From: a virus
Direction: 5' to 3' (one strand)
DNA length: 36,007 nt
Virus genome (UHGV): UHGV-0135626
Shown here: piece by piece, positions 1 to 36,007 of the stretch
How the letters are laid out: each line of letters begins with the position of its first letter
Numbering within the stretch: the stretch's first letter is position 1
Notes under the pieces: generated by a model
What the model was told of the DNA's origin: nothing
Seen by the model: the letters and a program-made list of their open reading frames with translations, nothing else
The model's database searches: none
Made by a program: the position numbers and the translations under genes

Positions 1-94
1 ACAGTATCCGACCTTAGTTATCAATTGAAAAGCCTACAAATATCGTTCAGCCAATCAAGAAATTTTTTCAGCCGGAGGTGTGTACTTCAAAAAA

Positions 95-136
95 TGTGAT
101 GAATGTCACATGCAGGTGCTCTCATACACCTGCATG
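95..136 (-). terminator. Tandem stem-loops downstream of the minus-strand operon; candidate terminator
   Basis: 10-bp inverted repeat CATGCAGGTG (109-118) / CACCTGCATG (127-136) a few nt after the stop of the 144-710 gene. Second palindrome TGTGA-N6-TCACA (95-110) is followed on the minus strand by a run of six U (89-94). Confidence 0.4.
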
Positions 137-143
137 TAGACTA

Positions 144-710
144 TTAATCATTCAATAATCTATATTTTCTTTTGATTAAATCTTCACCTTTTTTGGTGAA
201 CACAAAACCAAATTGCGATTTTTTGTTCAGCCTAAGGACTCTGTTATCCAACGCATCGGTTGATGGAATCAATGTTTGATCATCTATCCAATTAAGTAGC
301 GTAAGAAAGTTCAGCAGCCTCAACGTTGTTGTGCGAAGCTCTTTCGATATATTTTCAATGCTGGCAATTCGTCTTTCTTTTTTCTCAGGTGGTACAGATA
401 ATTGTTCTTGAGGTTTCGTGGGTAGATAATCAATTTCGTTTGCTGAATCGAATGATATGTGTGGCGTAATTTTGCTAAAAAAGCCTTTCGCTGACTCACT
501 TGATAATAAACCAGACCTATTCATATCGTTTGTTATTCTGTACAGGAGTGGACTGTGTTTCATTTCAGGATAACGTTGATAAAAGTTAAGCAATTCAAAA
601 GCAGCATTAGCACCAACAAGAAAATCAGAAGGATCGCTGACTTTCCAGAAAGAATGATTTTTCTTAGCGCCAGTGGTGTCAACAAATGATAATTCTTTTA
701 ACCAACTCAT
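144..710 (-). CDS. Hypothetical protein, about 188 aa, last gene of the helicase operon
   Basis: ORF track 144-743. Start moved to the internal ATG at 710 (MSWLKEL...), which has a strong SD (AAAGGAG, 6-nt spacer); the ATG at 743 has none. No recognisable motif. Confidence 0.55.
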   Translation of the reverse strand: MSWLKELSFVDTTGAKKNHSFWKVSDPSDFLVGANAAFELLNFYQRYPEMKHSPLLYRITNDMNRSGLLSSESAKGFFSKITPHISFDSANEIDYLPTKPQEQLSVPPEKKERRIASIENISKELRTTTLRLLNFLTLLNWIDDQTLIPSTDALDNRVLRLNKKSQFGFVFTKKGEDLIKRKYRLLND

Positions 711-775
711 GATGTGCTCCTTTCTAACAAGTGAGCACATCATAGAATTAGTAGATAGGGGGTAAATATGAAATG

Positions 776-1054
776 TTACGGCAACCTGCTCAGTATTTCC
801 TCTAGATCTTTTTTTGTCATATTGGAGTTCTCATAGATGCGCATGATTTTCTCACGCGTCTTAGCGGAAACCCCAACGGCAGATGTGACTTTGTCAAATT
901 CAGCCATAGTCATCGTCTCCAGAATGGCATTGATAACTTCAGCCTTAGACATCTTGATTTTTTTCTCTTTGAGTTTTATTTGAAATTTTCCAAGTTTTTC
1001 ATTGGCCTTATCAGACAATGCCACTTGGCAATAAGTTGTTTTCTTTTCGCTCAT
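776..1054 (-). CDS. Small hypothetical protein, 92 aa, possibly DNA-binding
   Basis: Complete ORF starting 2 nt after the helicase stop, same strand. Lys-rich; no clear catalytic motif. Confidence 0.55.
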   Translation of the reverse strand: MSEKKTTYCQVALSDKANEKLGKFQIKLKEKKIKMSKAEVINAILETMTMAEFDKVTSAVGVSAKTREKIMRIYENSNMTKKDLEEILSRLP

Positions 1055-1056
1055 AA

Positions 1057-2616
1057 CTAATCTCGTTTCAGAACTCCAAAATCGAATGCTCCATCAATAG
1101 GCAATACACCTTCTGCAAAGCCAGGTGTGGTGTCGATGATGTGTTTTCGCTCATAAGAGTGAGACAACAGGTATTTGTTGCTAATGTCAATGAAATCAGT
1201 GATAAAACACACGTTTGCCTGATTCTTCTTGGCTCGTAAGCCACGACCGACACGCTGTCTCATTTCAACTTCTGCTTTCCCACCACCAGCAAGAATGACC
1301 GCGCCCACACTTGGCACATCAACACCGACATCCAGAATAGTCGAGCCTATTAAAACATCTATTTCGCCAGACGCTAAACTGTTCAGCTTTGCTTGCCTTG
1401 TCGTCTGGTTAGATTCCCCATAGATGAAATCAACTCTAAGACCTGACTCCTTCATCATCTCCATCAGGATTTGCCCGTGGCGTTTAAGACGAACCAGAGT
1501 CATGCAGTTGAGTGAATGTTGCTTATAAAGCAATGCCTCGCGCACTATGGCCTCGTTACGTCCCAAATTATACACGATCCCCAACTGATAAGCCTTTTGG
1601 TAGGCGGTGCTCATACCAACTCTAAAATTGAGGTGTTTGTTGGCAAGTTCGGCCTTGATTCTGGCCTCGTCTGGCTTGTAGGCAACTTTATGATAAAGGA
1701 AGTACGGCTTTGCCAGAATGCCTCGATCAATCAGGTACTTTTCTGTGACTTTAATTTCAATTCGCCCGGCCACCGCCATCAGGCGCATGTTGGCTTCCGT
1801 CGAATCCTTCATGAACGGCGTGGCTGTAAGCGCCAGACGATAGTCTGCGTTCACACATAATCTGGCGATGTCATAGAAATTTGAGCCTGAAGACTCATGC
1901 GCCTCTTCCAGAATAAGAAGAGAGACACTTGAAAGGAAGCGTTTCACCAACTCCCGACGTTTGAGGTGGTAGCTTTTCTTATCTGGTGTTGCATCGCGTG
2001 GTGGTTCTTCGAGGAAACTTGCAAGAGTTTGAACTGTAGCGACGTTGATATGTCGTGATACCTGGAACTCACCCGAGCCAATGACTCCAACCTTTTGGTC
2101 TTTTAACCACGGTTCGCCATTTTCGGCGCGGTAGTCGATGGATCTCTGGAAGTTTTCGGCCATTTGAAACATCAGAACAGAGCGGGTTGTTAAAAATAAT
2201 GTCATTCGACCGATACGTGCAGCTGCTTTGCAGGCAACGTTAGATTTCCCACCACCAGTAGCGATCTGGGCAATCATCATTCCCTCGCGAACTAGTGTTT
2301 CCACAGCCTGATCCTGATATGCATAATCAGGATTGTATGGGAATGGGTTAACCGCCGGATTTGGCTTTCCAAGCGCCGGGGCTTTGTCTTTGCGGATATG
2401 AACACATTTGATGCCCGACTTGTTCAAGTTCGCCGCTACAGGCTTGGCAAAGCCAGCAGGGAACGAGTTTTTACTCCAGTTGAACATCGTGCTTGTGCCC
2501 TTCCAGTCGCCAGTCTCGACTTCGTAGCTCAACATTTGCTGCACCAGTTGCTTTACCTTGTCATCTGCGCCAGAAATAAGCGCATTTACTGCGTTAGATA
2601 CAATCCGAACAGTCAT
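1057..2616 (-). CDS. Superfamily 2 DEAD/DEAH-box helicase (ResIII/UvsW-like)
   Basis: 519-aa ORF with Walker A IATGGGKSN, motif II LILEEAHE, motif III LTATP, motif VI QRVGRGLR. A small gene directly downstream recalls the T4 uvsW/uvsW.1 arrangement (analogy only). Confidence 0.85.
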   Translation of the reverse strand: MTVRIVSNAVNALISGADDKVKQLVQQMLSYEVETGDWKGTSTMFNWSKNSFPAGFAKPVAANLNKSGIKCVHIRKDKAPALGKPNPAVNPFPYNPDYAYQDQAVETLVREGMMIAQIATGGGKSNVACKAAARIGRMTLFLTTRSVLMFQMAENFQRSIDYRAENGEPWLKDQKVGVIGSGEFQVSRHINVATVQTLASFLEEPPRDATPDKKSYHLKRRELVKRFLSSVSLLILEEAHESSGSNFYDIARLCVNADYRLALTATPFMKDSTEANMRLMAVAGRIEIKVTEKYLIDRGILAKPYFLYHKVAYKPDEARIKAELANKHLNFRVGMSTAYQKAYQLGIVYNLGRNEAIVREALLYKQHSLNCMTLVRLKRHGQILMEMMKESGLRVDFIYGESNQTTRQAKLNSLASGEIDVLIGSTILDVGVDVPSVGAVILAGGGKAEVEMRQRVGRGLRAKKNQANVCFITDFIDISNKYLLSHSYERKHIIDTTPGFAEGVLPIDGAFDFGVLKRD

Positions 2617-2657
2617 AAACCTCTTTCCTTAGTGCCTTTTGTATGTTATTTGGCTAT

Positions 2658-2680
2658 TATAATAAGTAAGTGATTACTTA
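2658..2680 (+). promoter_or_regulatory. Candidate promoter/operator: consensus -10 hexamer abutting a palindrome
   Basis: Perfect TATAAT at 2658-2663, then TAAGTAA-gtga-TTACTTA (7-bp arms, 2663-2680) ending at the first codon of the ParB-like operon. The -35 element is weak. Confidence 0.35.
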
Positions 2681-3379
2681 GTGTATTGTAGCAATAAAAT
2701 GGATGTAAAAATCACGATTTTGCAGGTTGATGTTGCCAACCTTCGCCCGAATACCTGGAACACCAATTCGGTTGGTGCGCAGAATTTTGAAAAACTGAAA
2801 GGTTCTATCGAAAAATTGGGCTTTTTTAAGCCAATTTTGGCTCGTGAACTTGAAGATGGATTTTTTGAAATCCTCGGCGGCGAACATCGCTGGCGTGCCG
2901 CTATTGAGCAAGGAATTTCAACGGTTCCAGTGCTTTCTGTGGGCAAAATTAGCGATGTCGTAGCTAAACAGATGTCACTGGTGGACAACGAGCGATACGG
3001 TGAAGACGACCAAATCGCATTGCAACGCTTCATTGAAGAAATTCAGTCAGAACTTGACTATCAACTGTCTGAAATCGCCCCGTATGACGACGAAATCTCG
3101 ATGGTTTTAGCAAAAGAGGCGGCAATCGACCTTGAAGCACTGGAGGCGTTGTCTCGTGGTAGTGATGAGCCTGTCGATACCGACAAACGAGAGAAAACCG
3201 AACGTGTGGGTGCGGAACATCAGACCATGCGCTTCAAAGTAACTTTCGATGCGTCAGATCGTGTTGCAGAAACCATAAAAAACATCATCAAAGAGCAGGC
3301 TATTAACACCGGTAATGAAATGGAGAACGCTGGTGAGGCTCTGGTGTGGCTGGTCGACTACTACAAGGAGCGTATGTAA
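2681..3379 (+). CDS. ParB/Srx-like nuclease-domain protein, copy 1
   Basis: ORF begins with GTG at 2681 (alternative ATG at 2699); neither has a strong SD. ParB N-terminal box FEILGGEHRWRAAIEQG; acidic C-terminal half. Stop overlaps the next start (TAATG at 3377-3381). Confidence 0.75.
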   Translation: MYCSNKMDVKITILQVDVANLRPNTWNTNSVGAQNFEKLKGSIEKLGFFKPILARELEDGFFEILGGEHRWRAAIEQGISTVPVLSVGKISDVVAKQMSLVDNERYGEDDQIALQRFIEEIQSELDYQLSEIAPYDDEISMVLAKEAAIDLEALEALSRGSDEPVDTDKREKTERVGAEHQTMRFKVTFDASDRVAETIKNIIKEQAINTGNEMENAGEALVWLVDYYKERM

Positions 3380-4047
3380 TGACCAAAAAGTTTGAAATCG
3401 TATATCGCGACCCGGCAGATCTTATTCCCTATGAGATGAATGCCAAAAAGCATGATGAACAGCAGATCAGAGATCTGGCCGCAGCCATTAAAAAGCGCGG
3501 ATTTGACCAGCCAATTACGGTCGATAAGAACGACGTAATTATTACTGGTCATGGCCGCCGTGAGGCTGCAATTTTTGCTGGACTTGAGCGCGTACCGGTT
3601 ATTGTTCGCGATGATCTCAGTGATGACGAGGTTCGTGCGAAGCGCCTTGAAGATAACCGACTTGCCAGCATTGATTACGATGCAATTAAGCTACAGAAAG
3701 AGCTTGAGTCGCTTGTTCTGGACGATATCGAGGTTTTCGGCTTTGAAGAGCGTGAGTTGAATGTTCTCGTTGGCAGTATGACAGAAGAAATGGACACCGA
3801 CTCGCTAGTTATCGATCTTGGCGAAGAAACTAAACGACAGAAGGATGAACACACCGAGATCAGTCGTGAAGTTGCAGCGGAAGAAGTACGTGTTGTCGAC
3901 GTATTGGGCTTTAAAACGCTTCCTGCTGGCTCTGCCATTGTTGTTGGTGATTTGCTTGCCCACATGGAAGAAATGACGGGAGAAAGCGGGGTAGACGCAT
4001 TTGTGGCATATGCGGAGAAGATCTCTTCCGGGGAGATGGCTGCATGA
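3379..4047 (+). CDS. ParB/Srx-like nuclease-domain protein, copy 2
   Basis: Start taken at ATG 3379 (MTKKFEIV), overlapping the upstream stop; the track ORF begins at 3346. ParB box IITGHGRREAAIFAG; acidic C-terminal region. Confidence 0.75.
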   Translation: MTKKFEIVYRDPADLIPYEMNAKKHDEQQIRDLAAAIKKRGFDQPITVDKNDVIITGHGRREAAIFAGLERVPVIVRDDLSDDEVRAKRLEDNRLASIDYDAIKLQKELESLVLDDIEVFGFEERELNVLVGSMTEEMDTDSLVIDLGEETKRQKDEHTEISREVAAEEVRVVDVLGFKTLPAGSAIVVGDLLAHMEEMTGESGVDAFVAYAEKISSGEMAA

Positions 4048-4709
4048 GCAAATACATCATCAACGTATCGTTTCAGACACGCGTAAATAAAACCACGCGC
4101 ACGTTGGAAATCGCTGAGTCGTTCGGGCTTGGTCTGGACGAAAAAGAGTGGACGCTTTACGACAATCTGGAGCTGGAAGTGAAGCAGGGCGATGTGGTGT
4201 ACATCACCGGCCAATCCGGTTCCGGCAAATCCGTTGTGCTGCGCGAGTTGCAACGACAGATGAAGGATGAAGGGTTGTCTGTAGCCTCCATCGATGATTT
4301 TACCTTCGATAATGAGGTTAACGTCATCGATCAGTTGGGCAAAACGACCAGTGATGCGCTTGGGTTGTTATCTATGGCTGGTCTGAACGATGCATATCTG
4401 TTTGTTCGCAAGCCTTCTGAAATGTCAGACGGTCAGAAATATCGTCTCAAGATTGCCAAACTGATTGAGTCAGGCGCTAAAGTGTGGGCTGCTGACGAGT
4501 TCGGTGCTGTTTTAGACCGTGTAACCGCTCAGGTTGTGGCATCTAACCTCCAGCGTGTCGCTCGAAAGGTTGGTGCGACGGTAATGGTGGCGACGACTCA
4601 CGAAGACCTGAAGAACGCGCTGCGCCCGGATATGCAGATCACCAAGCACTACAAAGAACGCGTGAAGGTGGAATATCACAATGGCAGTCATGATGAGGTC
4701 CATTCATGA
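4044..4709 (+). CDS. Stand-alone ABC-type ATPase, nucleotide-binding domain only
   Basis: 221 aa. Walker A GQSGSGKS, signature-like SDGQKYRL, Walker B VWAADEF, H-loop TTHED. SD GGGGAG 8 nt upstream; ATGA overlap with both neighbours. No membrane domain or partner. Confidence 0.8.
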   Translation: MSKYIINVSFQTRVNKTTRTLEIAESFGLGLDEKEWTLYDNLELEVKQGDVVYITGQSGSGKSVVLRELQRQMKDEGLSVASIDDFTFDNEVNVIDQLGKTTSDALGLLSMAGLNDAYLFVRKPSEMSDGQKYRLKIAKLIESGAKVWAADEFGAVLDRVTAQVVASNLQRVARKVGATVMVATTHEDLKNALRPDMQITKHYKERVKVEYHNGSHDEVHS

Positions 4710-5596
4710 CGGACATCATCATTAAACGCTACCGCCCTGAAGAGTTTCCGCGTCATCTGGACTTTCTGGAGCGAATGACTGTCACAAAGGGAACTGTAGA
4801 GGACTGGCACGCTCTTAAGTCGCTTCACTACAAAACAGACGGCAAACCTTTCGCGCCAACTTACTATCGCTGCGAACTTGATGACCGTCTGGTGGGCGTC
4901 GTGGTTATGGCTTACCCGAAACTACTGTTGGCACCTCGCCACCGCATGTTTCCTAAGTTGAAACCAACCACTAATACCACCGTGGCTAACCAGTACTGGG
5001 GTCGGTACGTGAATAACAACTTTGCGGTGATCAGTCGCTCAGTTGTGGATACTCAGTATCGTGGCGTAGGCGTCTCTTATCGAATGATTAACCTGGTTAG
5101 CAGGATGCATGACCGGCCAATCATTGAGATCCAGTCCTCGATGAGCAAATACAATCCCTTCGCCATGAAAGCAGGGTTTAAGTTCATCCGCCCTGAGCGA
5201 CCGAAGAGCTATGAAAGTGCACTGCGTGTATTCCAGCGCCATTTCCGTTCCGACCCGGGTGATAACGAGGCGATCGTCAAAGAGTTGTTCGCAATGAGCG
5301 AGTCTCGTCGTCGCCGTGCACTGCGTGATCTGGTGGCGGACTACCACAAGAACAGTTCCCTGGCAAAAGCTGGGCGGAATCGTGGCACGACGATTCAGGA
5401 CATTGCCGACAGTCTGGTGGACGAGGCCAGCATTGTGAAGCTGCTCAAGGACATTCACAACCTGAGCTTTACGTCTCCGTTGTATGGTGTGTACCGAAAC
5501 CCTGACTTTGGCCGTCGACTGCCTGACACGCTGCCACTGCTGGCATTCGACAAACAACCTTTGGATAAACCGTTAGAAATTGCTTTACCGGCATAA
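4706..5596 (+). CDS. GNAT-like acyltransferase-domain protein with a C-terminal extension of about 120 aa
   Basis: 296 aa. GNAT acyl-CoA motif QYRGVGVSYRMI and downstream NPFAMKAGFKF. SD GAGG 7 nt upstream; ATGA overlap with the ABC ATPase stop. Confidence 0.6.
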   Translation: MTDIIIKRYRPEEFPRHLDFLERMTVTKGTVEDWHALKSLHYKTDGKPFAPTYYRCELDDRLVGVVVMAYPKLLLAPRHRMFPKLKPTTNTTVANQYWGRYVNNNFAVISRSVVDTQYRGVGVSYRMINLVSRMHDRPIIEIQSSMSKYNPFAMKAGFKFIRPERPKSYESALRVFQRHFRSDPGDNEAIVKELFAMSESRRRRALRDLVADYHKNSSLAKAGRNRGTTIQDIADSLVDEASIVKLLKDIHNLSFTSPLYGVYRNPDFGRRLPDTLPLLAFDKQPLDKPLEIALPA

Positions 5597-5605
5597 GGAT
5601 TTGCC

Positions 5606-5872
5606 ATGACGTTAACCGATAAACAAAAGGACATCATCAAAACGCTCAATCTCGGTTATGAGCGAGGTCATCTACTTGACCTGGACGAATTGCTTGAAGT
5701 TTTGCCGTACAAGACAACCAAGCAAAGTATCCAGTTCTCAATTCGCGCTCTGATAAAAAAGGGGCTGGTGGAGAAAGGGCATACGCGCCAACGCAGTGAC
5801 AATCGCTATCACCGCCGAACTCTTGGGTTAACCACTTTAGGTCGAGCCAAAGCGAAGTTACTGGTGATGTAA
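5606..5872 (+). CDS. Small basic protein, putative winged-helix DNA-binding regulator
   Basis: 88 aa, SD AAGGA 5 nt upstream, 9 nt after the GNAT gene stop. Basic C-terminus (RQRSDNRYHRRTLG); the helix-turn-helix assignment is pattern-level only. Confidence 0.5.
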   Translation: MTLTDKQKDIIKTLNLGYERGHLLDLDELLEVLPYKTTKQSIQFSIRALIKKGLVEKGHTRQRSDNRYHRRTLGLTTLGRAKAKLLVM

Positions 5873-5896
5873 TCGGTCTGGGAGCTTATTTAAAGA

Positions 5897-5951
5897 CCTG
5901 CTTCTGTATATATAAATAATAAGAAACTTATTAAATATATACGGAAGCAGG
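5897..5951. repeat. Long imperfect inverted repeat with an AT-rich interior
   Basis: CCTGCTTC (5897-5904) pairs with GAAGCAGG (5944-5951); the interior also pairs imperfectly (tgtatatat...atatatacg). Confidence 0.5.
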
Positions 5952-5990
5952 CTTAATAAGACATGCCCAGACCTAATTAAACACCCCAGA

Positions 5991-6059
5991 AAACAAGTTG
6001 GTTAGCAGATGCAGTAAACAAGTTGTTTTAGAGCGCATGGACGCGCTCTGTGTGTTTTA
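5991..6059 (+). promoter_or_regulatory. Repeat cluster upstream of terS; candidate regulatory or packaging-recognition region
   Basis: AAACAAGTTG twice (5991-6000, 6016-6025), the second forming the near-palindrome AAACAAgTTGTTT (6016-6028). GTTTTAGAG twice (6023-6031, 6051-6059) flanking hairpin AGAGCGC-atggac-GCGCTCT. No clean sigma70 -35/-10 found. Confidence 0.35.
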
Positions 6060-6068
6060 GAGGGATCT

Positions 6069-6701
6069 ATGACGGTCGAAAAAGACGAGGTAAAAACTCG
6101 CCTGACACCAGCGGAGTGGGCCGAAGCTGAAGCCAAATGGACGTCAGGCGAATATACACTCTCAAAGCTGGAGGAAGAGTACGGCATTCGTCGTGAAACA
6201 CTCTCCAGACATTTCAAAAAGCGAGGATTAGAGAAAGGCGCGGACTCTGTTGGGAAGATGGTTCGTGAGTCTCTTAAATCTGACGCAGAGCTTCGCGCTA
6301 AAGCCCGTGCGGAAAAGATAGAAGAACGTCGTACACGTTATGACGGCTGGGCGTATGCGTTGGGGCAGATGGTGATGGTCGAAGTCACTACGGCCAAACG
6401 TGAGGGTAAGCCTTTAGGGGCGATTGAGGATTCTCTCAAGAGCTTACAGAGAGCAAGTAATACCCTTGCAAAATGCTTTGAAGTTTCGTCCAAAGCATTG
6501 GGCATGGATCATGCGGAAAATGACGAGGAAGAAATTCCGAACCTGGTATTTGGTGAGCTTACGCCTTCCCAGGTGGCGAAATTACGTCAGGAAGACGACG
6601 AGCCTGAAATCATCGATGACGAATTGCTTGAGACGTTGGAAGAAGAAGCTCTAAGCGAATTTGATGCGACAGATGATGGAAGTGAAGGGGAGGACGAATA
6701 A
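6069..6701 (+). CDS. terS: Terminase small subunit
   Basis: 210 aa immediately upstream of terL with TAATG overlap. N-terminal HTH-like segment (YTLSKLEEEYGIRRETLSRHFKKRG) and a very acidic C-terminus. SD AGAGGGA. Confidence 0.65.
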   Translation: MTVEKDEVKTRLTPAEWAEAEAKWTSGEYTLSKLEEEYGIRRETLSRHFKKRGLEKGADSVGKMVRESLKSDAELRAKARAEKIEERRTRYDGWAYALGQMVMVEVTTAKREGKPLGAIEDSLKSLQRASNTLAKCFEVSSKALGMDHAENDEEEIPNLVFGELTPSQVAKLRQEDDEPEIIDDELLETLEEEALSEFDATDDGSEGEDE

Positions 6702-7957
6702 TGGCAATCCCGTCCTCGCTCAGTCTTGTGCAACTGCATTCTGGACAGATGAAAGTCTTCCAGTCTCCGCATCGATTTAAAGTTGTTTGTGCTGGTCGAC
6801 GCTGGGGAAAATCCCGGTTGTCGATCTCCACTATTATTCGTGCGGCGGCAAAGGAAAAAAAGCAAAGGGTCTGGTATGTCGCTCCTACTTACCAGATGGC
6901 TCGCCAGATTTTGTGGGACGATCTACAGGAAGTTCTGCCTCGTAAGTGGGTTAGGAAAAAGAACGACACCACGATGACAATCGTGTTGAAGAACGGTTCG
7001 GAGATCGCCCTCAAAGGTGCTGATAAGCCTGACACTCTGCGCGGCGTAGCGTTGCATTTTGTAGTGCTTGATGAATTTCAGGATATGAAGGCTGACACCT
7101 GGTACAAGGTGTTACGACCTACTCTTTCATCGACACGCGGCGGTGCACTGATCATTGGTACGCCAAAAGGCTTCTCGGAATTTCACAAACTGTGGACTAT
7201 AGGCCAGAACGTAGAGCTGCAAAGAAAGGGACAGTGGAAGAGCTGGCAGTTTGTAACTGCCGATTCTCCGTTTGTACCTACGGCGGAAATTGAAGCTGCT
7301 AAGAACGATATGGACCCGAAATCGTTCGCTCAGGAGTACCTGGCGAGCTTTGAGAACATGTCCGGGCGCGTTTACTACCCGTTCGATCGTAACGTGCATG
7401 TAAAACCGCTTCAGTTCAACCCTCGGTTGCCTATATGGGTAGGGCAGGACTTCAACATTGACCCGATGTCTTCAGTAATTTTGCAACCTCAGCCAAATGG
7501 TGAGCTATGGGCAATTGATGAATTGGTGCTCTTTTCCTCTAACACGGCAGAGGTTTGTGATGAGCTTGAGAGACGCTTCTGGCGCTGGAAATCACAGATA
7601 ACGGTATTTCCAGATCCGGCAGGTGCTTATCGCCAACATGCTCGCGGGGAGTCTGACGTCGACATATTCAAAGAGAAGGGATTCTTACGTGTCGATTATT
7701 CGAAAAAGCACCCGCCAATTGCGGATCGTGTTAATGCTGTTAACCGAATGCTGATGACCGCATCTGGAGATATCCGGCTGTATATCGATCCGAAGTGCAA
7801 GCATTTGATTGATTCACTGGAAAAAGTCATCTACAAGCCTGGAACACGAGATATGGATAAGACAGGTGGCATTGAGCATAGTGCAGACGCATTGGGCTAT
7901 CCAGTACATCGTAGGTATCCAGTCAAAAACCGTGTTATTCTTGGTGGTTCTCGATAG
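6701..7957 (+). CDS. terL: Terminase large subunit (ATPase and nuclease)
   Basis: 418 aa. Walker A-like VVCAGRRWGKS, Walker B HFVVLDEFQDM, acidic residues in the C-terminal half; sits directly upstream of the portal gene. Confidence 0.8.
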   Translation: MAIPSSLSLVQLHSGQMKVFQSPHRFKVVCAGRRWGKSRLSISTIIRAAAKEKKQRVWYVAPTYQMARQILWDDLQEVLPRKWVRKKNDTTMTIVLKNGSEIALKGADKPDTLRGVALHFVVLDEFQDMKADTWYKVLRPTLSSTRGGALIIGTPKGFSEFHKLWTIGQNVELQRKGQWKSWQFVTADSPFVPTAEIEAAKNDMDPKSFAQEYLASFENMSGRVYYPFDRNVHVKPLQFNPRLPIWVGQDFNIDPMSSVILQPQPNGELWAIDELVLFSSNTAEVCDELERRFWRWKSQITVFPDPAGAYRQHARGESDVDIFKEKGFLRVDYSKKHPPIADRVNAVNRMLMTASGDIRLYIDPKCKHLIDSLEKVIYKPGTRDMDKTGGIEHSADALGYPVHRRYPVKNRVILGGSR

Positions 7958-7983
7958 GTAAGTAATTATCTAAGGTTATTCAA

Positions 7984-9558
7984 ATGGAATTGAACGACAA
8001 ACAAATTAAGGATCTGGTGGCGCGACGCCACCCGGAATACGAAAAGAAAAAAGAACATTGGGACTTCCTCGCCAGCACTTACGCTGGCGGGCGTGGTTGG
8101 TTTACAGACAATATCTTTCGTTACTTTAAAGAGGGAGATCAGGAGTTTAAGGAGCGAGTTGAACGTGCTTATCGCTTCAACCACACTCGTGAGGTGGTAA
8201 ACCTCATCAACAAATATCTCTTTAAAGAAGACATTCATAGAAATATCGAAGAGGCACCAGAGCAGATCCGCAATTTCTGGAAACGTGCGACTCGCCAGAA
8301 TGCCTCTATTGACTCATTTATGGCCGCTATTGATTTGCAGTCGTCTATTTACGGTCGCATATGGGTTGTTGTCGATAGCACGATGAGTGGTGATGTTGAG
8401 TCAGTAGCTGACGAGAAAAAGAAAGATGCTCGCGCCTACGCCTACTGGATTTCACCTCAGCAAATGCTGGATGTGGCATGGGACGACGACGGGAATATGT
8501 TGTGGGCGTTAATTGTGGAAGTCGCTCGTGATGACGCAGATCCTTTTACTTCTACAGGTCAGGAATACCAACGTTATCGTCTGTGGACACAAAACGAGTG
8601 GTATCTGTTCCGTGAGGAAGTGAAGAAGGGCGCTGGTGGAGCAGGTCGCCGTCAGGCAAAAGTTATTTTAGAGGATAGCGGTGAGCATAATCTCGGCGTA
8701 GTTCCTGTGTTTCCTGTTGATTGTATTGGAGAAAGTGAATCACCGTATTTCAGCCCATCGTTGATCGATGATATCGCTTATCTTGATCGTGCGGTTGCAA
8801 ACTATCTGTCAAACCTTGATGCCATTATTCAGGATCAGACATTTAGCCAGTTGGCTATACCGGTACAGTCGCTTTTACCTGGTGATGAAAACCACACTAA
8901 AGTGCTTGAAATGGGCACAAAGCGAGTCTTCACCTACGATTCTGAAGGTGGAAACCAGCCGTTTTATCTGTCACCAGACCCGAAACAAGCTCAGATGATC
9001 ATCACTACGATTAAGACGGTGATTAACGAAATCTACCATTCAGTTGGTGTAGCTGGTGAGCGAACGAAGCAGGACAACGCACAGGGAATCGATAATTCAT
9101 CTGGTGCCGCAAAAATGTATGACTTCCAGCGTGTAAATAGCTTGCTTGTCACAAAAGCAGAGCGTCTGGAAAGGGCTGAACGCCAAATCATGCTACTGGT
9201 TGCGAAATGGATGGGGGTAGATCTGGACGAAGACCACTCTTTAATTGCGTATCCAGAAAGTTTCGATATTCGTGGCCTTACTGATGAATTTTCTGTTGCC
9301 GAGAAACTGTCATTACTTCAGGCACCGGACTCTGTACGTCGTCACCAGATGGAAATGCTTATTGAGAAGATTTTCCCGAACATTACTGAGGCGATGAAAA
9401 AGGAATTTGATAAAGATCTCTTGAATTTTCCTCCAAAAAATGATCTAAATACCCTTGAAAATAAGTCAGTACTTACTTATGATCGTGGTGCGGCCCAAGA
9501 AAGCGGGCAAGATCAACCCCGAGGGAATGGGGACTCATCTACTCAAGAGAACGAGTGA
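7984..9558 (+). CDS. Portal protein
   Basis: 524-aa ORF directly after terL, with an acidic and Gly-rich C-terminus; assigned by size and conserved gene order. Confidence 0.75.
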   Translation: MELNDKQIKDLVARRHPEYEKKKEHWDFLASTYAGGRGWFTDNIFRYFKEGDQEFKERVERAYRFNHTREVVNLINKYLFKEDIHRNIEEAPEQIRNFWKRATRQNASIDSFMAAIDLQSSIYGRIWVVVDSTMSGDVESVADEKKKDARAYAYWISPQQMLDVAWDDDGNMLWALIVEVARDDADPFTSTGQEYQRYRLWTQNEWYLFREEVKKGAGGAGRRQAKVILEDSGEHNLGVVPVFPVDCIGESESPYFSPSLIDDIAYLDRAVANYLSNLDAIIQDQTFSQLAIPVQSLLPGDENHTKVLEMGTKRVFTYDSEGGNQPFYLSPDPKQAQMIITTIKTVINEIYHSVGVAGERTKQDNAQGIDNSSGAAKMYDFQRVNSLLVTKAERLERAERQIMLLVAKWMGVDLDEDHSLIAYPESFDIRGLTDEFSVAEKLSLLQAPDSVRRHQMEMLIEKIFPNITEAMKKEFDKDLLNFPPKNDLNTLENKSVLTYDRGAAQESGQDQPRGNGDSSTQENE

Positions 9559-9579
9559 TAAGTAACAAAAGGAATTTTT

Positions 9580-10467
9580 ATGAATCTGTGGCAAATGCTT
9601 TTGGCCCGTCGTGGTCTGATGGATGTCGCTGAAGCGCATGAGCGTGGAGGCGCTGGCGGTGTAGCTGCTGATAATGAGCAGAGTACACAAGATCCTGACA
9701 AACAGGGTGAACAAAAAGAGCAGCCGAAGGGTGATGACGAATACGCTGGCATGACTCATGAAGAGTTACTGGCCGAACTTCGCAAAACCAAGAAAGCTGG
9801 TGCTGAACTGCTGAAAGAGAACATGAAGCGCAAAGAGAAAGAGCGCACATTGGCCGATCAGCTTGCTCAGTACGGTGAAATCGACCCGGCGCGTGCTCGC
9901 CAGCTTTTAGAAGCTGAACAGGCCGCAGAAAACGCACGTCGTGAGGCGGAGCAAGCTGAACTGGAGCGTCGTGGTGAGTTCGATGCTGTTAAAAAACAGA
10001 TGATCGAAGCACACCAGGCAGAGCTGGCACAGCGTGACGAACGTTATGCAGCACTGGAAAGTGAAAACGCATCACTGAAATCTCAATTAGTCGAGATGAC
10101 CGTGGGCGCTTCCTTCAGTAACTCTCTCTTCCTACGTGACAAAGTTCTGATGACTCCGGCAAAAGCCCGCGTGATCTACGGTTCTCATTTTGAAGTGGGT
10201 GAAGACGGTAGCGTAGTGGGTTATGACAAACCGGCAGGTCACAAAGAACGAGCTGTTCTGGTTGACGGTGAAGGTAAGCCGTTGCCGTTTGAATCCGCGA
10301 TTGAACGCATTGTGCGGGCAGATCCGGAAGCTGACGCATTGATGCGTAGCGAAGCCAAGCAGGGTGTAGGCTCACATTCCAAATCGACCTACACAATATC
10401 CCAACCGAAGAACAAGTCGACTATGGATAAGTTGGCCTCCGGTCTGGGGAAAATTGGACTTAAGTAA
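9580..10467 (+). CDS. Scaffolding protein (putative)
   Basis: 295 aa between portal and capsid genes; long charged Ala/Glu/Arg/Gln-rich helical stretch. SD AAAAGGAA 5 nt upstream. No protease motif seen. Confidence 0.55.
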   Translation: MNLWQMLLARRGLMDVAEAHERGGAGGVAADNEQSTQDPDKQGEQKEQPKGDDEYAGMTHEELLAELRKTKKAGAELLKENMKRKEKERTLADQLAQYGEIDPARARQLLEAEQAAENARREAEQAELERRGEFDAVKKQMIEAHQAELAQRDERYAALESENASLKSQLVEMTVGASFSNSLFLRDKVLMTPAKARVIYGSHFEVGEDGSVVGYDKPAGHKERAVLVDGEGKPLPFESAIERIVRADPEADALMRSEAKQGVGSHSKSTYTISQPKNKSTMDKLASGLGKIGLK

Positions 10468-10492
10468 CATCTAAATCAAAGGGAATTGATAG

Positions 10493-11368
10493 ATGCCATT
10501 ACTGCGTGAAGAAGCTGAAAAGCTGTCTAACAACGAACTTGAACAGGGTGTGATCGAAACTATCATCGATCGCGATGACCTGTTTGCCATCTTGCCTTTT
10601 ATGAAAATTAATTCAAAGGCATATCTGTACAACCGTGAAAAAACGCTGAGTGAAGCTACCTTCATCGACGTTAACGACACCATCCCTGAAGGTGCAGCAA
10701 CCTTCGAAGAATGCGTTGCGAAACTGCGTATTCTGGCTGGTGACGTAGACGTTGATAAATTCCTGGCGACCACTATGGCCGACACCAACAACCAGTTGGC
10801 TATTCAGGTTCGTCAGAAAGTTAAAGGTCTGGCTCGTGCGTTCCGTCGCAACCTGATTTTGGGTGACTCCAGCTCCAACAACAAAGCGTTTGACGGCATT
10901 CCACGCCTGATGCACGCAGATCAGAAGATCGATATCGCCGGTGCATCTATGACTTTCTCTATGTTCGACGAACTGGTCGATGCGGTGAAAGATCTTGGTG
11001 CTGACTGCATCATGATGCGTTCAGAGCACCTGCGTGCTTACCGTGCGCTGCTGCGTACAGTAAACGTAGGCCCGTCTGAAATCATGATGGAGAACTTCGG
11101 TCGTCCGATGCTGTGTCATAACGGCGTTCCGTTCATCATCAACGACTTCATCCCGACCGATTCTGGCAAAGCAAGCATCTACTGCCTGCATCTGTCAGAA
11201 GAGAACGGCGTTACAGGTCTGTATGGCGGCGACAACGCAGGTATCGTTGTTGAAAACATTGGTACTGTACAGAACAAAGACGCAGTACGTACCCGTGTGA
11301 AGTGGTACTGCTCTCTGGCGAATAAGCACGATAAGGCTATCGCTGCATTGACCAATGTAAAAATTTAA
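10493..11368 (+). CDS. Major capsid protein (putative)
   Basis: 291 aa after the scaffold gene, SD AAAGGGAA, followed by a strong intrinsic terminator. Assigned by position and size. Confidence 0.65.
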   Translation: MPLLREEAEKLSNNELEQGVIETIIDRDDLFAILPFMKINSKAYLYNREKTLSEATFIDVNDTIPEGAATFEECVAKLRILAGDVDVDKFLATTMADTNNQLAIQVRQKVKGLARAFRRNLILGDSSSNNKAFDGIPRLMHADQKIDIAGASMTFSMFDELVDAVKDLGADCIMMRSEHLRAYRALLRTVNVGPSEIMMENFGRPMLCHNGVPFIINDFIPTDSGKASIYCLHLSEENGVTGLYGGDNAGIVVENIGTVQNKDAVRTRVKWYCSLANKHDKAIAALTNVKI

Positions 11369-11400
11369 TCAGTGCAGTAGATAAGTAATTATCTATGTTA

Positions 11401-11430
11401 AAGGGTGGGCTATACGCCCACCCTTTTTGT
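11401..11430 (+). terminator. Rho-independent terminator after the capsid gene
   Basis: AAGGGTGGGC-tatac-GCCCACCCTT followed by TTTTGT: 10-bp GC-rich stem plus T-tract. Confidence 0.8.
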
Positions 11431-11441
11431 AGGAGCGAGAA

Positions 11442-12362
11442 ATGCCAGAACAAAAGATGAAGATTACGGAAGAGGCATTTTCGGATTTTACGGGGCATAT
11501 GTGCCGTGCCGGATTTACCAATTCTATCTCCGATGAACCTTTAACCGAGCGACAACAAAGTCAGCTATCTGCTTGTTTGCAGGCGGTTCCCTTCTCCCAA
11601 TCCGTAAACATAACCCCGGCTTCACCGTCAGTTTTGGTTGGGAAAACTGTTCAACTTAGTGCAGGTATTACTATGGGTAAGAGTGCCAGTTCATTCACCT
11701 GGAAGTCAGCCAATGATCAAATTGCAACCGTCAACGGCACTGGATTAGTAACTGGCGTAGCACCAGGCAAAGTGAAAATTACCGCAACTGATCAGGAAAC
11801 CCAGCTTTCCGCGTCAGTGGAAGTCACCGTAAATCCGGTAGCCGTTCAATCCGTAACGGTAACGCCAGACTCAACCTCTGTTGAGAAAGGGAAATCAGTC
11901 AGTCTGAAAGCGAATGTTCAGCCGTCAAATGCGACGAATAAGGCAGTTACCTGGTCTTCCAAAAATGAAGACAAGGCAACGGTAGACCAGAGCGGGAACG
12001 TTACTGGTGTAGAAGTTGGCACTGCGACGATTGAGATCGTTTCCCAAGATGGCAGCAAAAAGGCAACTGCAACGGTGGAAGTAACTGCGCCTGTTGTGGC
12101 TGTTACTGGTGTCGAAATCGACCCAAATAGCACAACCGTTGAGGCAAACAAAACTGTTCAGCTGACCGCAAATGTCGAGCCGGCAGGAGCAACAAATAAA
12201 ACCGTTACTTGGGAATCCAAAAATACCGAGTTTGCAACGGTGGACAGCGAAACCGGTGTTGTAACTGGTGTTGCGGCTGGCACTGCCACAATCGAGGTTA
12301 CTACCCAAGATGGTAGCCACAAAGCGACAGCGACTGTAGAAGTTACTGTCGCACAGGAATAA
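11442..12362 (+). CDS. Ig-like (Big_2-type) repeat protein, probable head decoration protein
   Basis: 306 aa with three tandem Ig-like units of about 80 aa, each with a KAVTWxSKN...ATVDxxGxVTGV...GTATIE pattern. SD AGGAG 6 nt upstream. Confidence 0.7.
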   Translation: MPEQKMKITEEAFSDFTGHMCRAGFTNSISDEPLTERQQSQLSACLQAVPFSQSVNITPASPSVLVGKTVQLSAGITMGKSASSFTWKSANDQIATVNGTGLVTGVAPGKVKITATDQETQLSASVEVTVNPVAVQSVTVTPDSTSVEKGKSVSLKANVQPSNATNKAVTWSSKNEDKATVDQSGNVTGVEVGTATIEIVSQDGSKKATATVEVTAPVVAVTGVEIDPNSTTVEANKTVQLTANVEPAGATNKTVTWESKNTEFATVDSETGVVTGVAAGTATIEVTTQDGSHKATATVEVTVAQE

Positions 12363-12406
12363 CCGATATTGGGCGGCTTTCGCCGCCCATGTAGAGAGAA
12401 AGCGTT

Positions 12407-12841
12407 ATGAAACCAGCAAAAATTGTTTTATTAGAACCGCAATTTTCCGGTTATTCGGGAATGTTGTGCGGCGTTCAGTTCGAGAATGGGGTGTCCGTCG
12501 CAGAGTTGCCTTTTATCGATCAGCAGAGGATTTGTGCTTCAATGCGAGCGTCAACAGTAGAGGGCAAAAATGTTTCTCCGTCTGCCGCATACAGTGATCG
12601 TGGTGAATTGACCGCAGACCTGATTACCGAGCCAGCAGCGCCTGACATTGTGCCAATGAAACGTGGGACACCAGATGAACCGGCCAAACAGATTCAGACT
12701 TTCACACGAGAAGAGCTGGAGTCCATTGCAGACAACGAAGGTATTGCCGGTCTACGAGTTATTGGTAATCAGGTTGGTGTTAAAGCGAAAGGAATTGTCG
12801 AAATGATTGACGGCATCCTGAAAGCACAAGGCGGTGAGTAA
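12407..12841 (+). CDS. Hypothetical structural protein (head-tail region)
   Basis: 144-aa ORF; its stop overlaps the next start (TAATG at 12839-12843). Function not recognisable from sequence. Confidence 0.55.
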   Translation: MKPAKIVLLEPQFSGYSGMLCGVQFENGVSVAELPFIDQQRICASMRASTVEGKNVSPSAAYSDRGELTADLITEPAAPDIVPMKRGTPDEPAKQIQTFTREELESIADNEGIAGLRVIGNQVGVKAKGIVEMIDGILKAQGGE

Positions 12842-13674
12842 TGGCGCAGATCGACTCGTATCGTAGCGGTGAAGCTGTTTCTCTTTCATTTGCCTTCAAC
12901 GTGCTGGATATCGAATCTGCTACCTACACAGTAAAGGACAGCACCGGGGCTATTCTCGTTGATGGCGAGCCGCTAGAAATTACCAGCGGTCAAATGTCGA
13001 TTCCGGTTGTCGTGTCGGCTGAATATAACCAGCTCTCTGAGAAAGAGCGAGATCTGCGGTACGTCATTGTGAAGGCTGTTGCATCGGGTCTGACGCATGA
13101 AGAGCGGCAAATGTATGTTCTGCTGAATAGTTTTGAACTGTCGATACCAGAACAGTCGTTTGCAACTGTCGCTGATGCTCAAATGCAGGCGATCGATATG
13201 CTGAATGGGGACACTTTGCTGTCGGATGGTGAAGGCTTAATGCGCAAGCGTCTCATTGAGGCTACCAGACGAATTAAAACTTTACCGTTCTCAATCCGCA
13301 AAATTCTACGTATCGACTTTGACCGATACGATCGCCCTCAAAATATGCTGAATGTGTATGACATTCCGTGGGGAGCAGATGGAGCGTACCGGCATGATTT
13401 AGTCGATTGGGAAAAGATGACGCAGGAGAAGTTTGAAGAGTTCCCTGACTACTTCAAAGAAGCGTTGATGCTTGCCGTTGTCAACGAAGCGTGTGAGATC
13501 GCAAATGGCAATGATGTTGCCGCAGCACGAGAGGATGGCATTTTGTCAGAGTCCATCGGTGAAACAACCAACATGTACCGTACCGGTAAAGCTGCAAACG
13601 TGCATGTGGCTCGTAGTACCTGGCGCTTGCTGGTCAGTTACATCAACAACCGTATGATTGTTCGCCGTGCGTAA
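12841..13674 (+). CDS. Hypothetical structural protein
   Basis: 277-aa ORF, translationally coupled to the upstream gene, inside the structural module. No diagnostic motif. Confidence 0.55.
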   Translation: MAQIDSYRSGEAVSLSFAFNVLDIESATYTVKDSTGAILVDGEPLEITSGQMSIPVVVSAEYNQLSEKERDLRYVIVKAVASGLTHEERQMYVLLNSFELSIPEQSFATVADAQMQAIDMLNGDTLLSDGEGLMRKRLIEATRRIKTLPFSIRKILRIDFDRYDRPQNMLNVYDIPWGADGAYRHDLVDWEKMTQEKFEEFPDYFKEALMLAVVNEACEIANGNDVAAAREDGILSESIGETTNMYRTGKAANVHVARSTWRLLVSYINNRMIVRRA

Positions 13675-13753
13675 CGCCAGTCGCATTATTTACTTTTGGT
13701 CGAAAGGGTTTTTGGCCAGTAATGAGAGCGACCGACAACAACAGGGAGAGAGC

Positions 13754-14098
13754 ATGAATATTTCATGGCAAACAGAAATTGCGATCTACCGCTTTGGCGC
13801 AAAGAACGTTTACGGCGAGGCGCAATTACAATTCGTCAGGAAGACGAATGTCGGCGTGGTTAAGTTCGAACAGAGTAATGAGAAATCGTCAGTTCGTGCT
13901 GATAGCTCTGGTAGTCGTGGTAAGGCGAGTCTGGAGCTGTTTGATGCTGTGTTAGTTGTCCCTTTAGAAGCGGCTGTACAACTTGATGATGTGCTGATCC
14001 TTGAAGGTCAAAAATTAAAGGTGTCCAGTGTTCATCGCCGCTGGGGGCTACGAGGAAGACCTGGGCATCTTGAAGTGGGGGCGAATATATGGGTCTGA
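13754..14098 (+). CDS. Head-tail connector or head completion protein (putative)
   Basis: Start moved from the track ORF (13658) to ATG 13754 (MNISWQTE), which has SD GGGAGAGAG 5 nt upstream. About 114 aa, typical for connector proteins. Confidence 0.5.
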   Translation: MNISWQTEIAIYRFGAKNVYGEAQLQFVRKTNVGVVKFEQSNEKSSVRADSSGSRGKASLELFDAVLVVPLEAAVQLDDVLILEGQKLKVSSVHRRWGLRGRPGHLEVGANIWV

Positions 14099-14562
14099 AA
14101 TACGATGCGCATCAGTTCAAACGTGCGGGGAATAGACTCAATAACAGCCAGAAAGCATTTAAGCGATATCTTATTCGGGACATGGAAAAGCTGGCGCGTT
14201 TGGTTGAGCGTCTCAGCCGTGCAATGGCCCCGCTGGAAACCGGATCTCTGGAGACAGCCATCTTTGCCAGGGTGATTAAAGAAGGTTATTCAGGGCTGCG
14301 CATTGAGCTTTCTGTGTCTGGAGCAAAACCACGTCAGGGGCATCCGGGCGTAGAAGTAGGTGACTATGCTAAGTACATGGAGCTGGGTAAATACCGACTC
14401 GGTTATCTTTCTCGAATGAAGAACGTGACAAACCCACCAATTGCCGGTGTTAAACCCCGTGTTGGGCCACACTTTCTGGAAAGAGCGGTGGAAATTAGCG
14501 AGAAGCAGTTCTCAGAAGCGATTCTTGAGGCTGCCAGAAAAGCCGGATTTACGAGAGGTTAA
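14089..14562 (+). CDS. Head-tail joining or tail completion protein (HK97 gp10-like, putative)
   Basis: 157-aa ORF overlapping the upstream stop by 10 nt. Assignment by size and position only. Confidence 0.5.
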   Translation: MGLKYDAHQFKRAGNRLNNSQKAFKRYLIRDMEKLARLVERLSRAMAPLETGSLETAIFARVIKEGYSGLRIELSVSGAKPRQGHPGVEVGDYAKYMELGKYRLGYLSRMKNVTNPPIAGVKPRVGPHFLERAVEISEKQFSEAILEAARKAGFTRG

Positions 14563-14563
14563 T

Positions 14564-14947
14564 GTGTTTATTGAAGCGTTTGCAAGTTTGATGCAGAAGG
14601 CAAAGATTGGCACGGTCGGGACTGACATTTTCTGTCACTACTTGCCTGCCAATGTGAAATCTGGCGTCCTGCTTATTAACCCAAATACCGGCATCAGCAT
14701 CGATCATGAGCTACAGGGCTTTTATCACGAATCATTCACAATCATTGTGCGTGGTTCGTCAATTACTACGACGGTTGAGAAAGCCAATAAAATCATTGAG
14801 ATGTTTCCAGTAGAGGAAACGGAATCTGGTGGTGTTTATTTTCGACTTGTACGACCGATGGCGATGCCAATCATTTATCCCAAAAATGATGGGGCATTAA
14901 TAGAAGCAGGCATTCCTGTTGAATTTGCTGGCTATTTATTGAATTAA
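14564..14947 (+). CDS. Tail terminator or tail completion protein (putative)
   Basis: The track ORF (14441-14947) overlaps the upstream gene in another frame. A GTG at 14564 with SD GAGAGG 5 nt upstream, just after the upstream stop (14560-14562), gives about 127 aa. Start uncertain (alternative ATG 14591). Confidence 0.45.
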   Translation: MFIEAFASLMQKAKIGTVGTDIFCHYLPANVKSGVLLINPNTGISIDHELQGFYHESFTIIVRGSSITTTVEKANKIIEMFPVEETESGGVYFRLVRPMAMPIIYPKNDGALIEAGIPVEFAGYLLN

Positions 14948-14956
14948 CTCAATTGG

Positions 14957-14970
14957 TAAGTATATACTTA
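14957..14970. promoter_or_regulatory. Perfect 14-bp palindrome TAAGTATATACTTA upstream of the major tail gene
   Basis: Exact self-complementary 14-mer in the 74-bp gap before the major tail protein start; same TAAGTA half-site as the other intergenic palindromes. Confidence 0.4.
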
Positions 14971-15021
14971 CTATTAGCACAATGAATGCGTAGAATTAAC
15001 GGAAAAAGGAGTTTTCCATCA

Positions 15022-15768
15022 ATGTCTAATACCCATGTAAAAAACATCAAACTTGGTGCCTGTAAGGTGTCGTTTGGTGGTGTGGATTTGGGTTACACCA
15101 AAGGTGGTGTTCAGGTTGAAGTAGCCACTGAAACGCTGAAAGTCACCGTCGATCAGTTGGGGCAGACCGTAATTTCCGAATTAGTTCAGGGGCGCAACAT
15201 TACCATCACCGCGCCTCTGGCTGAGTCTGTACTCCAAAACATGGTTGACCTGATGCCTGGTTCTACTCTGAGCGAAGATGACAACTCTGTCACGATCACA
15301 TCTGCACAGGGCGTTAACCTGATTGATGTGGCGAAGGAGCTGGTTCTGACTCCGCAGGACACCACCGACTATGTGTTGACCATCCCGAAAGCGGCAACCG
15401 CGGGCAACTTCACTATGACCTACCAGTCTGATGATGTTCGTGTGTTCTCTGTTCAGTTCAGCGCATACCCGGATGATGAAGGCGTTCTGGGCAAAATGAG
15501 CGGTCCTAAACCGGTAAAAACTGTGTCGATCTCACCGGAATCTCCAACCGTAAAAGCTGGAGAAACTGTGCAACTGACAGCCGAAATCACTCCAGCTGAT
15601 GCCGCAGACAAAACCGGTGTTTGGGAATCCGAAGACCAGGAAAAGGCCACGGTAGATCAAACGGGTCTTGTGCGCGGTGTGGCGCAGGGTACTGCAAACA
15701 TCTCCTTCACCAGCAATAGCGGTTCTAAGAAGGCTACTAAGTCAGTAACGATTAACTCCGCAGATTAA
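15022..15768 (+). CDS. Major tail (tube) protein with C-terminal Ig-like (Big_2) domain
   Basis: Start taken at ATG 15022 (MSNTHVKN) with SD AAAGGAG upstream; the track ORF starts at 14986 without an SD. C-terminal 80 aa match the Big_2 pattern seen in the decoration protein, as on lambda gpV. Confidence 0.7.
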   Translation: MSNTHVKNIKLGACKVSFGGVDLGYTKGGVQVEVATETLKVTVDQLGQTVISELVQGRNITITAPLAESVLQNMVDLMPGSTLSEDDNSVTITSAQGVNLIDVAKELVLTPQDTTDYVLTIPKAATAGNFTMTYQSDDVRVFSVQFSAYPDDEGVLGKMSGPKPVKTVSISPESPTVKAGETVQLTAEITPADAADKTGVWESEDQEKATVDQTGLVRGVAQGTANISFTSNSGSKKATKSVTINSAD

Positions 15769-15782
15769 TCAGTAATTAAGCA

Positions 15783-15810
15783 GAGGCTCAGGATGAGCCT
15801 CTCTTTTAAA
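15783..15810 (+). terminator. Rho-independent terminator after the major tail gene
   Basis: AGAGGCTC-aggat-GAGCCTCT followed by CTTTTAAAA. Confidence 0.7.
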
Positions 15811-15823
15811 AGGATTTTAACCA

Positions 15824-16141
15824 ATGACCAAATTACTCGATCTCGATTCCATTCTGCCTCCGAAGAAAAGCATCAAATTTGGCGGTCAGGAATATCCCAT
15901 CGTTGAAATGACGGTAGGTCTGTTCGTTTCCATCAAGCAGATGGAAGGCAAAGATCTCATGAACATGTCTCCTGTTGAGCAAGTGACAGCTTATGCAGAT
16001 CTGGTTCGTAAGGTTATCCCTTCAGTACCTGACGAAGTTCTTGAAAAACTGACTGTTCCGCAACTCCAGCAGATCTTCACCTTCGCTATGGAAGTGATTG
16101 ATGAAGAAAACGAAAAAGCGGCTGGCGAAGGGGCAAAGTAA
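15824..16141 (+). CDS. Tail assembly chaperone (lambda gpG-like)
   Basis: 105-aa acidic ORF between the major tail protein and tape measure genes, the conserved siphovirus position. SD AAAGGA. Confidence 0.65.
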   Translation: MTKLLDLDSILPPKKSIKFGGQEYPIVEMTVGLFVSIKQMEGKDLMNMSPVEQVTAYADLVRKVIPSVPDEVLEKLTVPQLQQIFTFAMEVIDEENEKAAGEGAK

Positions 16142-16221
16142 TTTCCCGCGATGAATCCGGGACAAGGACCGTCTCAATAGATCTCGGATTCTATTTCAGT
16201 CGTGTAGTTGCTCACTACGCC

Positions 16222-16491
16222 GTGTCGCCATTAGAGCTACTGAACGTTCCTCTCACGATGTTCTGGATGCTCAGTCGCAATATAGACCGTCTGCGTGCGG
16301 AAGAGGATGTCCGCAACTTACAAGTCGCTCGTGCGTCCCAGGCGGATGGCGAGGCTGTGAAGGCGTTCATGGAGGGTTTGCAACTCAGGATTGGAAGACC
16401 AGTCGTAACAGATAAAGTCTACGATCCAAGCCAGGATAAGGCAGACCCTGACGCCAAAGAGCAACTGATGCAAATATTTGGCAGAGGATGA
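16222..16491 (+). CDS. Tail assembly chaperone extension (gpT-like), probably made only as a G-T fusion by -1 frameshift
   Basis: Frame is -1 relative to the G-like gene and open from 16105, overlapping the last 12 codons of G. The track ORF begins with GTG and has no SD. Candidate slip sites are GAAAAAG (16112-16118) and AAAG next to the G stop (16135-16141). Confidence 0.5.
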   Translation: MSPLELLNVPLTMFWMLSRNIDRLRAEEDVRNLQVARASQADGEAVKAFMEGLQLRIGRPVVTDKVYDPSQDKADPDAKEQLMQIFGRG

Positions 16492-16498
16492 CAAGGGA

Positions 16499-19400
16499 AT
16501 GTCACAAAACGTAGAGTTTATCCTGTCGCTGGAAGACAAACAGTTTACAGCGTCAATCGATCGTGCGGGGAAACTGCTTACTCGATTTGGTGAGCAGGTA
16601 ACAAAGCCTGCTCAAAAAATCCAAACCTTTGAACGCTCTTTGGGTTCGGTCGCCCGTATCATTGGCGTTCTGGAAAGCAAGCTCGATTCTACGGCAGATA
16701 AACTACAGGATGTAGCTGCCGGTTTTGAGCTTGCTTCAGATGCTACGCGTAAAATGCGTGGCAACATCACCAGCCTCAATTCTGGTCTTAAAGCCCTGAT
16801 TGAGCGCGTCGATACGACAACTTCTTCAGTAGATAAACTCACCGCGTCATTACGTAAAGTGCAATCAGAGCTAAATGATTTCTCTGATTGGGCGACCTAT
16901 GCAAGCAAAAGCGCAAGCCGCTTTGGTACGGAGGTCAAAGAAGCCTCTGCGTCCGTGAGTGGCATGAATACGCGTCTTAATACCACGACGAAGCGACTCA
17001 GTAATTGGGGTGTCACGACGAGTCAGGCTGCCGAGGGACTGAAAAAGGTTCGTGAGCAGATGGACGAAGTTATCGGACGTCAGCAACTGATTAGCAAGCC
17101 GGTACGCGTTCGTACATCTGGAAGTGGCGATGGTGGTAGCGGGCGGCGTAGCGGCGCTTCTGGCCATAGCGGTAAAAGTAACGAAGGAGGTATGTTCTCT
17201 GGCCTTCGTGGCAACATTTTCCTGCTTGGCGAGATCGGAGATGCAGCCAGAACGGTTACTGACATCATGTTTGGGTGGCAGAAGCCTATTGTTGAAGCTG
17301 CGGCCGAAATGGAACGTATGCGGGTGATGCTTCGAGGGTTGAATAAGGAGAAGTCCAACCCGGGCCAGGCTGCCGCTGATGATATGAAGTACATCGTAGA
17401 CATGGCGCAAAATGCGCCGTTCGCGATGCAGGCGTTAACAGATTCCTTCGTGAAGTTTCGTTCTGCTGGCTTAGATCCAACCGATGGTTCTCTGAAGGCG
17501 CTGGTGGACTCCGTTGCTCGTTTTGGTGGTGATAGTGAGCTGTTGAAACGTGCGGCTGTGGCCGTTCAGCAGATGTCCGGTAAGGGCGTTGTGTCAATGG
17601 AAGAACTACGTCAGCAATTAGGTGAAGCCGTTCCTAACGCGATGCAGGCAATGGCAGACGCCGCAGGCATCACTATGGGGGAACTGACTAAAGCCGTTGC
17701 CAGCGGTACGGTTGAGGCAAAACAGGCGTTGTCTCTGATGTTTGTTGGTCTGCGTGCGGAGAATGAGAACGCAGCGAAAGACATGATGCAAACCTACACA
17801 GGTGCGCTGGCGCAACTTCAGACGTCATTCACGTTATTTGCTGATCGGGTTGGTCAGGCCGGATATCTGGATTCTCTATCGAAGGGGATGAAAGAACTGG
17901 CTTCAATCATGAATAGCGCCGAAGGGATTTCGTTTGCCAATTCTTTAGGCTCGGGGTTAACGACGGCAATCGATGGGTTGCGTCAGCTTGCTCAATGGTT
18001 AGCAAAGAACCAAGAGCTGGTAATTAATCTCGGTAAGGTAGTGGCCGCGATGGTTGCGTTCAAACTGATGCGAGCAGGGATCATGGGGGTAGTTGGCGCA
18101 GGCAGCCAGATGGTTAGCACCTTTGCCACGATGGCGACCGCCATACAGACTCCATTTAACCTCGGCGCTACAGCAGTAACTCGATTCAATCGTGCGGCAC
18201 GTATGGGGCTGGCTCCGATCCCCTCTCTTATTTTCGCCATCCGTGGGGCGATTACGGGGCTTAAAGGCGCTTTTGCTGGATTAACGGCGTTCATTGCAGC
18301 AAACCCTATAGGGGCAGCATTTACAGTTGCCACTGTAGCTGTTGCTGGCCTAATCACGTACATGACCATGCTCCGCAGCGAAACTTCAAAGGTCGTTGAC
18401 GAGATTAGGAAAATACCAGAGGCGATGACGGCGGCCAAACGTGCACAGATGGCGGAGTATAAAGCGCGTCTTGAGCAACAAATCACGCAAAAGGAACAAG
18501 AGTTAAAATCTGGCGAAAAGGTGGTTTATGGGCCGGGTATGGCCGGAACTACAGTAAAGATTAATCAGGATGAACGTAAGCGTATAGAAAATGAGCTAAA
18601 TGACCTTCGTAAGAAACGCGATAAAACTACTGGGGCAATTGAACGCGGAGACATTGCTGTAGCCAAACGTCTTGCAAAAGATGCGGCAGAATCACAGATA
18701 GAGAAAATACGGGAAGAGAATAGAGACTTTGCGGCAACATTCGTGAAAGCCCGGCAAGAGGCTCTGGATAAGATCCAGAAAATCTATGATGACGGTTCAC
18801 TTTCAGATGACGAAAAGAACAAGCTATTGGCACCGTTACGTGAAACGGTAAACAAAAGCTATCTGGAGCCTGCGCAAAAACTGGTTGATTCACTTTCTTC
18901 TCGTAAGAATGCGACCGAGAAGCAAATTGCGACTCTTAATGATCAGCTTGAAAAAGCCAAAAAGGATGGAAATACCGAGCAGATCCAGAAACTGCAAGGC
19001 AGTATTCGTGGTTATCAGGAGCATTTGGAAGCCGTTGCTCAGGAGCTGACTCAGGCAGAGTTCGAGAGAGATAACGCGGCCAAAACTGGTAAGGGCGTAA
19101 TGTCAAACCAGGGGACTGTTCTTGGGTTAGGTACAACTGATAAAGCTGCTCAGAAGGCGCTGGCGCAATATATGCGAAACCAGATGGATTCTGCGACTTA
19201 TCAACGTACTTTGCCTGACGGCACTCCGATGATGGACTTCGAAGGTAAGCCGATTATTGGGCCTAAACAACTCAAGACGCAGCTTAATTTGCAGAAAGCA
19301 TCCAGTGCCAGCTCTCTGGAGAAAATGAGCGATGAAGAGCGTGCCGCAGCCATTGCCGCACTTACTAAAGCTCGTGAACAGGATGCCGCAGCCGCCGAGA

Positions 19401-21058
19401 AAGCAGCCCAACGATCAGCTAATGCCTCGCAGCGTGCGGCCAAGAAAGAACAGGCAGCGCAACAGAAACTGGCGGCCGGATATCAGAAGGCTCTGGATAA
19501 AGCCGATCAGCTTATGGGGCAAATGGGTGAAAGCTCTAAGGCTACGGTATCGTTTGATCAGTCTCTTCGCGATACAACAAAATCGCTAACTGATTTGGCT
19601 AATGCGATTCCTAACGAGTTCATCACTCAAGAGATGATCGACAAGGCGAAAAAACGTCTTGAAGACCTCAAAAATGCGACACCTGAATATCGCGAGATGT
19701 TTAATCGCCGCAATGTTGAGCAGATGATCTCCACTTGGGCACCGGAGGCGGATTCCATTATTAGTGCTGGCTATACGCCGTCTCGTGAAGAGAAAGTTGC
19801 TGATTTCGAAGACACTTACAACCGCAATCTCAAAGCGTTGATAGAACTTCGTGATAAGGCGTCTGATCCTAAAGTCGTGGCGCTTTATACAAAGAAAATC
19901 AATCAACTTATTGCTGCTGGCAATACCGCGCTTATTAAAGAGACGGGGACTGCGACGCAGAAGTTGGCACTGGAATACGAAAGCCTGGCAGAGCAGATCG
20001 AAAGCACCTGGACTGATTTGTTTAGTGGCTTAACTGATGTCCTGACTGATTTCGTTATTAACGGGAAGATGAGCTTCTCCAGCCTGTCTCAGTCCATTTT
20101 GAAAGATATCACCAATATGGTCGTGAAGTCGCAGATCACGCTGCCTCTAATGAACATGTTGGGGATGGGAACCACCGCAGCTGGTAGTTCACAGAGTGGT
20201 AATTTACTGACCGGGGTTGCTTCCGCCGTTGCCAATCAAGGGGTACGAATGGGCAACACTGTTAACGGCGACAAGTCGGTAGGAGAAGCCACGAAGGAGA
20301 CGTCCAGTTCGGTAACTGGATTGGGGCAAACAACACAGCAGACCACCAGCGCAATTGGCACAGCAACAAATGCGATTGGTAGCTGGGTATCAGGGCTATT
20401 TGATAGCACCGAAGCCAAAGATGCTGAGACAAAAGCAGTGAAAGATTCCATCTTCTCGATGCAGAACCTCAGCTCTGTTACCGGCGCGCTGTCTGCCGCG
20501 TTTGCAATGCTTGGAGCTAATGCTTCAGGCTCTGGTAATAAGTGGTTGAATTTCGGCGCGACAGTTGCATCTGGGTTGGTTTCAGTATGGGCAGGTGGTG
20601 GTTTCGACAGTGTGACATCAAGCTCTGCTAAAACCGCAACCAGCAGTGTGGCTGACGGAACTAAAGGCATTCCAGCAATCCCGAAGTTTGCAAATGGAGG
20701 AATATTCGGAAAAGACGGCGTGATCCCGCTCCGGGCATACCAGAAAGGCGGTATTGCTAACTCACCTCAATTAGCGTTGTTTGGGGAAGGTTCTATGAAT
20801 GAGGCGTATGTTCCATTGCCTGATGGTCGAACAATCCCTGTAACGCTCAGTACCGATGGTATGAGTGGAGGAGGAAATGTTCTTTCTCCGGTATCAATTG
20901 AGATCAACGTCCATAGTGACGGTAGCACAACTGAATCCGGCGATACAGAAAGCATATGGAACAATGCCGCTCAACGGATGAAAGCAATCGCGCTTGAGAC
21001 TATCGCTCAAGAGAAACGCCCTGGCGGATCACTCAACCCAAACACTCAACGTAACTAA
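16499..21058 (+). CDS. Tail tape measure protein
   Basis: About 1520 aa, long helical Ala/Gln/Lys-rich protein downstream of the G/T pair; Gly-rich hydrophobic segments in the middle. Start taken at ATG 16499 (SD AGAGGA 10 nt upstream); the track ORF starts with TTG at 16478. Confidence 0.85.
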   Translation: MSQNVEFILSLEDKQFTASIDRAGKLLTRFGEQVTKPAQKIQTFERSLGSVARIIGVLESKLDSTADKLQDVAAGFELASDATRKMRGNITSLNSGLKALIERVDTTTSSVDKLTASLRKVQSELNDFSDWATYASKSASRFGTEVKEASASVSGMNTRLNTTTKRLSNWGVTTSQAAEGLKKVREQMDEVIGRQQLISKPVRVRTSGSGDGGSGRRSGASGHSGKSNEGGMFSGLRGNIFLLGEIGDAARTVTDIMFGWQKPIVEAAAEMERMRVMLRGLNKEKSNPGQAAADDMKYIVDMAQNAPFAMQALTDSFVKFRSAGLDPTDGSLKALVDSVARFGGDSELLKRAAVAVQQMSGKGVVSMEELRQQLGEAVPNAMQAMADAAGITMGELTKAVASGTVEAKQALSLMFVGLRAENENAAKDMMQTYTGALAQLQTSFTLFADRVGQAGYLDSLSKGMKELASIMNSAEGISFANSLGSGLTTAIDGLRQLAQWLAKNQELVINLGKVVAAMVAFKLMRAGIMGVVGAGSQMVSTFATMATAIQTPFNLGATAVTRFNRAARMGLAPIPSLIFAIRGAITGLKGAFAGLTAFIAANPIGAAFTVATVAVAGLITYMTMLRSETSKVVDEIRKIPEAMTAAKRAQMAEYKARLEQQITQKEQELKSGEKVVYGPGMAGTTVKINQDERKRIENELNDLRKKRDKTTGAIERGDIAVAKRLAKDAAESQIEKIREENRDFAATFVKARQEALDKIQKIYDDGSLSDDEKNKLLAPLRETVNKSYLEPAQKLVDSLSSRKNATEKQIATLNDQLEKAKKDGNTEQIQKLQGSIRGYQEHLEAVAQELTQAEFERDNAAKTGKGVMSNQGTVLGLGTTDKAAQKALAQYMRNQMDSATYQRTLPDGTPMMDFEGKPIIGPKQLKTQLNLQKASSASSLEKMSDEERAAAIAALTKAREQDAAAAEKAAQRSANASQRAAKKEQAAQQKLAAGYQKALDKADQLMGQMGESSKATVSFDQSLRDTTKSLTDLANAIPNEFITQEMIDKAKKRLEDLKNATPEYREMFNRRNVEQMISTWAPEADSIISAGYTPSREEKVADFEDTYNRNLKALIELRDKASDPKVVALYTKKINQLIAAGNTALIKETGTATQKLALEYESLAEQIESTWTDLFSGLTDVLTDFVINGKMSFSSLSQSILKDITNMVVKSQITLPLMNMLGMGTTAAGSSQSGNLLTGVASAVANQGVRMGNTVNGDKSVGEATKETSSSVTGLGQTTQQTTSAIGTATNAIGSWVSGLFDSTEAKDAETKAVKDSIFSMQNLSSVTGALSAAFAMLGANASGSGNKWLNFGATVASGLVSVWAGGGFDSVTSSSAKTATSSVADGTKGIPAIPKFANGGIFGKDGVIPLRAYQKGGIANSPQLALFGEGSMNEAYVPLPDGRTIPVTLSTDGMSGGGNVLSPVSIEINVHSDGSTTESGDTESIWNNAAQRMKAIALETIAQEKRPGGSLNPNTQRN

Positions 21059-21100
21059 CTATCGACTGCCCCGACCGGGGCAGTCTCACAAGGATGTGAG

Positions 21101-21436
21101 ATGGAAAGACAAACGTTTAATTGGTATCCAGATTACGAATCTGAAAAGAGCGTAAAACCGAATGTAACGGTACTTAATTTTGGTGATGACTACGAGCAGC
21201 GACAGGCTCAAGGTCTTAATCGTATTAAAGAAGAATGGTCGTTAACCTTTACCAGATCATACAACGAAATTAATGCAATCGATGACTTCCTGACTGAGCG
21301 ATCAGGTGTTGAATCGTTCTATTGGGTTAATCCAAGAGGCAAGCAGATTGTAGTTGTATGTGACAGTCATACGGTCAAGCGATATCAGGGGTACTGTGTC
21401 TTAACTGCTACATTCAGACAAGTATTTGAGGCTTAA
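21101..21436 (+). CDS. Minor tail protein (lambda gpM-like)
   Basis: 111 aa, first gene after the tape measure gene, size and position matching lambda M. SD AAGGA sits in the loop of a short inverted repeat CTCACA/TGTGAG. Confidence 0.65.
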   Translation: MERQTFNWYPDYESEKSVKPNVTVLNFGDDYEQRQAQGLNRIKEEWSLTFTRSYNEINAIDDFLTERSGVESFYWVNPRGKQIVVVCDSHTVKRYQGYCVLTATFRQVFEA

Positions 21437-21518
21437 GCATCTGGATAAGTAAGTACTAATTTACTATCATTGTGGCGCTGACAGGATGTTAGCGCCTACT
21501 TATTTCAAGGATGAAACA

Positions 21519-22217
21519 ATGGGAATTAAAGCTGATATTCAGAGCTTATCTCCCTCTGCACTCATTGAGTTGTTCGTACTGGATATGTCGAACACAACTT
21601 CAGGGGGGAAGCTATTCTTCCACGCCGGAACAAACGAACTGATGCAACCGGTCGTCTGGCAAGGAGTGACATACGAGCCGTGGCCAATCAAAGCATCAGG
21701 CTTTGACAAAACTGGCCAGGGAACGTTGCCACGTCCAAAAATTCAGGTATCGAACTTTGCCGGAACCGTCTCTGCGGAAGTTCAGGCAAACGACGATCTT
21801 GTTGGCTGCCGCATTATTCGCAAGATGACGCTGGCTCGCTTCCTCGATGCCGTTAATTTTAAAGACGGCAACCCAACAGCAGATCCAAACCAACATTTCC
21901 CGGATGAAATGTGGTTTATCGAACAGAAAACTCTCGAAACTCATCAGGTTGTCGAGTTTGAATTGTCCAGTGTGTTCGATTTGATGGGGGTGCAACTGCC
22001 GTATCGTCAGATCATTAAAAACACCTGCCCGTGGAAATACCGAGGGCCAGAATGCGGCTATACCGGCCCATATTTCGACAAAAATAACCAGCAGACGTCT
22101 ATGTCTGGTGCTGATTACTGCACAAAACGTTATGACGCCTGTAATGCGCGTCGGAATTATTTTGCCGACGGTGTGATCCATTTTGGCGGATTTATTGGAG
22201 CTACGCGGTATGGGTAA
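21519..22217 (+). CDS. Minor tail protein (lambda gpL-like)
   Basis: Start taken at ATG 21519 (MGIKADIQ) with SD AAGGA, giving 232 aa; the track ORF starts at 21486. Cys-rich C-terminal region; position between the M-like and K-like genes. Confidence 0.7.
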   Translation: MGIKADIQSLSPSALIELFVLDMSNTTSGGKLFFHAGTNELMQPVVWQGVTYEPWPIKASGFDKTGQGTLPRPKIQVSNFAGTVSAEVQANDDLVGCRIIRKMTLARFLDAVNFKDGNPTADPNQHFPDEMWFIEQKTLETHQVVEFELSSVFDLMGVQLPYRQIIKNTCPWKYRGPECGYTGPYFDKNNQQTSMSGADYCTKRYDACNARRNYFADGVIHFGGFIGATRYG

Positions 22218-23007
22218 TAAAGCAATCCCTGAGCTTGGCTCTGACGTTATGCAGCAAATCTATCTCTGCGCCATAAATCGCTACCCTAATGAAGCGTGTG
22301 GCTTTCTGGTTAGAACTAATGGCGACAAATATCGCTTTATGGAAGCGCGGAATGTATCGGAGAACCCGCAGAACACTTTTGTAATGCACGTTGACGACAT
22401 TATAGCGGCAGAGGATGCAGGTGACGTAATTGCAATCTGGCATTCACATACTGATGAATCAGCAGAAGCATCTGATGCCGATCGTGCTGGCTGTGAAGCG
22501 ACGGAAGTTCCGTGGATGATTCTGGCTATTCGCAAGAATGTTGAGGGAGATGCCCCTTTCCATTTTAGCGAGATGAATGTGATCACACCTGATGGTTTCG
22601 AAATGCCATACCTGGGCAGACCGTATATATTTGGCGTATTCGATTGCTGGATGTTGTGTCGGGACTATCTGAAGCGTGAGTTTAACGTCGAGCTTAACCC
22701 GAACGCACACCTGCATATCCCATCATGGTACACCGGCGATAACGACATTCTCGACAAGAACTACCGAAACGAAGGATTGGTACGGCTTGCGCCCGGAACA
22801 GAGCCTCAACGTGGGGACGTCTTCTTTATCCAATACGGAAAAATGCCCGATCACTGCGCGGTTTATATCGGCGATGGAATGATTCTTCATCACCAAATCG
22901 ACCGTCTTAGTTGTCGTGCTTATTACGGCGGAATGTATCAGAAACATACGACGCATCACTTGCGTCACAGAGACTTGCTCAAGGGAGATGAGACGTGTCT
23001 GAGTTAG
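22210..23007 (+). CDS. Tail assembly protein (lambda gpK-like) with JAB/MPN and NlpC/P60-like regions
   Basis: JAMM metalloprotease motif HSHTDESAEASD (H-x-H-x7-S-x2-D); downstream Cys and His residues consistent with an NlpC/P60 domain. Start at ATG 22210 (SD GGAG 9 nt upstream) preferred over the track start 22183. Confidence 0.75.
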   Translation: MGNKAIPELGSDVMQQIYLCAINRYPNEACGFLVRTNGDKYRFMEARNVSENPQNTFVMHVDDIIAAEDAGDVIAIWHSHTDESAEASDADRAGCEATEVPWMILAIRKNVEGDAPFHFSEMNVITPDGFEMPYLGRPYIFGVFDCWMLCRDYLKREFNVELNPNAHLHIPSWYTGDNDILDKNYRNEGLVRLAPGTEPQRGDVFFIQYGKMPDHCAVYIGDGMILHHQIDRLSCRAYYGGMYQKHTTHHLRHRDLLKGDETCLS

Positions 23008-23588
23008 TTCATGTGCAGCTTGGTGGCCCTATGGCCAAACATTTTGGCCGCCACTGGCATCTAAAGGTGCGCAATACAAAACAGGCTCTGGATTTAATTG
23101 AGGCCAACAAGCCAGGGTTTAAAGCATGGATGAAGCGCAACATCAAAACCTATGACAGATACCACATCCAGATCACCAATAAACAGGGCCACAAGTGGTC
23201 TGTGGACGAGAGTGAATATCAGATGATGGGGCAGTCTGACAACATTGCCAAAATCCGCATTACCCCTGTTCCGCGAGGAAGCGGCGGATCTGCTTTTGGG
23301 TGGTTTCAGACGGTAGTAGGGGCCGCTTTGTTGGTTGTATCGGCGGTAATGATGCCTGCTTTAGCACCTCTCGGTTTGTCACTAATGATGGGCGGCATAT
23401 CACAAATCATATCGCCGCAAGCCACTAACGAAAGTGTGAGACAGGCAGATAACTCGAACTCTTATTATTTCGACGGCCCTCAAAATACAGAAAACCAGGG
23501 CAACCCAGTACAACTTATCTATGGCGAGGAAATTCTGGTTGGCTCACAGGTTGTGAGTTCTTCAATCACGATTGACCAGCTAATGTAA
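22995..23588 (+). CDS. Tail assembly protein (lambda gpI-like)
   Basis: 197 aa, GTG start with SD AGGGAG 7 nt upstream, overlapping the K-like stop. Hydrophobic middle segment; position between the K-like and J-like genes. Confidence 0.65.
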   Translation: MSELVHVQLGGPMAKHFGRHWHLKVRNTKQALDLIEANKPGFKAWMKRNIKTYDRYHIQITNKQGHKWSVDESEYQMMGQSDNIAKIRITPVPRGSGGSAFGWFQTVVGAALLVVSAVMMPALAPLGLSLMMGGISQIISPQATNESVRQADNSNSYYFDGPQNTENQGNPVQLIYGEEILVGSQVVSSSITIDQLM

Positions 23589-23605
23589 ACAAGGATTTTT
23601 TGAAC

Positions 23606-26600
23606 ATGGAACAGTTCAAGAAGAAAAAGCTACCGCTGTTTATTGCCGGTGCGGGTGGTAAAAAAAGCAGCAAAAGCTCCAGCCGTACACCGGTTGAAGC
23701 CGACGATACCGTAAATTCTCGTGCAATGGCCGCTATCCTCGATCTTCTTGGGGAAGGGGTAATTGGCGGTTTAGTAAATGGCGCAAGATCTATTTTTATC
23801 GACGATCTGCCGATTGTAAATGAAGACGGTTCCTCCAACTTCAGCGGAATCACATGGGATTTTCGCGACGGTTCGCAAGACCAGACTCCAATGTCTGGCT
23901 TTGATTTCGTTGAAACGCCTAAATCCGTCAATATCCAGTTAAAAAAAACACATTATGTAACGGTTTCAATCGATAACGATGAAGCTGATCGGGTTCGTGT
24001 CATCATAAAGTTTCCTTCTTTGCGAAGCATAGATAAAAAAACTGGTGACACGAACGGTACAACCGTTGAGTACAAGTTCCAGATAGCAAATGGCGACTCA
24101 ACATTTGTAGATGTGGTCGCAGAAGGTGAAAAAAGCGTTGGCATTAAGTTAACAGCAAAGAAGACAGGTGTTTATTACCGTAGCTATGAGCTGAAGCTGC
24201 CTAAGCCTGGACGCGCATACAAGGTTCGTGTAGTCCGTATTACCGATGATAACAGCAGCCAGTATCTCTATAACGATACATGGGTGGATTCAATAGGTGA
24301 GATTGTCGATACACCGATGAACTACCCAAACTCTGTGCTGGTGGGGTTGAAGGTTAATTCTGAGCAGTTCGGCAGCACTATGCCTTCTCGCTCTTATCTG
24401 GTGCGTGGCCTAAAAATTCGTGTGCCATCAAACTATAACGAATCCAGTAACACTTACGTTGGAGTATGGGACGGTACGTTTAAGCTGCTGTCTTCATCCA
24501 ATCCAGCCTGGATTCTTTTCGACCTGTTAACGAATGAACGATATGGGCTTGGCCAATTTGTATCAGAGTCCATGATTGACCTCGGCCAGCTGTACCAGAT
24601 CGGTCGATATTGTGACGAAGAGGTTGATGATGGCTTTGGTGGCAAAGAGAAACGTTTTGCAATCAATACGCAGATTACCAGTCGACAGGACGCATACCGA
24701 CTAATTCAGGATATTGCTGGAGCATTCCGCGGCATGGTGTTTTGGGCTGGTGGCATGGTTAACATCATGCAGGATAGCCCGTCAGATCCGGTAATGATGT
24801 TTACCAACTCTAACGTCAAAGATGGATTGTTTACCTATAAAGGTTCTGCGCGTAAAGATCGCCCATCCGTTGCGCTCGTAACCTACAACAACAAGGAGGA
24901 CGGTTATAAGCAAAACATCGAGTACGTTGAAGATCAGGACGCAATGCGCCGTTATGGTGAGCGTAAGACAGAAGTCGTAGCATTTGGCTGTACAAGCCGA
25001 GGCCAGGCCCACCGAGTTGGTTTATGGCTTTTGTATACAGCCAGAATGGAGTCGGATGTAATTACATTTACTGCCGGCTTAGATGCGTCATTCCTGATGC
25101 CTGGTGAAACCGTTCTGATTCAGAACAAATATCGCGCAGGCAAACGTAACTCAGGTCGAATTGTGGCGTTTACCAAAAACAGCGTCACACTCGATGCGCC
25201 TGTGTCGTTAGCCAAAGGCGGCTGCTTTATTCGAATACTGAATCAGGAAGGCAAAATCGTTGAACGCGATGTTCTTGAAACTGGCGAAAATATAACAAAA
25301 GTTACGTTTTCAAAAGCCCTGTCTTCGGCTGAAACGCCTGTTTTGAACGGCGTCTGGACTATTACAGAACCAGACCTCGAACCTATGCGCGTTCGCATTG
25401 TTAACATAGCACAGGGGGAAACGCCGGGTAGCTTTGACATCACCGCTGTTGAGAACAATCCGTCTAAATATGAGGCGATCGACAATGGTGCAACGCTTAT
25501 CCCGCAGAATACGACGGTATTGGACCCGACTTATTCCAAGCCGTCTAATTTGCAAATCACTGAAGGGACTTATCTCTCAAGCCCTGGCAACCTGTCAGTA
25601 AAACTGACTGCAACATGGGAAGGGAAATCTCCAGAGTATTGGATCAGTTGGCGACGTTCTGATGAAAACAATGTATCGAACTGGCAATCGGCGCGTGTAA
25701 CCGAAGAGCAATACGAAATCGTTAATGTTGCGGAGAATGGACGCTACGACTTCCAGCTGTATGCGGTTTCATTCAACGGTAAAAAAACAGAGATTATCAG
25801 TACCGTTTATCAGGTGCTGGGCACAATGACACCGCCAGATGCCCCAACGTCATTAACGGCCGTTGGAGACTATCGTAATGTGATACTGAATTGGGTTAAT
25901 CCAGATTCGGTAGACCTTGATCACATTAATGTTTACGCATCCCAGACCAACAATCTGGATACAGCGAAACTGATCGCAGAGTCTGCAAGCACCACCTTTA
26001 CACATGCTGGTCTTGGGGATAGCGAAACGTGGTATTACTGGGTTCGTGCGTCAAACAAGCGCGGTATGTTGAGTCCTCCGAACTCAAACTTGGGTACAGA
26101 GGCGACGACTCGCGATGTGCTGTCGTTCCTGACAGGCAAAATTACGTCTTCTGAACTTGGCCAGACTTTACTTGAGGAAATCGACTCAAAAGTATCTCAG
26201 GAGGCGGTGGATTCCATCTATCAACAGATGGAAGAAAGTCTGAAAATCCTCGATGACAAATTTACAGATGCCGATCAGCGGCTTGAAGAAGCTCAAAACA
26301 ATCTTAAAACGGAAGTTTCCGGTACTGTCAGCAAGGTGGAAGACGCGCTTAAGGAGGTTGCAAACTCTAACGCTGCCTTAATTCAGTTGCAGGAAACTGT
26401 ATCAGAGCAGGGTAAAGCTGTAGCTGGAGCTGTTGAGGCGGCAAATGCAGCACTTGACAATTCATCGGCTTTAATTGCGGAGGAGCGTGAAGCACGAGTT
26501 GAGGGTGACTTGGCAAACGCGAAAGAAATCGAGGCGATGAAGTCAACTGTAGATAGCAGTTTAGCCACCATTGAAGAAATGAAAAAAACCGTGGCTGAAG

Positions 26601-27766
26601 TTGAACGTTCTAGTGCCGAAGTTACGACAAACATTGAGGCATTGGCTAAAACAAACATCGATCTTGCTTTGCGTCAGGATGAAGATCAGCACAAGCAGAT
26701 GGTGAGTAATGCGAAGATCACCACAACTCAGAAGGCTTTTGCAGACGATATATCTGCAATGGCTACGAAAATGGAGGAAATTCGCGCTGAAATAAATGAG
26801 GATATCAGAGCTTCAATCACTGAAGAAACAACGGCTCGTGTAGATGCTGATAATGCTATTGCAAGCAGAATCACCAAACTTGAATCAAAGATTAACGATG
26901 ATATTTCTGCCGCAATTGTGAGTGAACAAGAGGCACGAGCTAGTGCCGATGAAGCACTTTCAAAAGAAATACTATCGTTACAAGCCAAAATTGAAGGCGA
27001 TATTAGTGCAGCTATATCTGAAGAAAAAATTGCCCGAGCAACTGCTGATGAATCTTTAGCACAACAGATAACCACATTGAAGAGCCAGACGGGTAAAGAT
27101 ATTAAGGCGGCTGTAGCAGAAGAGACGAAAGCCAGAACTGACGCTGATTCGGCTTTGGCTTCTAGTATCACTAATCTACAGGCGCAAACGAGCAAAGATA
27201 TTAATGCCGCGATTACGTCTGAGGCAACTGTGCGCACAAACGCCGACAATGCTCTAAGTGGACGAATTGACACCTTAAAAGCATCAGTTGATGGAAATAC
27301 AGCGACAATTCAAGAGCAGGCAACTGCTATTGCTGATACTAACAAAAAGGTTTCAACCGCGTGGACGTTGAAGATGGAAACGTCAACAAGTGGTGGGCAA
27401 AAATATGTCGCAGGTATTGCGCTTGGAATTGACACCACGGGGCTTTCCCAGTTTTTGGTGCAAGCAGATCGATTTGGTCTAGTTAACTCAGTTAACGGAA
27501 AGATCACCACACCATTTGTTATCGAAAACAGCGTTGCATACATGAATGGTGCGTATATTAAGGATGGTACTATCACAAATGCAAAGGTAGGTGACTTGCA
27601 ATCAACAAACTTCGTAAGCGGACGAGTCGGATGGCGATTTGGTAAAAATGGAACGCTTGAGATCAACGGCAATAGTGGCGGCAATGGGAGATTGGTTATA
27701 AATGGTCAGAGGATTGACGTTTATGATGACAATAATGTCCTTCGAGTGAGGATTGGTCAGCTTTGA
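23606..27766 (+). CDS. Host specificity protein / central tail fibre (lambda gpJ-like)
   Basis: About 1386 aa, the largest tail gene after the L/K/I-like genes; fibronectin-III-like segments and a C-terminal repeat region. Start at ATG 23606 (SD AAGGA); the track ORF starts with TTG at 23600. Confidence 0.85.
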   Translation: MEQFKKKKLPLFIAGAGGKKSSKSSSRTPVEADDTVNSRAMAAILDLLGEGVIGGLVNGARSIFIDDLPIVNEDGSSNFSGITWDFRDGSQDQTPMSGFDFVETPKSVNIQLKKTHYVTVSIDNDEADRVRVIIKFPSLRSIDKKTGDTNGTTVEYKFQIANGDSTFVDVVAEGEKSVGIKLTAKKTGVYYRSYELKLPKPGRAYKVRVVRITDDNSSQYLYNDTWVDSIGEIVDTPMNYPNSVLVGLKVNSEQFGSTMPSRSYLVRGLKIRVPSNYNESSNTYVGVWDGTFKLLSSSNPAWILFDLLTNERYGLGQFVSESMIDLGQLYQIGRYCDEEVDDGFGGKEKRFAINTQITSRQDAYRLIQDIAGAFRGMVFWAGGMVNIMQDSPSDPVMMFTNSNVKDGLFTYKGSARKDRPSVALVTYNNKEDGYKQNIEYVEDQDAMRRYGERKTEVVAFGCTSRGQAHRVGLWLLYTARMESDVITFTAGLDASFLMPGETVLIQNKYRAGKRNSGRIVAFTKNSVTLDAPVSLAKGGCFIRILNQEGKIVERDVLETGENITKVTFSKALSSAETPVLNGVWTITEPDLEPMRVRIVNIAQGETPGSFDITAVENNPSKYEAIDNGATLIPQNTTVLDPTYSKPSNLQITEGTYLSSPGNLSVKLTATWEGKSPEYWISWRRSDENNVSNWQSARVTEEQYEIVNVAENGRYDFQLYAVSFNGKKTEIISTVYQVLGTMTPPDAPTSLTAVGDYRNVILNWVNPDSVDLDHINVYASQTNNLDTAKLIAESASTTFTHAGLGDSETWYYWVRASNKRGMLSPPNSNLGTEATTRDVLSFLTGKITSSELGQTLLEEIDSKVSQEAVDSIYQQMEESLKILDDKFTDADQRLEEAQNNLKTEVSGTVSKVEDALKEVANSNAALIQLQETVSEQGKAVAGAVEAANAALDNSSALIAEEREARVEGDLANAKEIEAMKSTVDSSLATIEEMKKTVAEVERSSAEVTTNIEALAKTNIDLALRQDEDQHKQMVSNAKITTTQKAFADDISAMATKMEEIRAEINEDIRASITEETTARVDADNAIASRITKLESKINDDISAAIVSEQEARASADEALSKEILSLQAKIEGDISAAISEEKIARATADESLAQQITTLKSQTGKDIKAAVAEETKARTDADSALASSITNLQAQTSKDINAAITSEATVRTNADNALSGRIDTLKASVDGNTATIQEQATAIADTNKKVSTAWTLKMETSTSGGQKYVAGIALGIDTTGLSQFLVQADRFGLVNSVNGKITTPFVIENSVAYMNGAYIKDGTITNAKVGDLQSTNFVSGRVGWRFGKNGTLEINGNSGGNGRLVINGQRIDVYDDNNVLRVRIGQL
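26700..27340 (+). repeat. In-frame tandem coding repeats (about 28-aa units) within the J-like gene
   Basis: Six to seven successive units of the form D/E-I-x-A-A-I-x-x-E-x-x-A-R-x-x-A-D-x-A-L-x-x-x-I-x-x-L; the boundaries are approximate. Confidence 0.6.
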
Positions 27767-27859
27767 TTGTGGAAAAAAATAATCATTTCTGTAAAAATAG
27801 GTAGGTACTAACTTAATGGTGGGCATGGAACGCCCACCATATCTAGGAGCAAAGGATAA

Positions 27860-30205
27860 ATGTGGTACAGGGAAGGTACAATAAATCTCACTAAAGGAAA
27901 TAAAACTGTAGTGGGAACAGGCACAGCCTGGGGAGTGACGGCGAACGGCGTCCTTCCAGGTATGATATTGATTGGCCCCGATAATAAGTTATATGAAATA
28001 AAATCAATCGAGAGTGACACTTCGTTAACTCTTGTTGAAGCCTACGGTGGTAGCACCCAAACAAATGTCCCGTGCAGAATAATTACGACCTATGAAGGTG
28101 ATTTAACCCAATTTAGTGCTCGTTTTACTGCGCTTATGTCTCGCATGTCAGCCGATTCAAAAATGATGCGTAGTTGGTTGACTGCCGTGGATGAAATAAC
28201 AATTGAGCGTGAAGATGGCACGGAATTAACCGTAAAATCCCTTACGCAGATCGTTAATGAGCACAATGAGAACCTAGAATGGTATAAAGAAAATACTCCC
28301 ATAATTAACACCGCTGCACAAAAAGCTAAAGAGGCGGCAGCGAGCGCAACAGCGGCCAAAAAATCAGAAACTAACTCAAAAGCGAGTGAGACAGCTTCAA
28401 AGACTAGCGAAACTAATGCGAAAAATAGCGAGGTAGCTGCAAAATCGAGTCAGAGTGCTGCCGCAAACTCCGCTACCGCAGCAAAAAACAGCCAGGATGC
28501 AGCAGCCGAAAGCGAGAGTGCTGCAGCTGGTTCTGCGACTTCAGCAGCTGGATCAGCAACTGCTGCGGCTAACAGCCAGAAAGCTGCGAAGACGAGTGAA
28601 ACTAACGCAAAGTCCAGCCAGACGGCAGCAAAGACCAGCGAAACGAATGCCAAAGCCAGCGAAACTGCGGCGAAAAGCAGTCAGGATGCAGCAGCCGAAA
28701 GCGAGAGTGCTGCAGCCGGTTCTGCAACAGCGGCAGCTAATAGCCAAAAAGCTGCAAAAACCAGTGAAACTAACGCAAAGGCGAGCGAAACAAAAGCAGC
28801 AGCCAGCGAGACAGAAGCAACGTCAGCCGCAACAAGAGCAGAGAATGCAGCCAGGATTGCAGAAGATGCCGCTGATCCTGCTTCTGTCCCTCCGCTTCCT
28901 GATATCTGGCTACCCTTGAATGATTCTCTGGAAGCGATAACAGGGTATGCGCCGGGGTATAAAACAATAACCATCGGCAGCGATGAAATCACTGTGCCAG
29001 TTAATGGCATATGCCAATTTAGCCGGGCTTCATCTGCAACGTATATTGATAAGTCCGGGCATATTACCGTGGCAGGGAATAACGTTCCTCGTTTTGAAAA
29101 ATATGGTTTGCTGATAGAGAATCAGCGAACAAACATGTTCGTAAATAGTTTTAATCCTGATGCGTGGAATAAAAGCGGTGGTATATCTGTAACATCATCA
29201 ACAGATGAATTTGAGTTTAAATATGGACGTTTCACAGTAGGAAGCGACATAGCAGGAACGACAACAGGGAGAAATATATGCACAGTTGCTGGTAATAGAG
29301 GCATAGATGTGACTGGCGATGATCAGTACAGTAAAGGTCCGTATGTTACCGCGTCGTTCAGGGTAAGAAGTGATCTCAATGTTCGCGCACGTATCCGTTT
29401 TGAACGGTATAACTCGGAAGGATACACTTTCCTTTGTGACGCCTATTTGTCATTACAGACCCATGAACTACAAATTACGGGTGATAATGCCCAGCTATTA
29501 ACAGCAAACTTTGAAATCGATCCAGGTAGTGGATGGATATATTTTCAGGCAACCCTGAAATGTCTGCCAGAATGGGGAATGGTTGGTACGCAGTTGCAAA
29601 TTGCAGCCGACAGAGCTGTGGGGTCTTTTGCAACAGGTGACTGGATAGAAGTAACCACCCCGCAATTTGAGTATGGTGCTTGTGCAACTTCCTTTATCAT
29701 AACGACAACAGAGCCAGCTACTCGTGCATCAGATTTATGTAAATTTCCGCTGATGAAAAATATGTATACCATGCCTTTTACGTTCATGGTGGAAGTCCAT
29801 AAAAACTGGTTTATTTCTCATAATGCTGCACCGCGAGTAATTGATACAGAAAACCATCAGTCAGGTGCTCCATTTATCATGGGATTTGGCTCTTCTGGAA
29901 CTATCAGTCAGGACGGTTATCCCTATTGTGATATAGGCGGGGCTAACCGACGTGTATATGAGTCATGCGGAGTAAGAGATCTCGTTATGGGATTCAGGGT
30001 TAAGGCTGACGGCATGACATGCTCATTTGCAAATAAGCATATAAGCACAGAAACAAAAACAGTATGGAAATATATTCGTGAAGCTGCTGTGATTCGTATC
30101 GGGGGACAAACGACGACAGGATTACGACACCTTAATGGACATATAAAAAACCTCCGTTTCTGGAACAGAGCATTGTCAGATACGCAGCTTAAGGAATACG
30201 TATAA
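27860..30205 (+). CDS. Tail fibre protein with Ala/Ser/Glu/Thr-rich repeat shaft
   Basis: 781 aa: conserved N-terminus, low-complexity repeat region, then a Gly/Tyr/Trp-rich C-terminal domain with lower GC, as expected for a receptor-binding domain. Confidence 0.75.
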   Translation: MWYREGTINLTKGNKTVVGTGTAWGVTANGVLPGMILIGPDNKLYEIKSIESDTSLTLVEAYGGSTQTNVPCRIITTYEGDLTQFSARFTALMSRMSADSKMMRSWLTAVDEITIEREDGTELTVKSLTQIVNEHNENLEWYKENTPIINTAAQKAKEAAASATAAKKSETNSKASETASKTSETNAKNSEVAAKSSQSAAANSATAAKNSQDAAAESESAAAGSATSAAGSATAAANSQKAAKTSETNAKSSQTAAKTSETNAKASETAAKSSQDAAAESESAAAGSATAAANSQKAAKTSETNAKASETKAAASETEATSAATRAENAARIAEDAADPASVPPLPDIWLPLNDSLEAITGYAPGYKTITIGSDEITVPVNGICQFSRASSATYIDKSGHITVAGNNVPRFEKYGLLIENQRTNMFVNSFNPDAWNKSGGISVTSSTDEFEFKYGRFTVGSDIAGTTTGRNICTVAGNRGIDVTGDDQYSKGPYVTASFRVRSDLNVRARIRFERYNSEGYTFLCDAYLSLQTHELQITGDNAQLLTANFEIDPGSGWIYFQATLKCLPEWGMVGTQLQIAADRAVGSFATGDWIEVTTPQFEYGACATSFIITTTEPATRASDLCKFPLMKNMYTMPFTFMVEVHKNWFISHNAAPRVIDTENHQSGAPFIMGFGSSGTISQDGYPYCDIGGANRRVYESCGVRDLVMGFRVKADGMTCSFANKHISTETKTVWKYIREAAVIRIGGQTTTGLRHLNGHIKNLRFWNRALSDTQLKEYV
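28330..28870 (+). repeat. Imperfect tandem DNA repeats encoding the fibre shaft
   Basis: Near-identical segments recur about 190 bp apart, e.g. CAGGATGCAGCAGCCGAAAGCGAGAGTGCTGCAGC at 28492 and 28682, and AGTGAAACTAACGCAAAG at about 28588 and 28759. Confidence 0.7.
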
Positions 30206-30474
30206 TGCGGGATATAACATTACGATTCGATAACAGAGAACAGTTTAACGCAATTGTATATGACAGTGGCCTGTTCAGTCTTGAAGAAGAAAATGGGGTT
30301 CTTGTTGATGTTATTGGCTGCATTATTGATTACGAGGAGCCAGAAAACGAAAGATGTACAGGCATTGATCGCGGTGGTTTTTTCGTAAACATGAGGATTG
30401 TTGATAGCAGTAAAAACATATCTTCTTTAATGCCTTTCATTACGACAGATCAGCATGTAAGGACATGGGCTTAA
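30205..30474 (+). CDS. Hypothetical protein in the fibre cassette (possible fibre assembly or adaptor protein)
   Basis: 89-aa ORF with TAATG overlap with the fibre gene stop and SD AAGGAA. AT-rich; no motif recognised. Confidence 0.45.
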   Translation: MRDITLRFDNREQFNAIVYDSGLFSLEEENGVLVDVIGCIIDYEEPENERCTGIDRGGFFVNMRIVDSSKNISSLMPFITTDQHVRTWA

Positions 30475-30486
30475 TGGAGTAAGACA

Positions 30487-31527
30487 ATGGTTACAAAAAC
30501 AGTAATTCCTGATGACATCAAAACGCTAAAATCGGATGTTAGTAAATTAAAAACCGATCAAGGAAACTACGCAACAAAATCTTATGTAGACAATAAAACA
30601 ACATGGAATGGTTATTGCAATTTAATCTATGATCAAAAAACATTGCCAACAACTGGAACTATATTCAGCGGTAAGCTGCATTTGTCAAATAAGACTGGTG
30701 AAACGGAAAACGCTTATAGTGACATATATACCAGAAAAAATATTGATGGTACTAAAGATACAATGACGAGGATCGTCACACATAACGGGACAAAAGGTAT
30801 CTTTTGGGACTTTAGTGATCTTAACGGAGGAACTTTAATTTTTCCAGGCAGTGGTGGTTATCTTAAGATGGGGAACTGCCTCATGTCGTATGGTGTGCGG
30901 GGAAGTAACGCGCTTATTAAGTTTGATTACACCGACACATTACAGATCAAATATGCCAATCATGGGTCAACCATGACATTAAACACACAGGGAACCGCTT
31001 ATGCTGGTGTTACTGCTCAATTGTGGGGCAACTCCAGTCGTCCAGTTGTTTATGAAATTAGGGATGATGGCGGGCTTTTTTTGTTTTATGCACAAAGGAA
31101 CCCAGATAAAACCTATCAGCTTGAGATAAACGGGCCATGCAAGGCTACATCATTCGACCAGGTGTCGGACAGAGATCTTAAAGAAAACATTCAGGTTATT
31201 GATAATGCCACTGAGCGCATCAGATTAATGAATGGGTATACTTACCGTCTCAAGTCTAATGGTATGCCTTATGCTGGCGTTATTGCGCAAGAGGCACTTA
31301 ATGCAATCCCTGAATCAGTTGGTAGCACAATAAAGTACAAGAGCGGGGACAATGGGTCTGATGGAGAAGAGGGAGAAAGATACTATACCGTCGATTACTC
31401 AGGCGTAACGGGTTTGCTTGTTCAGGTAGCCAGAGAGTCAGACGACAGGATAACAGCACTGGAAGAAGAAAACGCAGAATTAAGACAAAGATTATCTGCA
31501 ATTGAGGCGGCGCTTGCGTCTAAATAA
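30487..31527 (+). CDS. Tail fibre protein with C-terminal intramolecular chaperone (peptidase S74-type) domain
   Basis: 346 aa, SD GGAG 7 nt upstream. Residues 227-234 SDRDLKEN match the autoproteolysis site of endosialidase/T5-type fibre chaperone domains; a terminal helical segment (EEENAELRQRLSAIEAALASK) follows. Confidence 0.75.
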   Translation: MVTKTVIPDDIKTLKSDVSKLKTDQGNYATKSYVDNKTTWNGYCNLIYDQKTLPTTGTIFSGKLHLSNKTGETENAYSDIYTRKNIDGTKDTMTRIVTHNGTKGIFWDFSDLNGGTLIFPGSGGYLKMGNCLMSYGVRGSNALIKFDYTDTLQIKYANHGSTMTLNTQGTAYAGVTAQLWGNSSRPVVYEIRDDGGLFLFYAQRNPDKTYQLEINGPCKATSFDQVSDRDLKENIQVIDNATERIRLMNGYTYRLKSNGMPYAGVIAQEALNAIPESVGSTIKYKSGDNGSDGEEGERYYTVDYSGVTGLLVQVARESDDRITALEEENAELRQRLSAIEAALASK

Positions 31528-31533
31528 TATCAA

Positions 31534-31556
31534 GGGGCCGAGCGCCCCGTTTTATT
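31534..31556 (+). terminator. Rho-independent terminator after the fibre gene
   Basis: GGGGC-cgagc-GCCCC followed by GTTTTATT. Confidence 0.65.
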
Positions 31557-31569
31557 GGGTAGGATGAAA

Positions 31570-31854
31570 ATGGATATAACACCTTTCCTTCATGCGCTTT
31601 GTGCTGTGGCTGCGCAGCTACTGATTGGTCTTTTTACCGGGAACTGGGTTTACGGGGCGATAGCCGGTTGTACGTTCTTCATTGCGCGTGAACACACCCA
31701 GGCAGAATATCGCTGGATTGAAATGTTCGGGCATGGCAAGCGTATGAATATGCCGTGGTGGGGCGGTTTTGATCCGCGCGCTTGGGATGTAGCAAGCCTG
31801 ATGGATTTTGCGATTCCACTTTTAGCGTGCACATTATTATATATTTTTATTTAA
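31570..31854 (+). CDS. Small membrane protein with two predicted transmembrane helices (holin, moron or exclusion protein)
   Basis: About 94 aa from ATG 31570 (SD AGGA 5 nt upstream); hydrophobic segments AVAAQLLIGLFTGNWVYGAIAGCTFFIA and ASLMDFAIPLLACTLLYIFI. Lies between a terminator and an AT-rich promoter region. Confidence 0.45.
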   Translation: MDITPFLHALCAVAAQLLIGLFTGNWVYGAIAGCTFFIAREHTQAEYRWIEMFGHGKRMNMPWWGGFDPRAWDVASLMDFAIPLLACTLLYIFI

Positions 31855-31946
31855 TATAAGATTAACTGAGATATAGCTTACGCAAAGAAGGTAATAAATA
31901 TAAAGAGAGATGTTCTGAGGTAATTTATTGTTGGTGTTTAAGGTTA

Positions 31947-31976
31947 TTTACAGATAGGTAAGTGCATACCTATATA
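31947..31976 (+). promoter_or_regulatory. Candidate sigma70-type promoter with an embedded operator palindrome
   Basis: -35-like TTTACA (31947-31952), 18-bp spacer, -10-like TATATA (31971-31976). The spacer holds the perfect inverted repeat ATAGGTA-agtgca-TACCTAT (31954-31973). Confidence 0.45.
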
Positions 31977-32035
31977 AAAAAGATAAAATGTGATATAAAT
32001 CCGCCATCCCGATTTGACTTTTCATGGAGGAAAAT

Positions 32036-32359
32036 ATGTCGAACGAGATGGCGGGCGTAACAACAGAGCAAGTTGAGCGCATTGCCGCGATCGTTGCTCG
32101 GGAGGTTGTCGGCAAATTAGGTAAAGAGCTACGTGAAGAAATTGGCCAGGAGGTCAACGATCAGCTGAAAACCTACTTTGGTGATATGACCCCGGCGCAA
32201 CATAGTATTCAACACTCCAACCTGGACAAACTCCTTAACCGGTTAGATTCCATCTCCAGTGGGTTCTTTGGCGGCATTGTTTCTAAAATAACGTCGTTCA
32301 TTATTACCGCACTGCTTTTGGGGTTAGCCGCGTATGGCGTGAAAAATGGACTGCAATAA
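32036..32359 (+). CDS. Small protein with one C-terminal transmembrane helix (holin or antiholin candidate)
   Basis: Start at ATG 32036 with SD GGAGG 5 nt upstream (track ORF starts 32024). C-terminal hydrophobic segment ITSFIITALLLGLAAYGV; directly upstream of the putative endolysin. Confidence 0.45.
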   Translation: MSNEMAGVTTEQVERIAAIVAREVVGKLGKELREEIGQEVNDQLKTYFGDMTPAQHSIQHSNLDKLLNRLDSISSGFFGGIVSKITSFIITALLLGLAAYGVKNGLQ

Positions 32360-32372
32360 CAGGAGATCAAGG

Positions 32373-33065
32373 ATGAAGACTCCGAGAGGCATTCGTAACA
32401 ATAACCCCGGTAATCTTGATAAAGGATCGCCGTGGCAAGGTCTGGTTGCTAATCCAGACGAACCCCGCTTTTGCACGTTTAAAGACCCTGTTTGGGGGAT
32501 TCGTGCGCTGGCGGTGACTCTAATTACCTACCACGACAAACGTCGCGCAAAAGACGGCTCAAGTATCGATACCATTCGTGAAGTTATTGAACGCTGGGCA
32601 CCGCCGAACGAAAATAACACTGACGCCTATATTAATGAGGTGTCCAAAGCAGTTGGTGTAACCGCAGACATGATTATCGATCTGCATGATTACGACATCC
32701 TTCGACCTTTAGTTGAGGCAATCATTCGCCACGAGAATGGCCGAGGCCCGCTAAAAACGCTGAACACCTGGTATGCGGCAGAAGTTATTGAGGAAGGTCT
32801 GCGTCGAGCTGGCGTCGTTAAGCCGGTGAAAACGGTGAAGGCTGTTCCTGTAACGAAAGAAACCGCAGGCGCAACTGTTACAGCAGGTATTGGTCTGGCG
32901 CAGCTTGCCGATGTTATGCCGCAGATTTCCGCTGCTATGGATAAAGCACAAGGTCATATCTCTAGCGGGGATACAGTACGCATCATCTTCGGTATTGCCA
33001 CTATTGTTGTGGCAGGATTCATTGCCTGGTCGCAGGTAAGAAAACACCAGAAAGGGATGGTCTAA
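32373..33065 (+). CDS. Putative endolysin / cell-wall hydrolase with C-terminal transmembrane anchor
   Basis: Start at ATG 32373 (MKTPRGIRNNNPGNL) with SD AGGAG 7 nt upstream. Function inferred from position directly before Rz/Rz1; C-terminal hydrophobic segment IIFGIATIVVAGFIAW. No catalytic motif confidently recognised. Confidence 0.4.
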   Translation: MKTPRGIRNNNPGNLDKGSPWQGLVANPDEPRFCTFKDPVWGIRALAVTLITYHDKRRAKDGSSIDTIREVIERWAPPNENNTDAYINEVSKAVGVTADMIIDLHDYDILRPLVEAIIRHENGRGPLKTLNTWYAAEVIEEGLRRAGVVKPVKTVKAVPVTKETAGATVTAGIGLAQLADVMPQISAAMDKAQGHISSGDTVRIIFGIATIVVAGFIAWSQVRKHQKGMV

Positions 33066-33066
33066 T

Positions 33067-33318
33067 ATGCTAGGCAGCCTGATGACAAAGCTAAAAGTTG
33101 CTTTGATTATGCTGGCTGCCGTTCTTTTCGTTCTTGTCGGCGCTTACACGATGGGCGGAAATGCGGCGCGACGAGCAATGGAAGAGAAGGCAAAACAGGA
33201 AGACAGAAAACGACTTCAAAACACAGTGAAAGTGGTGAATGAGACGAGCAGTAAAATACGTCAGAAAGATGCTTCTGCCGTTCATCGTGAGTTGTATGAT
33301 AAGTGGGTGCGTCATTAA
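33067..33318 (+). CDS. Rz: Inner-membrane spanin (Rz-like)
   Basis: 83 aa with N-terminal transmembrane segment (LKVALIMLAAVLFVLVGAY) and a charged helical periplasmic part; a lipoprotein gene is embedded in the +1 frame. Confidence 0.65.
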   Translation: MLGSLMTKLKVALIMLAAVLFVLVGAYTMGGNAARRAMEEKAKQEDRKRLQNTVKVVNETSSKIRQKDASAVHRELYDKWVRH

Positions 33319-33454
33319 ACCACAAACAGCCAGCGTGTTGTTCTGCGATGGGGCTGAGCCTATCTATATCAGCAATAATGATGTAATGACTGAAGAAACC
33401 GAACGCCAAATCCTTTTTCACAATACGATGGGAGAGAGGGTTTGTGGTTGGTGA
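33239..33454 (+). CDS. Rz1: Outer-membrane lipoprotein spanin (Rz1-like), overlapping Rz in another frame
   Basis: 71-aa ORF starting inside the Rz gene and running past its stop. Lipoprotein signal with lipobox ISGC (MRRAVKYVRKMLLPFIVSCMISG|C); short mature peptide. Confidence 0.6.
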   Translation: MRRAVKYVRKMLLPFIVSCMISGCVIKPQTASVLFCDGAEPIYISNNDVMTEETERQILFHNTMGERVCGW

Positions 33455-33461
33455 TGTCGAA

Positions 33462-33483
33462 GTTCCCCTCAAATGAGGGGAAC
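33462..33483. terminator. Stem-loop between convergent genes; candidate bidirectional terminator
   Basis: GTTCCCCTC-aaat-GAGGGGAAC, a 9-bp stem between the Rz1 stop (33454) and the minus-strand toxin stop (33487). Confidence 0.55.
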
Positions 33484-33486
33484 ACA

Positions 33487-34008
33487 TTATTCTTCGAACA
33501 ATTTTTCGATAGATTTTGTAGGATAGAACAAAGAACGCTCGTTGTTACCAACCAGCTGGATAAAGCCTAAACTTTTATAAAACGCCTTGGCTTTGTCATT
33601 TAACGCCTCAACGAAAAGTCCATGAATGCCTACAGCAAGAGATGCATTGTACACAACGCGCATTGCATGTGTTACAAGCATTGAGCCAAATCCTTGACCT
33701 TGAAGGGACTTGTCCAAAGCCAGCCTACCCAAAGTAACACTTGGAACATTCCGATAAGGAACCTTCTTTTGTTTGCTTCTTGAAGGTAAGGACTCCTTTT
33801 CAAAACAACTACCTGACAAAGTGTAATATCCTAACACTTTTGGCCTTTCTTCTTGAGTGCAAAGCACATAAGCACGAAGAATTTTTCCCTCATGCTGCCT
33901 TTTTAAGTGGTTGGCTAAAAAGGCGTTTAGTGACTCTTCGCCGCAATCAAAACCGTTTAGATCATAATCTTTCTCTCCAGAGAAAATCTCTATCGTTGTA
34001 TTGCTCAC
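33487..34008 (-). CDS. GNAT-family acetyltransferase toxin of a type II toxin-antitoxin pair (TacT/AtaT/KacT-like)
   Basis: 173 aa; GNAT motifs (QGQGFGSMLVTHAM acyl-CoA loop, AKAFYKSLGF). Immediately downstream of, and co-oriented with, a DUF1778-type antitoxin gene. Confidence 0.8.
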   Translation of the reverse strand: MSNTTIEIFSGEKDYDLNGFDCGEESLNAFLANHLKRQHEGKILRAYVLCTQEERPKVLGYYTLSGSCFEKESLPSRSKQKKVPYRNVPSVTLGRLALDKSLQGQGFGSMLVTHAMRVVYNASLAVGIHGLFVEALNDKAKAFYKSLGFIQLVGNNERSLFYPTKSIEKLFEE

Positions 34009-34015
34009 GAGTAAA

Positions 34016-34285
34016 CTACTCCATGCTTTTCAGACGATCAGCAGCTCGTTTCAGCTTGTCGTTCGGTGCCGGAGGATTGCTTATAGCGTCCATAACCAGA
34101 TTCCAGGATTCTTCATTCAGAACTAGTCTACGGTGTTGCTCTATAACTTTCACGGCACGTTCAGATGCACTGCTAACCATAAACTGAGTAATGCTCTGGT
34201 TAGACATTGCGGCAGCTTCCTCGATGATGCTTTTATCGTCATCGGTTAATCTCAAATCGATGCGCTGCTTTTTTAGTGCTGACAT
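34016..34285 (-). CDS. DUF1778-type (RHH) antitoxin, TacA/AtaR-like
   Basis: Start at ATG 34285 (MSALKKQRIDLRLTDDDKSIIEEAA), preceded by a perfect SD AGGAGG with 5-nt spacer, giving 89 aa. The track ORF extends to a TTG at 34324. Confidence 0.8.
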   Translation of the reverse strand: MSALKKQRIDLRLTDDDKSIIEEAAAMSNQSITQFMVSSASERAVKVIEQHRRLVLNEESWNLVMDAISNPPAPNDKLKRAADRLKSME

Positions 34286-34324
34286 GTATTCCTCCTGATG
34301 GCCGTGATGTAGGAAGGCCATCAA

Positions 34325-34603
34325 TCTCCTCTGTTCAAACTGAGTTTTCGACTCAAAAATTACTTTAAAAGGCTATAGCCCATTACGTGTGCATTATCAA
34401 ATTGTGTACGGCATATCACCGTACTTGTAATATAGAGGTCATTGTTACTTTTTTCAACAGACAAATACAAGCTATGATTGCCAATTGTTAACCACAACCT
34501 ACCATTTAACCTTTACACCGCAGCCGTAGGCATTTAGGCTATATCACATATAAGAAAACAAGTTGTTTCAGACGATAATTATATACGCAAAGGGAACTCT
34601 CCA
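34325..34603. promoter_or_regulatory. Divergent control region between the toxin-antitoxin operon and parA; candidate operators or centromere
   Basis: 279-bp non-coding gap holding palindrome GGCTATAGCC (34371-34380), inverted repeat GTACGG-N7-CCGTAC (34406-34424) and near-palindrome AAACAAgTTGTTT (34556-34568) about 35 bp before parA. Confidence 0.45.
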
Positions 34604-35272
34604 ATGACCAAGATCTTTGTGGTTGGCGGCACAAAGGGCGGGCCTGGCAAATCCACCGTTGCCCAGCAAATTGCCGTTTGCCTGAAAGTCAAAAAGAAGA
34701 AGAAGGTTTATATTACCGATATAGATATTCAGCGCACGACAACGAGCTGGTGTGAAGACCGTCGACAGAACGAAGACCTTGAGCTGATTCCTTTTGCATA
34801 CGTTCAGGATGACATCATTAAGCACCTAAAATCGCTTCAGGGTAGAGCTGAGTTTGTAGTGGTAGATGCTGGTGGCTTCGACTCCGAAATTCAGCGACAA
34901 GCGATGCTGATGGCTGACGTTATCATTATCCCGCTGCGTCCTAAGCGTCGTGATTTGAAATCTTTACGTGACATCGATCCTATTATCGACAATGTTCGCA
35001 ATGTAAACGATAAAGTGAAGGTCCGCGCGGTCATGAACCAGTGCCCGGCTTTGCCATCACAAGTGTCTCGCATTCTGGCGGCTAAAGAGATTGTTGAGAC
35101 GTTTGGAATCGAGTCTGCGCCAGTCAATCTATATAACCGCAACGTCTATGATGATGCGGAAGAGTCTGGTCGTTCTATCTTTGAAATGACCGGTAGCGAG
35201 CGCGACAAAAAGGCGGAAGCCGAGTTTGAAGAATTTGTAGATTATCTGTTGAGTCTGGAGGAAGAAGAATAA
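34604..35272 (+). CDS. parA: ParA-family partition ATPase (small type Ib form)
   Basis: 222 aa with deviant Walker A GGTKGGPGKST at the N-terminus and no N-terminal HTH extension. SD AAAGGGAA; TAATG overlap with the next gene. Confidence 0.85.
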   Translation: MTKIFVVGGTKGGPGKSTVAQQIAVCLKVKKKKKVYITDIDIQRTTTSWCEDRRQNEDLELIPFAYVQDDIIKHLKSLQGRAEFVVVDAGGFDSEIQRQAMLMADVIIIPLRPKRRDLKSLRDIDPIIDNVRNVNDKVKVRAVMNQCPALPSQVSRILAAKEIVETFGIESAPVNLYNRNVYDDAEESGRSIFEMTGSERDKKAEAEFEEFVDYLLSLEEEE

Positions 35273-35631
35273 TGTCCATGAAAATGGGTGACCTAGCAAA
35301 GCGCAAAGAGCCTGATGCACCGGCTAAGAACACAACTCCTTTGCGCCAACCAGTCAGACCACAAGGACGCCCGACTCGTGGCAAAGAGAAAATTAAAAGC
35401 CGCACTATGTCACTGGAAGACGAATACTTCGAGCTTCTGGAAATGATGAAGTTTATCCCTCGTTTCGAGAAGTTCACCCGCTCTGATGTGATTCGTGCTG
35501 CTATTTTCCATCTGGCAGAGAAGTCACCGCAGGAAATCGAGGACATCGTAAAGCTGAACGAGGCGATCACAGCTGCCGATGTCACGATGCGTACCGATGA
35601 AATTAAACGCGAGTTGATGAAGAAAGGTTAA
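35272..35631 (+). CDS. Small RHH-type centromere-binding partition protein (ParG-like)
   Basis: 119 aa, translationally coupled to parA. Basic, probably disordered N-terminus and a C-terminal ribbon-helix-helix-like region. Confidence 0.65.
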   Translation: MSMKMGDLAKRKEPDAPAKNTTPLRQPVRPQGRPTRGKEKIKSRTMSLEDEYFELLEMMKFIPRFEKFTRSDVIRAAIFHLAEKSPQEIEDIVKLNEAITAADVTMRTDEIKRELMKKG

Positions 35632-35632
35632 T

Positions 35633-35661
35633 AATGTGGGCTGTCTAGCCCACATTATTTT
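35633..35661 (+). terminator. Rho-independent terminator after the partition operon
   Basis: AATGTGGGCT-gtct-AGCCCACATT (10-bp stem) followed by ATTTTAATT. Confidence 0.7.
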
Positions 35662-35682
35662 AATTAAAGTGGAGTGATAATT

Positions 35683-36007
35683 ATGCATTCGTTAGTATTT
35701 GCATTTAAAAACATACTCAAGAATGTTATAAACATACTAGGGATGTTAAATATTTTTTTGTCTGTGAGGGTGAGGAGAAAAGATATAAAAGATAAATTAA
35801 AGGAACTTAACAAAGAAAAAGAACAATTAAAAAGCGAAGAAATTATTATTGATTTATACAAGAAAAAACTCGCATCTAGCAAGGGGAAAGCTAATAATAA
35901 AATCAAAGGAAAAATAATTCACTATATTATTGCTAGAGAGTTGGGGAATGATCCTGATAATGAAGATTTGCGACATAATCTTTTTACAAAGATAAAAGAA
36001 TCAGAAG
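35683..36007 (+). CDS. Partial CDS (5' end) of an AT-rich gene: N-terminal hydrophobic segment then Lys/Glu-rich helical region
   Basis: Open frame from ATG 35683 to the window end (at least 108 codons, no stop), SD GGAG 8 nt upstream. Not in the ORF track because it is truncated. GC content far below the window average. Confidence 0.5.
   Translation, partial: MHSLVFAFKNILKNVINILGMLNIFLSVRVRRKDIKDKLKELNKEKEQLKSEEIIIDLYKKKLASSKGKANNKIKGKIIHYIIARELGNDPDNEDLRHNLFTKIKESE

What the first reader, a model, noticed from the sequence alone, without database searches (positions are those of the whole stretch)
34325..34603. Divergent control region rich in palindromes between the toxin-antitoxin and partition operons
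Three distinct dyad elements lie in the 279-bp gap: GGCTATAGCC, GTACGG-N7-CCGTAC and AAACAAgTTGTTT. Type Ib centromeres and antitoxin operators both sit upstream of their operons, so this region probably combines partition-site and autoregulatory sites.
Basis: partly seen in the sequence, partly recalled or inferred. Interest (0 to 1): 0.45.

Follow-up and report, generated by a model that had tools for sequence, protein, structure and literature searches.

The report
Mosaic toxin-antitoxin and partition promoter region
The gap holds two unrelated back-to-back promoter modules of an SSU5-type phage-plasmid: one dyad is the known operator of the KacA/AtaR antitoxin family, another is one copy of a repeated promoter motif found all over these genomes rather than a partition site, and the third has no detectable function.

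Summary
All three dyads are present: GGCTATAGCC at 34371-34380, GTACGG-N7-CCGTAC at 34406-34424 and AAACAAgTTGTTT at 34556-34568. Palindrome density in the gap is not above chance.

The gap is a mosaic. The part from 34286 to about 34496 belongs to a kacAT/ataRT-like cargo cassette. The part from 34497 to 34603 is the conserved leader of a ParF-like parA operon.

- **GTACGG-N7-CCGTAC:** it has the same half-sites and spacing as the DNA crystallised with KacA. It lies just downstream of a conserved minus-strand promoter. The antitoxin keeps R8, D10 and R12. This is the antitoxin operator.
- **AAACAAgTTGTTT:** it is not specific to the partition operon. It is one copy of AGAAAACAAnTTGTTT. There are 3 copies in the window and 16 in the related phage Cyrano, against 0 expected. 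Most sit 10-12 nt after a -10-like hexamer. The motif is also kept in Yersinia pMT1, which lacks this partition system. It is probably the operator of an unidentified global regulator.
- **GGCTATAGCC:** it lies in the hypervariable antitoxin leader and is not conserved.

No centromere was found. The best candidate is the block 34497-34552, which is 97% conserved where parA third codon positions are 50-62% identical. The RHH fold of the 119-aa partner protein is unconfirmed.

The parts
33487..34008 (-). GNAT toxin gene (KacT/AtaT-like)
   Evidence: Pfam GNAT acetyltransferase families. Annotated as KacT-type toxin in phage Cyrano. About 66% DNA identity to E. coli ataT.
34016..34285 (-). Antitoxin gene (KacA/AtaR family, TacA1/DUF1778). 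The start is ATG 34285, not TTG 34324.
   Evidence: PF08681 E=5.7e-26. KacA 5ZGN E=6.6e-42 and AtaR E=1.3e-40, aligned from residue 1 with R8, D10 and R12 kept.
34290..34323 (-). Shine-Dalgarno site GGAGGA (34295..34290) directly preceded in the mRNA by the hairpin TGATGGCC-N12-GGCCATCA (34296-34323)
   Evidence: Inverted repeat I10. Hairpin in the MFE and centroid folds. A hairpin of different sequence at the same place in every long-leader cassette variant and in an F-like plasmid homologue.
34371..34380 (.). It lies in the predicted antitoxin mRNA leader; no function is supported.
   Evidence: Present only in window-type and L007-type cassettes and replaced by unrelated sequence in three other variants. 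Within chance expectation. Part of a 2-copy 14-nt similarity with 34536-34549.
34406..34424 (.). GTACGG-N7-CCGTAC: KacA/AtaR-type antitoxin operator over the predicted transcription start of the toxin-antitoxin operon
   Evidence: Identical half-sites and spacing to the 5ZGN operator oligo. Same site at ataRT and in an F-like plasmid homologue. Half-sites invariant and spacer sequence free across 5 cassette variants. Only exact match in the 36-kb window.
34429..34457 (-). Predicted toxin-antitoxin promoter: -35 TTGAAA (34457..34452), 17 bp, -10 TATATT (34434..34429)
   Evidence: Best promoter-like site in the scan, 10 of 12. Both hexamers conserved across 5 divergent cassette variants while the flanks vary.
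34497..34571 (+). Conserved par leader block. Homology with SSU5, PhiR41_1 and pJN2-26, which lack the toxin-antitoxin cassette, begins here.
   Evidence: Alignments. 73 of 75 positions identical to SSU5 and to pJN2-26, while parA third codon positions are 62% and 50% identical.
34512..34540 (+). Predicted parA promoter: -35 TTTACA (34512-34517), 17 bp, -10 TAGGCT (34535-34540). A TAGGC direct repeat lies at 34527-34531 and 34535-39.
   Evidence: Hexamers kept in all clades: TTGTCA or TTGTCG with TAGGCT, and TTGACC-17-TACCAT in L089. Spacer nearly invariant within the clade. L088 also has two TAGGC 8 bp apart, shifted by one unit. This is an inference with no experimental start site.
34553..34568 (+). 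AGAAAACAAGTTGTTT: one copy of the genome-wide motif.
   Evidence: Repeat family D5. 16 copies at 1 mismatch or fewer in Cyrano against 0 simulated. Fixed position after -10-like hexamers. Core ATAAGAAAACA invariant upstream of parA in all 8 relatives aligned.
5988..6028 (+). Two further copies of the same motif (5988-6003 and 6013-6028) upstream of the small-terminase-like gene (ATG at 6069)
   Evidence: Homologous copies in Cyrano, pMT1 and a K. ozaenae plasmid.
34590..35272 (+). parA Shine-Dalgarno site (AAGGGA, 34590-34595) and parA (34604-35272): a small Walker-type ParF-like ATPase
   Evidence: Pfam MipZ, AAA_31 and CbiA. ParF of TP228 (4dzz) E=1.2e-10. NCBIfam ParA_partition E=1.9e-33, below the curated cut-off.
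35272..35631 (+). 119-aa partner ORF, the presumed centromere-binding protein. The RHH fold is not confirmed.

Best explanation
The gap is a junction between two independent promoter modules in an SSU5/pHCM2-type phage-plasmid.

**Left module (34286 to about 34496).** This is the control region of a kacAT/ataRT-like toxin-antitoxin cassette inserted in a cargo slot between the lysis genes and the par operon. A sigma-70-type promoter on the minus strand (-35 at 34457..52, -10 at 34434..29) starts transcription inside GTACGG-N7-CCGTAC. By homology, two antitoxin RHH dimers within an antitoxin4-toxin2 complex bind this dyad. They repress the operon in a way that depends on the toxin:antitoxin ratio. 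A leader of about 135 nt follows. It contains GGCTATAGCC, which is probably incidental, and ends in a hairpin that abuts the ribosome-binding site.

**Right module (34497-34603).** This is the leader of a ParF-like type Ib parA operon. It has a weak promoter (TTTACA-17-TAGGCT) followed at about +6 to +21 by AGAAAACAAGTTGTTT. That sequence is one copy of a dyad-containing motif placed just downstream of, or sometimes over, many promoters throughout SSU5-supergroup genomes. Examples are the promoters of the terminase, DnaB helicase, RNR and cobT genes and of many small genes. The motif most likely binds an unidentified global repressor encoded by the element, so par expression is tied to the element's general gene control.

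**Centromere.** It is not identified. The extra constraint on 34497-34552, including the TAGGC repeat over the -10, makes that stretch the best candidate for binding of the 119-aa par protein, as autoregulatory operator, centromere or both.

**Status of the steps.** Shown: the sequence matches, the copy numbers, the conservation and the mosaic structure. Inferred: the transcription start sites, all protein binding, and the identity of the regulator.
For: **Mosaic structure.**
- Homology with SSU5, Klebsiella phages and PhiR41_1 starts at query position 1094-1104, that is window position about 34493-34503.
- Those genomes carry other cargo or a terminator immediately upstream of the same block.
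- Five different kacAT-like cassette variants abut the same block.

**Antitoxin operator.**
- The 5ZGN operator oligo is AAATGTACGGTTATTAACCGTACATGA, and the paper states that the palindrome spans the kacAT transcription start (PMC6698736).
- The antitoxin matches KacA at E=6.6e-42, with an identical N-terminal strand that keeps R8, D10 and R12.
- The same dyad lies upstream of ataR and of a plasmid homologue.
- The half-sites, the 7-bp spacing, the -10 and the -35 are invariant across variants, while the spacer sequence and the leader vary.

**Global motif.**
- There are 3 copies in the window.
- Cyrano has 7, 16 and 29 hits at 0, 1 and 2 mismatches. Markov simulations give 0, 0 and 0.7. Thirteen of the 16 are in gene orientation.
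- The anchored alignment shows GATAAT-like hexamers 10-11 nt upstream and start codons 10-50 nt downstream. Three reverse-oriented copies lie over -35 regions.
- In all four divergent loci examined (L085, L088, L089 and L091), both the parA and the DnaB promoters carry the motif.
- pMT1 has no homologue of this ParA or of the 119-aa protein, yet keeps 6 copies at homologous promoters with diverged flanks.

**par block.** It is 97% identical where parA third codon positions are 50-62% identical.
Against: - No transcription start, footprint or expression data exist for this element; both promoters are predictions. The par -10 (TAGGCT) matches the consensus at only 3 of 6 positions.
- The regulator that binds the global motif is not identified. 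A repressor that silences lytic genes would also be expected to lower par expression in the plasmid state, which is awkward.
- pMT1 is closely related to pHCM2-type elements, so part of its motif retention could reflect recent common ancestry rather than selection.
- The strong conservation of 34497-34552 could have causes other than binding of the par protein.
- An array of many repeats, typical of type Ib centromeres, is absent.
Confidence: 0.7

Rival explanations
1. One reading: the gap is an integrated control region in which the dyads, especially AAACAAgTTGTTT and/or GGCTATAGCC, are centromere and operator sites bound by the par RHH protein, alongside the antitoxin operator.
For: Type Ib systems such as TP228 parFGH have the centromere and operator upstream of the ATPase gene (PMC3130281). 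ParA is ParF-like. The par leader is far more conserved than neutral sites. AGGCTATAGCCCAT and AGGCTATATCACAT are a 14-nt similarity linking dyad 1 to the par -10 region.
Against: Dyad 3 belongs to a family of 16 or more copies at unrelated promoters, and the motif persists in pMT1 without this par system. Dyad 1 lies in cassette DNA that is absent from most relatives with the same par operon, and it is not conserved among cassette variants. There is no iterated array.
Confidence: 0.1
2. The 119-aa par protein is itself the global regulator, in the manner of omega of pSM19035 or KorB of RK2. It would bind AGAAAACAAnTTGTTT at about 20 promoters, and the dispersed sites would double as centromeres, as with the scattered SopB sites of phage-plasmid N15.
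For: The motif core is invariant upstream of parA in every clade, including Moellerella. The candidate DNA-reading segment IKSRTMS-EDE of the 119-aa family is likewise invariant. The omega, KorB and N15 precedents are from my own knowledge and were not checked here.
Against: pMT1 lacks the protein (tblastn E of 0.7 or worse) but retains 6 motif copies with conserved promoter architecture and diverged flanks. DNA binding and an RHH fold are unproven for the protein.
Confidence: 0.12
3. The motif acts in RNA, not DNA. It would be an element at the 5' end of many mRNAs that is bound by a translational repressor or stability factor, comparable in logic to T4 RegA targets.
For: Thirteen of 16 copies are in gene orientation. 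They lie within the predicted 5' untranslated regions, 10-50 nt before the start codons.
Against: The RNA hairpins are negligible, at -0.2 to -1.8 kcal/mol for the window copies and no better than shuffles. Arm variants are not compensated. Three copies are reverse-oriented and lie over -35 regions with no gene on that strand.
Confidence: 0.08

Closest known systems
kacAT operator of Klebsiella pneumoniae (PDB 5ZGN) and ataRT operator of E. coli O157:H7 (PDB 6GTS)
   Same: The GTACGG-N7-CCGTAC dyad is at the operon's own promoter. The antitoxin is 76-80% identical and keeps R8, D10 and R12. The partner toxin is a GNAT.
   Different: The spacer sequence differs (CATATCA). The dyad lies about 120 bp from the start codon, behind a long hypervariable leader, against about 30 bp in ataRT. 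The cassette is cargo on a phage-plasmid.
parFGH of plasmid TP228 (type Ib partition; the parH centromere and OF operator upstream of parF)
   Same: It has a small ParF-like ATPase (E=1.2e-10) followed by a small coupled partner gene. Strongly constrained DNA lies immediately upstream and overlaps the promoter.
   Different: TP228 has 20 ACTC tetramer boxes with 4-bp AT-rich spacers over about 160 bp (PMC3130281). Here there are only about 55 bp upstream of the -10 and at most a 2-copy TAGGC repeat. The partner is 119 aa, has no detectable similarity to ParG, and has an unconfirmed fold.
Dispersed operators of global regulators on mobile elements: KorB OB sites of RK2, C1 operators of phage-plasmid P1, omega sites of pSM19035 (from my own knowledge, not checked here)
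   Same: A short conserved site is repeated at many promoters across one element, overlapping the transcription start or the -35. The par operon is among the targets.
   Different: The sequence AGAAAACAAnTTGTTT matches none of those operators, and the binding protein is unknown. Nothing shows that the sites act as centromeres; pMT1 argues against a link to this par system.

Membership tests
KacA/AtaR (TacA1, DUF1778) antitoxin operator | Inverted repeat GTACGG-N7-CCGTAC, as in the DNA co-crystallised with KacA-KacT | tested here: met
   34406-34424 is GTACGGcatatcaCCGTAC. The 5ZGN oligo is AAATGTACGGTTATTAACCGTACATGA. It is the only exact match in the window.
KacA/AtaR (TacA1, DUF1778) antitoxin operator | An adjacent cognate antitoxin with the DNA-reading residues R8, D10 and R12 | tested here: met
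   MSALKKQRIDLRL... aligns to KacA from residue 1, E=6.6e-42. PF08681 E=5.7e-26.
KacA/AtaR (TacA1, DUF1778) antitoxin operator | The dyad overlaps the transcription start of the toxin-antitoxin operon | tested here: inconclusive
   The predicted -10 at 34434..34429 puts the start at about 34422, inside the dyad. The promoter hexamers are conserved across 5 variants. No experimental start site exists.
KacA/AtaR (TacA1, DUF1778) antitoxin operator | Binding by the antitoxin or the toxin-antitoxin complex, and autorepression | not testable with these tools
   Needs EMSA, footprinting or a reporter assay.
Type Ib partition locus with an upstream centromere (parH/parS type) | A small Walker-type ParA without an N-terminal DNA-binding domain | tested here: met
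   222 aa. ParF of TP228 E=1.2e-10. NCBIfam ParA_partition E=1.9e-33, 115.7 bits, below the curated cut-off of 180.
Type Ib partition locus with an upstream centromere (parH/parS type) | A small RHH centromere-binding partner | tested here: inconclusive
Type Ib partition locus with an upstream centromere (parH/parS type) | An array of several iterated short repeats next to the operon | tested here: not met
   No repeat family beyond 2-copy matches in 34200-34700. No TAGGC or AGGC clusters anywhere in the window or in Cyrano. The downstream region is not conserved among relatives.
Type Ib partition locus with an upstream centromere (parH/parS type) | The fragment stabilises a plasmid in cis when the par proteins are supplied | not testable with these tools
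   Needs a segregational stability assay.
Dispersed operator of an element-wide regulator | Many copies far above chance, located at promoters | tested here: met
   16 copies at 1 mismatch or fewer in Cyrano against 0 in simulations. Intergenic, 10-12 nt after -10-like hexamers or over -35 regions. Conserved at the parA and DnaB promoters in four divergent loci (L085, L088, L089, L091).
Dispersed operator of an element-wide regulator | An identified cognate DNA-binding protein | not tested
   No candidate was singled out. Ten genes that follow motif copies have no DNA-binding Pfam domain.

The most novel reading that the evidence does not exclude
AGAAAACAAnTTGTTT marks an undescribed regulon that spans SSU5-supergroup phage-plasmids, including pHCM2-type elements and Yersinia pestis pMT1. 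A single unidentified regulator would bind at about +6 to +21, or over the -35, of some 20 promoters. It would thereby couple plasmid partition gene expression to phage replication, nucleotide metabolism and packaging genes. In the most ambitious version, the dispersed sites also contribute to plasmid positioning.
Probability: 0.5. Interest if true: 0.55.

Novelty: new member of a known kind. Interest (0 to 1): 0.38.

Why it matters
SSU5/pHCM2/pMT1-type phage-plasmids are common in clinical Enterobacteriaceae and carry resistance and virulence cargo. How they balance plasmid maintenance against the phage programme is hardly known.

The antitoxin operator is routine. Three other points are useful.
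- The slot next to the par leader is a recurrent insertion site for toxin-antitoxin and other cargo.
- The par promoter belongs to a genome-wide set of promoters that share one operator-like motif. This gives a concrete handle for finding the master regulator of these elements, through oligo pull-down or ChIP.
- The centromere of this ParF-like system with an orphan partner protein is still unlocated. The search is now narrowed to about 55 bp.

Tried and rejected
1. **Statistical enrichment of palindromes in the gap.** Not significant.

2. **Confirming the RHH fold of the 119-aa protein.**
- Pfam, PDB sequence and PDB profile searches gave nothing.
- hhalign against a KacA-family alignment was negative.
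- An exhaustive HMMER search found only 18 cluster representatives, all in a narrow family.

3. **A TP228-like tetramer-box reading of the par leader** (ACC boxes at 34501, 34509 and 34517; AGGC boxes at 34528 and 34536). The boxes carry too little information. They are not kept in the L085, L089 and L091 loci even though the candidate recognition segment of the protein is invariant there. No clusters occur elsewhere. I kept this only as a lead.

4. **The alternative par promoter TTGCCA-16-TACCAT (34478-34505) from the scan.** Rejected, because its -35 lies in cassette DNA that is absent from relatives.

5. **A known RNA family in the gap.** None found.

6. **An overall fold of the antitoxin leader RNA.** Not better than shuffles, z = -1.35.

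7. **An RNA hairpin at the global motif.** Negligible.

8. **Literature on the motif or on a pHCM2/SSU5 centromere.** Nothing found.

9. **Regulator candidates among genes that follow motif copies.** No DNA-binding domains.

10. **Blastn extension of toxin-antitoxin homology into the upstream region of ataRT or the F-like plasmid homologue.** Homology stops at the start codon. The operators were found by eye.

Full report
**Context**

The window is part of an SSU5/pHCM2-type phage-plasmid. The 2.3-kb stretch around the finding is 97-99% identical to Escherichia phage Cyrano and to more than 140 plasmids of about 110 kb, mostly from E. coli. The parA half alone matches Salmonella phage SSU5 and Klebsiella phage-plasmids at 80-86%.

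Gene content around the gap is as follows:
- lysis genes, ending with Rz1 near 33454;
- a GNAT toxin (34008..33487, minus strand);
- a DUF1778/TacA1 antitoxin (minus strand);
- parA (34604-35272);
- a translationally coupled 119-aa ORF (35272-35631).

**The observation**

The three dyads exist: GGCTATAGCC at 34371-34380, GTACGGcatatcaCCGTAC at 34406-34424 and AAACAAgTTGTTT at 34556-34568.

The gap is really 318 bp, from 34286 to 34603. The antitoxin starts at ATG 34285, behind a GGAGGA ribosome-binding site, and aligns from residue 1 with KacA and AtaR. The TTG at 34324 is not the start. The extra 39 bp contain a fourth inverted repeat, TGATGGCC-N12-GGCCATCA.

The number of inverted repeats is not above dinucleotide-shuffle expectation. 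For 6-bp arms the count is 2 against 1.18, reached by 154 of 500 shuffles. For 5-bp arms it is 8 against 4.6, reached by 73 of 500. Each dyad therefore has to be judged on outside evidence.

**The gap is a mosaic**

Nucleotide homology with SSU5, PhiR41_1, pJN2-26 and other Klebsiella elements begins at window position about 34497.
- Those genomes have no toxin-antitoxin cassette.
- Between Rz1 and the same par leader they carry unrelated genes. In SSU5 and PhiR41_1 an intrinsic terminator (AAACCCGCTACGGCGGGTTTTTT) ends a few bases before the block.
- Among 79 IMG/VR relatives, 40 carry a kacAT-like cassette at this slot. These fall into at least five sequence variants, all abutting the same block.

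So 34286 to about 34496 travels with the cassette, and 34497-34603 travels with par. The two predicted promoters stand back to back, with 54 bp between their -35 hexamers, and share no site.

**Dyad 2 is the antitoxin operator**

- The antitoxin matches KacA (PDB 5ZGN) at E=6.6e-42 and AtaR at E=1.3e-40.
- Its N-terminal strand MSALKKQRIDLRL keeps R8, D10 and R12. The KacAT paper shows these residues make or are required for base contacts (PMC6698736).
- The DNA crystallised with KacA-KacT is AAATGTACGGTTATTAACCGTACATGA. The authors state that the palindrome spans the kacAT transcription start.
- The window has the same GTACGG and CCGTAC half-sites at the same 7-bp spacing.
- E. coli O157 ataRT has GTACGGtatgtcaCCGTAC. 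A homologue on an F-like plasmid has GTACGGaaaaataCCGTAC.
- Across five cassette variants next to the par block, four features are invariant: the half-sites, the spacing, a -10 (TATAnT) and a -35 (TTGAAw) on the minus strand. The 7-bp spacer and the rest of the upstream region vary freely.
- The best promoter-like site in the scan is exactly this one: TTGAAA at 34457..52, 17 bp, TATATT at 34434..29. It puts the start near 34422, inside the dyad.

The mechanism is inferred by homology. Two RHH dimers of an antitoxin4-toxin2 complex occupy the two arms and repress with conditional cooperativity.

**Dyad 1 has no support**

GGCTATAGCC lies about 45 nt into the predicted leader of about 135 nt. 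It is present in only two of the five cassette variants. The others have unrelated leaders, one of them with variable numbers of TTTTCAG repeats. A perfect 10-bp palindrome is within chance here. Its 14-nt similarity to 34536-34549 is a two-copy match.

What is conserved in the leader is a stem-loop that ends 0-3 nt before the ribosome-binding site. It is kept with different sequences: TGATGGCC/GGCCATCA, GGCCTC/GAGGCC, CCTCAC/GTGAGG and CTGACC/GGTCAG. It lies at 34296-34323, just outside the finding.

**Dyad 3 is a copy of a genome-wide motif**

*In the window.* The exact 13-mer recurs at 6016-6028, with a one-mismatch copy at 5991-6003. Both lie upstream of the small-terminase-like gene. The shared unit is AGAAAACAAnTTGTTT.

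*In Cyrano.* The complete Cyrano genome has 7, 16 and 29 hits at 0, 1 and 2 mismatches, against 0, 0 and 0.7 in Markov simulations. Thirteen of the 16 are in gene orientation.
- The sites precede the genes for terS, parA, DnaB helicase, RNR beta and cobT, and many small genes.
- Anchored on the motif, a GATAAT-like hexamer lies 10-11 nt upstream, and the start codon lies 10-50 nt downstream.
- Three reverse-oriented copies lie over the -35 regions of plus-strand promoters. One promoter has copies at both positions, 51 bp apart.

*In relatives.*
- Upstream of parA, the core ATAAGAAAACA is invariant in all eight relatives aligned. This includes a Moellerella plasmid whose partner protein is 28% identical.
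- In four divergent loci (L085, L088, L089 and L091), both the parA and the DnaB promoters carry the motif.
- Yersinia pestis pMT1 partitions with a different ParAB pair. It has no homologue of this ParA or of the 119-aa protein (tblastn E of 0.7 or worse). It still keeps six copies at homologous promoters with diverged flanks.

*DNA or RNA.* The motif is therefore not the par system's private site. RNA hairpins at the window copies are negligible. Arm variants are not compensated. The reverse copies over -35 regions also argue for a DNA site. The most economical reading is an operator of an unidentified global regulator. No paper mentioning the motif was found.

**The par leader and the centromere question**

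The promoter TTTACA (34512-17), 17 bp, TAGGCT (34535-40) is conserved across the relatives aligned. Some relatives have TTGTCA or TTGTCG with TAGGCT, and L089 has TTGACC-17-TACCAT. This places the motif at about +6 to +21.

The 75-bp block 34497-34571 is 73/75 identical to SSU5 and to pJN2-26, while parA third codon positions are only 62% and 50% identical. Even the promoter spacer is nearly invariant within that group of relatives. This is more constraint than a promoter plus one operator needs. It suggests further protein binding, possibly by the 119-aa protein. A TAGGC direct repeat 8 bp apart overlaps the -10, and it also occurs, shifted by one unit, in L088.

There is no repeat array of the kind that defines TP228 parH-OF, which has 20 ACTC boxes (PMC3130281). 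No such array is present in the gap or elsewhere in the window or in Cyrano. The region downstream of the 119-aa gene is not conserved. The centromere is therefore unlocated, and 34497-34552 is the best candidate.

**The par proteins**

ParA is ParF-like (4dzz, E=1.2e-10).

The 119-aa protein belongs to a tiny orphan family: phrog_5111, and 18 cluster representatives among 1.84 billion. Its N-terminal MGDLAK, its IKSRTMS-EDE segment and its FTRSDVIRAAI segment are invariant. This pattern is compatible with a flexible tail followed by a ribbon-helix-helix. Every test of the fold was negative or inconclusive. The one exception is a weak hit, below the cut-off, to the aCcr1 family, which I recall as RHH.

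**Verdict**

It is wrong, or at least unsupported, about the partition site.

The region is an ordinary toxin-antitoxin promoter fused by cassette insertion to the leader of a type Ib par operon. The unexpected result is that the par-proximal dyad belongs to a conserved, apparently undescribed promoter-associated motif shared across the SSU5 supergroup.

Noticed in passing
window 5873-6068: The region upstream of the small-terminase-like gene has an AT-rich palindrome of about 60 bp (5895-5955), nested in GGTCTGGG/CCCAGACC arms. Two copies of the global motif follow (5988-6003 and 6013-6028), then a terminator-like hairpin with a T-run (about 6030-6058) just before the ATG at 6069. Position 1 of the linear Cyrano record maps to about window 5935, the centre of the palindrome, so this may be the packaging (cos/pac) site.
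   Followed up: partly
window 34296-34323: The hairpin TGATGGCC-N12-GGCCATCA abuts the antitoxin ribosome-binding site. A hairpin at the same place but of different sequence is present in every long-leader kacAT-like variant and in an F-like plasmid homologue. This suggests an RNA-level role in translation or stability.
   Followed up: partly
window about 33455-34496; loci L002, L003, L004, L007, L049, L072, L079: The slot between Rz1 and the par leader is a cargo hot spot. It holds five sequence variants of kacAT-like cassettes, or unrelated genes, all joined to the same par block at about 34497. One variant (L072 type) has a variable number of TTTTCAG heptamer repeats in the antitoxin leader.
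   Followed up: partly
window 7953-7972, 11376-11395, 21444-21463, 31953-31972: A four-copy repeat family, GATAGGTAAGTAATTATCTA, lies in intergenic spots of the late (structural and lysis) gene block. Its function is unknown.
   Followed up: no
L097 about 47900-47936 and 48385-48421 (Cyrano 97.9 and 98.4 kb); pMT1 L101 about 37400-37950: Many motif-bearing promoters also share TGCCTTAT or GCCTTAT about 10 nt upstream of a GATAAT -10 and lack a good -35. From memory this resembles the position and sequence of the T4 MotA box (TGCTTtA); that was not tested. The par promoter lacks this element.
   Followed up: no
window 1032-1047 (minus strand), inside ORF 1054..776: A motif-like copy, AGAAAACAACTTATTG, lies in codons 3-8 of a conserved 92-aa ORF of unknown function (phrog_1466), whose sequence pattern looks ribbon-helix-helix-like by eye. 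It could be coincidence caused by coding constraint.
   Followed up: no
window 35630-35659: A 13-bp-stem hairpin, AATAATGTGGGCTgtctAGCCCACATTATT, lies immediately after the 119-aa ORF and is flagged as terminator-like on the minus strand. Homology with Cyrano ends here, and a different AT-rich gene follows in the window.
   Followed up: no

Follow-up and report, generated by a model that had tools for sequence, protein, structure and literature searches.

In temperate phages and satellites such as P2 and P4, hotspots with conserved flanks hold mutually exclusive cargo that includes several validated anti-phage systems (Rousset et al. 2022, PMC9122126), and the two-helix membrane effectors of known systems kill or arrest the cell on infection (PMC9122126). 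A two-helix membrane hairpin is likewise the predicted business end of the CBASS and Pycsar 2TM effectors and of SLATT domains. Phage lambda expresses in its lysogens the two-gene unit RexA and RexB (279 and 144 aa), one product of which, a small multi-pass membrane protein, is believed to depolarise the membrane, and the P22 prophage encodes the inner-membrane proteins SieA and SieB, which are expressed in the lysogen and exclude other phages. Here we describe an overlapping gene pair, referred to as A and B, that occupies an exchangeable slot next to the partition operon of an SSU5-like phage-plasmid, and for which a membrane-acting role in defence or exclusion is a candidate function.

The window analysed is a stretch of 36,007 nucleotides (UHGV virus genome UHGV-0135626) that, judged by nucleotide similarity and synteny, is an SSU5-like phage-plasmid of E. 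coli. Its partition region is 97-99.9% identical to E. coli plasmids of 105-113 kb and 97-98% identical to phages Cyrano and CMS-2020a, and the partition operon shares 86% nucleotide identity with that of Salmonella phage SSU5, with which the gene order agrees across the tail fibre, lysis, partition and replication genes. Within the window the tail fibre is followed by holin, endolysin and spanin genes, by a GNAT/DUF1778 toxin-antitoxin pair on the minus strand just upstream of the partition operon, by the ParA and ParB/ParG-like genes and then by gene A, which is interrupted by the window end (Table 1). In relatives, the sequence beyond gene B continues with a conserved 246-aa phrog_2500 gene, a DnaB-like helicase gene and then a primase gene. 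Elements of this SSU5-like type occur commonly among clinical isolates of E. coli, Shigella, Salmonella and Klebsiella; of 5,426 complete E. coli genomes, 263 have the parB-like gene and backbone seen here, in every case on a plasmid.

Table 1. Features of the 36,007-nt window that bear on the A-B locus
Feature	Coordinates	Strand	Remarks
Lysis cassette (holin, endolysin, spanin)	32024-33318		complete, separate from A-B
ParA-type partition ATPase, 222 aa	34604..35272	+	Pfam MipZ, AAA_31, CbiA, ParA matches
ParB/ParG-like small partition protein, 119 aa	35272..35631	+	phrog_5111, E = 4.5e-80
Hairpin AATAATGTGGGCT-GTCT-AGCCCACATTATT	35630..35659	+	13-bp stem, 4-nt loop; overlaps parB-like stop codon
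Antisense ORF, 80 aa	35664..35906	-	judged a non-coding shadow of gene A
Shine-Dalgarno GGAG	35671..35674	+	8 nt upstream of gene A ATG (35683); read from sequence
Gene A, codons 1-108 of 250	35683..36007	+	open frame, cut by window end; GC 0.274

A first-pass annotation made from the window alone had described a sharp drop to very low GC at its right end, and this is borne out. The GC content of 35683-36007 (0.274) compares with a mean of 0.467 over the whole window (sd 0.043, 325-nt windows), which makes it the lowest 325-nt window; the next lowest non-overlapping value is 0.332, and values as low occur at only 0.1% of start positions, all within 35611-35683. The same annotation read this segment as the truncated start of a real gene with a good Shine-Dalgarno sequence. 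All 108 codons up to the window end are open and the ribosome-binding site is as described, and rather than closing quickly the frame is completed by downstream sequence from near-identical plasmids, with gene A an annotated CDS of 250 codons in NZ_AP022089.1 (98.2% identical over the query) and CP090273.1 (99.9%). The window thus holds the 5' 43% of the gene, encoding a hypervariable N-terminal half. The leader is conserved in the pMS-37c allele and resembles the leader of a cassette encoding a KAP-family NTPase.

The predicted succession of a hydrophobic N-terminal segment and a Lys/Glu-rich helical region is also seen, with the refinement that the first helix (residues 3-27) is amphipathic and moderately hydrophobic, its best 19-residue Kyte-Doolittle value of 1.46 lying below the threshold of 1.6 used to call a transmembrane segment; the charged helical region that follows contains 27 K+R and 22 D+E in residues 30-145. 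One could suppose that 35683-36007 is instead an AT-rich non-coding spacer, open by chance, as the frame is cut by the window and AT-rich DNA gives long ORFs on both strands. However, the frame extends to 250 codons in relatives, its motifs are kept in protein homologues down to about 20% identity, the Shine-Dalgarno sequence is correctly spaced, and the differences from a 73%-identical allele fall at codon positions 1/2/3 in the numbers 22/17/36. Conservation at the protein level across diverged alleles, together with this third-position excess, supports plus-strand coding, and on the grounds of frame length, distant homologues and third-position bias we exclude the spacer, to which only a negligible probability attaches. 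The ORF on the opposite strand is rich in Phe, Ser and Leu, as expected opposite a Lys/Glu-rich, AT-rich gene, and we therefore take it as a shadow, in agreement with its earlier dismissal as spurious; the protein-level conservation sits in the sense frame opposite it.

Upstream of gene A, the hairpin at 35630-35659 has a folding energy of -18.5 kcal/mol (z = -3.6), and none of 200 shuffled sequences folds as well. It had been noted as a strong terminator, but only the first half of that description holds: the hairpin is strong, whereas the T-tract 3' of it is interrupted (TTAATTAAAG) and a consensus scanner calls a terminator here on the minus strand only, so that termination itself is merely plausible. 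Placed between partition operon and cargo, it likely serves as an attenuator or a partial terminator. A scan of the window revealed no promoter-like site on the plus strand between parB and gene A. In SSU5 and in the Salmonella relative pSA20094620.2, gene A starts 1-4 nt past the parB-like gene with no hairpin, which makes read-through from the partition operon, and not an own promoter, the probable arrangement; gene A is thus probably expressed by read-through of an operon of which the ParA gene is the first gene. The lack of a promoter-like site, and the hairpin, which may limit this expression, count against reading the locus as an expressed defence.

In both NZ_AP022089.1 and CP090273.1 gene A is followed by gene B, of 140 codons, which overlaps its end by 8 nt. 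The low-GC island covers the two genes: over about 1.3 kb the GC fraction is 0.27-0.38, against 0.45-0.52 on either side. The proteins match PHROG families annotated as of unknown function, A to phrog_22270 (E = 2.9e-115, residues 12-250) and B to phrog_17322 (E = 7.8e-69, residues 1-136). The conserved core of A consists of a juxtamembrane helix (ETVVNLFLLxEKxK), two adjacent hydrophobic helices at about residues 147-187, and a C-terminal domain of roughly 60 aa with the motif YRVxKGYFGTxxxEAxQLxKFIxxNxDxxD...G..RKIL. This core and gene B are known from the near-identical plasmids, the window itself covering residues 1-108 of A, upstream of the core. B begins with a helix bearing a P-x-R-T motif, continues with hydrophobic helices at about residues 26-45, which contain a GxxxG motif, and 58-76, and ends in a helical tail. 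Lys and Arg residues lie on both sides of the hydrophobic pair in A, with none in the connecting loop LDLPA, and in B they lie outside the pair, with an acidic loop, likewise free of them, between; by the positive-inside rule the termini are therefore placed in the cytoplasm, and A and B are both predicted to be membrane hairpin proteins with cytoplasmic N- and C-termini.

In the profile searches that the first-pass annotation had proposed, nothing meaningful beyond the PHROG matches was found for A or B in Pfam or NCBIfam, nor any toxin-antitoxin family there. Against PADLOC-DB v2.0.0 (2023 release), A gave weak partial coiled-coil matches only (PDC-M02B, E = 0.0012; LeoBC, E = 0.0088) and B gave JetC only (E = 0.01), neither protein showing a significant match to a defence component, and PDB sequences searched with profiles of the two alignments yielded nothing below E = 0.1. 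In the structure prediction, likewise proposed there, AlphaFold2 models were obtained from 14- and 21-sequence alignments and are all-helical, but of low confidence (pLDDT 57 and 67), only residues 130-215 of the A core reaching about 65-83, and a Foldseek search with these low-confidence models against BFVD gave no match at E <= 0.001. No paper was found by the locus tags, protein accessions or PHROG numbers of the pair.

Comparison of related plasmids shows that A-B occupies a slot between the parA/parB-like operon and the replication module (the phrog_2500 gene and then the DnaB-like helicase gene). On the left, homology among cassette types is lost just past the parB-like stop codon, with the hairpin at 35630-35659 forming the edge, and the conserved flank beyond it includes the ParB/ParG-like protein, which is 96-99% identical between plasmids with different cargo. 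On the right, ahead of the phrog_2500 gene, all cassette types share a conserved element of about 55 nt that consists of a palindrome and a T-run (CCTGCTTCTGTATATA...TATATACGGAAGCAGG, then TTTT); in NZ_AP022089.1 the cassette between the parB stop codon and this palindrome corresponds to 42074-43360. With edges fixed in this way, cassettes could be exchanged by homologous recombination. A-B is encoded by 73-74 of the 685 PLSDB plasmids that match the partition region and is absent from about 90%; the plasmids that have it are all non-mobilisable, mostly 105-115 kb among the matches listed, and come from Klebsiella, Escherichia, Enterobacter, Cronobacter, Citrobacter and Salmonella. The particular A allele of the window is present in only 6 of these 73-74 plasmids, and in 7 of the 263 complete E. 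coli genomes with the backbone, as fits the accessory gene that the first-pass annotation supposed.

Elsewhere the slot is filled by different genes, several of which match defence families. In pYLMB53a it holds a minus-strand gene for a 255-aa GIY-YIG protein matching PD-T4-3 (E = 1.3e-23), and in pUTAK-6-1 genes for a DUF2971 protein (PDC-S31) and a 390-aa protein matching PD-T7-5 (E = 4e-139). The DUF2971 protein (PDC-S31) is encoded alone in phage Cyrano and after A-B in SSU5, and p09EL50 and pEC881_2 encode a 564-aa KAP-family NTPase (PDC-S49). PD-T4-3 and PD-T7-5 were reportedly found in E. coli by functional selection, in work by Vassallo and colleagues dating from 2022. The earlier suspicion of acquired cargo is supported by this range of occupants. 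Moreover, a 2025 survey reported PD-T4-3 and PD-T7-5 in SSU5-group plasmids of E. coli and Shigella (10.1101/2025.09.12.675607), and this report and the PD-T4-3 and PD-T7-5 occupants together argue that the slot is a genuine defence hotspot with A-B as an alternative occupant. It is close to certain that gene A is correctly identified and that it belongs to a cassette; a literature search found no paper describing this hotspot in phage-plasmids.

The nature of the slot also bears on whether A-B could be an anti-defence factor, aiding establishment in hosts with particular immune systems. The variable hotspots of temperate phages hold both anti-defence and defence genes, and SSU5-group elements carry the Rad anti-retron gene. 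However, known anti-defence proteins are mostly small soluble inhibitors, whereas A and B are predicted to be embedded in the membrane, and the pair is also found at chromosomal sites adjoining defence genes; we consider this role very improbable.

The alleles of A and B differ strikingly between plasmids whose backbones are nearly the same. For the E. coli plasmids NZ_AP022089.1 and p009_B, ParA is 98% identical, the ParB-like protein 99%, and the phrog_2500 protein and DnaB-like helicase both 100%, yet B is 40% identical and A 28% (11% in its N-terminal half and 45% in the core). SSU5 also has the pair in this place, as SSU5_035 and SSU5_036; identity to A there is 32% across the last 143 residues, and identity to B is 39% across 136 residues. 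Over pairs of plasmids the identities of A core and B run in parallel (81/76, 53/51, 45/40, 35/33, 34/38 and 29/22%), and such joint divergence is the pattern expected of interacting partners.

A word-indexed protein search recovered only about 20 clusters for either protein, and these came from Enterobacteriaceae alone. By contrast, an exhaustive search with a profile built from 14 aligned A sequences gave 484 representatives (of 50% identity clusters) at E <= 1e-3, 96 of them at E <= 1e-10. The matched part is the core, with its juxtamembrane helix, its hairpin and its C-terminal domain, and the family reaches beyond Enterobacteriaceae as far as cable bacteria and a cyanobacterium. Its C-terminal motif stands out even in distant homologues (for example YRIRKGLFGTNRTEARELIDFIIKNSDNLDFTDSNGNLRRALLPE); among 80 diverse members R190 and E202 do not vary at all and G194, G197, A203 and F209 hardly do, and the full-length protein of the near-identical plasmids has all the core elements (the YR-x3-G-x2-G-x4-EA...F...D...G domain, the hairpin and the juxtamembrane helix). 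None of the Pfam families, SLATT included, matches these 80 members consistently, and a single member has a match below E = 0.001 in PADLOC; six distant B proteins gave nothing meaningful in Pfam and nothing in PADLOC.

In all 34 loci with a complete A, gene B lies directly downstream with an overlapping or abutting start, the loci examined including those of Vibrio, Providencia, Xanthomonas, Pseudoduganella and cable bacteria, and in direct comparisons B of the window type matches the partner proteins in a Desulfobulbaceae genome (E = 3e-12) and in Pseudoduganella (E = 2e-14). Across the family, A measures about 180-300 aa and B about 133-150 aa. The GC content of the pair is below that of its flanks in each of the 34. 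Since a diverged copy is already in place in SSU5 and the pair falls below flank GC everywhere, we rule out a recent import from an AT-rich donor, and low GC is a property of the A-B family.

The evidence on neighbourhoods comes from about a dozen independent contexts, in which the genes near A-B are often those of prophages or defence systems. In a Vibrio parahaemolyticus prophage the CI repressor gene and a 184-aa gene precede A-B, after which come genes for a bPH-domain protein and for a SIR2 protein that matches the PADLOC SIR2 defence models, with putAbiC upstream. A-B and a T5orf172 gene adjoin tail-fibre genes in a Providencia prophage, and in Xanthomonas campestris A-B lies between gpD and ogr of a P2-like prophage. 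On one metagenomic contig the pair adjoins PRTase-CE, reverse transcriptase and integrase genes; on another, T5orf172 and CHAT genes come after it and Tn3 and ParA genes lie in the vicinity; and further contigs carry it with MqsRA in one case and with a Tn3 transposase and an integrase in the other. In Candidatus Electrothrix laxa a putative VapBC-like pair, recognised by eye, lies on one side of it and a type IIG restriction-modification enzyme on the other. A-B again comes directly after the partition operon in two very divergent SSU5-like elements. We rule out the idea of a partition accessory, as the pair is found in integrated prophages and in chromosomes without partition genes.

A different setting is seen in several cable bacteria and their relatives, where A-B lies between proA-nadD or ileS-lspA and other housekeeping genes with synteny conserved across genera. 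This subfamily comprises at least 13 of the representative clusters, and there A-B looks like a resident rather than a mobile gene. Such conserved synteny could mean that the pair serves a non-defensive membrane function of the lysogen, such as the timing of lysis or induction, envelope remodelling (lysogenic conversion) or a borrowed cellular role; enzymatic and nucleic-acid-binding domains are lacking, and both proteins are predicted to be membrane-embedded. However, the element has a complete lysis cassette of its own (Table 1), A-B is dispensable, being present in 73 of 685 related plasmids and lacking in about 90%, and it is swapped as a cassette for known defence genes. We therefore regard a non-defensive role as unlikely.

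From location and neighbours, we infer that A-B is a lysogen-expressed, membrane-acting anti-phage defence or exclusion module, with a probability of roughly one half. The first-pass annotation had proposed an accessory gene, possibly for exclusion or defence, and that suggestion is thereby supported and made more specific. Several observations count against a defensive role: toxin-antitoxin genes are also found near A-B homologues and phage hotspots carry anti-defence and other moron genes as well, the cable-bacteria pairs sit among housekeeping genes, and profile searches of Pfam, NCBIfam, PADLOC and PDB turned up no homology that ties A-B to any function.

The position of two short overlapping genes beside a partition operon also invites comparison with addiction modules, in which one membrane protein would be toxic and the other neutralising, such that the phage-plasmid is stabilised. 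Membrane hairpin proteins are plausible toxins, A and B co-vary as interacting partners would, and toxin-antitoxin loci occur near A-B both in homologous loci (MqsRA and the putative Electrothrix pair) and in the window (GNAT/DUF1778). Yet with the GNAT/DUF1778 pair the element already has a system of this kind just upstream, plasmid addiction is irrelevant to the copies in integrated prophages and chromosomes, and in this slot A-B alternates with defence genes, not with toxin-antitoxin genes. The extreme allelic divergence on identical backbones, moreover, fits an outside conflict better than self-stabilisation. An addiction or toxin-antitoxin role is thus doubtful, although many toxin-antitoxin systems act in abortive infection, and there the idea overlaps with that of defence.

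If A-B is indeed a defence or exclusion module, its action could be pictured as follows. In the plasmid-prophage state, transcription starting at the partition promoter would read through into the pair, translation of B would be coupled to that of A through the overlap, and the two proteins would form a hetero-oligomeric inner-membrane complex that protects the lysogen from other phages or mobile elements. One possibility is that the complex collapses membrane integrity, or permeabilises the membrane, on infection, amounting to abortive infection; another is that it blocks genome entry at the inner membrane, amounting to superinfection exclusion. Specificity or sensing might be provided by the N-terminal half of A, which is hypervariable and predicted to be cytoplasmic. 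A broader proposition, which we hold tentatively and with somewhat less than even confidence, is that A-B is a hitherto undescribed membrane immunity system made up of just these two proteins, self-contained and widely distributed among temperate phages, phage-plasmids and defence islands, in which the variable half of A senses the invader and the hairpins of the A core and B permeabilise the membrane or block entry.

The slot next to the SSU5-like partition operon is precisely bounded and holds two experimentally validated defence systems in some relatives, and as such it offers a ready list of candidates, among which A-B is the most widespread and the least understood. Should A-B prove to defend its host against phages, the bacterial immune repertoire would gain a compact system that takes up about 1.2 kb and lacks any enzymatic domain, a function would be provided for two PHROG families and several hundred unannotated protein clusters, and the allelic divergence on identical backbones would be a model for the evolution of specificity in membrane-based immunity.

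Compared with the systems described at the outset, the slot is like the P2/P4 hotspots in its conserved flanks and mutually exclusive cargo, and A-B itself occupies a moron position of the Xanthomonas P2-like prophage; it differs in belonging to SSU5-like phage-plasmids, where it lies between partition operon and replication genes. The resemblance to lambda RexAB lies in a two-gene unit of similar dimensions (250 and 140 aa for A and B) that would likewise be expressed in the lysogen, and extends to the Vibrio pair, which is beside a CI repressor as rexAB is in lambda. There is, however, no homology to Rex (hhalign probabilities of 0.1-0.3% for the A profile against RexA and RexB and the B profile against RexB), and RexA is soluble, whereas A and B are both predicted membrane hairpins. 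Similarity to P22 SieA and SieB, which A-B would resemble as lysogen-expressed inner-membrane proteins that exclude other phages, was likewise not detected (hhalign probabilities of 0.3-1.9%), and SieA and SieB are single, separately encoded genes in contrast to the overlapping A-B pair. The predicted two-helix hairpin is shared with the CBASS and Pycsar 2TM effectors and the SLATT domains but, unlike CBASS and Pycsar, the A-B unit has no signalling enzyme (cyclase, TIR or SIR2) and stands alone. Cargo for defence or exclusion encoded by mobile elements is familiar as a kind, and what appears to be new, by the PADLOC v2.0.0 comparisons and the literature searches made here, is the A-B pair and this slot. 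By analogy of function and layout, the closest counterparts would be lambda RexAB and the P22 Sie proteins and, more generally, the two-helix effectors of abortive infection.

Variable gene content is found on both sides of the partition operon. The GNAT/DUF1778 toxin-antitoxin pair of the window, located between the lysis cassette and parA, occupies a second variable slot. Plasmids CP090273.1, p009_B and pSA20094620.2 carry in the same interval two hypothetical genes, of 127 and about 250 aa, that are unrelated to the pair; the interval contains a 402-aa gene annotated as a HEPN-domain protein in Cronobacter pCsa767a, and a 185-aa gene on the reverse strand in pJN2-26. Taking these varying contents together with the slot occupied by A-B, the overlapping pair of genes for predicted membrane hairpin proteins, we therefore conclude that variable slots flank the partition operon on both sides.

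On its right, the edge of the A-B slot is marked by a conserved palindrome, CCTGCTTCTGTATATA...TATATACGGAAGCAGG, followed by TTTT. This is common to all six plasmids compared, which differ among themselves in cargo. The palindrome lies upstream of the replication module, where it might terminate transcription, serve as a substrate for recombination or bind a protein.

At the other end of the slot, the leader of the A-B allele (window 35630-35682) is similar to that of the KAP-NTPase cassette of p09EL50 (L006 7330-7383). Both have, in order, a hairpin (which differs in sequence), AATTAA and GGAxTGATAxTxATG, and the megablast match reaches 16 nt into the coding region. This suggests that cassette exchange occurs downstream of one common regulatory leader.

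The toxin-antitoxin slot of the window matches NZ_AP022089.1. Past position 34497 the window shows 99.9% identity to CP090273.1, AP023200 and AP023193, in which the upstream slot genes differ from those of the window. Compared over 34300-36007 with plasmid matches H12-H15, the window looks recombinant.

Coordinates of features within and around the variable slots and low-GC stretches
Feature	Location	Size	Strand or position
Conserved palindrome	NZ_AP022089.1 (L001), about 11560-11617	~55 nt	just past window end
GNAT-family acetyltransferase toxin and DUF1778 antitoxin	window 33487-34324	173 aa (toxin)	minus strand
T5orf172-domain gene, Providencia	L031-L033 9242-9742	166 aa	
T5orf172-domain gene, contig with A-B and CHAT genes	L043 9432-10688	418 aa	
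Two ORFs	within window 144-1054	199 aa and 92 aa	minus strand, downstream of 519-aa gene
Large tail protein gene (alignment with NZ_AP022089.1)	window about 27806-31834		

Low GC content is also seen elsewhere in the window. A second such stretch (0.365-0.39), at the window start, contains two ORFs and may be further accessory cargo. The large tail protein gene shows, in its C-terminal part, a local drop of GC to 0.34 (30401-30800), consistent with a mosaic receptor-binding region.

In K. pneumoniae HS11286 pKPHS1 (L007 2831-3597) gene A is broken into ORFs of 61 aa and 144 aa, and is whole (255 aa) in IMG/VR relatives; a frameshift, a pseudogene or a sequencing error are all possible. Cable bacteria show an expansion of one A subfamily, to which at least 13 representative clusters belong and whose paralogues have N-termini unlike one another; the loci (L012-L019, L021) come from cable bacteria and further Desulfobulbaceae (Candidatus Electrothrix, Electronema). 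The copies occupy no fewer than two conserved positions on the chromosome, following ileS-lspA and following proA-nadD. The longest ORF at one of these loci (L014, 526 aa) possibly reflects an extended N-terminus or an artefact of ORF calling. Finally, in two contexts that are not related to each other, A-B is immediately followed by a T5orf172-domain gene, which may be either a facultative third component or a coincidence of mobile-element neighbourhoods.
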